A stretch of DNA of 64,000 bases, from contig NC_086108.1 of the NCBI RefSeq assembly GCF_963921235.1, forward strand, positions 54,810,001 through 54,874,000. The letters are read 5' to 3'. Source of the stretch: Mobula hypostoma (taxonomy: Eukaryota). The notes under the pieces are model-generated. The model did no database searches and was not told where the DNA came from. It worked only from the letters and a program-made list of their open reading frames with translations. This document shows, one piece after another, positions 1-64,000 of this stretch (positions are counted from its first letter, which is position 1; each line of letters begins with the position of its first letter). Position numbers and translations under genes: made by a program.

Positions 1-55
1 AGATCAATTATTCATTGCTGAAAGAATAAATTGGTCAGTAACATCTGGTAATTTC

Positions 56-139
56 AGAAAAGGCTAGAAATGCTCAAAATCTAGCAGCTGCTGTAAGAAA
101 CAGTTAACTTTTCAAGTTGATGACCTTTCATTAGGACTG
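56..139 (-). repeat. Degenerate PLE terminal-repeat remnant with a decayed hammerhead-like core
   Basis: The reverse complement reads cagtc-ctaatga-aaggtcatcaactt-gaaa-agtt-aactg. This has the same layout as the hammerhead-bearing PLE ends elsewhere in the window, with a different stem II. Confidence 0.45.
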
Positions 140-289
140 TAAAGTAAATATCCTGAGAAAGTGATATAGATTAAGTTTTGATTATCCTGTGTTTGAGTGA
201 AAGTGATTCTCTGTGAATTTTGTCTTATGTTAAATATTTTCTTTGAGGTAAAGTGATTGAGGACTTTATAAACCCAGCTTAGGTATTTA

Positions 290-2708
290 CGAAGGGTGAT
301 TGATAAGTTTGTGGCCTAAGGTAGAAGGAGTCAATTTTAGAAAGCCTAGCACATTTATTTTTCAACATAGTCTCCTCCTACATTTATACACTTAGTCCAG
401 CATTAAAAAAGAAGTATAACAGAGCTAAGGTGAGTGGGAAGACGGATGATTAGGAAATTTTTAAGGAGCAACAGAACTTAACTGAAAAGGCAATACGGGG
501 AGAAAAAATGAGGTATGAACGCAAGCTAGCTAGGAATATAAAGGAGGATAGCAAAAGTTTTTTTAGGTATGTGAAGAGAAGGAAGATAGTTAAGAACAAT
601 GTTGGGCCCTTGAAGAATGAATTGGGAGAAATTGTTATGGGAAACAGAGAAATGGCAGACGAATTTAATAAGTACTTTGGATCTGTCTTCACTAGGGAAG
701 ACACAAGCAATCTCCCAGATGTATGGATGGGCCAAGGACATAGGGTAACAGAGGAACTGAAACAGATTGACATTAGGAAGGAAATGGTGATGATTAGACT
801 GATGGGACTGAAGGCTAACAAATCCCCAGGTCCAGATAGTCTGCATCCTAGGGTACTAAAGGAGGTGGCTCTGGAAATTGCGGATGCATTGGTGATCATT
901 TTCCAATGTTCCTTAGATTCAGGATCAGTTCCTGAGGATTGGCGAATGGCTAATGTTATCCCACTTTTTAAGAAGGGAGGGAGAAAACAGAGAACTATCA
1001 CCCTGTTAGCCTAACATCAGTAGTGGGGAAGATGCTAGAGTCCATTATTAAAGATGAAATAGCGGCATATCTTGATAGCAGTGATAGGATTGGGCCGAGT
1101 CAGCATGGATTTACCAAGGGCAAATCATGCTTGACTAATCTATTGGAGTTTTTCGAGGATGTAACCAGGAAGATAGACGCGGGAGATCCAGTGGATGTGG
1201 TGTACCTTGACTTTCAGAAGGCATTCGATATGGTACCACATAGGAGATTGGTGGGTAAAATCAGAGCTCATGGCATTGGGGGGAGGATATTGACATGGAT
1301 AGAAAACTGGTTGGCAGATAGAAAGCAAAGGGTAGCAGTGAATGGGTGTTTCTTGGAATGGCAGGTGGTGACTAGTGGGGTGCCACAGGGCTCGGTATTG
1401 GGACCACAGCTGTTTACGATTTACGTCAATGATTTAGAGGAAGGCATTGTGAATAACATCAGCAAGATTGCTGATGATACTAAGCTGGGTGGCAGTGTAA
1501 CATGTGAAGAGGATGTTAGGAGAATTCAAGGTGACTTGGATAGGCTGGGTGAGTGGGCAGAAACTTGGCAGATGGCGTTTAGTGTGAATAAGTGTGAGGT
1601 TATTCACTTTGGGAGCAAGAACAGGAAGGCAGATTATTATCTGAACTGTGTGGAGTTAGGTAAGGGAGAAATACAAAGAGATCTAGGAGTACTTGTTCAT
1701 CAGTCTCTGAAGGTGAATGAGCAAGTGCAGCAGGCAGTGAAGGAGGCTAATGGAATGTTGGCCTTTATTACAAAGGGAATGGAGTACAAGAGCAAGGAAA
1801 TCCTTTTGCATTTGTACAGGGCCCTGGTGAGACCGCACCTGGAGTATTGTGTGCAGTTTTGGTCTCCAGGGTTAAGGAAGGACATCCTGGCTGTGGAGGA
1901 GGTGCAGCATAGGTTCACTAGGTTAATTCCTGGGATGTCCGGACTGTCTTACGCAGAGAGGTTAGAGAGACTGGGCTTGTACACGCTGGAATTAAGGAGA
2001 TTGAGGGGGAATCTGATTGAGACATATAAGATTATTAAGGGATTGGACAAGATAGAGGCAGGAAATATGTTCCGGATGCTGGGAGAGTCCCGTACCAGAG
2101 GGCATGGTTTAAGAATAAGGGGTAGGTCATTTAGGACAGAGTTGAGGAGGAACTTCTTCTCCCAGAGAGTTGTGGAGGTGTGGAACGCGCTGCCTCAGAA
2201 GGCAGTGGAGGCCAGTTCTCTGGATGCTTTCAAGAAGGAGCTAGATAGGTATCTTATGGATAGGGGAATCAAGGGTTATGGGGACAAGGCAGGAACCGGG
2301 TATTGATAGTAGATGATCAGCCATGATCTCAGAATGGCGGTGCAGGCTCGAAGGGCCAAATGGTCTACTTCTGCACCTATTGTCTATTGTCTAAGGTAGA
2401 AGGAGATGAGTTATACAGCTCTGCTTACGTGCACGTGCAGTTCAACTCTTTGAGTGTTTATGCAGAAAGTTTGAAGTTAATAACTCATCTCCTTCTACCT
2501 TAGGCCACAAACTTATCAATCACCCCTGCTGTGGACCACTTTTGGAGGTCCAGGACACCGACTTCTACAAAGAAGGGATCCGTATGCTCCATGACCGCTG
2601 GACTAAGTGTGTAAATGTAGGAGGGGACTATGTTGAAAAATAAATGTGCTAGGTTTTCTAAAACTGACTCCTTCTCCCTTAGGCCACAAACTTATCAATC
2701 ACCCCTAG
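290..2708. mobile_element. Mariner-derived MITE, interrupted by a CR1 insertion
   Basis: TA at 288-289 and 2709-2710. TIRs cgaagggtgattgataagtttgtggcctaagg / ccttaggccacaaacttatcaatcacccctag. 2563-2643 encodes FYKEGIRMLHDRWTKCVNVGGDYVEK*, a mariner transposase C-terminus. A second copy lies at 32418-32859. Confidence 0.85.
402..2393 (+). mobile_element. 5'-truncated CR1 LINE, ORF2 RT region (frameshift near 985)
   Basis: ORFs 508-1014 and 1023-2306 carry KSPGPD, QHGF.KGKSC, YLDFQKAFD, GVPQGSVLGP and ADDTK. The 3' UTR ends in a (ctattgt)n tail. Confidence 0.95.
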
Positions 2709-3871
2709 TAAGTTCACTCATTCTCACTTAGAGTGCTGGTGGCACCTGGTCAGCTATGGTGCCTCATCCTTGCGTATTGAGATAAGCTTATTGTCCATGT
2801 TTGAGTGACAGGTTATTCTGCTTCACCAGTGGATTGATGCCCTCAGAATGCTGGGGCATCTACAGTAGTTCTCAAAGCATATTCATCTATGAATAAGGAT
2901 TTGGATTAACATTAACAGGATGTAAGAACAGGTGCTCTAACTTGATAAAAAGATGCATCCTGGCAGGAATCCAAATTTGTCAGTGTAAGGATACCCTGTC
3001 ATTAAACTTGTGTTTGTTTTGGTTTCAAACTCTCTTCTAGTAGGCATTTCATGTAACTTGGCTAAGCATACATGAAACAATCCTTAAAATTACAATTAAT
3101 ATCTTCTTTCACACAAATGTTTGCTTTCTCTGCTTGTCTTGTGTGTCTGTCCTGTGTCAGAATTGTTGAAAACACTATTTTTCCAGCTTGGGAGTGCTGA
3201 TGCCAATAATTAACAGAAGAAATTAGTTCTGTGAATATAGGTATTCATCCTCAGTTGTCTTTAGGTGGTGATAATTTCTTGAGCTACTCCAGTCTAGTTG
3301 GTGAAAGTACTTCTACAGCAATTTAAAGTGATTTGTCTTAGCATATTAAAAATGTGTTGGATTTGGAATGATACAAGTGATGTGTGTGAGATTTAACTGC
3401 TTTGGCTGAAAAGGATGATGTATTTCTAATAGCACCACATCTCTTAAATTTCCAAAAGTTGATTATCAACAATAAATGATGATACTGTTACACTCAAGAA
3501 ATTATCATTGTGAATTTAGACAGCCTGTGAAATAAGCCTGGAGATAAATGTAAGGTGAAGAACTCTTCTTTCAAGATAAAATAGATTATATTTGATTATA
3601 AGATAATTGGGATAGATTTGAAATGAAAGAACTTGGCATATTCAGAGTCTAATGTCATTTTTGTCATCCTGTCTTTTTTTCTTCTTGTGAAGAATATTTG
3701 GGATTACTAACCATTTTCTAATCATAATTTTTGCAGGTAATCATCTGTCTGAGTTTAGAATTCTGGATTGGGAAAAAAGAGAGTAAAAGAAACTGGCACT
3801 AATGTATGGCTGGTTATGGTTTTCAGTGTCATTCTCTATATGATGTATGTATTTTCATTTTATTTTCACAG

Positions 3872-3973
3872 GCCACTGGTCAGCCATATGAACAATATGC
3901 CAAGATGATATTCATGGAATTGAATGATGCCTGGTCAGAATTTGAAAGTCAAGGCCAAAAGCCTCTGTACTAA
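3872..3973 (+). CDS. DNAJC6: Last coding exon of auxilin (J-domain C-terminus)
   Basis: Acceptor ttttcacag, then [33 protein letters not shown]. This matches the DNAJC6 C-terminus as I recall it and differs from the paralog GAK. It lies upstream of LEPROT, as in other vertebrates. Confidence 0.93.
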
Positions 3974-5540
3974 TTTCATGCAAACAATTTGCCGGTATTT
4001 ACTGTTGACTCTAACTGTGTTAAATGTTTAGTTCCTATTTTGCTTTAATGTGGATGTATACTGCCTTCCCTTGGTAAATCTGTATACAGGCACTCATTTA
4101 CTAATTAATTGAGTATATATCATTCAATCAAGCTATTCTTGTTTCAGTGACAAGTCCTTTTACATGGGGTTTTGTTAAAAGTAAATTATAACTGAAAAAA
4201 ATTCACTACATGAATTTTGGGGGGCTTATAAAAATAAGAATTGACCCCTTCTGTGATTACTTTCCTCTTAATTTTGTTTGCAATGCAATTTGTAACATTC
4301 TGCCCGAATCTTAATATTTACATTCTTTATTCTGAAAAATGTTGCATGTAATTTGAAACTTATCATGTTGAAGTTCTGCTTTTCATTTCACACCATTTGA
4401 AATTAGTGTATTAGTATTGTTGTTACTAATTGCTGGACAATGTAACATTACGAAGTCTGTGTATATGTAAAGAAAAATTAAACACCTTGTCTAGGTAAAG
4501 CAACAAGCTTTATGATACATCTGGAATCATCATCTCACACATTCAATTCCCGATAGTACTGATCAGTATTACTCACTTGCAGTCTCATTAAGTGTCCTGC
4601 CTAATAGCCGCTTGGGATTGTTACATTATGCTGTATTGTGAAACACAATGGTTTGGAACTGTGCTTGTGGCTCTCACATATCAAGCTCCAGTTATTAATA
4701 ATGCTGCTGTGAGCCATTGCCAAGATGAGGGTTCCTCATAGCAGTAAGAGGAAACGACATAAGGCAAATAGTTATGCTTAAAATTGTACTTCACTTTGTG
4801 CTTTGTCAAAGCCAAAATAACCAAAAGCTTCCTTTGGTTCTTTTGCTGAAGCAAAGTAAGCAAAAAAAAAGGGAGCGAAAATCACTATTTTAAAATGAGA
4901 AAAGCTGTGAATAAAAGCTAATTGGCATATGGAATGTCAAGGTAAGAGTGGCTGCAAATAGGCCCTAGACGATATCATGAGCACCAGTTGTAAATATAGA
5001 ATTCCATTTTCAAGTATGTCCTTATTATCTAATTTAATGGAGAAATCCTAATTCTACAGCATTATTCAAAATATTTTATTTAATATGCCATTTTGTTTGT
5101 ATATATCATGTAATCTGTTTGAATTTTCCTTTTCCCCCCAAGATGCTTTATTCTACAGTCTGTGATACAGCAGAACACTAAAAGATTTGTTGTCTATGCA
5201 CTTTTGTGAATCATGCAGATCATGGTTATTAGAGTACAGGAGCTTCACAATTTAGTCTTTATGCCTGAATATACGGTCTACGGAATGTCCGATTAACATT
5301 GATTTATTACTTGTGTGTTCGTAGGATGAGATGGGGCGGGGATAGATGGTGAGTGGGGGAATGTAAAGAAAGCATAGATTGAATGTTAAATTCATTATGA
5401 TCTTTGTTACATCTGATGTCATTGTATGAAATGTGACTGTTGAGAAAATGTCTTAAATTCTAAATTATGTTCATTATAAATTGTACATAATACTGCCTGT
5501 TATTGACAACAAATAAATGTGTGTATTGCTGAACGCTGAC
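3974..5540 (+). other. DNAJC6: Putative DNAJC6 3' UTR
   Basis: AT-rich stretch with no recognisable TE after the stop codon. AATAAA at 4910-4915 and 5512-5517, the latter followed by GT-rich sequence. Confidence 0.6.
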
Positions 5541-6849
5541 TGTTTGATTTGCACTGCAAATACAATTAATTCTTGGCTTTTCCTCCAACACTGAATATTT
5601 TTGAAGAAACTCTGAAGTTACAGAAAGGATTATATGTGAAGATCCAAATAGTCCAGTGGATTAGGGAGTTTCTTCGAAGAAAGTCAGATTCCTTCGAATG
5701 TGTTAATCAAAGTTACTCTAACTAACGTAACAGTAAAGCAACATTAAAACCATTCACAAAAGTATAGATTGTCAAGTAATCACGTACAATTTTTAAATCA
5801 AGCAATCATCAGTGACATGATCAGAGCAAATGGCTCCAATGATCTTGTCTAATTGGATATCTTTGTGCTTGCTGTTGTGCTCCATTTTGTATGGCTCTTG
5901 ATAGTAGTGTGGAAATTAATGAAAGTCCAAAATGGCCGGTCATCCAAGATAACTTGGTATCAATGATGAATGGACAATTGTTTGTGTGGATTATTCATTT
6001 TGCCTGGATTTAAGCCAAGTTCTGTTATGTTAACCCGTTTCTGTAAATATTTGCAAACCTTTTCTCAAAGTCTTGTGCGTTTCAGATATGTTCTGTCTTT
6101 TGTTAATGGTTCTAACTGTTTCATTGCTCTTTAAATACAATTTATTATTTCAGTCTTGTGGAATTTGTTTCCTATCTTGCTCATTATTTTTTTCTTATAA
6201 AATAGGCACCTTTCAGAAGCTTTTGTAAACATCTTTGGTTAAATTTAAACTACACCAAAAGTGCTATGCAGTGTGCAAAAGGGATTATGTATCCTTCATT
6301 TTCTAGCTATATATTCAGCAAGTTAAGGGTGCACTATCAGAATCAGTTTTATTTTTACAAGGTCATGGACTAAGGATCATTGTTCTAAAGGTATGGTGAA
6401 CTGGCATTCCAATTACTGATTGCTAATTCCTTGTTATAAAAATTCTGAAATTAATTAACAAGATATGGCTGACCTTCACAGGTGCATGATACCTTTGTCC
6501 AGTTCTACATTAGTCAGAGTGATTATGGAGATTATATCATTGAGTATTGGACCCTTGACTGGAATGTTACCAGAATGGCCATCCAGACATCTAGACAAAT
6601 GACTTGGAGATAAGTTTAACCCAGAAGTAAAAATGGGTGATGGAAGTTCATCTTGGCTTCACATATAACTGCAGAGGTTTCATCCTCTGGGAATTGATGG
6701 TTGGAAACAAAATTTCTGGTGGTGGTTAAACGCAACAATTCAGTTCCCAATTTTGGAGGAAAGGGATTAATATTTAGTGTAATGTAATTGATGATGAGAT
6801 ATATGACCTTGTAAAAGATGCTTAAAAGCCATATATTGTGATTCAGCCT

Positions 6850-7410
6850 TCTTTAATGTCATTTCCAGTACAGAAGTGTGAAGGAGAACAAAATAATTGT
6901 TGCTCTGGATCTGATGCAGCAAAAAAAAGATAAAGAACACAATAATAATAGAAAAAAACAATAAATATAAATACATAGCTTATATATTAATTGCATGTTA
7001 TTAAAGTGGCACTATGCACAGGAGTGTCTGTATGTAAGGTTTCTGACAGGAAATGATAAAGTAGTGGTGGTTGGGGTTGTGGTGGGGTGGTTTAGTGGGT
7101 TGATAGAGTCTTACTGCTTGGGGAAAGTAAACATTATTGAGTTTGGTGGTTCTGGCAAAGATGCTATGTAGCCTCCTTCCTGATGGGTGTTGGACAAACA
7201 GTCCATGAGCACAGTGGGATACTTCATGATGTTCCTGGCCTTTTTTCAGCACCTTTCTGTCCTTGGTGCAGGTGATACATTGGGCAGTTTTGACTACCCA
7301 TTGCAGAGCCTTCCTGTGCACCACTCTGCAGATCTGATGCAATGCAGTGATGCAGCTTGTTGAGATGCTGTCTGCCGTGCATCTGTAAAATGAGGTGAGT
7401 ATAGATGTGC
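6850..7410 (-). mobile_element. Rex1/Babar-like LINE 3' fragment
   Basis: ORF 7001-7342(-) has ALQWVVKTAQCIT...HGLF..HPSGRRLHSIFARTTKLNNVYFPQAVRL, a typical C-terminus of this clade. Confidence 0.7.
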
Positions 7411-7682
7411 ATTGTTTGCAGAATTCAAGTTCAGGATTAAAGGAGATGTAATGTGGCTACAAGCTGGCTGAGAGATGGAAAGAGGAGTGGTGACCAGATT
7501 TTAGGCTAGAGGAAAATGTACAGTGATAGGTGCCAAAGGCTGGCAACAGAACAACCTCTGTCTTTCATTTGTGAAAATTAACGCAAAAGCCCATACTTTC
7601 AATGTGATGCTGAACTCAAATACAGAACTCCACTATAAGAACAAAGTGATGGCCAAAGCAACATATTTGTGAAATGGATCAG

Positions 7683-8025
7683 AATCACCAGCATGTGTCC
7701 TGAAATTTGTTATCTTAGCAGCAGCAGTTCAATGCAATACATAATATAGAAGAGAAAAAATAATAAATAAATTACAGTATATGTGTATTGATTAGATTAA
7801 AAATCATGCAAAAAAACACATAATATACATTTTAAAAGTGAGGTAGTGTTCAACGGTTCAATGTTCATTTAAGAATCGGATGGCAGAGGGGAAGAAGCTG
7901 TTTCTGAATATCTGATTGTGTGCCTTCAGGCTTCAGTACCTCCTACTTGATGGTGATAGTGAGAAAAGGGCATGCCCTGGGTGCTGGACCTTTCTGAGAC
8001 ACCTCTCCTTGAAGGTGCCCTGGGA
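7683..8025 (-). mobile_element. Rex1/Babar-like LINE 3' fragment
   Basis: On the minus strand it encodes a degenerate HALFSLSPSSRRY-type C-terminal segment followed by the 3' UTR. Confidence 0.55.
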
Positions 8026-8864
8026 TACACACACAGCAGATGAAACTTTAAGTACCAAACTGTAAAATGATTTTATTTAGGAAGAATGGAAGAAATCAAA
8101 CAGCTAGTTTTAATGGATGCCCAGGAACCAACAGGCTTGGTGATATATGCCGAAAAATCTTTGAAAGTGGCTGAACAACTTGAGAAGGCTGCTAAAATAT
8201 AGAATCGATGTATGAATTTTTCTGGAACACTGGTTTTACCTGAACTAAAACATTCAGTTTTGAGCACTAAACTTTAAGAAACACATCAAAACCTTGGAGA
8301 AGGTGCAAAAGAGATGAGAAATAGAATGCTGATATTCTATTTGTAATTATTCTGTGCAAAGTCTCCATCCTAAATGGATGACTCTTCATAATAAGACTGT
8401 GACCTTTGATACTAGGGAATACATCAGTTCTGCTATACCTTGTGAAATCTCTTCTGAATGTGTAGCTATCGATGAGATCACATCTCATTCCTTTATATCC
8501 TGGCAGGTGTAAATTCAGCTTATGAATCTCTACTCATGCAACAAATCTACTGTACCTTCACAGGAATCTGGTGAACCTTTACTGCAATAATGCAAATATA
8601 TTTCCTTAAGTCAAGAAATCAAATTTGCATTTAATCTTCAAGATGTAGTTTCACCAGGCATCTGTACAGTTCCAGTAAGGCAACTTTTCTCTTGTATTCA
8701 GATAGTACTGTAATAAATTTCAACATACAGTTTCTCCTCCTAATTGCTGGCTGAAATTGTACATTAACTTTCACATACAGTGAGACCCTAATAATGTTTC
8801 GCCAATAATATAATCTACACTTCTGTTTCAGACTTTGTGACTTCCTGATCCTCTCATCTCTCTC

Positions 8865-9930
8865 CATTCACCCCTCCTCGTCTCTTGGCATTTCCTTTGC
8901 AACAATATGAGGTACAGAACCTGTCCCTACACCACCTCCCTCATCACTATCCAGGGACTTAAACAGCCTTTATAGGTGTGGTAGAGATGCATACGCACCT
9001 CTTCTGACCTCTAACTGCATTTGATGATCCCAGTGTGGCCTGCTCCACATCAGTAGGACCAAGCAAAGACCAGGCAACCAGTTTGCTGTTCATTTGCACC
9101 CTTCCCCCCCCCCACCCCCAGAGACATCTTGTGCCTCCAGTGACATGTCACTATTATTCCCCATTCTCACAATGACTTGTTGATTCTAGGCCTTCTGCAC
9201 TGACACAATAAGACCGAATGCAAGAATGGCTCATCGTATTCCACTTGTGTAGCCCGAAACACGATGGTATGAAAACTGAAATTTCCTTTTTCAGGTAATT
9301 CACATGCTCTGTGTTTCTTCCCCACCCTTGCTGGTTCACCCAGGCGCTACCCCCATTTGCTTCCCTTTTCCATTTCTGTTTCTCCACCCACATACCTATC
9401 CACCTGGGCTGCTTTGTCCCAGCCTACCGTTCCTCATGCCTCCCCTCTATCCGTCCATCACCCCTCCCTTATCTGCAGTGTGAACAGCAGCGGGCTGTGC
9501 ACACAGCCTTGAGGAGCACCAGTGCTCAGTGTCTTCAGCATGAGAGATATTGCTGCCCACACTGACTGACCGTGGCTTGGCTGTTAAGAAGTCCAGTGTC
9601 CAATTGTGGGGGGGGGGGGGTGTTGAGACCTGGTAAGGACAGTTTCCCCACCAGTTTCTGGGGCCCGATGGTATTGAACACTGAACTGTAGTCTATAAAC
9701 AGTAGTCTGGCATATGAGACCAACTTGCCTGGTTTCGCCTATTACTTACTAGACCTTGTCTCAGCTCTCCCTTTCATCTGCCCATACTGATTATCTTCTG
9801 TCCACATGCTCAGCCCTGAAGCCGGATCATGACTCATCAATTATTCCTTTGACTCCGCAGATGCTACTTAATTCCTCAAGCATTTTTGTTTGCTCCAGAC
9901 TTTGTCATCTGCGGTCTCTTTGTGACTATA
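8865..9930 (+). mobile_element. Degenerate PLE fragment (GIY-YIG region and 3' end), with a Rex1/Babar RT fragment inserted at about 9480-9720 (-)
   Basis: Colinear with the PLE at 17260-17680. ORF 9535-9723(-) reads [20 protein letters not shown]. Confidence 0.6.
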
Positions 9931-12900
9931 TTGTATTTCTACTTTTTACCAAAACATTTTTCCACATCATATTCAATTTGACATGTCTTTTCCATTCGAT
10001 TAACCTGTCTATATTCTCTGAAGCCATTCAGTATCCTTTCTCACCCCACACTGTCACTCAGATTTTTATCAGCAACATATGTGGCTATATTGTGCTTAAT
10101 CTCCCTTCACCTACAGTATGCCATTGAAATAGATTGTGAACAGTTGTGTCCCTAGCACTTGTTCCTTGATTTAAGGGTTCCCTTTGGGGGAACCTTCTAA
10201 GGGGGCTCGAGTTAGTGTGGAAACTTCGGGGCTTTGACTCAAGAGGCTTCAACAAGAAGGGCCTCAGGCCAAAGAAACAGGTAAGAAGGGTATGTTTTTC
10301 CTTTCATTATTGCTGATTTCGTCTTAGTTGCCCATTGTACAGTGCAGGCAGGATGGCAGATATGGCAGTGGAATGCTCCTCCTGTAGGACGTGGGAATTC
10401 ATGGAGCCTGATAGTCTCCCTGATAACTACACCTGTGGGAAGTGCAGCCAACTCCTGCTCCTGAAAGACCGCATTAAGGGGCTGGGGCTGGATGAACTAA
10501 GGATCATCCAGGAGGCAGAGCAGTTGCTAGAATTAAACAGGTGGTTACACCCAAAGGCACAATTCAGGGAGTGGATGGGTGAATACTGAGAGAGGTAAAG
10601 GGAGAAAGAAGTCCCCCTGAGGCCATTCCCCTCGGCAACAGGTATACCCCTTTGGATTCTACTGGGGGGGGGGGTGATCTATCTGGCAAGGCAGCAGCAG
10701 CCAAACCAATAGCACTGTGGTCGGCTCTGAGCCTCGGAAGGGTAGGGTGAAGTCAGGCAGAGCAAAAGTCATAGGGGACTCGATAGTTAGGGAGACAGAT
10801 AAGAAATTCTGTGGCAGCAAATGAGATGCCAGGACAGTGTGTTGCCTCCCAGGTGGTAGGGTCTAGGATATCTCTGAGTGGTTGCAGAATATTCTTGAAG
10901 GGGAGGGTGAGCAGCCAGCTGTCATGGTACATGTTGGTACTGATGATATAGGAAGGAGAGGGGTAGAGATCCTGCACGGTAAATTTAGGGGGTACGAAGG
11001 AGGCTGAAGTGCAGGTCCTGCAAGATGGTAATCTCCAAGTGCAATGAGCCAGGGAAGGTCAGAACAGGAAGATAGAACAGATGAATGAGTGTCTGAGGAG
11101 ATGGTGTAGGGGGCAGAGTTTCAAGTTCTTGGATCATTGGAACGTTTTCTGGGGAAAGGGAGGGAAACCAACAGCTTGGGAGGGAGCTAATGTGATTGGG
11201 GAGGGTTTAAGCTGGATTTGCAGGGGAGTGGGAACTGAAGTGAAGAGCCAGAGGTTGGGGTGGTTGGTGCACAAGTAGAGCAGCTTGTAGGGAGTTTGTG
11301 AGGAAAGGTAGACAGATGATGGAGCAAAGATGCACTCGGCCAGATAGTTTGAGATGTGTCTATTTTAATACAAGGAGTTTCATAAACAAGGCGGATGATC
11401 CATACATGGAACTATGACGTTGTGGCCATTATAGAGACTTGGATGTCTCGGGCAGGAATGGCTGCTGAGTGTGCCGGGCTTTAGATGTTTCAAAAAGTAC
11501 AGGGAGGGAAGCAAAAGAGGTGGGGGTGTGGTATTGCTAATTAGGGATACTATCATGGCTGCAGAAAAGGAGGAAGTCATAGAGAGATTGTCTACTGAGT
11601 CAGTGTGGGTGGAAGTCAGAAACAGGAAAGGGGCAATAACTCTACTGGATGATTTTTATTGATACCCCCCCCCACCCCCAATAGAATCAGAGACATCGAG
11701 GGGCAGATAGGGAGGCAGATTCTGGAATGGTACAATAATAATAGGGTTGGTGAGCTGGGTCATTTTAACTTTCCTAAGATTGACTGGCATCTCTTTAGAG
11801 CAAGGTGTTTGGATGGGGTGGAGTTTGATAGGTGTGTTCAAGAAGGTTTCCTGACAAAATATGTAGATAAGCCAACTAGAGGAGAGGCTGCACTTGATCT
11901 GATATTGGGAAATGAACCTGGTCAGGTGTCAGATCTCTGAGAGCATTTTGGAGGTAGAGATCACAACTCTATCTCCTTTACCATGGCGCTGAGGAGGGAT
12001 AGGAGCAGACAGCTTGGGAAAACATTTAATTGGTGTAGGGGGAAATAAGATGCTATTAGGCAGAAACTTGGGAGCATAAATTGGGAGCAGATGTTCTCAG
12101 GGAAATGCATGACAGAAATGTAGATGTTCAGGGAGTATTTGCATGGTGTTCTGCATAGGTATGTTCCATTGAGGCAGGGAAAGGATAGTAGGGTAGAAGA
12201 ACCATGATGTTCAAAGGATGTAGAAAATCTAGTTAGGAAGAAAAGAAAAGCTTACAAAAGGTTCACGAAACTAGGTACTGTCAGAGCTCTAGAAAATTAC
12301 AAGGTTTCCAGGAAGGAGCTTAAGAATGAAATTAGGAGAGCTGGAAGGGGCCATGAGACCATAAGATATAGGAGCAGAAGTAAGCTATTTGGCCCATCAA
12401 GTCTGCTCCACCATTCAATCATGGGCTGATCCAATTCTTCCGGTTATCCCCACTCCCCTACCTTCTCCCTATACCTTTTGATGCCCTGGCTAATCAAGAA
12501 CCTATCTATCTCAGCCTTAAATGCACCCAATGACTTGGCCCCAACAGCTGCTCATGGCAACAAGTTCCACAGATTTACCACCCTCTAACTAAAGTAATTT
12601 CTCCACATCTCTGTTCTAAATGGACGTTCTTCAATCCTGAAGTCATGCCCTCTTGTCCTAGACTCTCCAACCATGGGAAATAACTTTGCCATATCTAATC
12701 TGTACTTCTAGAAATGAATGCCAACATTGTATTCACCTTCTTCACCAATGACTCAACCTGGAGTTTAACCTTTAGGGTATCCTGCTCGCAAGTCACTTTG
12801 CATCTCTTCATTTTGAATTCTCTCCCCATCTAAATAATAGTCTGCCCGTTTATTTCTTCCACCAAAGTGCATGATCATATACTTTCCAACATTGTATCTC

Positions 12901-13552
12901 ATTTGCCACTTCTTTGCCCATTCCCCTAAACTATCAAGTTTCGCTGCCAGCTCTCTGTTTCCTCAACACTACCCGCTCCTCCACCTATCTTTGTATCATC
13001 GACAAATTTAGCCAGAAATCCATTAAAGCCATAGTCCAAATCATTGACGTGCATTGTAAAAAGCAGCAGTCCCAACACTGACCCTTGTGGAACTCCACTG
13101 GTACTGGCAGCCAGCCAGAATAGGATCCCTTTATTCCCACTCTTTGTTTTTTGCCGATCAGCCAATGCTCCACCCATGCTAGTAACTTCCCTGTAATTCC
13201 ATGGGCTCTTATCTTGCTAAGCAGCCTCATGTGCGGCACCTTGTCAAAGGTCTTTTGAAAATCCAAGTACACCACATCTACTGCATCCCCTTTGTCTACT
13301 CTGCTTGTAATTTCCTCAAACAATTGCAGTAGGTTTGTCAGGCAGGATTTTCCTTTCAGGAAACCATGCTGGCTTTGGCCTATCTTGTCATGTGCCTCCA
13401 GGTACTCCCTAATCTCTTCCCTAACAATCGATTCCAACAACTTCCCAACCACTGATGTTAGGCTAACAGGTCTATAGTTTCCTTTCCTCTGCCTCTCACC
13501 CTTCTTAAATAGCGGAGTAATATTTTCAATTTTCCAGTCATCTGGTACAATG

Positions 13553-15546
13553 TATCAATTCCAAAGAAGAAACATACAAATTAGCCAGAAAAAGCAGCAC
13601 ACCTGAGGACTGGGAGAAATTCAGTGTCCAGCAGAGGAGGACAAAGGGCTTAATTAGGAAAAGGAAAAAAGATTATGAGAGAAAGCTGGCAGGGAACATA
13701 AAAACTGACTGTAAAAGCTTTTATAGGTATGTGAAAAGAAAAAAGATTAGTTAAGATAAATGTAGGTCCCTTACAGTCAGAAACAGGTGAATTGATCAAG
13801 GACATGGCAGACCAATTGAATAACTACTTTGGTTCTGTTTTCACTAAGGAGTACATAAATAATCTTCTGGAAACAGTAGGGGACCGAGGGTCTAGTGAGA
13901 TGCAAGAACTGAGGGAAATACATGTTAGTAGGGAAGTGGTGTTCGGTAAATTGAAGGGATTAAAGGCAGATAAATCCCCAGGGCCACATGGTCTGCATCC
14001 CAGAGTGCTTAAGGAAGTAGCCCAAGAAATAGTGGATGCATTAGTAATAATTTTTCAAAACTCTTTAGATTCTGGACTAGTTCCTGAGGATTGGAGGGTA
14101 GCTAATGTAACCCCGCTTTTTAAAAAAGGAGGGAGAGAGAAACCGGGGAATTGTAGACCGGTTAGCCTAACATCAGTGGTGGGAAAAATGCTAGAGTCAG
14201 TTATCAAAGATGTGATAACAGCACATTTGGAAAGCGGTGAAATCATCGGACAAAGTCAGCATGGATTTGTGAAAGGAAAATCATGTCTGACAAATCTCAC
14301 AGAATTTTTTGAGGATGTAACTAGTAGAGTGGATAGGGGAGAACCAGTGGATGTGGTATATTTGGATTTTCAAAAGGCTTTTGACAAGGTCCCACACAGG
14401 AGATTGGTGTGCAAACTTAAAGCACATGGTATTGATGTGGATAGAGAATTGGTTGGCAGACAGGAAGCAAAGAGTGGGAATAAACCGGACCTTTTCAGAA
14501 TGGCAGGCAGTGACTAGTGGGGTACCGCAAGGCTCAGTGCTGGGACCCCAGTTGTTTACAATATATATTAATGATTTAGATGAGGGAATTAAATGCAGCA
14601 TCTCCAAGTTTGCGGATGACATGAAGCTGGGCAGCAGTGTTAGCTGTGAGGAGAATGCTAAGAGGATGCAGGGTGACTTGGATAGGTTAGGTGAGTGGGC
14701 AAGTTCATGGCAGATGCAGTTTAATGTGGATAAATGTGAGGTTATCCACTTTGGTGGCAAGAACAGGGAAACAGATTATTATCTGAATGGTGGCCGATTA
14801 GGAAAAGGGGAGGTGCAACAAGACCTGGGTGTCATTGTACACCAGTCATTGAAAGTGGGCATGCAGGTACAGCAGGCGGTGAAAAAGGCGAATGGTATGC
14901 TGGCATTCATAGCAAGAGGATTCGAGTACAGGAGCAGGGAGGTTCTACTGCAGTTGTACAAGGCCTTGGTGAGACCACACCTGGAGTATTGTGTGCAGTT
15001 TTAGTCCCCTAATCTGAGGAAGGACATCCTTGCCATAGAAGGAGTACAAAGAAGGTTCACCAGATTGATTCCTGGGATGGCAGGACTTTCATATGAAGAA
15101 AGACTGGATCGACTAGGCTTATACTCTCTGGAATTTAGAAGATTGAGGGGGGATCTTATTGAAACGTATAAAGTTCTAAAGGGATTGGACAGGCTAGATG
15201 CAGGAAGATTGTTCCCGATGTTGGGGAAGTCCAGAATGAGGGGTCGCAGTTTAAGGATAAAGGGGGAGCCTTTTAGGACCGAGATGAGGAAAAACTTCTT
15301 CATACAGAGAGTGGTGAATCTGTGGAATTCTCTGCCACAGGAAACAGTTGAGGCCAGTTCACTGGCTATATTTAAGAGGGAGTTAGATATGGCCCTTGTG
15401 GCTAAAGGGATCGGGGGTATAGAGAGAAGGCAGGTACAGGGTTCTGAGTTGGATGATCAGCCATGATCATACTGAACGGCAGTGCAGGATCGAAGGGCCG
15501 AATGACCTATTGCTACACCTATTTTCTATGTTCCTATGTTTCTATG
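13553..15546 (+). mobile_element. 5'-truncated CR1 (CR1-C) inserted into CR1-B
   Basis: RT ORFs 13792-14517, 14351-15004 and 15065-15466. (ctatgttt)n-type tail. CR1-B sequence is continuous across the insertion, with atg on both sides. Confidence 0.9.
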
Positions 15547-16698
15547 CCAGAATCTATCGATTCTTGAAAGTTCATTGTTCATGCCTCTGCAGTCTCTCCA
15601 TCTACTTCCTTCAGAACCCGAGGGTGCATTCCATCAGGTCCAGGAGATTTATCTACCCTCAGACTATTAAGCTTCCTGAGCACCTTTTCAGTAGTAATTT
15701 TCACTGCACGTACTTTACTTCCCTGACACTCTTTAATGCCCAGTATATTGCAGATGTCTCCCACTGTGAAGACTGATGCAAAATACACATTCAGTTCTTC
15801 TGCCATCTCTGCATCTCTCATTACAATATCTCCAGGGTCTTTTTTTATTGGTCCTATATCTACTGTCAACTCTCTTTTACCCTTTATATAAAAAATCTTT
15901 TAGCATCTTCTTTGATATTAGTCACCAACTTCCTTTCATAATTCATCTTTTCCTTCCTAATGACCTTCTTAGTTTCCTTCTGCAAGTTTTTAAAAGCTTC
16001 CCAATCCTCTATCTTCCCACTAGCTTTGGCTTCTTTGTATGCCCTCTCTTTTGCTTTTACTTTGGCTTTGACTTCACTTGTCAGCCACAGTAGTGTCCTT
16101 CTTCCATTCGAAAATTTCTTCTTAATTGGAATATATCTGCTTGCACTTCCCTCATTTTTTGTGGAAACTCCAGCCATTGCTGCTCTGCTGTCCTTCCTGC
16201 CAGTGTCCCTTTCCAGTCAACTTTGGCCAGTTCCCCTCTCATGCCATTGTAATTTCCTTTATTCCACTGAAATACTGACAGATTGGATTTTAATTTCTCC
16301 TTCTCAAATTTCAAAGTGAACTCAATCATATTGTGATTATTGTTCCCTAAGGGTTCCTAAACCTTAAGCTTTCTTATCACCTCTGGATCATTGCACAACA
16401 CCCATTCCAGCACAGCCGATGCCCTAGTGGGCTCAACAACAAGCTGTTCTAAAAAGCCATCCCTTAGACATTCTACAAATTCTCTCTCTTGAGGTCCAGT
16501 ACTGACCTGGTTTTCCCAATCCACTTTCATGTTAAAATCCCCAATGATTATCATGACATTGCCCTCCTGATATGTCCTTTCTATCTCCTGCTGTAATTTG
16601 TAATCCGCATCCTGGCTGCTGTTTGGAGGCCTGTATACAACTGTCATTCGCGTCCTTTTACCCTTGCTATTTCTTAACTCAACCCATAGGGACTGTAT

Positions 16699-16851
16699 CT
16701 CACAGCTATCTGGACTATTCCTCTTCTCACCCTGTCACTCACAGCTATCTGGACTATTCCTCTTCTCACCCTGTCCTCACAGCTATCTGGACTATTCCTC
16801 TTCTCACCCTGTCCTCACAGCTATCTGGACTATTCCTCTTCTCACCCTGTC
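16699..16851 (+). repeat. Four identical 38-bp tandem direct repeats at the PLE 5' junction
   Basis: Unit ctcacagctatctggactattcctcttctcaccctgtc at 16699, 16738, 16776 and 16814, with one extra A at 16737. Confidence 0.97.
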
Positions 16852-17983
16852 TCTTGCAAAAACGCCATCCCCTTCTCGCAATTCCTCCGTCTCTGCTGCA
16901 TCTGCCCTCAGGATGAGGCTTTTCATTCTAGGACGAGGGAGATGTCTTCCTTTTTTAAAGAAAGGGGCTTCCCTTCCTCCACTATCAACTCTGCTCTTAA
17001 ACGCATCTCCCCCATTTCACGTACATCTGCTCTCACTCCATCCTCCCACCACCCCACTAGGAATAGGGTTCCCCTTGTCCTCACCTACCACCCCACCAGC
17101 CTCCGGGTCTAACATATTATTCTCCGTAACTTCCGCCACCTCCAACGGGATCCCACTACTAAGCACATCTTTCCCTCCCCTCCCTCTCTGCATTCCGCAG
17201 GGATCGCTCCCAACGCAACTCCCTTGTCCATTCGTCCCCCCCATCCCTCCCCACTGATCTCCCTCCTGGCACTTATCCGTGTAAGCGGAACAAGTGCTAC
17301 ACATGCCCTTACACTTCCTCCCTTACCACCATTCAGGGCCCCAAACAGTCCTTCCAGGTGAGGCAACACTTCACCTGTGAGTCGACTGGGGTGATATACT
17401 GCGTCCGGTGCTCCCGATGTGGCCTTTTATATATTGGCGAGACCCGACGCAGACTGGGAGACCGCTTTGCTGAACATCTACGCTCTGTCTGCCAGAGAAA
17501 GCAGGATCTCCCAGTGGCCACACATTTTAATTCCACATCCCATTCCCATTCTGACATGTCTATCCACGGCCTCCTCTACTGTAAAGATGAAGCCACACTC
17601 AGGTTGGAGGAACAACACCTTATATTCCGTCTGGGTAGCCTCCAACCTGATGACATGAACATCGACTTCTCTAACTTCCCCTAAGGCCCCACCTCCCCCT
17701 CGTACCCCATCTGTTACTTATTTTTATGCACACATTCTTTCTCTCACTCTCCTTTTTCTCCCTCTGTCCCTCTGAATATACCTCTTGCCCATCCTCTGGG
17801 TCCCCCCCCCTTGTCTTTCTTCCCGGACCTCCTGTCCCAAGATCCTCTCGTATCCCCTTTTGCCTATCACCTGTCCAGCTCTTGGCTCTATCTCTCCCCC
17901 TCCTGTCTTCTCCTATCATTTTGGATCTCCCCCTCCCCCTCCCCCTCCAACTTTCAAATCCCTTACTCACTCTTCCTTCAGTT

Positions 17984-18019
17984 AGTCCTGATGAAGGGTC
18001 TCGGCCTGAAACGTCGACT
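17984..18019 (+). ncRNA. Minimal type-I hammerhead ribozyme motif in the PLE terminal repeat
   Basis: agtc-CTGATGA-a-gggt ctcg gcct-GAAA-cg-TC-gact. Stem I agtc/gact, conserved core boxes, short stem II, palindromic ACGT at helix III, GUC cleavage triplet. Confidence 0.75.
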
Positions 18020-21000
18020 GCACCTCTTCCTACAGATGCTGCCTGGCCTGCTGCGTTCACCAGCAACCTTGATGTGCGTTGCTTGAATTTCCAGCATCTG
18101 CAGAATTCCTGTTGTTTCCATAGGGACTCTACACCTTCTGATCCTACGTCATCCCTTTCTGATGATTTAATATTATTTTGTATACACAGGGCCACACCAC
18201 CCCCTCTGTCTTGTAACCTATCTTTCCGATATACCATATATCCTTGGATGTTCAGCTCCCAGTGGCAGCCAAGTTTCAGAGATGGGCACAATGTCATACT
18301 TGCCAATCTGTAGCTGAATTTCAAGATCGTCTATTTTCTTCCTTACACTGCGTGCATTCAAATATAGCACTTTCAGTCCAGTATTTGTTGCTTTCTGTCT
18401 TAACTGCACCACACCTCTATTGCCCTGTAACTCATCCTACTGGCTGCGATTATGCCTCATCTCCTGCCTGTCCTTTCTATCATCTCTGTTGCACGCTATC
18501 TTTGATTTATTTCTGTTTTTCCCCTTCCTCAGCCCTATCACTCTGGTTCCCATCCCCCTGTAAATTAGTTTAAACCCTCCCTAACAGTTCTATTAAACCT
18601 GACTGCTAGGATACTGGACCCCTTTGAGTTCAGGTGTAACCCTTCCTTTTTGTACTGGTCGTACCTTGCCAGAAGAATCCCAGTGATCCAGGAACCCAAA
18701 GCCCTGACCCCTACACCAGTCTCTTAGCCATGCATTAATATGCCTGATCATGCTATTCTTGCGCTTGTTGGCACTGGCACAGGCAGCAATCCTGAGATTA
18801 CTATCCTGGAGGTCCTGCTTTTCAGCTTTCTCCCTAACTCCCTCAGTTCTCTCTTCAGGACCTCCTCCCATGAGAATGCCTTGGTGAGCAGGATTACAGA
18901 AGAGTCCAAGGTATTCTACAGGTATATGAAAAGCAAGATGTGAGAATAGGTCCAATCAGGTGCAATAGTGGAAACATGTGAATGGAGTCGGAGGAGGTAG
19001 CGGAGGTGCTTAATGAATGCTTTGCTTCAGTATTCACCAGGGAAAAGGACCTTGGCAATTGTGGGGATGACTTACAGCAGATTGAAACACGAGCATATGG
19101 ACATTAGGAAAGAGGATAAAGCACTAAGTTAGATAAGTCGCTGGATCTGCATGAGATATACCCCAGGCCTCTGTGGGAAGAGAGGGAGGAGGTTGCTGAG
19201 CCTCTAGCAATGATCTTTGCATCATCAATTGGGATGAGAGAAGTACCAGAGGATTGGAGGGTTGCAAATGTTGTTCACTTGTTCAAGAAAGAGAGCAGAG
19301 ATGACCCAAGAAATGACAGACCAGTGGTGAGCAAGTTGTTGGAGAAGATCTTGAGAGGCATGATTTATGAGCATTTGGAGAGACATAATCTGATTAGGGA
19401 TCGTCAGCATAGCTTTGTCAAGGACAGGTTGTGCCTTATGAGCCTGATCTAATTCTTTGAGGATGTAAGAAAACACATTGAAGGTAGAGCAGTGGATGTA
19501 GTGTATATGGATTTCACTAAGGCATTTGATAAGGTTCCCCATGCAAGGCTCATTCAGAAAGTAAGGAGACTTTGCTTTGTGGATCCAGAATTGGGTTGCT
19601 CACAGAAAGCAAAGGGTGATTGTAGATGGTTTGTATTCTGCATGGAGGTCGGTGACCCCAGGGATCTGTTCTGGGGACATCCCCCCCTTTTGTGATTTTT
19701 ATAAATGAGCTGGATAAGGAGGTAAAAGGGTGAGTTAGTAAGTTTGCTGATGACACAAAATTTTGGGGTATTGTGGGTCTGGAGGGTTGTCAGAGGTTAC
19801 AGTGGGACATCAACAGGATGCAGTACTGGGCTGAGAAGTGGCAGATAGATTTCAACCCAGATAAGAGTGAAGTGGTTCATTTTGGTGGGTCAAATTTGAA
19901 GACAGAATATCATATTAATGGTAAGACTCTTGCAGTGTGGAGAATCAGCGAGATCTTGGGGTTCGTGTCTATAGGACACTCAAAGTTGACAGTACTGTTA
20001 AGAAGGCGTATGGTGTGTTGGCATTCATCAATTGTGGGATTGAGTTCAAGAACCCTGAGGTAATGTTACAGGTATATAAGACCCTAGCTAGGCCCCACTT
20101 GGAGTACTGTGTTCAGTTTTGGTCACCTCTCTACAGGAAGGATGTGGATACTATAGAGAGAGTGCAGAGATTTACAAGGATGTTGCCTGGATTGGAGAGC
20201 ATGCCTTTATAGGTTGACTGAACTTGGCTTTTCCTCCTTGGAGGGACAGAGGATGAAAGGTGACCTGATAGAGGTGTATAAGATGATGAGGGGCATTGAC
20301 TGTGTGGCTAGCCAGAGGCTTTTTCCCAGGGCTGAAATGGTTAACACAAGGGAGAATAGTTTTACGGTGCTTGGAAGTAGGTATAGCGGGGATATCAGAG
20401 GTAAGTTTTTCACTCAGAGGGTGGTGCGTGTGTGGAATGCACTACCAGTAATGGTGGTGGAGGTGGATACAATAGGGTCTTTTAAGAGACTCTTAGAGAG
20501 ATACTGTACATGGAGCTTAGAAAAATAGAGGGCAATGCGGCAGGGAAATCCTAGGCAGTTTCCAGAATAGGTTACATATTTGGCACACCATAGTTGATCT
20601 AAGGGCCTGTAATGTGCTGCATATTTCTATGTTCTATTGAAGTTGTCTCATTGGGACTTTTTTTCTTTCACATTAACCAATCCTCAGCCATGTCACTATA
20701 TTATCTCTAATACTATGGTTCTAATTTTGTTTAATAATCTCTTAAATGGTAGTTTATCACCTGTATGGATTTATGCAAACACAAATACAACATATCAGTA
20801 GGCTTACCTTTATCTTTTCAGCGTTTTCCAATCTTAAATGGTTACAAGAGATTTGTCAAACCTGATTAACCTTCCTTCCATCCATATCGAGTCTGTTCAG
20901 TCCGATCATTATTTCCCAAGTTCACGATTACCTCTTATTTTATGGCAGATTCTAAGTGATTGCTTTATCAGGAATATCACAGTAATTCGTCTATAATTCT

Positions 21001-22259
21001 ATTTTTACCCCCTTTTTTTTAAATAGTAAGATTGCATTTAGTATGTTCCAATCTGTGGAACCATTTCAAAATTTGGAATTTGAAACATGACAACTTGTGA
21101 ATCCACTTTTTTGTTAGCAACATCCTTCAGAACTGTAGAGTGCATCTCATTAGGGCCAGGGGATTTATTGCCCTTCACTTATGATAATTTCAATACTTTA
21201 AAAAAATTAATGCTAATTCCTTTGAAGCCCTTATTCACCCTAAATTAGTAGTTCTTCATTATTTCCTGATTTTCTGCCTTACATAAAGGCAGACTCAGAA
21301 TATTCATTTATTTATTACTTTGCCATTTCCTTATTACCCCAGTGTGACTTATGCTGTCATATTCTGTAAGAGACACACCCAATTTAATTTCTAAAGCTTC
21401 CTCTTTATAGAACTGTTAAAGGTCCTACAATATATCTCAGTAGGTTATTTTTGTGTTTGTTTCTCTTTTCTTATCAAAGCCTTAGTCCTCCTTGGCTAAT
21501 TCCTGAACTCTGCCCAATCCTCAAGTTTATTGGGTTGTTTTTTGTTTGGCTTGGCAATGCTGTTAGCTGCTTCCTTCATTTAATATTATTTTAATGTTGT
21601 GGTTTCTCCCCGGGATGGATCAGTTTTTCTGCTATATTATCTCAAGGCGATATATTATTTTACAGGGATATGTTATTTTACGTTAACTCTTTATTGTTAT
21701 ATCTTCTGATGCAATTTCCCAATAATCTTTAGTTTTATGCACCTTTTTTAACCAAGGTCAACAAACCATTTGCCTTTTGAAATGCCAGTAGTATCTGAAC
21801 TTGGTTTGTCTCAGTTCGGCTTGAAGCTTGTTTGTATCGTTATTACTATTTGGGAACAGGCAGTTTAAACGGTTTCAGCATGGACTGGACGGGCCGAAGG
21901 GCCTGGTTCTTTGCAGTAATTTCCTATGACTATTTCCATTGTCATTTAGTTTTGTGTATCAAAAAACTTGGAAGCGTTACATTTGGTTCCCCACCCTCCG
22001 TTCCCGAGCCAGATTATTAATTGAATCATGGCAATCCAATAATTTCAGGATAATTTTTCGACAAAATTAGCATTTTATTTCCGGGATTTCTGCGTATTTA
22101 AACTCTTTCTTATTGTACAAATGCCTTTCTTTGAATGCGGAATTTCTCTTCCTGCTGATATGGACTATTTATTTATAAAATACTTTTATTTACAAATTAT
22201 TTTCAATCCCTCACTACGGCACTGAAGGGAAGTGGTTGGACAAAATTCACTTGGATTTA

Positions 22260-22533
22260 GCCAAATAGTGCGCTGATGACTGACGGGCTGATCTTCCATA
22301 TGATTGGTTACCCAGCCTGAACGGATCGCGGATTGGACACCTCCGCTCCACCAGTAAAAAGTGGTGAGTCCTCCGGCAGGTTGCGAGTGCCTATTGGTCA
22401 GCTGGTTTGCAGTATTTGCTGATTGGTAAAAGGATGCTACGCGTTGGCCAGCTGCACCCGTGGCAGCGTCGCTGATTGGATGGTTTCGGTTGGTAGGGGA
22501 AGGGTGACAACGCAGAGCTAGATCGGCAGGAAG
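22260..22533 (+). promoter_or_regulatory. LEPROT: LEPROT promoter and 5' UTR: CpG-rich, five inverted CCAAT boxes
   Basis: ATTGG at 22303, 22332, 22393, 22422 and 22475. Local CpG enrichment against a CpG-poor background. A YY1-like AAGATGGCGG at 22531-22540 overlaps the ATG. Confidence 0.8.
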
Positions 22534-22549
22534 ATGGCGGGGATCAAAG
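22534..22549 (+). CDS. LEPROT: LEPROT (endospanin-1/OB-RGRP, Vps55 family) coding exon 1
   Basis: aagATGGCGGGGATCAAAG|gtagga encodes MAGIK(A). 16 nt, phase-compatible with exon 2. Confidence 0.9.
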
Positions 22550-23002
22550 GTAGGATGCGCCTCAACAGTGCCCACGAAACTGCGTTTGGAGTCTTCCCAG
22601 TGAGGCCTCAGCTATAGTAGAGGCCTCACTCGGATGACGGGGGTCGGTGCCCGCTCGGTCGGAAATCACACTGTCGTCATATTCACAGCGAAAAACCTCG
22701 GCTTCTCCTGGGAAGCTGGATCTTGTTGGTCAGCAGCGGAACTCCTCCCAAGTGCCGCTCTTCACTCGTGAGCCCTGACAGTGAGTGCCAATTGTACAGC
22801 ATAACAGCAGGAGCGATTCCACCCTCCTGTCCTGCAACTGAGAGTCGGGCGTATTCCCTCCTTCCCTTGTGTAGCGTCATAGTGGAACAGGCTTAGTATT
22901 TGAGATGGAACCCTGATGCTGTATACCACTCAGTCATTCTGATTGTTGAATATCTTCAAGCCGAAGCATTTCCTCCTTATTTATGGTCTGAAACGCTAGA
23001 CA

Positions 23003-23148
23003 GAAGAGACTACAGATGCTGGAATCTAGAGCAATAAAAACAACAGCTGGAGGAACTCAGCGGGCGAGGCAACATTGGGAGGAAAATGGACAGTTCCCTC
23101 TCAGATGTTGACTGATCAACTGAGTTTCTTCAGTTTATGTTTTGATTT
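23003..23148. repeat. Older inverted PLE terminal-repeat remnant
   Basis: cagatgctggaatctagagc...ggaggaactcagc followed by an inverted ctgagtttcttcag. It hosts the younger insertion at 23150. Confidence 0.5.
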
Positions 23149-23149
23149 G

Positions 23150-23270
23150 TCCTGACGAAGGGTCCCGGTCCGAAACGCCGACTTCCTATAGATGCTGCCT
23201 GGCCTGCTGCGGTCACCAGCATTTTCTGTGTGTGTTGCTTGAATTTCCAGCATCTGCAGATTTCCTCGTT
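23150..23270 (+). mobile_element. PLE-derived mini-element (about 120 bp) with a hammerhead motif; cleavage triplet mutated to GCC
   Basis: gtc-CTGACGA-agggtcccggtcc-GAAA-cg-cc-gac. TSD tttat(g/a)ttttgatttg at 23134-23149 and 23271-23286. Confidence 0.8.
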
Positions 23271-24789
23271 TTTATATTTTGATTTGCTTGGTTTTCATTT
23301 AACAGGGATAAAGTGTGGTACTCACTACCGTGAGAAAAAATGTTTCAAATAAGCAATTAGTTTCTCAATTACTAAGAAAACATGTGTTGAGTGTGGATGA
23401 GGATTCTTCCTCAAGATCTTAAGCTGTAACTTATTTTTGGTAGAGCCAATTTCTCAAGTGGCTTCTAAATGTCATTACACAAATCCATATCTGAGGCCTA
23501 TAGGGAGACGTGTTGGGCCAAAAGCTTGATAAAGGAACTGGATTTTAATTCAGGGATTCAGATAGATTTAACAAGTGAAGGCTGTCAATGAAAAACTAAT
23601 AAAGTTGATGAACTCCAAGGGTAGAAATTTTTTTTGAGTGGAGAAAATTACAGAGATGTTGATCAGCTTTTAAAACAGATAACTAATGTGAAGATAATGC
23701 AGGCTGGTATGAGTTGGCATACGGGCAGCAGTGTTTTAAATTGATTTGAGTTTTTGTATGGCGGGAGAATGCTTTCAACTGGGAGTTCACTGGAATAGTC
23801 AAACTGAGAAGAGACAAAGTTGTGATTGGTTGTTTCAGCACCTAAGGTGTATATAAGGGTTGTTATACGTAGGGAGTGATATATTTGGTTTGGGATTGGA
23901 AACTCAACTTTGAGTCAGATAGGATGTCAGGGTCCGGTTTCTCTTTGATATTCTGAATGGTTGAGTATGGCTCTTAAGAACAAAAATTGTGGTGAGGTAT
24001 TGACCTTTTCATTTTTTATTGAACGATATTAATGCCCATAGTGTATAGTTTATCAGGCAAATAGTGACGTTAGAGGGAGCCAGACAGTCCAAGTATTTTG
24101 ATGGACATGTTATTGATAACTTGCCAGATGCAATAAATGGAGTGGCTAAATCAAAAAATTTAAGATTTCTTAAAGCAAATTGCATTTGGCTGAAATGATT
24201 GAATTCCTGGAGATAATGGAGAAGGCTAATCAAGGAAATTTAGTGGGTGATTTCTAGATGTTAGGAATACATTCAGTAGCATAACACAGGAGCCAAGAGG
24301 ATGTTGGTTAAGTATTGGCTCAGTGGAAGAAATTAAACTGTAAAGCTCAGAGGATGTTTTTCTCTCTTCAGGACCTCCTACCATTTCCGAATATGTCATT
24401 GGTTCCAATATGTACCACGTCTTCTGGCTGTTCTTCTTTCCCCTTTACAATGCTGTAGACATGACCCTAGACGTTTCTGACCCAGGCACTTGGGGGGCAA
24501 AATACCGTCTGGGTGTCTTTATTACATCCACAGAATCTATTGTCTGCTCCCCTAACGATGGAAACCCCTATCACTACTGCATTCCTCTTTTCCCTCCTTC
24601 TCTTCTTAGCCACTGAGACAGACTCAGTGCCAGTGACCTGCTCACTGTGGCTTTTCCTTGATAGGTCAATCCCCGCACCCCCCCGCCCCATCAGTATCCA
24701 AAGAAGTATACTTCCTGAGGGGAACTGTCAGAGGGGTACGCTGCACTGGCTGCCTATTTCCTTGCCCTCTTCTGACAGTCACCCAGGTA

Positions 24790-27700
24790 CAATTGCAAGG
24801 AAAGGTTTCTGAACCCTCTGCAATTACTTGTTTTTTTTTGTATTAATTGCTCATAAAATGTGGTCTGATCTTCATCTAAGTCACAATAATAGACAAACAC
24901 AATCTGCCTAAACTAATAACACACAAACAATCATATTTATTTTCGTCAATGCTGAGTACACCGTTTAAACAATTCCAGTCTAATTCAAAAATGCATGTGA
25001 ACCTCTGGGGTAATGCCTTCTACAAAAGCTATTTGGAGTCAGGTGTTCCCATCAATGAAATGATCTGAAAGTGATAAGAGAGCTTAAGGTTAAGGTTAAG
25101 GTTCCCTAGGGGGAACAGTGATCACAATATGATTGAGTTCGCTTTGAAACTTGAGAAGGAGAAGCTAATTTCCAGTGTGTCGGTATTAAAGTGGAATGAA
25201 GGAAATACAATGGCATGAGAGGGAAACTGGACAAAGTTGACTGGAAAGGGACACTAGCAGGAAGGACAGCAGAGCAGCAATGGCTGGAGTTTCTGTGAAA
25301 AATGAGGGAAATGCAAGCAGATATATTCCAATTAAGAAGAAATGTCAAATAGAAGAAGGACACTTCCGTGGCTGACAAGTGAAGTCAGAGCCAAAGTAAA
25401 AGCAAAAAAGAGAGCCTACAAGGACACCAATGCTAGTGGGAAGATAGAGGATTGGGAAGCTTTTAAAAATTTGCGGAAGGAAACTAAAAAGGTCATTAGG
25501 AGGGAAAAGATGAATTATGAAAGGAAGCTGGCGACTGATATCAAAGAAGATACTAAAAGCTTTTTAAGCATATAAAGGGTAAAAGAGAGTTGAGTGTAGA
25601 TATAGGACCAATAAAAAAAGATGCTGGAGATATTGTAATGTGAGATGCAGAGGTGGCAGAAGAACTGAATGTGTATTTTGCATCAGACTTCACAATGGAA
25701 GACATCTGCAGTATACTGGACATTCAAGACTGTCAGGGAAGTGAAGTATGTGCAGTGAAAATTACAACTGAGAAGGTGCTGAGGAAGCTTAATAGTCTGA
25801 GGATGGATAAATCTCCTGGACCTGATGGAATGCACCCTCGGTTCTGAAGGAAGTAGATGGAGAGATTGCAGAGGCATGAACATTGATCTCTCAAGAATCA
25901 GTAGATTCTGGCATTGTACCAAATGACTGGAAAATTGAAAATATTACTCCGCTATTTAAGAAGGTTGGGAGGCAGCAGAAAGGAAACTATAGACCTGTTA
26001 GCCTGACATCAGTGGTTGGGAAGTTGTATGGAATCGATTGTTAGGGAAGAGATTAGGGAGTACCTGGAGGCACATGACAAGATAGGCCAAAGCCAGCTTG
26101 GTTTCCTGAAAGGGAAATCCTGTCTGACTAACTTACTGTAATTTTTTGAGGAAATGACAAGGAGGGTAGACAAAGGAGATGCAGTAGATGTGGTGTACTT
26201 GGATTATCAGAAGACCTTTGACAAGGTGCCGCACATAAGGCTGCTCAGCAAGATAAGAGCTCATGGAATTACAGGGGAGTTACTAGCATGGGTGGAGCAT
26301 TGGCTGGTCGGCTGAAAACAGAGAGTGGGAATAAAGTGATCCTATTTTGGCTGGCTGCCAGTACCAGTGGAGTTCCACAGGGGTCGGTGTTAGGACTGCT
26401 GCTTTTTACGATGTATGTCAATGATTTGGACTATGGGATTAATGGATTTGTGGCTAAATTTGCCGATGATACAAAGATAGGTGGAGGAGTGGGTAGTGTT
26501 GAGGAAACAGAGAGCCTGCAGAAAGACTTAAATAGTTTAGGGGAATAGGCAAAGAAGTGGCAAATGAAATGCAGTGTTAGGAAGTGTATGGTCATGCACT
26601 TTGGTAGAAGAAATAAATGGGCAGACTATTACTTAGATGGGGAGAGATTTCAAAATTTAGATTTGCAAAGGGACTTGGGTGTTAACCTCCATGTTGAGTC
26701 GCTGGTGCAGAAGGTGAATGCAATGTTGACATTCATTTCCAGAGGTATAGAATATAAGAGCAGGGATGTGATATTGAGGCTCTATAAGGCACTCATGAGA
26801 CTACAGTTAGAACTATTATGTGCAGTATTGGGCTCCTTATTTTAGAAAGGATATACTGACATTGGAGAGGGTTCAGAGAAGATTCATGAGAATGATTCCA
26901 GGAATGAAAGGGTTATCGTATGAGGAACGTCTGGCAGCTCATGGGTTGTATTCCCTGGAGTTCAGGAAAATGAGGGGTATCTCATAGAAACATTCCAAAT
27001 GTTAAAAGGCCTGAACAAATTAGATATGGCAAAGTTATTTCCCATGGTAGGGGAGTCTAGGACAAGAGGGCACAACTTCAGGATTGAAGGATGTCCATTT
27101 AGAACAGAGATGCAGAGAAATTACTTTAGTCAGAGGGTGATAAATCTGTGGAGATTGTTACCAGGAGTGGTTGTGGAGGCCAAGACAGAGATAGATAGGT
27201 TATTGATTAGCCAGGGCATTAAAGGGTATGGGGAGAAGGCAGGGGAGCAGGGATGACTGGAAGAATTGGATCAGCTCATGATTGAATGGCGGAGCAGACT
27301 CGATGGATCAAATGGCCTATTTCTGCTCTTATACCTTATGGTCTTAAATGAGATTGGCGGTGTGGGTTGTAGAAGTGCCCTGCCCTATTAAAAATGACAC
27401 AAAGTCAGTTTACTGACAGAGCTTGCTCTTCACAAGAAAGATCTGTTTATGTGTACCATGCCTTGATCAAAACAACTTTCAGAGGATCTTAGAAGAAGAA
27501 TTTTAGAGATGTATGAAGCTGAAAAAGGCTGCAAAAGCATTCCTAAAGACCTGAGTGTTCATCAGTCCACAGTAAGAGAAATTGTCTACAAATGGAGGAA
27601 ATTCAGTACTGTTGCAACTCTCCCTAGTAGTGGGCATCCTGCAAAGATCCCACCAACTGCACAACATGCAATGCTGAAGGAAGCACAAAAGAACCCAAGG

Positions 27701-28255
27701 GTAACAGCGAAAGACCTGCTGCAGAAGTCTCTAGAACTTACTAAAGTCTCCGTTTATGTGCCCACCATAAGAAAAACACTGAACAAGAATGGTGTTCATG
27801 GGCAACGCCACTGAGGAAACCACTGCTCCCTTTTAAAAAAAACATTGCTGCACATTTCAGGTTTGCAAAAGGCCACGTGGATGTTTCACAACACTTCTGG
27901 GACAATGTTCTGTGGATGTATAAGACAAAAGTTGAATGTTTTGCTAGAAATGCACAGCACTGTGTTTGGAGTCAAGAGGGCACTGCACACCAGCACCCAA
28001 ACCTCATCCCAACTGTGTACAGTGGAAGGGCATCTTAGTTTGGGGCTGCTTTTGCTGCCTCAAGAGCCTGGACAGTTTGCATTGAATGATTAAACAATGT
28101 GTTCAATAAAGACATGAAACGTACAATTGTCAGTTCAGCCAGATTTAGTTTGTCTATTAATGTGACTTAGATGAAGATCAGACCACATTTTTTGAGCAAA
28201 TAATGCAGAAAAACAGGTAATTGCAAAGCGTTCACAAACATTTTTCTTGCAACTA
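24790..28255 (+). mobile_element. Internally deleted Tc1-family DNA transposon
   Basis: TA at 24788-89 and 28256-57. Imperfect TIRs of about 115 bp. Transposase N-terminus from 27458 (MP*SKQLSEDLRRRILEMYEAEKGCKSI...STVREIVYKWRKF...SGHPAKI); the C-terminal part is missing. Confidence 0.88.
25064..27345 (+). mobile_element. 5'-truncated CR1 inserted into the Tc1 element
   Basis: 6-bp TSD aaatga (25058-25063 and 27346-27351). RT motifs GVPQGSVLG and FADDTK. Tail ttatggtctt. Confidence 0.9.
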
Positions 28256-29059
28256 TACGTGCTTCCTGCAACTTAGGGATGACTACCTACCTGTAGCTCC
28301 TGTCACCACCTCATTCTGTATGAACCAGAAGTTGTCATGCTGCAGTCTCTAAGGAGCTACAGCACGGTGCACTTCATGCAGATGTAGTTAGCAGGAATCC
28401 AAAGTTCTTTCATCTCACTCATGGAACTCTGGACCAATTCTCAGCAGACTAGCTATGGACTAATAGACAAAGTGGAACAAAAAATAAACTTAGAACTTCC
28501 AACTGTGCTTCCTCAAGCCTGTTCTTGGTTGAGCCTGTTGAGCCAAAGTTGGACCACTCTAACACTGCCCCATTCCAAAAATGCCCACTCCACTAACACT
28601 GGCTCAGTGAAGACTCACTACTGACAAGACTGAGTTTTTAAATGGTTCCTGCCCTCCAAGATTTTGCTGTCACTCATAAAACTATAACTCATCCCTGACG
28701 AGACTTGGGGTTTTCTTAAATACTACCAAGGAATATTTTAAAAATAATTTGAAAAATTGTATTTAAATCCATTTTGATTCTGTTCATGGGAAGTTTACGT
28801 TGGGCTATACACAAATAAATTTGAATCGTATCAAGAGAAAAAATGCTTTACAAAATGAATACAATACTAGGCCTTATTTTTGCTTGACTCAATAGCTGTT
28901 GTGTAGCAGTATAACTTTGGGGTTGATATCTTTGATCTATCAGTTGCTCTGTTGGAGAGTGCAGAAGAAAATCTTGCTGCATGTGGGGTTTCAGCATACC
29001 ATGTTTTCTTTTGGAGTTAAAAAGCTTATGAATGGAAAATGCTTGAAATATTCATCAGG

Positions 29060-29555
29060 TTGCACAGGTTAGTTCACACTGGAACATTGTGTGCAGTTCT
29101 GGTCACCACAGCAAAGGAAGGATATGATTGTGTTGAGCAAGTGCAGTGGAAATCCACCAAGATGTTGTCTGAAATGGAGGACTTTAGTTTGAAGATGTAG
29201 AGCGAAGGAGGCTGAACGGTGATCAGATAGAAGTTTATAAGATTATGAGAGGCATAGGGTAGCTAATTAAAATATTTTTCTAATGAGTGTATTATCAAAT
29301 CGGGAGGCATAGGTTTACTGTAACAAGAGAGAGCTTTAAAGGAAATTTGAAGGGTAAGTTTTTTGCATAGTAGTTAATAGCTCGAATGCCAGTGGAGGTG
29401 GTGGATTCAGGTAGAATTACCATGTTTAAGAGACATTTAAACAGATACTTAAGTAGGAGAGGCATAGAAAGATACAGCCGTAATGTGATTAGTGTAATGA
29501 GCAAAAAGATTGGCATGGACGAGGTGGGCCAAAGGGCCCATTTCTATGCTGAACA
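29060..29555 (+). mobile_element. Degenerate CR1 3' fragment
   Basis: LEHCVQFWSP-like codons near 29080 and FKRHLNRYL in ORF 29386-29568. Confidence 0.65.
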
Positions 29556-31108
29556 ACTCTGGCTTTGATTAACGTTTCAAGCTAGTCGCATTTCATGAGA
29601 ACCCTTGCATTAAGATAAGATACTTTACTGAGCTCTGGTCGTATGTCATTGTATTTTCATTGAAATGACAGCCAACATTTGTACAAATTAGGCCGTTAAT
29701 TACCAAATACGATTTAGTGGGAGTTGGAGTTAGGATCTAGGAAAATGCCCTGCTTTTCAAATAGCATAATTTGACTCTAAGTATAACAGATAGGCATTTT
29801 AACCTTTGGTTTTCATGCCTCACCTGAAAGATGTACTCAACCAATTTTTGAATATGTAGGCGAGAGAAACCAGTTTTGGATCCGTGATGGAAAATCTGAA
29901 TATTAGTGGCAAAGGCCTGGAAATTGTCCATTTTTTTTGGGGGTTGCACTTGGGTATAAATAACAAAACAAGAAAACTAATCAAATACAGGTCTTTATTT
30001 CAGATGGTTTTGAAGTTTAAAAAATGTATGTAGATCAGCTATACAGCACCTTGGTCACACTTCATCTGATACATTATTCCTTTCTGGACACTGTGTCAAA
30101 GGGGGCATATATTTAACTTGAGAGGAAGGAGTGAGGAGTAAAGTGTCAGGGCTAAAGATCTAGGTCTAGATATTTGATCTAAACATAGTACATACAAGCT
30201 ATTCCCTCTTGTGGTCCGACCTTAAAATAAGAACTATCTTATTTGGGTGTGAAGCCAGTGGTTCATAGAATTTTCACCTCTGGCAGAATTTGATTGCTGC
30301 ATTGGTCAAAATTTTTAAGTGTTACTGAAAAAGAACATGAAGGTATGCAGTTAGAGGGGCAGTGAAAATGTGATTGGCTAAAGACTCCCTTCATAACCAA
30401 AGATGTTTGAGGAGCTGTCCAAACTGCCACTTATGTTCCAAGCTCCTCCACCAAAGCATACTAAAATATTCACTAGGAGAATTCTCAAGTTGTAAAGTGG
30501 GCTTGGTTCTGCAATTTCTCGCTTGAGCCTGAATGTTTTCACTGGACCAAACTCAAAGTTTGGTGATAAGTTGATGTGAGAGGATTGAGGTGGGAAAGGG
30601 TTTGTCACCATTTTTGATCTTGATGTTACTATTCTAGAGAAGGAAAAGCTCAGATTGATGGAAGCATGCAATTTGTTGAAAACAAATATTAATCAGTACC
30701 ATACAGGATGCCCAAGGCTTGAGAGGTCTGGAGGAATTAGACTAAAGAAATGTAGAAGAAATACAGTTATCAAATTAGAGATCTGTAATGACAAATGAGC
30801 AGTGACTGTACAAGCAACATGATGGATTTCACACTGAGGATTCATGGAGTTCCTGTAACAATCTGTGGTGGAGGAATGGGTATGCTGTTCTCTTCATTGA
30901 AAAGAAGAGCACATCATGTGTATCCAAAAAATTATTCTGTTTCTTTTATTAAAAGCACGCTTTTATAATTCAAACTGGAACACTGTTTCTACAGTTAATG
31001 CAGGAGCACATTGTATGTTAAGTAAATCCGCAATACTTTGAAAAATGTTAAATAGTACGCCTCACATTATGGGATGTTTGCATTCCTAAAAAATTATCCA
31101 TAGCACTA

Positions 31109-31967
31109 GAAGCCATCACTCTGAAATTATCTGAAGCTAGGGGACATGTGTCTGTATTATACAGTTTGTTTGCAAGTAAATGCAAAGAGTCGTCAAACAA
31201 CATACTACAAGCATGGAGACCTGATTTGCATGAGAACCTGTTAGAAAGACAGTGGTCAGGAGCTTGTTCCTTAGTTCAAACTCAATCAGTGAACACTCAT
31301 TCTAAATTACTACAATACAAAATGGATAACCAGACAGTACATTACTCCAGTCAGGTTGCATCACTTTAACCCCAACATTCCAGATGCACGCAATAAATGT
31401 AATCACCAAAAGGGGTCTCTGTTCCATTGTATGTGGGAGTGCCCCCAGATAATCTGCTTCTGGAAGAAGGTGCTGGATTTGATTAGTCAGATTATTGGAA
31501 AAAAGGTGTCCCTTGATCCTAAATTATGTATTCTGAATATTTATCCAAAGGACTTTGTAACCTCCAAAAATGTAAGGTCTCTGCTTAATATTTGTATTTT
31601 GGAAGCCAAACGCTGAATAGCCTATTCATGGAAGAAACCAACAACCCGTGGGCTCTCACAATGGCTGAAAGGAATGACTTCTTATCTTGCTCTAGAAAAG
31701 ATAAGCTACATCACAGAAGCAAACTTGGCAAATTTTGGGAAATTTGGGACATTTTCTATAAGTTTCTGGAGAACAATATTCAGGATGATGAAAGTAACGA
31801 ACTGAATTGACTGCTTTTTTTAATGGCAGGGTGTTTGCTTTTTTGTGTGTTTTTTTTCCTTTTGATTTGTTATGTACTTTATTTTTTCTTTAAATTTGTT
31901 GTACTTTCAAACCTATGGATGATCTAATGTATTTTTATTCTGTAAAAGCAATAAAGAGATGTTTTAA
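31109..31967 (+). mobile_element. 5'-truncated L1/Tx1-clade LINE (ORF2 C-terminus and 3' UTR)
   Basis: C-terminal Cys/His motif KCNHQKGSLFHCMWECP..FW (ORF 31356-31616). AATAAA at 31950 and an A-tail. TSD aaaaaattatccata at 31088-31102 and 31968-31982. Confidence 0.85.
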
Positions 31968-32417
31968 AAAAAATTATCCATATCACAATATTCTTATGTG
32001 AAATTGTCTCACTTGCATGAGTCAATTGAACTGAGATGGAACAAAAAATAGTTTTTCAATTCTTATTTTCCCCCTATTTTGTAACAGCAAATTTTATTCC
32101 ATTTCTTAAATCTTTGGGTAATTACTTGTGAAATCGTAAGGGCAAACCTCCAACACCTGAACAGCCATACTCCTTATTTATACTCTATTCTTGGTTGGTG
32201 CAACTGTAACGAAACCCAATTTCCCTCGGGATCAATAAGGTATATCTGTCTGTCTATCTATATATCTATCATAATGTAGCCATTGTCTGTGTAGTGCACA
32301 TGCTGAATCTTGATGATGTTTATTTTCATACATCTTCCAGAATTTGGGTATCATTTGCAAGGCCAGCACTTATTTTCCACCCGTAATTGTACTGGAACTT
32401 GGTGATTTATTGATATA

Positions 32418-32859
32418 CGAGGGGTGATTGATAAGGTCGTGGCCTAAGATAGAAGGAGTCAATTTTAGATTACCTAGCACATTTATTTTTCAACATAGTC
32501 CTCTCCTACATGTATACACTTAGTCCAGCGGTTGCGGAGCATATGGATCCCTTCTTTGTAGAAGTGGCCCACAGCAGGGGTGATTGATAAGTTCGTGGCC
32601 TAAGGTAAAAGGAGATGAGTTATACAGCTCTCGTTGCATGCATGTGCAGTTCAATTCTTTGAGTGAAAATGCAGAAAGTTTGAAGTTTCTCCTCATCTCC
32701 TTCTACTTTAGGCCAGAAGACACCGACTTCTACAAAGAAGGGATCTGTATGCTCCATGACCGCTGGACTAAGTGTGTAAATTTAGGAAAAATAAATGTGC
32801 TAGGTTTTCTAAAATTGACTCCTTCTACCTTAGGCCACAAACTTATCAATCACCCCTCG
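32418..32859. mobile_element. Mariner-derived MITE (second copy)
   Basis: TA flanks at 32416-17 and 32860-61. TIR cgaggggtgattgataag. Extra internal TIR copy at 32577. FYKEGICMLHDRWTKCV remnant. Confidence 0.88.
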
Positions 32860-33217
32860 TATTTAAAAGGTTCATTTTATTATCAATGTATGCAGAATAC
32901 AACTCTGAAATTTGTCTTCTCCAGATAGCCATAGAATACAAAAACCATACAAGTAGTTGAAAGAAAGGTGTCAATCCCCCCCTTTACAAAAAGATAGAAA
33001 CAAAAATTCACAAGCTGCTAACACGTTCAACCCCTCTCTCGCACAAAAACTAACAAATCACCCAACCCCAAGCCCCTAATACACAAAAAAGAATGGTGAG
33101 AACATGTAAAAAACATAGAATTGAAAGAAGCCAATATGAACTACAGTCCAATCTATAAATCTCAGAATTTCAATATATTTATTGATAGGTTTCAGAGAGC
33201 TTTTTAAGTGTCAATCA

Positions 33218-33291
33218 ACAGGAATTCTGCAGATGCTGGAAATTCAAGCAACACACATCAAAGTTGCTGGTGAACGCAACTTTGATGTGTG
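33218..33291 (-). mobile_element. 74-bp PLE 3'-end insertion with fold-back
   Basis: 14-bp TSD ttaagtgtcaatca (33204-33217 and 33292-33305). Perfect 18-bp inverted repeat at 33250-33267 / 33276-33293. Confidence 0.85.
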
Positions 33292-33813
33292 TTAAGTGTC
33301 AATCATATTGGTTTGTCACGAACTGCATTTAGGCCAGACCAGTAAGGATGGCAGGTTTGTGGTCATCATTGCTAATGACTTTTTTAAAATTCAAGATTGT
33401 TAATCAAATTTATCTGAAAGTACCAAGACTTGAGTGTCAGCCACTAGTAAGATTTAAAGTTAGTTTGTGTTCAAAAGTATGCATATTTCAACACAAATAC
33501 TTTAACATATTTAATTCTGCAGTTTTAAGATTGAGGGGGAAAAAGAGTTGGAGCAGGGTGTGATAAATTATTTCCTGTTCACTTGAAAGGTAGAGATTGA
33601 TGAGGAATTGTGAGAAATGCAATGCATTGTGGCATTCATTGTATGTGTAATGTGTAATAGAAGAGAAGTTCAAGTTGGGAGAAGATTCAGTAATCATTGT
33701 GAACAACTTTTAATGAAACTTGTCACGTGGAAACACTGAGATTGTCTAATATCCACATTATGTAAATAGTTTGTAAATGCTTGGATAACTTGCCCTCTCC
33801 ATTTTACTTGCAG

Positions 33814-33889
33814 CTCTAGTTGGTTTATCCTTCAGTGGTGCCATAGGCCTGACTTTCCTCATGTTGGGATGTGCCCTTGAACAATACGG
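33814..33889 (+). CDS. LEPROT: LEPROT coding exon 2
   Basis: ttgcag|...|gtaaga, 76 nt, encodes (A)[24 protein letters not shown](G). Confidence 0.95.
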
Positions 33890-35619
33890 GTAAGATTCTG
33901 ACTTTTTTCAGTTAAACTCTTACCAGGAAATAATGTTCCTTTTAATTCTGTGGATGTTGCTTGTTCCCTCTACAAGACTGTTTAATGAGTCAGAAGTTAC
34001 ATTCAGTGGTAATTAGCTACCTCTCTTCAGCATTTTGCTTTCATATTTGTGTAGAACAGCAGGCGGAACCATTAGGAGTCCTGATTACTGTTCAATAAGT
34101 CGTGCAGAAGTGTGATAATCTAGCTGAGATCATTCATGGACTTGAAACTATTCAGAGCACACACGTGAAGATTTTGTGCTTGATTGATGTGTTAAGAAAC
34201 AGTGATAATTAGTTAAATTGTACCATCATCTTCTGGAAAGGAGCAGCATTGGAGTTTAAAAAAAAGTGCAAAACTGAAAAATATATTTTACTGAATTTGT
34301 CCTTGTTTCAAAATAGAATGATGTGTGTTATCTCAAGAGCAATATGTTATATAGCCCAGAACATATCTGTAGAACCACAATTTGTTTATCTTGAACATGA
34401 ACTTTCTTGGTTAAGCCCATAGTCTAATTGTTGTAAGTAGACATGTTTTAAAGTCATTTAGTTAATGAGTGAAATTTGGAAATGGGTAGATGCTAGTAAT
34501 TCCTAGCTTCAGAAGTAGCCAATTGGGAATAAAAAACTACATTTTAATCTTGTTATACAAAAATACAGGTTTTATAACGTAATACATTTCCAGCCAACTT
34601 ATTATAGTAAGTTTTGGACCAAGGATAATGTTCTGCTGTGTAGTATTGTGTCATGAGTTTATTAGCATTGGTGGTGATTTTGTTATTTTGGAAATGCAGT
34701 CTGGATCCTGATGGTCTGACATGCCTTAAGACCAGCTAAAAGGGTGAACCTTTTATGGTAAGAGAATGGTAAAATGGTAAGAGAAATCTAGTGGTGGTCC
34801 TGGAATTGGAAAATACATGCAATTCTTTATATGTGAAATTTAGTGGATCCAGCAGAACTGGGAAAAGGGCAAAGTATTGGAAAGGACAGAATTTGATGGT
34901 GTGAACAGATTATTAGAAGGTGTTCCAGTTCAACGACAGGTTTTGCAGTTTTGTAGGTGCTTGGGAAAAGCTAGGCCTGGAGTAGGAGACAAGGTGCAGA
35001 TCTGATGTCAGTTGCCTCTTTTCTACCAATCAAATTCTTATACCCAATCTTATATCTATTCCACACTTAACTATGTCCCCTTATTTGTTACTTTCTATTG
35101 TGCCTCTAGTTCAAACAAATTGATGTTTTGCTCCAATGTTTTCAACAGTTCCATTTAATATCAGAGAATGTATACAATATGCAACCTGAAAATCTTGTTC
35201 TTTGCAGACATCCATGAAAACAGAGTATCCCAAAGAATAAGTGACAGTAAAAACATTAGAACCCCAAAGCCCCCCTACTCCTCTTCCCACGCACACAGCA
35301 TCGACCCTCTCCGTCCCCCAGTTACTTCAGCAAAAAGCATCGGCACCCTCCAGCCACCAAGCAAGCAATTGGAAAACCTCCAGGAAAGGTCATGATCTGC
35401 AGCACAGCAGAAACTAGTCGTTCACCCACCAATTCTTCCTTGTTTCTTGTTCCTACATAGTCTTCTTTGCCTTACCATTTATTCCAGTTTGATCATTTAA
35501 CTGCATTTCTTTTAAATGTAATTAAGAGAATATTTGCACAGTGCAAGCACAAAGACCTGTGCCATTAAAGAATCAGTATTTGAAAGGAATGAGGATCAAA
35601 GTATGCTGAAGTTGGCAGT

Positions 35620-36320
35620 AGAAAGGTCTACAGAAAGTGGTGGATGCAGCCCAGTGTATCACAAGCAAAGCCCTTCCCACTTTTGAGCACATTTACATGG
35701 ACTGTTATTGTAAGAAAGCAACATCCATCATCAGCAACCTCCACCATGCTACTACCATCGGACTGGAGGAACAGGAGCCTTGGATCACACATCAAGAATG
35801 GTTTAATGTTGTCAAGATTGTTTGATGTCATTTCCAGTACATAAATATACACGAGAATGAAATAATTGTTATTTTGGATCTGATGCAGCACAAAAGAAAC
35901 ACAGTAAGATAAAGAACGCAATTATAAAAAAGCACAATAAATCTAAGCTTATATACATTGATTGTGTGTCCATAAAGTGATACCAGCACAGGCGTGTCTG
36001 TACATAAAGTGACTGACTGGAAATAATAAAGTAGTGGTGGTTACCCTATAATTATCAGACTTCTGAACTGTTGAAGACTCATCACAACTCTGAACTAATT
36101 TCACAACCTACAGCCTCGCTTTCAATGACTCCACAAATCGTGTTTCAGTATTATTTTGTTTTGAACAATCTTCTTTTGCATGTTGGTTGTTTATCAGTTT
36201 TTATGTTTTAGTTTTTTTTAGTGTATAATCTTAGTGTTTCCCTATTTTCCTGTAAATACCTGTGAGAAAGTGAATCTCAAGGTAGTATATGGCAACATAC
36301 TGTATACGGACATTGATAAA
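35620..36320 (+). mobile_element. Rex1/Babar-like 3' fragment with an opposite-strand related insert at about 35815-36045
   Basis: LQKVVDAAQCIT...CKKATSII in ORF 35637-35825. The insert resembles 6855-7080. Confidence 0.55.
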
Positions 36321-36324
36321 TTTG

Positions 36325-36876
36325 CACTCAGTGGCCACTTTATGAGGTACGCCTGTACATCTGCTTGTTAACGTAACTATCTAATTAGCCAACTATATGG
36401 CAGCAACTGAATGCACATAAGCATGGAAACATGGTCAAGAAGTTCAGATGTTCAGACCTAATATCAGGACAGGGGAGAAGTGTGATCTAAGTGACTTTGA
36501 CAGTGGAATGATTGTTGGGGTGATTTGAGTATCTCAGAAACTGCTGATCTCCTAGGATTTTAATGGACAACAGTCTCTAAAGTTAACAGAGAATGGTGTG
36601 AGAAACAAAAAACATCCAGTGACTTATCAGTTCAGTGGGTGAACATCCCTTGTTAATAAGAGAGGTCAGAGGAGAATGGCCAAGCCGGTTCAAGCTGACA
36701 AGAAGGCGACAGTAACTCAAATAACCACGCGTTACAGTAGTGTGCAGAAGAGCACCTCTGAATGTAAAACTAGTTGAACCTTGAAGTGGATGGATTTTGC
36801 AGCAGAAGACCGCAAGCATAATTCAGTGGCCACTTTATTAGCTTAAGGAAGTACCTAATAAAATGGCCACTGAGTG
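36325..36876 (+). mobile_element. Tc1-like non-autonomous element
   Basis: TIRs cactcagtggccactttat.aggtac / gtacctaataaaatggccactgagtg. Internal TIR-like copy at 36821. Transposase N-terminal remnant CDLSDFDSGMIVG near 36480. Confidence 0.75.
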
Positions 36877-37222
36877 TTCTTTGACTTTGAGTAATAACCA
36901 ATTCAAGAATGCAATGTAATCACTCCTTGTTAATATATTTTGGTGTTCAAGCTTTCTCTCAGTTGCCCATTTGCTATGATTTGAAGATCTCAAACATCAA
37001 ATTTGTTTAAATTTCTTACTGCTTTTCAGCTCTATTATATTTTGGCTACTAATTTAAGTTCCCTCTTTTAAGAGGCTTAGAAGTATAAGTGAGAGCGTTT
37101 TATGAAACGTTAACCTGGTTTCAGTTAGAGGCATATGCAAGCCCTTTTGTCAGTAGAATTTATAAAGGTTTAAATCTTCCTACTTTAATTATTTTTCATT
37201 TTCATTTTTAACTCCACTGCAG

Positions 37223-37409
37223 CATTTACTGGCCCTTGTTTGTGCTGATATTTTACTTCCTGTCACCTATCCCGACCTTTATTGCACGAAGATTGGGTGA
37301 TGACACCGATGCAGCAAGCAGTGCCTGTCGTGAACTTGCATATTTTTTCACCACAGGGATTGTTGTTTCTGCCTTTGGGCTCCCAATAATACTTGCTCGA
37401 GTTTCAGTG
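37223..37409 (+). CDS. LEPROT: LEPROT coding exon 3
   Basis: ctgcag|...|gtaagt, 187 nt, encodes [62 protein letters not shown]. Confidence 0.96.
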
Positions 37410-37525
37410 GTAAGTCCTTCCTAAACCTGACTAAAAACTGTGTTGTCATTCTAGCTTATTATCTATTTGTAATTTTCTGCTTGTCAAAAATAGGATATTT
37501 GTGCTGTAGGGTGGAAATATGTCCA

Positions 37526-37823
37526 GCCACCACGGTAGCATAGGGGCTAGCGTGATGCTGTTACAGCTTGGGGCATCCCAGAGTTTATAGCTCAATTTCA
37601 GCATGCTTCTGTAAGGAGTCCCTGTACATCCTTCCCGTGGAATGCGTGGATTTTACCCAGGTGCCTTCGGTTTCCTCTCTCAGTCCAAAGGCGTACCGGG
37701 TACTTCAGTTGGTCATTGTAAATTGTCCCGGAATTAGGTTAAGGTTAATCGGGGTTGTCGGGTTGCTGGGACAGCATGGCTAGGAGGATCTACTGTGCAC
37801 AGTCTCTCTAAATAAAATAAAAT
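37526..37823 (+). mobile_element. V-SINE (HE1/DANA-like) tRNA-derived SINE
   Basis: tRNA-like head (cggtagcataggggctag), V-domain-like core cttcccgtggaatgcgtggattttacccaggtgccttcggtttcctc, and a (taaaa)n tail. Confidence 0.7.
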
Positions 37824-38797
37824 CAACCAAGTATGCAGTGAAATAAAGGGATAAGGGCAATGTTTAAAGGTAGACAGGTTCTTGTATTATTGATGAAGTG
37901 GAATTAGATGGTCTTAATGATGCTACAGCTCAGTAGTCATTCGCTAAACATGGTGAAATATGATAGGAAGGTTACAAACAATTTAGTTTAATTGGAAATG
38001 GTGTCCAGAGAGGGAGATGGAATTTATGACTGAGAAAAACAGTTCTTTTGATAGTGACTGGATCTTCCCAAGTAATGACATCCAAATTTACTGGGTCATA
38101 TTTCTGTACATATAAGAGCAGACAGTCATTATGGTTAATGTTATTGAGGCGATTGACATTTATGTAAAATAAAATACAGAAATAGATCGGGGAATCCAGA
38201 TTGAAGCAGAACAGCTTATAAATGTTGAATACATTTTAACAATTTCTTCTAAGTTTGTCAAATACTGCATGTTTGAGATTTACATTCATGTGCTACAGTT
38301 TCCAATGTGCTCACTTAATATGGGTATAATACAATAATCTTGTGTTATTAAGATGTGTATTTGATGTTTGATTAGTGTACCAGTTAATTTAATAGGATAT
38401 ATACTGAAAATTTCAAATTATTATCAAGTTTGGGACATGATATCAGACAGCATTTGTAGATTACAAAACAATTAAATCTTCAAGACAAATGACCTTTTAA
38501 AATCCAATTTTTTAAATTCTTCTATTTTGCCCTTCTCTTCATACCATTCACATAACAGCATGGCTGAAGGTGGGGAAATCGCAAAGACTGGGTTACTAAT
38601 TCTTTCATACAGTTACACAGCACTGAATTTGGTCCTTTGGTCTATCACATTTATGCTAACTTTTTGTCCATCTACACTAATCCCATTTCTCCACATTAGG
38701 CCTGTATCCTATTCCCTGCCTTTTTAAGTGCCTGTCTAAAAGTATCATAAAAATAATGATTGTATCTGACTCCACCAATGTATCTGGCATCAGGTTC

Positions 38798-41160
38798 GAG
38801 ACCATAAGATATAGGAGCAGAATTAGGCCATTTGACCCATTGAGTCTGCTCTTCCATTTCATCATGGCTGATCCATTTCTGTCTCAGCCCTAATCTCCTG
38901 CCTACTGCTGTATCCTTTCATGCTCTGACTAATCAAGAGCCTACCTCTGCCTTAAATATACCCAATGACTTGGCTTCCACATTCAGCTGTGGAAATGAAT
39001 TCACTGTCCAGCTAAAGAAATTCCCACTCATTTCAGTTCTAAATGGATGTTCCTCTAATCTGAGGCCATGTTTTCTGATCTTAGATTTCCCAAGCTATAG
39101 GAAACATCTTTTTCACATCCACTCTATAGAGGTCTTCCAACATTTGATTGGTTTCAATGAGATCCCCCCTCATTTTTCTGAATTCCAGTGAGTACAGGCC
39201 CAGAGCCATCAAATGCTCCTCATATGATGAGCCTTTCTATCCCGGCATCATTTTTGTGAACCTACTTCGACCTTCCTGGGGTGTAGACCATCTGGTCCAG
39301 GTGACTTACTTATCTTCAGACCTTTCAGTTTCCCAGGCACCTTCATCCTAGCAATGGCAACTTCGCTCACTTCTGCCCCCTGACACTCGAACTTCTGGCA
39401 TACAGCCAGTGTCTTCTACAGGGAAAAATAAATGCAACATACATAATTAGTTGGTCTGCCATTTCCTTGTCCACCGTTACTACCTCTCCAACATCATTTT
39501 GCAGTGGTCTAATATCTACTTTTGCCTCTCTTTTACACTTTGTATATCTGAAGAAACTTTTTGCATTTTCTTTAATATTATTGGCTACCTTACCTTCATA
39601 GCCCATCTTTTCCATAATGATTTTTTAATTTGTCTTCTGTTGGTTTTAAAAAGCTTACTAATCCTCTCACTTCCCACTAATTTTTGCTCTATTATATGCC
39701 CTCTCTTTGGCTTTGACTTTTCTTGTCAGCCATGATGCTCTGCTGTCATCCCTGCTAATTTTGGCCAGTCCGCTCTCATGCTACTGTAATTCCCTTTACT
39801 CCACTGTAATACTAATACATTTGACTTTAGCCTCTCCTTCTCTAATTGCGGGATGAATTCATCTTATAATGATCACTGTCCCTTTACCTTAAGCTCTTTA
39901 ATTAATTCCAGTTCATTGCACAATGGCCAATCCAGAATATCTAATTCCCTTGTGTGCTCAATCACAAGCTTTTCTAAATAGCTATCTTGGGATCTAGCAC
40001 CAACCTGATTTTTACAATCCTCCTGCACATGGACCCTCCCTCCCCCCCATGACTATCATAACATTGCCCCTTTGACATGCATTTTCTTTCTCTCGTTATA
40101 ATTTCTTGGCCACATCTTTGCTACTGTTCTGAGATCTGTATGTAACTTCCATCTGGGTCTTTTTACCTTGCTGCTGCTTAGCTCGACATGCAATGATTCT
40201 ACAGCTTCCATTCCTGTGTCACCTCTTTCTAATGATTTGATTTCATTTTTTTACCAACAGAACCATCCCACCACCTCTGCCTACCTGCCCGTTCCTTTGA
40301 TACAAAATGTATGCTTGGATGTTAAGCTCCCAGCTATAATCTTCTTGCAGCCACTATTCAGTGATGCCCACAATGTCATACATGCTGATCTGCAACTGTG
40401 CTATGTTCATATTCCTTATTCTATATACTCCATGCATTCATATGTAACACCTTCAGTCCTGCATTCATCACTCTTTTTGATTTTGTCTCCTTTTTACTTT
40501 GCAACTCATATTGACTGCAATTTTGTCCTATTGTTAGCCTTTCCTTGCTAGCAATGCAGCAGTGTGTTTGTAAACCTACTACCCCATCATCAGCCCTAGC
40601 AAACCTGACCGCGATGATATTGGTCTCCCTCAGGTTCAGGTGTAACTTGTCCCTTTTGTAAAAGTCATACCTTCCAAAGCGATCCCAATGATCCAGTAAT
40701 CTAAATGCCCGCCACCTGCACCAGTTCCACAGCTATATACTCATCTGCCAGATGCTCATATTCTTACCCTCACTGGCATGTGGCACAGGCAGCATTCCAG
40801 AGGTTACTACCCTGGAGATTACGCATTTTAGCTCCCTGAAATCTCTGTTCAGGACCTCCTCACTTTTCCACCCTATGTTATTGGTGCCAATATGTATGAA
40901 GACTTCTGGCTGCTCACCTCCCCCTTTCGACCTGATTGGAGACACCCCTGACCCTGGCACCTGGGAGGCAACATACCATCTAGGTGTCTCTATCGCATCC
41001 ACAGAATCTCATCTTTTTTCCTTTAGCTATGAAATCTCCGATCACTATTGCAGTCCTCTTCAAATCTCTTCTCTTCTGAGCCACTGTCCCAGACTCAGTG
41101 CCAGAGGACCCAGTTGCTATGCCTACCCCCTCCTTCCCTTAGGTTGCCCTCCCCCAAACA
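38798..41160 (-). mobile_element. Internally deleted CR1 (ORF1 to 3' tail) inserted into an older minus-strand CR1 (about 38600-38797 and 41160-41750)
   Basis: Tail gagaccataagatatagg at the left end. Endonuclease and esterase remnants (ORFs 39367-39615 and 40733-41002). Confidence 0.75.
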
Positions 41161-42242
41161 CTTTTCATGAGATTTTAACACTTTCCCCTCAAATCGCCTT
41201 TAAAGCTCCTTTCTGTTATATTAAACCTATGTCCCATTGTTCTTGATAGCCCTAGCCTGGAAAAGAGATTCTGACTATGTACCTTATTTATACTTGTTAA
41301 AATCTTATGCACCTTGGTCAAAGCATCCTTTGGCTTCCTTTGCTCCAGGGCAAAAAAAGTAGGGCTGTCCAATCTCTTCCATAAACTAAAGTTGTTCAGT
41401 GCAAAACTGGACAAGTATGGCCCAGCCAGTGTTTTGTAAAATTGCAACATAACCTCCAACTTTTATTTTCTAAGCTCCAACCTGTGAAGGCAGGTGTGCC
41501 ATATGCCTTCTTCGCCAACCTATCCACCTGTGTTACCACTAAAGTCCATATAAATAATTTTGTATCACCCTGCCTTTGTCAATCTTCTTGGTTGCTTCCC
41601 TTTAAAAGAAATTGATCAAATTATCCTGCATAAAGCCACACTGACTATGTTCGATCAATCTCTGTGTTTCCAAATGATCCGAAGATGATCCCTTAGGATT
41701 TTCTCCAATAAATTCCATACCATTGATATAAATCTCATTTAAACCAACTGTAGATTTATTTCCAGTCATCAGTCCCTGTATCTTTATGTTCAAAATGAAA
41801 ATTTATCTCGTTTATGAAATGTATCACCAAAAATATAATAAAAATGGTTCTGAAGTTGATGCACCTCAAGTTAAGAGGAAACATAAACATAAATGTTACT
41901 ACTTTTTGAATTGCTATGTAATCCAATCAATATGTTGAAGTAAAAGTTAATTACTTCATTGACCCATTGATCGTCATCTGAAGTATCAGTTAAAAATTAC
42001 CCATTTACATACTTCTGTAGTTACTTCAATATGTAGGCTTCATTGGGGATAATTTTCTTCAGTATGGAGAGCAAGAGCATGAACAGATCAGAGCTAAGCC
42101 AGCAATGAATAACAACTTTGCAGATAGCTAATTTGTAGCAAAACGTTTATTTGAATGTGCTTGCTGCAGTAGGGTACAGGTAATGTTCCATTTTTTTAAA
42201 ACCTATTATGTTGAGATTGCTGTCCTGTGTTTCATATTTCAG

Positions 42243-42359
42243 ATCCAGTGGGGAGCCTGTGGACTCGTGCTGGCAGGCAATGCAGTAATCTTTCTCACCA
42301 TTTTGGGCTTTTTCCTAGTGTTTGGTAGAGGGGATGACTTTAGTTGGGAGCAATGGTAG
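42243..42359 (+). CDS. LEPROT: LEPROT coding exon 4 (last)
   Basis: tttcag|[38 protein letters not shown]. The four exons total 16+76+187+117 = 396 nt, i.e. 131 aa plus stop. Confidence 0.96.
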
Positions 42360-44590
42360 TTTTGCAATGAACCCTGGATATGATGACCCTTTGATGCTGA
42401 ACCTACTAAAACTCCAACTAAAGTGCAGTGTGTACCATCTGTAAATGCAGCATTCAAAAATAACCCAAGATTTATTTGTATATTAAATTTAGTTATTTCA
42501 TGACCTAGGTCTGTGCTAATCTCGCAATTCCAAAATAGTAAAATTTTATTTGAACACAAAGATGGGCCTTTGCAAGTATTTGCCTGTGTTGACCAATGAA
42601 CAAAATATATTGTAGGGTGCATGATGACATCTACTCCGATGAGAGGAAAGTATACTCCTTGGTTCTTGAAACGTGCATCAGGTTTTTCGTTTTAATACAT
42701 TGTATAAACAAAAGTAAAAAAAGTAAAACTATTGGAGGAGTTCTGATGTGATTGGTGGCATTGTTAGTTGAATTTGACTGGGGGATTTACCATTGGCCCA
42801 CTCCTGCGGTATAGAGAGGTATAAATCCTCTTGACTAGTTAGTTATTTGTTCTGCCTCTTTTTAGCCAAAAAGACCATCATTATTGACCTGGCATTTACC
42901 TTGATGTCAGAGCTTTTACAATGCATCTTGAGCAACTATATATTATTTCCAATGAACAGAATGTCACCATTTGCTCTTTCAGAGTTTGTCTTTGCCATTT
43001 TGATATGCTTATATAAAAGTTCATTGTGCTTTAAGAACTTAAAATGCAATGTATTTAAGTTATCCTTAAGATCTCTAGGATCTTTTTCTTTTTGTACTAT
43101 ATGCAAGACAAAAAGAGGTTTGAAATGCTTAGAAACAGAAGCACTACTCAAAAATTCTTGACAACCATTGTATTGTGTTCTACCCTTTCTAATGCTGACT
43201 GTCTCATATTTTGAAGAAAGGATTATTTGACTAAAACAGACATTTACTGTATCTTCTATGTATCAACATTAAAGTTAATGTAAGGAGTATCTCCGCAACT
43301 GTCATGTTGTACCTAGTGGAGAAAGACTTCTGAAATTTAAGTATCTAAAAAGAATGTGATGGGGTTATGGGAACATTGAAGTTGATTACATTATGTGGTA
43401 TTTGTAACCAATAATTTCACAGTAAATTATCGATATTGTATACCCTTCATGAAAGGTTTTATTTCAATATTAAGCCAAGCCCAAAGATATATGTGTAGAT
43501 GCAGCATTAAATGCCATACTTGTGGTAACTCATTGGCACCATGCTGTGCCTACTGTTGTTAATACATTGACTTATGTTCTCCCAAGTGGAACCAAGAATA
43601 AGAAATACATTAAACTTAAAGCATGTGACCATCTTGACAATTTCTATATTTTGTTTCCAGAATGATTTTGTAACTTGCAGGCTTATCCATGGAGCATGCT
43701 TTTTTTTTGGAAGAAGCTTTGACTACATATTGTAGAATATGTCAAATAAAATTATAAAGGCTAGTGTTTCATAATATTAGATGAATGTCTAATATGATAT
43801 TTGTATGCTTATTCAATGCTGGCATTAAGTATTTAATGGCATGGTTTCCATATTTGTAGCTAATATTTCCTTGATTAAATTTGGCCTTGTTATTTGAAAT
43901 GCAGCCAAAAGCTAATTGGAGAAAAACATTTGAAGTCAGTTATCTCTCCCATTTTGTTATTTGTGTATTCAATTTCTTAAACCATAGTCAAAACCTTGAT
44001 TAAATGTTGAAGTTGTAATTTGCAAATGAAGATTATGCCCATCTTAAATAGTGTCTTTTGCATGTATAGAAACTGAAATATTGTGTGCAAAATTATTCAT
44101 TATTCATTTGTATGCTGGCAGGGCACAGGTCATGAATCAGTTCCTTGCCTTCAGATCATTTAAATGTTGCACTAAGTTGGAAACTTGTTTTGACTATTCC
44201 TGTTGGTCATTTGATACAAGTAAAATGTTGAAGAATAGCATTAATTATTGATCTTCAAATTTAGAAGATATTTTTAATAGATTTATTTGTGGAGGCAGGG
44301 ATTTACTTTTTGTTAAATGGGGTTCCCTTTGGTTGAAGTTTCTTATTATGACTCTGTAAGAATATTGTAAGCTTCAAATGCCACAGATTGCTTTTAAACT
44401 TTTGTATGTGAATTGTTTACTGAATGTTATTGTCAATAAATTTTCAATACTTTTTCCACTGCATACCTTGTAAGCTAAACTAATTGTAGAATAATGAATT
44501 TGGCTGATACAGTATCTCAAATTGATTCTTATACAGTTTTGTGTTTGAATTTAAATGTAAACTAATAAAATGCAACTTTTTTGTTACCTG
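42360..44590 (+). other. LEPROT: Putative LEPROT 3' UTR
   Basis: About 2.2 kb, AT-rich, no recognisable TE. AATAAA at 44435-44440 and 44564-44569. Confidence 0.65.
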
Positions 44591-44814
44591 AATTGATTAC
44601 ATGTTCCAGGAGTTCATATTAGGAGCAGGAGTATCTTCCCATTTCAACACTGATAGTAACCATATTAAAGATAAGTGGTTGGAAGCAGTTTAAATCTTCC
44701 ATTTTATTTTCTCCTCTCAATTATCCAATTATATAGCAAAGTATGTGATGCAAGTCAATTTATTGCTATTTCCATGCTTGGGTCATTGCTTATTAGGAAC
44801 TGGAGTACCAGGAT

Positions 44815-45845
44815 CAGTCATCAAACCTGCAGACAAGGGTGATTGTATTGTGGTCTGGCAGACTGATTACTACCTTCTAGAGGCCTACCAACAGCTCTTG
44901 GATACCTCCTCTTATCAACCCCTAGACTATGATACCACCGACAAACTCCAGGTCATCATCTTATGCACTGTCAAAGATGTCATCACATCAGAAGATCTCC
45001 CTTCCATGGCCTCTAAACTAATAGTTCCTCAACCATGCACTTGCCACTTTTACTTTTTGCTGAAGGTTCACAAACAGTACTGTCTTGTTAGGCCCATTGT
45101 TTCTGCCTGCTCTTGCCCCACCAGACCTGTCTCCAAATATATTTGCTCCGTCCAGTCTCCCCTTGTTCAGACCCTTCCTAACTACTGGGACATTTTGCAT
45201 GCCCTCTACCATATGGACAACTTCACACTCCCCGGCCTCATCTTCTCCATGGATGTTCAGTATTTATACACCTACATCCAGTTTGGAAGATGCAAGATCC
45301 TCTACTTCTTTCCAGCACAAAGATCCAACCAGTTACCCTACACCAGCACTGCCATTGGCCTGGCTGAACTTGTTAGAACTATGCCTGTCCTTTAGTTAGC
45401 TATGGAGAATGATCTCTGTTCCAAAACTGTTGGTACCACTCCTCCAAATCTTTCTCTGTTACGTTGATGACTGCATTGGTGCTATTTCTTGCATTGATGC
45501 AGAACTCATCAATTTTATCAACTTTGCCACCAACTTCCACCCTGTTCTCAAATTCACGTGGGCCATTTCTGACACCTCTTCCTTTTTTTCATTTCCCCTG
45601 CATCTGTTGCCCACCTCATTTCTCTCAATGCGAGTGGTTCCCATGCTCAGTTGCTTATCAGATTTTGGCATTGGTAGCTTTTGGTTTTCCTGCTACCTGC
45701 CTTCATTAGTTGTGTCCAGTTTTCATCTAGAGCTATGAAGAAAGATTTTTGACCTGAAAATTGGATTGTCCATTTTCATCCATACATGCTGTCTCAGACT
45801 GCTTGTGTTACTGCAGATTGCAACACCTGCAGTCTTCTGTGACTC
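44815..45845 (+). mobile_element. Degenerate PLE, RT fragment and terminal remnant
   Basis: IKPADKG..IVVW, KVHK...RPIVS, FSMDVQYLYT and YVDDCI (ORFs 44745-45395 and 45409-45738). Confidence 0.8.
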
Positions 45846-46479
45846 CATGCTAATTATGTGACCTGTTCTCTGGTAGGTATGTTTGCTTGGGAGAGGCTGC
45901 TGCCTGGTTTGTCTATCCTGCTTTGTGGCTTTGTATGGTTTTGTGCAGGTAGCTTTGGTGATTTTTCCACTGCTTTCAGACAGGAACCATAAATTGTTAT
46001 ACCTCTAATCCAAGCAGAAGAATAGGGATTACTGTGATATGGTAAATTATGAGTGGTGCTGGGATTGAGATCATGGTCTTTGAACACCTTGCAGCTGGTA
46101 GATCAAGGCTATATCGTATTTTGAGGTGAAGAGTCTACATCATTGACTTCCTTTTCTGACCGGTGATTCATGAGTAAGGGGAACTGATTATTTTGGGTTC
46201 TCATATACCTTGATTGTTGGGATGATGTGAACAATGACGGCAGGCTTGTGAAGTATGTTTGCCTTCTGGATATTTAGTGCAGGGCCCTTTTCATTTTTCA
46301 GTGAAAGAATTAACCAGGGTTTAGAGCTCCGGCATAGCCTAAAACATTAACATAGTTGCTCTTTCTATTGATGTGGCCTGACCTATTGAGTATTTCAAGC
46401 ATTTTCAGTTTTTATTTAAATTTGTTTGCATTTTTAGTTTACTTTTGATTTTTAGCATTTGCACTTGTTTTACTTTATT

Positions 46480-48400
46480 CTGCCTAGCCCCATTGACCCT
46501 CACCTGGACTGTAGCCCTCCATACCCCTCTCAACTAAGTACTTATCCAAACTTGTGTCGCAGTAAAAACCGCATCCACCACTCCTGCTGGCAGCTCGTTT
46601 TGCACTCATGCCACCTTCTGAGTAAAGAAGTGTCCCTCAGCTTCCCTTTAAATATTTCATCTTTCACCCTATCCCTATGACATCTGGTTCTAGTCTCACT
46701 GAACCTCTGTGGGAAAAATCTTAAACACAAGGGAAGCTGCAGATGCTGGAAATCCAGAGCAACACACACAAAATGCTGGAGGAACTTGACAGGTTAGACG
46801 GCATCTATGAAAATGAATAAATTGTTGACGTTTTGAGCCAAGACCCTTCATCCGGACTGGAAAGGAAGGGGGAAAACTCCAGTATAAAAAGTTGGGGGGA
46901 GGGGAAAGATGACAAGCCAGAAGGTGGGTGGGGAAGGTACCCAATATCCAACACAACATTCTCCGCAATTTCCACCATCTTTAAGAGAATCCTACCACCA
47001 AACACTTCTTTACTTCCTCCCACCCTACTTTCCACTTTCAGCAGGGATTGCTTCCATGCTTCCTTTGTCCTTCTGTCCCTCCCCGCTAATCTGCTTCCTA
47101 CAAGTGAGAGAAATGCTTCACCTCCTCCCTAAACCTCCATTCAGGGCCTCAAAACAGTCCTTCCAGGGGAGGCAACACTTTGTCTGCAAATCTGTTGTTA
47201 TCTATTGTATCTGGTGCTTCAGATGCTGCCTCCTCCATATTGGTGAGTCCTGACTTAAATTGGGGACTGCTTTGTTGAGCATCTCCACTCCATTCATCAA
47301 AAGTGGAATTTCCTGGTGCCAACCATTTTAATTCCTATCTCCATTCGTGTTCCATCATGTTGGTCCATGCCGTTGTCTTCTGCCACGATGAGGCCACTTA
47401 GGGTGGAGGAGGAACACCATGTATTCTGTCTAGGTAGTCTCTAATCTAATTACAGGAACACTAATTTCTCCTGGTTTTTTTTTCTCTTCTTTTTCCTTCC
47501 CCCTTCTCTCTTCTTCTATTCCTCACTTTCCTGTTACCTCTTCTCCTTACCCGCTGGTCACCTTGCTCGGTGCCCCTCCTCCTTCCCTTTCTCCCATGGT
47601 CCAATCTACTATCAGATTCCTTCTTCTCCAGCCTTTTGCTTTTTCCACTCACCTGGCTTCACCTATCATCTTCTAGCTTTACCTCTTTCCACTCTCTCAG
47701 CTTTTTACTCTGGCATTTTCCCCCTTCTTTTCCAGTCCTGATGAAGGGTCTCAGCCCAAAACATCAACTGTTTATTCATTTTCAAAGATGCTGAGTTCCT
47801 CCAGCATTTTTGTGTGTTCTGTGGAGAAAGGCTGTTGCCTTTACCCCATCTATACCTTTCATAATTTATATATTTCTATAAAATCTCCCCTTATTCTCCT
47901 CTGCTTCAGGGAATATAATCCTAGGCTATTTAACCTGTCTTTATAACTTAGGTCCTCATGTTCCAGCAGCATCCTTATAAGTTTTCTTTGTTCTTTTTCA
48001 ATTTCATTGATAATTTTCTTACAGGTAAGTGACCAGAACTACATACAATACTCTGAATTTGGACTCACTAATGCCTTGTGTCACTTCAACATAACCTCTC
48101 AACTTTTGTACTTCATTTTCTGATTTATGAAGGCCATTATGCCAAAAGCACTCTTTCTGACCCTCTATGGCCCTATCTTCCTAAGGCACCATCTTCAAGA
48201 AATTATGGATCTGTATTTCCAGATTCCTCTGTTCTACTGCACATCTCAGTGCCTTACTGTTCACTATGCAAGTTCTGCCCTGGTTTGTCCTCCTGAAGTA
48301 CAACACCTTAGACTTGTCCGCTTTAAGTTCCATCTGTCAATTTTTCTAGCAGGTCCAAATCCCTCTGCAAGCTTTGAAACCCTTTTTCGCTATGCCTCCA
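46480..48400 (-). mobile_element. CR1 3' fragment hosting a PLE insertion
   Basis: Minus-strand CR1 3' region at 46480-46717, resuming at 47818. Confidence 0.7.
46718..47817 (+). mobile_element. PLE fragment with an inverted upstream terminal repeat
   Basis: 46722-46935 is an inverted copy of the 3' end, followed by a GIY-YIG remnant (VIYCIWCFRCCLLHIGES) and a direct 3' end. Imperfect TSD tctgtgggaaaa / tctgtggagaaa. Confidence 0.78.
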
Positions 48401-49149
48401 ATCTGGTTTTAAAATTGTAAAAGATAATTGCTCAGTCCTTTATAAATGCACAGTCCATCAAGCTGGTGACCAGCACTCTTTGTCTATTTTGGAATATGCA
48501 TTTTACTCCTCATCATATCCATGAAGCAGCTGGACACTGAAGGCCCACTGAAAGCCAATAGGATTTGAATAGCAAAATTGGCATCATTTTTGACATGCTG
48601 ATTAATTGCAACATTATAGGCAAAGGCACCCAGCATGTTCTCTTTAAAACCTGGGGGTGTTTAAATTAACAGGAAAAGGCACATATTCTCTAATCGTGCC
48701 AATTATATCTAGTGTGAATAAGTTAGAAACTAAAATTACTGTCTGGTATAATAACTGTTAAATATAGCTTTCAGCTCACCATTTGGAGGAATAGATCCTG
48801 TTTCATCCATCCAGAGCACAGGGAAACTGTTGAGCTGATTATAAGCAAAATGAATCCTTTGATTATTGTTGGAGACAGAATGTTCTCAAGGAAAGTAAGG
48901 CTACTAACAGCAGAAGGTCATTTAGTAATTTGAAGTGTTCCTTAGAAAGTTTAGATAATGCATGGAGTGTATATTATCCTCACTTTATCATGTTCAATTT
49001 TGACTAGTTTATATTTAGATATGTTTTATGAAGTTACCATGTTTCATCAGATTACACCTGCAAATGTATTCTACTTGGATATGGTTGTGCATGAACGGGA
49101 CTGAGTGCGACTTGGCTGAAGTAATTCTTTGGTGTTTGGGTGGAGGAAT

Positions 49150-50430
49150 AGAGCTATAGAGCACAGAAGCAGGGCCTTCAGTCTACCTAGTCCCATCTAC
49201 AATCACCTGAACCATATCCCTCCGAATACTTTCTATCCATGTACCTATCCAAGCTTCTCTTAAATGTTGAGTTGAACCATGTCTATCAATTCCGCTGGCA
49301 ACTTGATCTATACTTGCACCACCTGCTGAGTGAAGTTTCCCCTCAGATTTCCTTTGAATATTTCACTTTTCACCCTAAACCTAAGACCTCTAGTTCTTGT
49401 CTCGCCCAATCTTGGGGGGCGGCGGGGGGTGGGGGGAGAGCCTACATGCATTCACCCTATCTATACCACTCATGATTTTGTGTACCTCCTAAAAGATCTC
49501 CCCTCATTCCCCTGTGCTTCAGGGAATAAAATCCTAATCTATTCTCCCTTTCCTATAACTCAGGTCCTCAAGTCTTGGCAACATCCTAATTTTTCTCTGC
49601 ATTCTTTCAAGCTTTTTTTGGTATTTTCCTGATTGGAGGTGATTAGACCTCCCTCCACACAGTACTGTAAATTTGGCCTTGTCAATGTCTTGAACAACTT
49701 TAACAGGCAACTCCTGTACTCACTGAAGGCCAAGGTACTACAGAATCTCTTCACAACCGTATCTGCCTGTGATGTCACTTTCAAGGCATTATGGATTTGT
49801 ATTCACAGGCATTGATCGTGTGGATAGTCAGAGGCTTTTTCCCAGGACTGAAATGGTTGCCACAAGAGGACACAGGTTTAAGGTGCTGGGAAGTAGGTAC
49901 AGTGGAGATGTCAGGGGTAAGTTTTTTACTCAGAGAGTGGTGAGTGCGTGGAATGGGCTGCCAGCAACGGTGGTGGAGGGGGATACGATAGGGTCTTTAA
50001 GAGACTTTTAGATAGGTACATGGAGCTTAGAAAAATAGAGGGCTATGGGGAAGTCTAGTAATTTCTAAAGTAGGACCATGTTCGGCACAACTTTGTGGGC
50101 CGAAGGACCTGTATTGTGCTGCAGGTTTTCTATGTTTCTATGTACCTTTAATGCACACTTCAGTGCCCTACTGATCAGTGTGTGAGTCATACTCTGGTTT
50201 GTCCTTCTACAGTGGAACACCTCACACTTGTGTGCATTAAATTTCATTTGCCATTTTTCTGCGCATTTTCCCATCTGGTCAAGAACACACTGCAAGGTTT
50301 GCTAGCCATTCTTGCTTCCCTTTATGTCCCTAATTTTACTATCATCTACAAATTTGCTGATTCATTTTACCACATCATTAACATAGATGATAAAGAATAA
50401 CACAACCAGCGCTGATACTGTGGCACTAGG
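49150..50430 (-). mobile_element. CR1 fragment (-) containing a short plus-strand CR1 3' end (about 49806-50143)
   Basis: Minus-strand RT remnants (ORFs 49560-49784 and 50065-50295). The insert encodes RGHRFKVLG..FFTQRVV and ends in ttctatgtttctatgt. Confidence 0.75.
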
Positions 50431-50898
50431 TACAGGAGTATCTGTGCAGAAGATGACTCTGACAAGAAATGATACAGAGCGTGTGGTGGGGTGGGTTAGT
50501 GGATGGAGGTATTGATCAGCCTCACTGCATGGGGAAAGTAACTGTTTCTGAGTCTGGTGGTCTTAGCATGGATGCTGTTTTGTCTCCTCTTCAGTGGGAG
50601 TGGGACAAGCAGTCTATGAGCAGGCTGTTGAAGTGCAGTTGCCTTTGTGGAATAATCTAAAACAAGAGCTTCAGGTTAAAGAGTTACTGATTTAAGACAT
50701 AAAAAGGGAGGAACATCTTTTCCCAGAATGCTCCCACTCTTTTTCCCCAGAGAACTGTATTGTTGAATGTATTTAAGACCGAGATAGATTTTGCACTGAA
50801 GGGTAATTGCAGGTTATTGTGTACAGGTAGTAAAATGGAGCTGAGGCCAACATCAAGCCAGCTAGGCTCTTTTTGAATGTCAGAACAGTTCCTACTTA

Positions 50899-51139
50899 AA
50901 CACGAGGAAATCTGTAGATGCTGGAATTTCAAGCAACACACATAAAAGTTGCTGGTGAATGCAGCAGGCCAGGCAGCATCTATAGGAAGAGGTACGGTCG
51001 ATGTTTTGGGCTGAGACTCTTCGTCAGGACCTTTCATCAGGGTCCTGACGAAGGGTCTTGGCCTGAAACATCGACTGTACCTCTTCCTATAGATGCTGCC
51101 TGGCCTGCTGCGTTCACCAGCAACTTTTATGTGTGTTGC
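50899..51139. mobile_element. 241-bp palindromic PLE-derived element with two divergent hammerhead motifs
   Basis: 14-bp TSD acagttcctactta (50885-50898 and 51140-51153). 99-bp inverted arms at 50933-51031 and 51041-51139. Confidence 0.9.
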
Positions 51140-52690
51140 ACAGTTCCTACTTATGTTGTACTCTGTCCATTTTATCAATCTGAGCAGTTCTATGTCTTTT
51201 ACCTCTTATTTCACCATTATTCTGAGACACATGTCATGTGCAAGTTTCCTTCTGCCATTCACAAAGCACCTTGCTGCTTTGATGTTTGTCTTCCCTCTAC
51301 TTTGCTGCCTATTCCCCATAACTGATTCCACTTTAGGGCAATATCTATTACTCTACATTTCTTTTCAGTTGTGTTTTAGCCATTCGACTGGTAGCACTCC
51401 TCCTTATGAATCCCAGGTTTGTGTGTTTCTCACTCTCACTTAAAAATTCCTGAGTGAGTCAGAGATGCTAAACGGATGCACTGTGGTGGTACTTCGGTGA
51501 AAAAGAACTGAGTTATCCCAGTGTTGTGGCAAGAAAGGGGAATAGAAACTTTGGATGGAAGCATTTATATTGTTGGTTTATGTAGGGAACAAGTAGAGAA
51601 GCCGAGTAAAGAGGAAGATTTTGGGAGTGGCAAATCTGAAGTATGGGAGAAAAAGTAGTGAGAGAAGCCATTTCAGGATGAAGGCAGGATGAAGGCAGAA
51701 GGAAAGCTGGAGTAAGTTTGGTGAGTAAGAGGAAGGGTGTAAAATCTGATGACAGTCATGGTGATAGAAGTCCATGCCTTCTCTACTTAGAATTTAGGGA
51801 TGTTAGATAGATTTAAGAACTCGGTGGTGTAGGAAAAAGTGTCTTGGATGATTGTTTTCCTCTCTTCTGAGGAGAAGGTGCATCATCTATCACCTTGGTA
51901 CTTGACAGTTGAATGGTGTTTTGAAGGTTGGGTTGTCAAATTGTGCTTTACTGTGGAGTATGAGAGAGAGAGCAAGGGAGAATAATTGGGAACACCTGCT
52001 TCTAGAAGATTTTCAAATGTCTGAGAGTCGTCCACCAAGCTGGGTGTAGTCTAACTTGAACAGACTTTGGTCTACTTAAACAGGAAATGTTAAGTTTTTT
52101 TCTAGTTTTATTTTTAAAGTACAGTTCATTATTTATTTGGAAATCAAATAAAATACTTCTAAATTAATGTATTAAAAGGAGCAAGTACTTTAAGCATGTT
52201 ATGTCTTAATTATGAAAATTACAAGTAATGAGGTTTGAAATGTTTCATAATTGGGTGAGGGAAGGTAGTGGGGGCTGGAACAATAATCTGTTGATGACTT
52301 TCATGTTCCAGGATGTGAATGGTTACTACAGTATTTGATTAGTTCTTAACTATCTGAAAGAATCTTGGTCAACACCAAAATGTTACAGCTAACTTGAACC
52401 AGAAACACACTCAATGTGTTCTTTGTACAGGGTAGCCTTAAGCAATGTTTTTGAACTGCAGTGGAAAGGCATTTTTCATATAGCCTTTGTAATAGAATAG
52501 CTGTTCTGGGCAGAATATTATTACCAATAAAAAAGCCAGATTGTCATGGCTGGTATCGATTCCTGGCTCTAGTACAACAAATTTATAGAAAACTGCTGGC
52601 TGAATTTGATCTATGTTTTAAAGGTAGAAATTAAAATAAAAATAGGCTGCATTGATGAAAAGGATTATGCAGTGATTAACTTATTTACCA

Positions 52691-52785
52691 ACATACATCA
52701 AAGTTGCTGGTGAACGCAGCAGGCCAAGCAGCATCTATAGGAAGAGGCGCAGTCGACGTTTCAGGCCGAGACGCTTCGTCAGGAC
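52691..52785 (-). mobile_element. PLE-derived mini-element (about 95 bp) with a hammerhead motif
   Basis: TSD acttatttacca (52679-52690 and 52784-52795). The minus strand reads agtc-CTGACGA-agcgtctcggcct-GAAA-cg-TC-gact. Confidence 0.87.
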
Positions 52786-53810
52786 TTATTTACCATTCTG
52801 TTTTCTTTTCCCTGTTCAATAAACATGATAAAACTTAAATTATATACTCAAATTTTAGGAAATATATTTTTGGGATTATAAGTAAATTACATAATTTCAG
52901 TCTAAAATGACAAGCAGTTGTGAAGGAGAATCAAGGAACTAATTTCTGAAAGGATTTAGAATTTGGCTGGCCTTAAGCTGTTCAAAAATCCTAACAAATA
53001 CATTACTTAAATTATAGGATTTTAAGGAATTGAAGGACTGAAAGGCACCATTTAATCCCTCATAGCAAAGTAGAATCAACTCAATGCATGTCCTTTCCCT
53101 TTCAGCTTGATTTATTAATTTGGTCTTTATCAAATATTTATCCACTTTTGAATTCAGCCTTCATCATTGTTTCTAGTGAAAATTTTGCATCCTTCTAACC
53201 TCCTGAAAGATGTAATATTTTCTATCCTTTCATTAATTATGTTACAAATTTACATTTCACGTTTTGTAGTGGAATTGTTTTTTCATCTTTTATCTTTAAA
53301 AAGAGTAGTCGTAATTTGAGTTCAATTGGGTATACATTTAACTTTTTAATGGGAAGGGTCCAACGTTTCCCTTTATCTTTATTCCTGGTATCTTTCAGAA
53401 ATATCTTTTGTACCCTTATTGTGGCTATTGTTGTGTTTAAATACAGGTGGAACATTCCATTCTCCTTGCTATCAATTAGAAAGATCAGTAAGTGAGAATT
53501 ATTTGAATCAGAGCAGAAAAGAAATTGAATGGGTAATTGAAAGATGTTAACCAGGCTAGTTATCCAAATGACTTTGCAGGTGAAGGTCGAGATTAGTAAC
53601 ATGGAGTTGGATGGAAGGGAATATTTGGATCATGTCAAGCCAATGTAGTTCACCAAATTCTGAATTAATTTTTGTAATTATATTATAAAATCCTACATTC
53701 TCATTTATTTATCATTGAAATTGGATATGTAAACTTCTCATGCTGTAGTTACATCCACTTGTTACTGGATGGTGCTAAAGTGCTTCATTTGGGGGAAGAT
53801 GTAATTATGG

Positions 53811-56800
53811 TGTAGGTTTTCGTAAATAAAACAACAGAGGCGTTTTAAGTTTAAGGGAAACCATAACAACTCCTTTATTCTCAACCCAACATTGAACATA
53901 AAGTGCGGTAAAAACTTCACAACATTACGTCATCACGTCAGTCCAGCTTCTTGAGGTGAACCCAAGTCAATATCGGTGGTTGTGAATTATGCCTATTTCC
54001 ATCCATTACATCACCCTGTGCAGAACTTCACCCCCCCCCGCCCCAAGAATTCACCAAAACTGCCATTGTAAGCCTGTCTGGAGTTCAGATGAGCTGTCCG
54101 GCTCAGGTCCTGTGTTCCAGGCTGGAGTAACAAGTGCCTCTGGCTTGTCCAGAGGTGTGTTGACATGCTTGTGGTCCTGTTGTGATGCTGGGGCACGGTA
54201 ACGGAATCCTCTAAATCTTGGTGGGCTGGTTTAAGGTGATATACTGAAATCCATTCAGGTTTACCCCTCCTATCTATGATAAAAGCCTTTTCTCTCCATT
54301 CCAAAATGTGGAATGAGCCATCGTAAGGAGGCCTAAGGGAATGGTGGCGTGTGTCATGGTGGATGTATATGAACAAGGTAGAATGTACATCAATAGGAAC
54401 CCAAGAGTGCTGTACCCCATGATGGGAGGTAGGAATAGGTGCAAAGGAATTGAGCTTACTGAGGAGGGTGGAAACACTGTTGAGTGGCCGATCAGGTGGT
54501 CTTGGCATTAGGAATAAAACCACCTGGCACTCGTAGTGGCTGCCTGTATACCAACTCAACCGTGGATAACTGCAGGTCCTCTTTTGGAGTTATTCTGGGG
54601 CCTAGCATTTCCCACGGAAGACAATCATGCCAACATTCATCAGTCTGGGAAGCCCTCAGACGGACCTTTGAGGAGCGGTGGAACTGCTGCATAGGTCATT
54701 GGACTGTGGGTGATACACCATGGTGTGATAGAGCCTAACGCCAAGGTTCTGGGCCATCACAGCCCAGAAGTCTGATGTGAATTGGGGAACGTAGTCAGAG
54801 GAAATATCAGCTAGGGTGCCAAACTGAGCTATACAGGTGCTGACGAACGCCCGAGCCACATCTGCAGCCGTCATCGATGTGAGAGGGATGACCTCTGGCT
54901 AGCTGGTGGTATGGTCCACCTTGATAAGGAGGAGCATGAAACAGCAGGAGGGGTAAGAGGACTAACCAAGTTCACATTGACATGGTAAAACAGTGGCTTA
55001 GGGATCTCATAAGGTGCCTGATCATGACAGTTAATTTTCGCTCACTGGTATTCAACCCAGGCTGTACTCCAATCACACACAGTCCTCTCTAAAGCCATGA
55101 CACACAAACTTTAGTGCAATCAGTGTCTGTGAGGACTTCCGGCCCGGATGCAAGAGGTTGTGATTGGAACTAAAAACAGTGTGCCTCCAGTTTGCGGGCA
55201 CCATGGGGCAAGAGTGACTGGTTCAAGACATTGCATAGGAGAGAAACCCCAACTTCCCCAAACTTAATAGCAGGCCTGTGACCCTGGACCTCTGGGTCAA
55301 TAGATTGGTCAGGTGCCAGGCTGGCATAGTCAGCCCCTATGTGTACAGCCTCAAGGGCTAGCCATGAGAGCCAATCAACCTATGGCATTTTTTTTCCCCT
55401 TTAAATGTTGTGTATCAGCTGTGAACTTTGATAAGTAGGCCAGATGGTGTTGCTGCCATGCAGACCAAGGGTCTGATATTTTGGCCATCATGTGCATGAG
55501 GAGTTTGTTGTCAATGAGCGCTGTGAAATGGTGACTCTAGTAGAAAATGAAAATGGTAGACAGCCAGGTAGAGACCGAGAAGCTCACGGTGAGATGTGCT
55601 GTTCTTTCTTTCAGGAGGATGGAACTGCCAGGTGAAGAAGGCGAGAGGCTGCCACATGCCTCTGATCAACTGTTTGTGCTCAGCACCCACAGCATAGTTC
55701 GAAGTGTCAGTAGTGATGGCTAGGGGTGTGTTGAGGAGTGGATGCGCCAGTGGGGTCGTGTTAGAAAGAGCTCATTTGGTGTCATCAAATGCTCTGGTCA
55801 TATCCGCTGGCCAGTCAAGCACGTGATTAGAGGCATTCCCTTTAAGGGCACTTTGCAAAGTGGCATAAGGTCATGGATTGAAATGGTGATAGAAATTCAC
55901 CATACCTAAAAACTCTAGTAATTTATTAGTATTTGGGGTGATGGGAAATTATAATAGTGGCTATTGATGGGAGAGGTTTTGCCCCTTCTGTGGAGATACG
56001 ATGGCTGAGAAAGTCAATGGTTGACAACCCAAACTGGAATTTAGCAGGATTAATAATCAATCTGTGTTGGTTTAAGCACTTGAAAAGTGTGAGGAGATGT
56101 GATGCCTGTTTGGATTTGGATGCATTGGCAATAAGTATGTCATCCAGGTAAACAAAAAACAAGAAACTAAGAGAAAGTCTAAGTTTTTTAATACAGAGTC
56201 CATCAGCTGTTGAAAAGTCTGTGCTGTATTTTTCAGTCCAAACGGCATGTGTAGAAACTCAGAGGCCAAATGGGGTTATCACAGCTGTTTTGGGAATGTC
56301 CTCTGAGCACACGGGCACCTGATGTTAGCCCCAAACTCAGTCAACTTTAGAAAAAATTAAATGTCTGGCTAAACATGTTGAAAAGTCTTGGATGTGTGGG
56401 ACTGGGTAGAGATCAGGGGTGGTAACTTTGTTAAGGCATCAGTAATCATCACATGGGTAGCAACCACCATCAGGCTTAGTGACCATGTGGAGGGGCAAAG
56501 CCCAGCGGCTATTTGGCCCGTGTACAATACCAAGACTTGCCATGTTAGTAAGCATACCCTTTGCGGTTGACAGCTTTTCTGGGTCCAGTCTACAGACATG
56601 GACATTGACTGGCAGGCCAGTTATGGAAATGTGGTGCTTGACCCCATGTTTTTTGACTAGTGGAGAATTTGGGCTTGGTGATGTTTGGGAATTTACCCAG
56701 CAATCGAGTAAACTCACATGTGGTGGTGCATGCGTTTGACAGATTTGTTGAGGGGAACTTACTGAGGGAGCAGGGTAATGAACCAAAATCCTTGACATCC

Positions 56801-58041
56801 ACAAGTTGTCAGTTCTTAAGATCAACAAACAGTCCTTGTGCACACAGGAAATCTGCACTGAGCATATGTCCAGCCACTTTAGCCAGGACGAAGTCCCATG
56901 TGTAACATCGTCCACTGATGCAGAGCGTCACATGTCACGTCCTGTAAGTTTGGATCCTGCTGCGATTGGCGGCTTCCAGCGAGGTGTTGTCACTCTCTGC
57001 CTTCTAAATAACAGATGATGCTGGCAGCACACTCACTTCAGCATCCGTGTCACACAAGAAGCATCATCTAAAAGGATGTCTGTAATGAACAGTAGACAGC
57101 CCTGGCAGCTGGAACCCATGGTGTTCACAGACCTCTGATGTCCTGATCCTCTGGCACTGTTGAAGCTGTAAGGTGATCAGCACTTCCTAGCATTTGTACC
57201 AAAGTGAGTGTGGTAAAAGCACAGACCCACCATTGGCTGTTTCGCAGCTGCAGCTGTGTGTGTGTTGGAGGCCCTGCTGACCGGGCTTGTTGAGGCTGGG
57301 AACAGAGGAGGAATGATGTATCTCTACCTGGCTGAGTGTGGACTATCAGCTCTCTTAGCAAACTCCCTATCGTCACTCACAAGTACGTTAGTGCGAGCTA
57401 TGCAAAATTGCTCAGGCATTTGTTGCATAAAGAGTTCTTTAAAAATAAAACAAGGATGGTGATTTTCCTGGAGTTTTCCTGGAGTTCATTAGCTCTGAAG
57501 GCCTAGCATCCCCCAGGTCAAGCAAGGAGAACAACTGTTTGATGTGCTCAGATTCTGATAGTCCAAAAGTCTGTAATAAGCAAGTTTTCAGTGTGTGGTA
57601 TTTATTGCGTTCAGACTAGTGTTCAAGCAGACTCACCACTCTCACTGCTGTGGAATTTGCCAAACGATACTACTATGTAGTAATATCGGGTGTTGTCTGC
57701 AGAGATTTCTCACAGCATGAACACAAACCAAGCAACGGCATTTTGCTCCCAAAACTCCAGCAGTTTTAAAATGACTGCATTTGTTTAATTATTCTGGAAT
57801 CGACCTACAAAATTGGGGTCACCAATGTGGGTTTTTATAAATAAAATGGCAGAGGCATTTTACGTTTAAGGGAAACCGTAAAATGTCCTTTATTCTCAAC
57901 CCAACACAGGACATAAAGCGCGGTAAAAACTTCACCTAATTAAGTCATCACATCAGACCAGCCTCTCAAAGTGAACCCCAATCCAATGTCGGTGGTTGTG
58001 AATTATACATATGTTTCCACTCATAACATTACCCTGCAACA
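53811..58041 (-). mobile_element. Decayed full-length Ty3/Gypsy LTR retrotransposon
   Basis: LTRs of about 210 bp (53811-~54022 and 57826-~58041). PBS TGGTGACCCC at 57815-57824(-). G-rich PPT near 54031-54044(-). Protease FLCDTDAEVSVLP, RT PFGLKN..TFQ and YLDDILI, RNase H TDTS.YAVG, integrase SD..PQFTS and YHPQSN, in PR-RT-RH-IN order. Many stops and frameshifts; no clear TSD. Confidence 0.9.
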
Positions 58042-59384
58042 GTTTGCCAAGTTTTCCATTACCATTTTAAATGTGAACATAAAAACTTAAAGGAAAAATC
58101 TGACAGAAGATTTGCAAGCATATCTTGGCATAATTAGTTTGCTATGGAATGAATTGCAGGACCACTAATTTACAATGACTGTTACTAAATTCTGCTTGTA
58201 AAAAGATATTGATACTTTATCTTGCTATTTGAGAATTCCATATTACAATCAATAATACTCTGAAAATTAGGCGAATGTGATTTTTGCATATTCTTTTCCC
58301 TTTAACTCATTTTAAAATATCTTTTCCATTGCTTTAAAGTTGTGAATGCAGAGTAACTTTGTAAGCACATGCACCAATTGCATAGTAGGAAGTTGTTGAG
58401 GATATTAGGAGAAAAAAATGCTGGAAGAGCTCAGCAGTTTGGGCAGACTGTTTGGAGAGAGAACTGAAATTTATGTTCCCAATTTGATAATTGAGAACTG
58501 ATGAAAGTTTATTGGCCTGAAATGCTAAATCTGTCTATTTTCACAGATCATGGAATTACTGGTAATTAGAAATATATAGAAGGAAATTTGTTTCATCATC
58601 TACTTAAGTTGTTGCTGGGATAGGAAATGGGTATCTACCTACTGGGATTTGGGAGAGACGACAGTGTTTTGTCATTATGAACTAGAAGTCTGCTTCACTC
58701 AAGGATTTGCTCAAATTCAACAAGAGGAACATCAGCAAAGGCAATAACAGGTATGCTGTGATTAGCCTGTTTAGTTTTCTGTCTCAATTTCTTCAGAAAT
58801 GAACAATGTGAATTTTACTTGAATTAAGAATTTGCTGTTTATCCTGCAATTATACTTCCATTTTCCTGTATGAATAAGTAGAATTTCATGGAAGAGACGC
58901 ATAATTCACAGCTAACAGAATGATGCTGTTCTATCATGGAAATGTGAGATGCCAGGATGTTTTTTGAACTGTTCATTTAAAAAAAACTACACTCTGTTTT
59001 TGGATTTTGGTCCTGACGATCAAGAGACATGTGTAAGAGAGAAAGGCTATTCACATCATTTCTTTACTGATCCTTCTAATTAGATCCCATAGTCCATTTC
59101 TTTTCCTTTCATAGTATCTAGCCAATATCTCAGGATCCTTCTTTTCATTATTGAACTACTGGTCACATTGTATGGTAATTTGTATGAAAAACCTCCTAAC
59201 ATTGTTATTACATTTTGCCTTTTACTGGTATGAACATGTATATCTTTGAAGTTCTTGTTTCATATAAAGTGAAATTTGAGATTTTATTGTGATTATTATC
59301 TCCAAAGTGTCTGCTTTAATAGCTGATCAACAACTTCTGATTCCAGTAACATAATTTAATGATCCATATGGATATTTTAATTCC

Positions 59385-59612
59385 ACCATGGACAGTCCCA
59401 AGCCCGGCTGCAAAAGGCGGGTTGGGCATGAGGCCAGCAGCACCATTCTGTAAAAACCCAGTGCTACAGAAACTCCAAAGACCTCATCCTTGGGAGAGGA
59501 AGGTTCTTCGATGGACTACACCCGGGGACAACTTGAAAGACTGGCCCAGGACAGAGGATTCTGGCAAGCTGCTGTCAGTGGCCTATGTCCCAGTAGGGGT
59601 CATGGGCTTAAT
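59385..59612 (+). mobile_element. Short RTE-clade deletion derivative
   Basis: The 3' part encodes GQLERLAQDRGFWQAAVSGLCP (RTE-like C-terminus). It is joined directly to a GC-rich 5'-UTR-like segment. Confidence 0.55.
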
Positions 59613-59678
59613 CAGAAAATATGGAATTGGAATTGGTTGATTATTGTTACATGCACAGTGAAAAAAACATTTTCCATA

Positions 59679-60181
59679 GAACCATAGAACATTACAGCAC
59701 AGAAACAGTCCTTTTGGCCCTTCTTGGCTGTGCTGAACCATTTCTCTGCCTAGTCCCACTGACCTGCACCTGGACCATATCCTTCCATACACCTCTCATC
59801 CATGTACCTTGTCCAAGTTTTTCTTAAATGTTAAAGGTGAGCCCTCATTTACCACTTTATCTGGCAGCTCATTCCACACTCCCACCACTGTCTGTGTGAA
59901 GAAGCCCCCCCCCAATGTTCCCTTTAAACTTTTCCCCCTTCACCCTTAACCCATGTCCTCTGGTTTTTTTCTCCCCTAGCCTCAGTGGAAAAAGCCTGCT
60001 TGCATTCACTCTATCTATACCCATCATAGTTTTATATACCTCTATCAAATCTCCCCTCATTCTTCTACGCTCCTAACCTATTCAACCTTTCTCTGTAACT
60101 CACTTTCTCAAGTCCCGGCAACATCGTTGTAAACCTCTGCAATCTTTCAACCTTATTAATATCCTTCCTGTAATTTGGTAA
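59679..60181 (-). mobile_element. CR1 3' fragment inserted into a Rex1/Babar-like 3' fragment (about 59625-60480, -)
   Basis: ORF 59869-60060(-) reads RGDLIEVYK...RGH. (ccatagaa)n tail. Duplication ttccata at 59672-59678 and 60182-60188. Confidence 0.8.
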
Positions 60182-60489
60182 TTCCATATACATCATTTCA
60201 TTACAACAGTCTTGGAGATAGTGCAAGGAAAAAAAAATGCAGAATACAGTAATGTGTTACAGAGAAAGTGCAGAGCAGGCAAACAATAAGATGCAAGGCC
60301 ATAACAAACTTGTGAGGTTTAGAGTCCGTCTTATTGTACTAGTGGACCATTCAGTAGTTTTACAGCAATCGATAGAAGCTGTCCTTGAGCCTGATGTTGC
60401 ATACTTTCAGACTTTTGCACCTTCTACTCAATAGTAGAAGAGAGAATGTCTGGGGTGAGTGGTGTGTGATTATGTTGGCTGCTTGGTAA

Positions 60490-61020
60490 TAACATCTCCT
60501 CCACATTGATAATCAACATAGGTGAATCTCAGGGATGCATGCTTAGCCCACTGCTCTATTCTCTCTACACTCATGACTGTCTGACTGAACATAGCTCAAA
60601 TGATGACACCACTATTGTCTCAGATGAGGTAGATCAGCTGGTTGAGTGATGTTGCTACAAAAACCTCACACAATGTCAGCAAGTCCAAGCAATTTGACTT
60701 GTGGACTTCAAGAAGGTGAAGTTGGGAGAACACACACGAGACCTCATTGTGGGGCCAGTGATGGAGAAGGTGAATAGATTTAAGTTCCAGGGCATCAACG
60801 TCTCAGAGGACCTATGCTAGGCCCAACGCATTGATGCCTTCACAAAGAAGGAATGCTAGTGGCTCTATTTTATCAGGAGTTTCAGGAGATTTGCTATGTC
60901 ACCATTGACTTAAATTTCTGTGAGCGTACAGTAGAGAGCATTCTCTCTGGTTGCATCTCAGCCTGGTATGAAGGCTCCAATGCACAGGATCGCCAGAGGC
61001 TGCAGATTGTTGTAGATTCA
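60490..61020 (+). mobile_element. Degenerate Rex1/Babar-like RT fragment
   Basis: QGCMLSPLLYSLYTHDC near 60530 and ESILSGCISAWY in ORF 60853-61053. Confidence 0.7.
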
Positions 61021-61934
61021 GGAAAAATGAACAGACTATTTTCTGTTCTATGAGGTGACATAAAGCCAAAGAAAATACTATCCTAGACTATAATCACTAA
61101 AGTGTTTCAGTTTAGGAACAACTTGTAGCAGCTTTGGTTTTGTTGTACAAGAAGTCTTAGTATATTTTTAATTGGTAAAATCGTGAAACACAATTATAAT
61201 AAAACTCATTGTAAATCACTCAGCTGTATAGTCTTCAAGATCAGTGGACCAAACAAATGTGTCAGAATGATGATAGACACATTTCTCACTCATAATTAAA
61301 CTTCAAAAATTTCTTGAAGTCCTTAAACTCCACTGTTGACTATCTGGCATTCCCACCCCAAGCTACAAGTTGTGACCTATGTTAGGACTTGGAGCAATCA
61401 ATCTGTTTCACAGCAAAGTATACTTATTCAGCAGACTGAAAAGCAAACATTTAGACTATATACTAAGTTTATTTAAAAAGAAACTAAGATATTCTGAACT
61501 ATAACAGACAGAACTTTTGACCAAGATTTCACTAATGTCAAATAAAAGTAGCAAAATACAGTAGGTGGTGGAAAATGCAGATTATGTTGTTGACAATATT
61601 TTTAGGTACTAGTGCTAGTTTGTTACAGAGTGGAAGATGACTGAGTTAATATTTCTGCTTGGAAAAATGATATCACAATAGACAACTGTTATCCTACTTA
61701 CATATAGTCTCTTCATGGTGCGCTTTATGATACATTTAATTTTATAGGGCATGAGGATTCAAGTTTATACCTGGTATTGGATAGCAAACTCTGCAATATT
61801 CCAGACCTTCATTGCATATCAAAGGTGTATGTGGAGAGAAAAATGTGAAGAGTGTTAGGTCAATATAGGAAATTCAAATAAATTGTCAGTAATTTTGTTT
61901 CTGATTATTCATTTTAACTTTTCCATTCAAACTT

Positions 61935-62760
61935 TCTGATCCAGTAATCTAGATGTCTGGATAAACAATCCAGAGACCAATTCAAATCCCACCAGGATCA
62001 TCATACAAAAATCCATTTGATCACATATGCCCTTCAGGGAACTGAATTCTCCATCCTTGCCCAGTCTGGCCTGTACACAACTCCAGAAGCACCCCAAGCA
62101 GTTGGCTCTTAAGTGCCCGAACAAAGCCACTCTGTTAGCCACTCATGCTTCAATACTGTTGCATTCAAACAGAAAGAAATAAAAATGGACATAGATACCG
62201 ACACTGAATTTCAACATAAAGTTGGTCTCTATGTGGCCAAGCTGGCAAAATCCTCCTCACAAACATCTAGGGCCTAGTCTAGACTGGGAAACTGCTTAGG
62301 CAACAGCTTGGCGTGGCTTTTCTCACAGAATGATACCATGCAGATACTGTACCAGACACCTCCATCACAAGCCTTGGGTACGTCGTGTCCAATGGCAGTA
62401 CAGCTCACAAGAGGTGATAGCACAAGTGATATATATTTAAGAAAGAGTATCTGTTAGAGCCCTCAACATTGACTCCAGATTCCATGAAATGTCATGGTCG
62501 CAGGTCCAATGGTGAAAAATTCTCAGAATTGAGCAATCTTCGAAATAATACTGAAAATGGGAAGATTACAGAATGAACTCTGGATGAACTTCAAGAGTGG
62601 TTTGTCAGCACCAGCACTTACCAAGCTGGCTGAGTATCCAAGGCAATAGCTGCCGGTCAGAATCTGTGGTAGCAACTGGGTGAACCAACAGGAGGATTGA
62701 CCATTTTACCTGTGGCAGGTGTATCAGTTTCCAAAAGCACTTATAGCCGTGACACTGAGC
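61935..62760 (+). mobile_element. Ancient LINE 5' region and endonuclease remnant (probably CR1 group)
   Basis: Degenerate APE-like codons (LTE, PDTSIT.LGY, LNIDS..HEMSW). Heavily decayed. Confidence 0.4.
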
Positions 62761-63009
62761 AATCCTTGACTTCATGCTGGTAAAGGTGCATCTACTAAGT
62801 ACTGATTTGAAAGAGCTGAGTAATTATGCAATTATTTTGAGTTTAATCATTGCAATAAATTTAGACTAATTAGTAGAAATTTGTTTTGCACTTTGACGGA
62901 GAAGTGTCTTTGCTGTTGATCAGTGTCAGAAAAGCCAAATTAAATCCACTGTAATTCAATGTTGTAAAATAATAAAACACGAATACTTTTTATCAACATT
63001 GTATATATA

Positions 63010-63575
63010 TGAAACACTCTGGTTTTGTTGGCTGCGTAAGTCGAGGGAAGGCAATCTCTGGCCCCACCAAATTTGGGAGATGGAAGCACAAGCCCCCCAC
63101 AAAACCCCCTGTTTCTGGGATGCTGCGTAAAATTCATTACCCTATTACAAATAGGGACCACGAAATAACAGATAGTGCATTGCATTCAATTAAATGATTT
63201 AGCTTTATAATTCTTAATTTGACTAAGGGGTTAGTAAAGAAAAAACAAAAAGAAAAGGGCTGATTTTAATGAAACAGTCTAATGTGCACAAGTTGGAGCT
63301 CATGGTTTCCCATTTGCTGATCCTCCTTTGGTTTCCCCAGGCTTCGTTGAATCATGGCCCCGCTCTGGGTCGAGCCCTACAACCTCTTCTCTCCAACATC
63401 CTCTCCCTTCATCTCCTGCCGAACAAAAGACCCCACTCACCCCGGTGTCAGGCACACATTGTGAAAAACACACTCCCTTCATTGGACAGCTCACATTCCA
63501 AAGCACTCGTTATCTCTAACCATAACAGCTTCTACAGAAAGACATTAGCAGTGAAACCTTTCCCAGGGTGTTGCA
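63010..63575. mobile_element. Solo LTR (566 bp)
   Basis: TG...CA ends with an imperfect 13-bp inverted repeat (tgaaacactctgg / ccagggtgttgca) and TATA on both flanks (63006-09 and 63576-79). Confidence 0.75.
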
Positions 63576-63644
63576 TATATTTTCCCCATTCTTTAAATTG
63601 AACCTCTATTTAAAAGACTGGAATCTCCGATCCTATACTAGGTC

Positions 63645-64000
63645 AGATTGATCAACACTGGTGCACCTCAGGGGTGTGTGCTTAGTACACTGCTCTACTC
63701 TCTCCATACCCATGACTGTGTGGCTAGGCATAGCTCAAATACCATCTATAAATTTGCTGATGATACAACCATTTTTGGTAGAATCTCAGATGGTGACAAG
63801 GGGGCGTACAGGAGTGAGATATGCCAACTAGTGGAGTGGTGTTGCAGCAACAACCTGGCACTCAACGTCAGTATGACGAAAGAGCTGATTGTGGACTTCA
63901 GGAATGGTAAGATGAAGGAACATGTACCAATCCTCATTGGAGAAAGTGAGCAGTTTCAAGTTCCTGGGTGTTAAGATCTCTAAGGATCTAACCTGGTCCC
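63645..64000 (+). mobile_element. Rex1/Babar-like LINE RT fragment, running off the window
   Basis: NTGAPQGCVLSTLLYSLHTHDC...YKFADDTT...LNVSMTKELIVDFR. Confidence 0.85.

What the first reader, a model, noticed from the sequence alone, without database searches (positions are those of the whole stretch)
17984..18019. Minimal hammerhead ribozyme in the PLE terminal repeat, dispersed in many copies
Seen: agtc-CUGAUGA-A-GGGU(CUCG)GCCU-GAAA-CG-UC/gact. Related cores occur at 23152(+), 47738(+), about 46825-46857(-), 51045(+), about 50998-51030(-) and 52751-52786(-). Older variants near 101-139(-), 45735 and 58498 have a different stem II sequence. Established: CUGANGA/GAAA/NUH is the hammerhead core, and minimal type-I hammerheads with a palindromic helix III that work as dimers are known from PLE terminal repeats. 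Inference: a very abundant ribozyme-bearing retroelement family in this lineage. Several inactivating changes look like CpG decay (cgaaa to caaaa, acgt to acat).
Basis: partly seen in the sequence, partly recalled or inferred. Interest (0 to 1): 0.75.

Follow-up and report, generated by a model that had tools for sequence, protein, structure and literature searches.

The report
Minimal hammerhead in Penelope retrotransposon end
This is a known kind of tiny ribozyme-shaped motif in the end repeat of a very abundant Penelope-type jumping gene; it likely cuts RNA only in the parent element, paired or helped by protein, and the added detail is that many copies start exactly at its first base, which likely marks where the element's RNA begins.

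Summary
Observation confirmed. 17984-18019 is a minimal type I hammerhead motif (helix I AGUC/GACU, CUGAUGA, extra A, 4-bp helix II, GAAA-CG-UC; predicted cut after 18015). It lies 300 nt after the GIY-YIG stop of a 5'-truncated Penelope-like element (16695-18117, 11-bp target duplication). G000 holds 45,139 exact matches to a 34-nt pattern (control 0). In longer copies the motif also sits 170 nt before the ORF start, so it is in the pseudo-LTR. The kind is published (Cervera and De la Pena 2014), and this scan noted it before in at least 21 genomes. Cleavage was not shown: the monomer is predicted to misfold, 47 of 57 sampled copies were copied through the uncut site, and the excess of 5' ends at the cut site is mostly microhomology. 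One extra point: 5' ends spike at the first base of helix I (1,033 versus 50 at a control base), likely the transcript start. Verdict: new member of a known kind, low interest.

The parts
17984..18019 (+). Minimal type I hammerhead motif; predicted cut after 18015; ACGT palindrome 18011-18014 in place of helix III
16695..18117 (+). 5'-truncated Penelope-like element copy (RT thumb, Cys linker, GIY-YIG, 3' UTR, hammerhead, tail)
16684..16694 (+). Left target-site duplication (11 bp)
18118..18128 (+). Right target-site duplication (11 bp)
16699..16851 (+). 38-bp unit x4 at the 5' truncation junction, made of element coding DNA (likely template slippage)
17280..17306 (+). CX4CXXC linker motif (Neptune/Nematis type)
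   Evidence: PMC8557442 passages
17388..17684 (+). [quoted passage not shown]
   Evidence: Pfam GIY-YIG E 1.8e-4
17685..17983 (+). Pyrimidine-rich 3' UTR / upstream part of the pseudo-LTR
18020..18117 (+). Rest of the pseudo-LTR; copies end near 18068-18095 or, with the ~35-nt tail, near 18117
23146..23273 (+). Short copy; U16.1 changed; older inverted copy at 23010-23094 (-)
33213..33278 (-). Tail-only copy without the hammerhead
46723..47770 (.). Older PLE piece: endonuclease remnant 46943-47441(+), decayed motif 47734(+), inverted motif-tail copy 46723-46869(-)
50887..51139 (.). Head-to-head pair of short copies (51030-50887 -, tailed; 51042-51139 +, untailed)
52689..52786 (-). Short untailed copy starting at helix I; one helix II mismatch
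44904..45770 (+). Old PLE RT remnant 44904-45579 followed by decayed motif near 45735
101..143 (-). Decayed copy of the older long-loop family
58492..58540 (+). Decayed motif of an older family

Best explanation
The motif is a minimal type I hammerhead carried in the pseudo-LTR of an abundant Penelope-like retrotransposon, and it likely cuts only in the parent element's RNA, as a pair or with the element's protein, while the window copy is likely an inert passenger. Shown: the position 300 nt after the endonuclease stop and 170 nt before the next start codon; covarying helices; two preferred 3' ends about 35 nt apart; and a 5'-end spike at helix I's first base. Inferred: transcription starts at that base or 4 nt before it; the element's reverse transcriptase primes internally about 99 or 135 nt in, copies uncut RNA and often runs off the 5' end, which leaves the many 100-135-nt stubs; full transcripts carry one motif at each end of a ~3.45-kb unit, and their ACGU palindromes would pair to form helix III and release a unit-length RNA in a minority of molecules.
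For: GIY-YIG and RT domains upstream. The motif and tail stand at a fixed distance before the ORF start in 16 of 30 loci anchored on the ORF's 5' part; ATG at +171. Core-only search behind the endonuclease end of 33 distant relatives: 14 with a core; in 10 non-redundant ones helix I pairs at 33 of 40 cells (permuted mean 17.7, 1 of 20,000) and helix II at 30 of 30 (mean 26.0, p 0.012). In 15 hand-picked rows 8 of 8 pairs show two-sided change, 92.5% of cells pair, 0 of 500 shuffles reach that, and slid registers give 11-43%. Older family: U-A replaces the C-G inner helix I pair in 22 of 25 long-loop loci. 3' ends: 37 of 57 at +85..+112 and 17 at +125 or beyond; 11 of 13 head-to-head pairs have exactly one tailed copy, as described for PLEs (PMC11167929, PMC8557442). 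47 of 57 copies span the cut site. 5' ends: 1,033 at +1, 306 four bases upstream, 50 eight bases upstream, equally built patterns. The monomer MFE is a rod pairing GAUG/GACG with CGUC, -8.2 (window) or -10.0 (L057) against -6.0 kcal/mol for the open-core fold. Published: min-HHRs are silent as monomers and weak as dimers (PMC4209133); the anole Poseidon HHR cuts only with protein, and uncut RNA is the dominant insertion substrate (PMC11167929).
Against: No cleavage was measured and no footprint of it was found. 17 of the 33 distant relatives showed no core within 450 nt (several loci are short or decayed) and 2 only a loose match. The rows were partly chosen by a descriptor that demands pairing. 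In the small sample, tailed and untailed short copies agree better in length (p 0.61) than in 5' position (p 0.055), so part of the broad pile-up may depend on length. About a quarter of the listed +1 junctions share 1-2 nt with an inverted partner (by eye). No excess G precedes +1 (first 50 of 100 listed rows: A 17, C 17, G 16, by eye), so a cap signature was not seen.
Confidence: 0.8

Rival explanations
1. The dispersed copies are themselves active ribozymes that cut host transcripts (introns, UTRs), in cis or by pairing between neighbours, and so shape the host transcriptome.
For: About 57 young copies per Mb; 30 of 44 keep core, NUH and palindrome.
Against: Changes follow neutral CpG decay. 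The monomer is predicted to misfold, with helix probability 0 to 0.08 in context. Neighbouring copies are mostly head-to-head, so one transcript would carry one sense and one antisense copy. Published min-HHR monomers are inactive (PMC4209133).
Confidence: 0.07
2. The fold is kept not for cutting but as a structural signal (protein binding, promoter or template-end element), and cleavage is incidental.
For: No cleavage footprint. HHR mutants do not affect insertion in vitro and no RNA reads end at the cut in anole (PMC11167929). Naiad PLEs spread without canonical HHRs (PMC8557442).
Against: All catalytic core bases and the NUH triplet are invariant across relatives at 45-55% protein identity while the helices turn over.
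Confidence: 0.1
3. The short motif-bearing copies form a separate non-autonomous family (retrozyme or SINE) with its own RNA cycle, rather than dead-end stubs of the full element.
For: About half of the sampled copies are under 200 nt. Animal retrozymes are reported to derive from PLE pLTRs (bioRxiv 10.64898/2026.07.22.740005). One 119-nt head-to-tail joint appears in contigs of runs X1, X4 and X5.
Against: 5' ends form a continuum up to full length and share the element's two 3' ends. There is no tandem array of the motif in the window and only one three-piece cluster in the 1-Mb sample.
Confidence: 0.03

Closest known systems
Minimal hammerheads (min-HHR) in pLTRs of metazoan PLEs (Cervera and De la Pena 2014, PMC4209133)
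   Same: Type I core, extra nucleotide between 9 and 10.1, 4-bp helix I without a defined loop, palindromic 15.2-16.2 (CG) and no helix III, U-rich 5' flank, mostly solitary dispersed copies, many sequence families.
   Different: Helix II is short (4 bp). The youngest family mostly has G10.1-U11.1 (27 of 44) rather than G-C (15 of 44). Copy number is far higher than the ~4,000-9,000 reported for coelacanth and Xenopus. No shark or ray appears in the supplement file searched (file 1 not searchable).
Neptune/Nematis-type EN+ Penelope-like elements (PMC8557442)
   Same: C-terminal GIY-YIG with Cys pair, CX2-5CXXC linker, DKG motif, partial tandems, inverted 5' copy, 30-40-nt tail at one end.
   Different: Neptune versus Nematis not resolved here (no reference tree). 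No strong microsatellite targeting seen in the listed flanks.
Poseidon element of Anolis carolinensis, PAc (Frangieh et al. 2024, PMC11167929)
   Same: pLTR hammerhead near the ORF start; two internal start sites for reverse transcription giving the tail; uncut RNA as template.
   Different: In PAc the ORF starts inside the HHR and priming is within the ORF; here the start codon is 138 nt past the cut and both 3' ends lie before it. PAc's clade lacks the Cys linker.
Animal non-LTR retrozymes (bioRxiv 10.64898/2026.07.22.740005)
   Same: Type I HHR of PLE pLTR origin; reported in one chondrichthyan.
   Different: Those are tandem arrays with a motif in each unit; these copies are dispersed or head-to-head ends of a coding element.

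Membership tests
PLE min-HHR (type I) | Core CUGANGA ... GAAA ... NUH | tested here: met
PLE min-HHR (type I) | Helices I and II that covary between families | tested here: met
PLE min-HHR (type I) | Extra base between 9 and 10.1; palindromic 15.2-16.2; no helix III | tested here: met
   extra A invariant in 15 of 15 rows; CG in 11 of 15, TA in 1, TG or CA in 3
PLE min-HHR (type I) | G10.1-C11.1 pair | tested here: inconclusive
   G-U in the window copy and 27 of 44 young copies, G-C in 15; G-C in 12 of 15 family rows
PLE min-HHR (type I) | Located in both flanking repeats of the element | tested here: met
   16 of 30 loci have it before the ORF; relative L264 has it on both sides of a 989-codon frame, 3,066 nt apart
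PLE min-HHR (type I) | Self-cleavage as dimer or with protein | not testable with these tools
   no raw RNA reads offered
EN+ Penelope-like element | Single ORF with RT and C-terminal GIY-YIG bearing CCHH | tested here: met
EN+ Penelope-like element | Partial tandem, inverted 5' copy, optional 30-40-nt tail, variable target duplication | tested here: met
Neptune clade | CX2-5CXXC linker between RT and EN | tested here: met
   CKRNKCYTC at 17280-17306; shared with Nematis
Neptune clade | RT phylogeny with named references | not tested
   no named reference set was on hand
Canonical hammerhead families in Rfam | Gathering score for a hammerhead model | tested here: not met
   expected for a minimal motif
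Non-LTR retrozyme | Tandem repeats with a motif in each unit | tested here: not met

The most novel reading that the evidence does not exclude
The element's transcript starts at the first base of the hammerhead, so the ribozyme is the RNA's first 36 nt and works as a switch: uncut capped RNA is the reverse-transcription template, while protein- or partner-triggered cleavage strips the capped 32-nt leader 138 nt before the start codon, to silence or circularise it. The thousands of genomic stubs would be a fossil map of that start site.
Probability: 0.3. Interest if true: 0.5.

Novelty: new member of a known kind. Interest (0 to 1): 0.22.

Why it matters
What PLE hammerheads do in cells is still open (PMC8557442, PMC11167929). 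This family does not settle it, but its estimated 2 x 10^5 young copies record where reverse transcription starts and stops. They show uncut templates and a sharp 5' end at helix I, which gives a defined RNA (start, two priming sites, cut site, start codon) for a direct test in a second PLE clade. As a discovery of a ribozyme class it is ordinary.

Tried and rejected
Rfam: no match at gathering score in the window and no hammerhead family at E up to 10 around the site. Monomer stability: z -0.09 against shuffles, uninformative. Cleavage footprint: apparent 5' ends at the cut site (+33) number 163 against 30 (+31) and 37 (+35), but about three quarters of the 100 listed rows are inverted junctions sharing GACT or GAC, helix I being itself a 4-nt inverted repeat. 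Only about 8 of 100 have unrelated flanks (by eye), and another 4-nt microhomology junction is at least as common (4 of 100 listed); rejected as evidence of cutting. Splicing: a branch-point/pyrimidine/AG-like stretch precedes helix I and another follows it, as in D. virilis Penelope, but no GT..AG joint was among the 15 listed joints in either laying (14 and 18 joints not shown), and the spikes start at the A of AG rather than after it; not supported. Expression: no RNA holder listed; the runs laid are contigs with guessed type, so nothing on expression or RNA ends follows. Cap G before +1: not seen. Sequence look-up in earlier findings was blank. One search had two rows with wrong coordinates and was replaced.

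Full report
Coordinates: +1 is window 17984 (first base of helix I); the predicted cut lies between +32 and +33.

Observation. The other sites named are all present; only the 17984 copy keeps core, both helices and the ACGU palindrome together. The motif exceeds chance in the window (17 loose matches, shuffle mean 7.5, 0 of 100 reaching 17) and in the window plus a 1-Mb sample of five 200-kb blocks of G000 (38 descriptor hits; 0 reversed; 0, 1, 0 shuffled). G000 holds 45,139 exact matches to a 34-nt pattern and 61,232 to a 29-nt pattern just downstream, controls 0. The sample has 57 copies at 85% identity or more, about 2 x 10^5 if extrapolated; the family covers 2.3% of the sample at that identity. 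Rfam does not score it.

Context. The motif starts 300 nt after the TAA (17682-84) of a frame with a GIY-YIG domain (E 1.8e-4, just under the curated cut-off) and a CX4CXXC linker. The window copy runs 16695-18117 between 11-bp duplications, is 5'-truncated, and has a 38-bp coding unit repeated four times at its 5' junction. Longer natural copies carry RT and GIY-YIG in one frame. Of 30 loci anchored on the ORF's 5' part, 16 have motif and tail at a fixed distance upstream (15 of them aligned), with the ATG at +171. This is the partial tandem that makes a pseudo-LTR; the unit is about 3.45 kb (from the overlap). The closest named proteins are from rays (77-93% identity) and sharks, with marine invertebrate relatives near 50%, so the host is likely a ray.

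Covariation. Within G000 an older long-loop family has U-A where the young family has C-G at the inner helix I pair: T at +4 in 22 of 25 long-loop loci, against C in 5 of 5 short-loop loci (the pattern fixed the 3' A and barred G). Among 80 metagenome loci for relatives of the protein, 10 of 28 with enough downstream DNA had a sense motif and none an antisense one. A search for the core alone, without asking for pairing, in 33 loci found 14 cores, 2 loose matches and 17 blanks; in 10 non-redundant cores helix I paired at 33 of 40 cells (permuted mean 17.7) and helix II at 30 of 30 (26.0). On 15 hand-picked rows all 8 pairs show two-sided change and 92.5% of cells pair, 0 of 500 shuffles, slid registers 11-43%; this set leans towards pairing by its selection.

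How copies are made. 3' ends fall at +85..+112 (37 of 57) or +125 and beyond (17 of 57), and 11 of 13 head-to-head pairs have exactly one tailed member (the same split in 30 further loci). This is the PLE tail, which Frangieh et al. tie to two internal start sites of reverse transcription (PMC11167929, parts 1-2 of 4 read). Both sites lie downstream of the cut, and 47 of 57 copies span it, so their templates were uncut or re-ligated. Apparent 5' ends at +33 are 163 against 30 and 37 at +31 and +35, but most listed rows are inverted junctions using the GACT or GAC microhomology, so this is no footprint of cleavage. By contrast, equally built patterns give 1,033 ends at +1, 306 four bases upstream and 50 eight bases upstream, with varied flanks. 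Both peaks are an A after pyrimidines, as in an initiator (consensus recalled, from no call), and start at, not after, an AG. I infer run-off at the transcript's 5' end. Against this: no extra G (A 17, C 17, G 16 in the first 50 of 100 listed rows, by eye), some 1-2-nt microhomology, and a small-sample hint that short copies share length rather than position. I had seen the broad pile-up myself; the single-base test followed notes from earlier agents.

Mechanism. Shown: anatomy, position, covariation, end distributions, CpG decay. Predicted: the monomer folds into a rod that buries the core (-8.2 or -10.0 against -6.0 kcal/mol; helix probability 0-0.08 in 181 nt), although 3 of 6 distant relatives fold with both helices and an open core. 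From the literature: min-HHRs show no monomer activity and low dimer activity (PMC4209133, parts 1-2 of 4 and supplement file 2 in part); the anole HHR cuts only with protein and is not needed for insertion in vitro (PMC11167929). Inferred: cutting occurs in a minority of parent transcripts, by pairing of the two ACGU palindromes or with the element's protein; dispersed copies such as this one are inert. No RNA evidence was obtainable.

Known and new. The kind, its place in pLTRs, its presence in fish Neptune, Poseidon and Xena elements and its mass dispersal are in PMC4209133. PLE architecture and clade motifs are from passages of PMC8557442 and PMC3846280; passages of PMC6155905 were also seen. 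The 2026 preprint (parts 1-2 of 5 and passages) reports HHR retrozymes in one chondrichthyan. Five searches returned no paper describing this shark/ray family or a start site at helix I; the library lacks most subscription papers, Repbase was not available, one supplement file of PMC4209133 and the preprint's supplements could not be seen. The scan itself has 68 notes in at least 21 genomes with these words. Verdict: new member of a known kind; interest 0.22.

Noticed in passing
window 16699-16851: A 38-bp piece of the element's own RT-thumb coding DNA is repeated four times at the 5' truncation junction, next to a 4-nt match with the target duplication; likely repeated template slippage.
   Followed up: partly
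L264:1024-1061: In this distant relative the first ATG of the 989-codon frame straddles the predicted hammerhead cut site (A is position 17).
   Followed up: no
window 18013-18018: The cut site sits in a 6-nt palindrome (GUCGAC; GUUAAC in the older family) that could form a competing duplex between two RNAs (-10.3 kcal/mol predicted against -1.7 for ACGU); not kept in invertebrate relatives.
   Followed up: partly
window 18036-18086: A 16-codon upstream ORF lies between the cut site and the main start codon in young copies; pyrimidine-AG stretches resembling splice acceptors flank the motif.
   Followed up: partly
L288:950(-), L307:727(-): Hammerheads with the U3-A8 core variant, belonging to other elements in metagenome loci.
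   Followed up: no
window 454-2306 (+), 12985-15466 (-), 20157-20528 (+): CR1-like LINE fragments (Pfam RVT_1 E 3.5e-27 for 972-2303; family name recalled).
   Followed up: no
window 54011-54589 and 56439-56927 (-): Broken frames resembling Gypsy-type LTR retrotransposon integrase and RT (by eye from the ORF list).
   Followed up: no
P0001, P0004: Ray gene models named as host genes (divergent protein kinase domain 1C, chitinase domain protein) include long stretches of this element's protein; exonisation or annotation error.
   Followed up: no
L057:1041-1159: A 119-nt head-to-tail joint of motif plus tail appears in contigs of three runs; probably one genomic tandem.
   Followed up: no

Follow-up and report, generated by a model that had tools for sequence, protein, structure and literature searches.

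Positions 50899-51139 of the window (the whole 64-kb stretch of DNA that was analysed) very probably carry one old head-to-head insertion of an endonuclease-bearing Penelope-like element (PLE) in a ray-like cartilaginous fish, with the palindrome made at integration. The locus is taken to have decayed neutrally since that event and to be dead as a ribozyme.

Architecture of the insertion

The 241-bp insert consists of a one-sided tail of 34 bp followed by 99, 9 and 99 nt, and is flanked by a target-site duplication (TSD) that is identical at 14 of 14 positions (50885-50898 and 51140-51153). Its features are as follows.

50885..50898, + strand: left TSD copy, 14 bp (direct-repeat match, 100%)
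50899..50932, - strand: PLE tail, 34 bp, the family's outer 3' end (aligns with copy ends at 18.1k, 23.3k, 33.2k and 46.7k)
50933..51031, - strand: left arm, a pLTR stub from hammerhead helix I to the inner 3' end, joined to the tail
50997..51030, - strand: left minimal type I hammerhead motif, core broken (AAAA for GAAA; ACAT for ACGT)
51031..51041, - strand: junction, 11 nt, apparently a slipped re-copy of the core start (9-nt loop at 51032-51040 plus one base on each side)
51041..51139, + strand: right arm, a tail-less pLTR stub (92% identical to 17985-18082 and 52689-52785)
51042..51075, + strand: right minimal type I hammerhead motif, helix III pair lost (ACAT for ACGT)
51140..51153, + strand: right TSD copy (direct-repeat match)

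An earlier, sequence-only reading had described the locus as a 241-bp palindrome with two hammerheads, inserted as a single unit. Much of that description stands: the 14-bp TSD is perfect, the two inverted arms (50933-51031 and 51041-51139) are 99 nt each, 93% complementary and 9 nt apart, the motif text in both confirms that each begins at hammerhead helix I and points outward, and the single perfect TSD enclosing both arms bears out one insertion event. The palindrome proper, however, is only 207 bp long, and the other 34 bp (50899-50932), which had gone undescribed, form the tail on one side. This one-sided tail is the diagnostic feature of the insert. The right arm is the same sequence as the left arm plus tail, on the opposite strand and 34 nt shorter; it ends 1-3 nt from the ends of the tail-less copies at 33.3k, 47.8k and 52.7k. 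In run X1, 460 contigs have a loose end at the tail.

The fragment of a third core that had been noticed at the spacer was also found, since 10 of the 11 letters at 51031-51041 agree with the start of the core in the 17-kb copy, or 12 of 13 with two more bases; among random 11-mers, 49 in 20,000 matched the core start as well. The predicted RNA fold of the locus has an energy of -203.4 kcal/mol (z -26.9), and none of 200 shuffles was equally good. Stop-free frames traverse the element on both strands. A protein search with the stop-free frame across the junction gave one match among three candidates, which covered one arm only, and because this sole database match is a predicted protein containing one arm, we take the frames as by-products of the repeat, and the insert can still be called non-coding. 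That protein, from Mobula hypostoma, includes the translation of one arm at 88% identity, which places the PLE family in rays. It is a predicted STARD3NL isoform, in which the translated arm is an apparent exonisation or a gene-model artefact.

Family identity and sister insertions

Judged from their sequence, the tail and both arms are the 3' end of a GIY-YIG PLE, that is, its pLTR with a minimal hammerhead. Within the window, BLAST matched the element at 17985-18116, 23149-23272, 33220-33278, 46724-46857, 47735-47771 and 52689-52785, with a further weak and older piece at 23014-23075, and the left arm plus tail is 86% identical to 17985-18116 over 132 nt. The insertions to which these matches belong include the following.

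16695..18117, + strand: 5'-truncated coding copy, same PLE family as the palindrome (GIY-YIG frame 17163-17684, tail, 11-bp TSD)
23149..23272, + strand: solo tailed stub from hammerhead helix I (TSD of ~16 bp with one mismatch, by eye)
33218..33291, - strand: second fold-back of the same family, 74 bp, tail on one side (no hammerhead)
46724..47817, no strand given: third, older head-to-head insertion (decayed TSD, 12/17)
52689..52785, - strand: solo tail-less stub from hammerhead helix I (12-bp TSD, by eye)

The copy at 16695-18117 is an insertion of ~1.4 kb with intact hammerhead text at 17985, and the identity of 86-92% to its 3' end upholds the PLE RT/GIY-YIG origin that had been proposed for the palindrome. 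A Pfam scan of six frames matched GIY-YIG (PF01541) in one of them, the frame 17163-17684 (E=1.8e-4, 22.2 bits, just below the cut-off of 22.6). The same frame carries a C-x4-C-x2-C linker, and a CX2-5CxxC linker before the endonuclease is given for Neptune elements (PMC8557442). A DKG motif is present in the broken frame 44694-45395, for which Pfam gave no match. This endonuclease-bearing PLE would probably belong to the Neptune clade. The 17-kb copy also has a short tandem triplication at its 5' start (16699-16854).

The window holds three head-to-head insertions, of 74, 241 and ~1,090 bp, whose ends are common and whose centres and lengths differ. The fold-back at 33218-33291 has its own perfect 14-bp TSD, another centre and the same tail-less end opposite the tail, while the insertion at 46724-47817, which belongs to an older subfamily of the PLE, has very unequal arms, a tailed copy of ~200 nt on the - strand and a tail-less copy of ~870 nt on the + strand. 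Since these sister insertions share the ends of the 241-bp unit and not its centre, it is the centre that is the variable part. That the 74-bp fold-back lacks a hammerhead indicates that the ribozyme is dispensable for the head-to-head geometry, and the solo copy at 52689-52785, tail-less and with its own TSD, indicates that the tail-less end can by itself delimit an insertion.

Of seven hammerhead-bearing copies or arms, four begin no more than 2 nt from the 5' edge of helix I (23149, 52785, 51030 and 51042), and loose ends of 243 X1 contigs fall at 51043, which suggests a defined RNA 5' end or an RT stop at this edge. Longer copies (17960-17985, 46858-46880 on the - strand and 47710-47735) have a splice-acceptor-like pyrimidine run plus AG before the hammerhead; in Drosophila Penelope an intron ends at helix I (PMC4209133).

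Other repeats of the window include an unrelated inverted-repeat family in several partial copies (32415-32862, 2391-2710 and 285-401), LINE-type RT copies in both orientations (433-2380, 12355-16400 and 25056-27344), with an RVT_1 match at 972-2303 (E=3.5e-27), and a short hairpin at 36815-36881 with a weak Rfam mir-9256 match (30 bits vs 80), which looks like a small DNA-transposon remnant.

Hammerhead motifs and predicted activity

The hammerheads in the arms and other copies were recognised by text pattern; in Rfam, no hammerhead model matched, and of three window matches at E<=1 none fell at the 241-bp locus. The text is intact in the copies at 17985 and 52785. At the palindrome each strand has one motif only, inverted relative to the other, and both are altered, in agreement with the decay that had been noted in the two cores. 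In the transcript, the antisense of each motif comes before the motif itself. To impose helices I and II on the fold would cost 56.6 kcal/mol on the + strand and 35.7 on the - strand of the palindrome, whereas the single copies at 17985 and 52785 would pay 4.8 and 9.7, respectively (the 23k copy lies outside the hammerhead pattern used for this comparison). By these fold models the predicted hairpin buries the hammerhead on each strand, and folding disfavours the ribozyme by 36-57 kcal/mol. As GAAA is lost on the left and the ACGT pair is lost in both motifs, self-cleavage of either polarity is unlikely. Minimal PLE hammerheads are reported to do without helix III, single motifs giving no cleavage and dimers or trimers low cleavage (PMC4209133). 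The left arm's non-CpG change, at 50996, would pair G-C with a spacer-derived base at the end of helix I; it is one change only, in a dead core.

Contig depth across the centre

Contigs from 4 of 23 runs were aligned to 50726-51325 at 80% likeness; their depth is not copy number, and the single-copy equivalents given here are rough bounds. In run X1 both flanks matched with no differences at a single-copy depth of 14.1-14.5, the bins of the arms reached depths of up to 1.2e7, and the depth at 51033-51036 was ~1,340, or ~94 single-copy equivalents, with ~65 equivalents carrying the window's own letter at 51036. The centre therefore lies at ~1.1e-4 of the peak arm depth, with an upper bound of ~95 single-copy equivalents of mixed letters; in runs X5 and X12 it had 427-550 depth units. 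Contigs crossing the centre carry other letters (11, 8, 8 and 12 at 51036, 51038, 51038 and 51040, respectively) and several gaps, and the sole one among the contigs listed differs by 14 letters and 8 gaps in 111.

Among the 15 joints listed of 360, 14 connect the left arm with the right, no two of them at the same pair of positions, and three of the joints listed are exactly mirror-symmetric; their sides are short (20-39 nt), and such joints can stem from other repeats. Multi-copy centres were found elsewhere, at 50968/51104 (depth 227 in X1, where single copy is 14) and at 50982/51089 (depth 261 in X5), so that some palindromic joints are amplified or recur exactly. With the centre at about 1/10,000 of the arm peak and many other centres present, the amplified unit would be the arm and not the palindrome. 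Because the spacer equals the arm end at 12 of 13 positions, palindromes or slip duplicates joined at the hammerhead start align across it, and we infer that the excess depth of the centre comes from other palindromes and from one-strand slip duplicates.

Age, decay and mismatch pattern

The arms (within 50933-51139) are mismatched at seven positions, each of which gives G:U on the + strand (a two-sided chance of 1 in 64, remarked on post hoc); by the family's common letters they are six C-to-T and one A-to-G on that strand. Five of the seven are at CpG sites, where changes are expected under neutral decay in methylated DNA. The all-G:U skew is unaccounted for by neutral decay and is possibly due to chance. 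Other fold-backs of the window lack the skew (7:7, 5:3, 0:2 and 0:1), and distant LINE pairs, which do not pair, lean the same way as the arms (31:18 and 29:24). The arms have diverged by 7%.

In organism B (run X5) one contig of the left flank reaches 24 nt into the tail, with 5 differences in 197, so that the flank differs by 2.5% between organisms A and B; its reach is below the 31-nt bridging rule, and it is unlike what would be expected for an empty site in organism B. In organism D (run X12) a contig of depth 6.5 covers 51150-51324 and stops before the arm, and a second contig of equal depth lies at 50870, which suggests an empty site. Run X9, RNA only by guess, has near-zero depth on the unique flanks and is uninformative on expression or editing.

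Proposed origin and alternatives

Reading the top strand onward from the left TSD, one enters the antisense of the RNA beginning at the tail end; reading the bottom strand onward from the right TSD, one enters the antisense beginning at the tail-less end. This arrangement matches what two first-strand cDNAs would leave if they had been primed at a cut staggered by 14 nt. In the pathway that we propose, the PLE protein would cut both target strands 14 bp apart, reverse transcription would be primed from each cut, once at the outer and once at the inner start site, and each cDNA would extend to the 5' edge of the hammerhead. One cDNA would slip back on a 3-nt repeat and re-copy 11 nt, after which the two cDNAs would be joined. 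The cDNA end is GAC and the same triplet lies 13 nt earlier, so the third core in the spacer would be explained by re-annealing at the earlier GAC, which re-copies the core start. The protein of a PLE of Anolis, a predicted dimer, cleaves and extends both target strands, with two start sites that bracket the tail and with no need of hammerhead cleavage (PMC11167929).

A close relative of this pathway would build the second arm by fold-back, with the tail-primed cDNA turning at the hammerhead start and being copied back to the inner site. We hold this variant to be possible but distinctly the weaker one; as only one inferred step differs, it is counted inside the probability given to the head-to-head insertion, of which it takes about a third. 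Self-priming has been proposed for palindromic PLE junctions (PMC3846280), the three mirror-symmetric joints among those listed would fit it, and ACAT and other subfamily letters are common to both arms, although these letters are frequent in the family; against it stand the solo stub at 52689-52785, which has a TSD and no tail, and the great inequality of the two arms of 46724-47817. It is improbable, in our estimate, that the palindrome is itself a mobile unit, as would be the case if a hairpin RNA with this centre were retrotransposed by PLE proteins to give a small non-autonomous subfamily of tens of copies. Non-coding DNA is mobilised in trans by PLE proteins (PMC3846280), two further joints are present in multiple copies, and the centre has a depth well over single copy (~65-95 equivalents in X1; 427-550 units in X5 and X12). 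The contigs that supply this depth, however, are of mixed letters and gaps, other palindromes starting at the hammerhead would align across a spacer so like the arm end, and the right end of the insert falls at the inner priming site of the family, where the copy of a whole hairpin would not have to end.

Still less probable is that the locus has been kept as a structured RNA on the + strand, as a substrate for editing or small RNAs. The G:U nature of all seven mismatches leaves the fold fully paired, and the tail end joins the same flank in organism B; yet the unskewed fold-backs and the leaning of the unpaired LINE pairs speak against it, the arms are 7% diverged vs 2.5% in the flank between organisms A and B, and the insertion is probably absent in organism D. 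At the very bottom of the scale we place a site hit twice by separate insertions, or an artefact of assembly. Copies of the family lie extremely densely, and no contig among those listed spans the window's own centre, but a single perfect TSD surrounds both arms with no target remnant between them, the seven arm differences show a CpG-decay pattern unlike that of an artefactual mirror, and X1 contigs join each flank to the element with no differences, X5 confirming the left joint. A single head-to-head integration of one PLE thus remains the reading that we prefer.

Comparison with known systems

Adjacent inverted copies, 5'-truncated, with a tail of 30-40 bp at one end and one TSD, are common in PLEs (PMC8557442, PMC3846280), and the 241-bp insert is a decayed, dead instance of this published insertion form. 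As in the inverted-pLTR insertions of endonuclease-bearing (EN+) PLEs such as Pen2a_Av of Adineta vaga (PMC3846280; PMC8557442 Fig. 2), the copies are head-to-head with a hammerhead in the pLTR, the tail is at one end only (34 bp here vs 30-40), and one TSD surrounds the unit. It departs from the rotifer cases in that both copies are pLTR alone, without an ORF remnant, and in that its TSD is 14 bp vs 8-10 bp there (PMC3846280). The motifs resemble the minimal type I hammerheads of metazoan PLEs in the extra base before helix II, the lack of a loop III and the palindromic positions 15.2-16.2 (PMC4209133). Dual hammerheads on opposite strands, ~100-700 bp apart, are described in Schistosoma (Cervera and de la Pena 2014, PMC4209133), whereas here 11 nt separate the motifs, and letters of the core or of helix III are missing from both. 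Two RT starts bracketing the tail, and the cutting and extension of both target strands, would be shared with Poseidon of Anolis (PAc; Frangieh et al. 2024, PMC11167929), for which ribozyme activity was not needed for insertion in vitro; that element is of another clade and host, and a palindromic product is not among the reconstitutions in the portion of that paper available to us.

The suggestion of a MITE-like or retrozyme- or viroid-like propagating palindrome fared less well, as the ends of the insert are the family's two ordinary 3' ends, tailed and tail-less, its sister insertions have the same ends with other centres, one of them without a hammerhead, and the depth of the centre is ~1e-4 of the arm peak. 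MITEs have terminal inverted repeats at both ends, and viroid-like RNAs may have hammerheads in both polarities. The insert is like these in being short, hairpin-forming and TSD-flanked, with hammerhead text on both strands; a MITE was nevertheless rejected, since terminal inverted repeats are absent, the inverted match beginning 34 bp inside the left end, so that the termini are not inverted repeats of each other and the tail is on one side. Unlike viroid-like RNAs, the locus gives, from its sequence, no sign of a circle or a working core. Non-LTR retrozymes are likewise non-coding and pLTR-related with a type I hammerhead, but they are head-to-tail tandems with at least two hammerheads on one strand (PMC7761336; bioRxiv 10.64898/2026.07.22.740005). 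This assignment too was set aside, as complete head-to-tail hammerheads are absent here and there is one altered, broken motif per strand, in inverted orientation.

A pattern for the junction had no matches in viral contigs and found 12 loci in metagenome contigs, none with a family-level match to the 17-kb PLE copy (three had only hammerhead matches of 21-32 nt). Five (L001, L002, L005, L008 and L010) were set aside for want of hammerhead text, and the other seven have it, by pattern match, on one or both sides of a head-to-head junction. Related loci with different centres formed a set of three (L003, L007 and L012) and a pair (L004 and L009); the only shared centre, that of L006 and L011, is one locus seen twice. 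A core fragment like the one at the 241-bp locus lies in the spacer of L004, whose family is unrelated. Hammerheads paired head-to-head around differing centres thus occur in families other than this PLE too. Two of the loci set aside (L002:279-317 and L005:401-439) are 96% identical and GC-rich, with inverted repeats of 12-13 bp around a 15-bp spacer and no hammerhead, and may represent a recombination site. In the literature, screened by title and start of abstract and with subscription papers mostly outside its scope, no palindromic PLE family was found in cartilaginous fishes.

Significance

If, improbable as we hold it to be, the palindrome does propagate as a unit, it would show a new way in which a non-autonomous element arises from a by-product of a PLE, with head-to-head integration products re-entering the cycle as templates. 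The value of the 241-bp locus is otherwise collective rather than individual. A genome with so many stubs offers thousands of junctions by which two-strand priming could be separated from fold-back, and the question of why the short copies start at the 5' edge of the hammerhead bears on the role of the ribozyme in PLEs.
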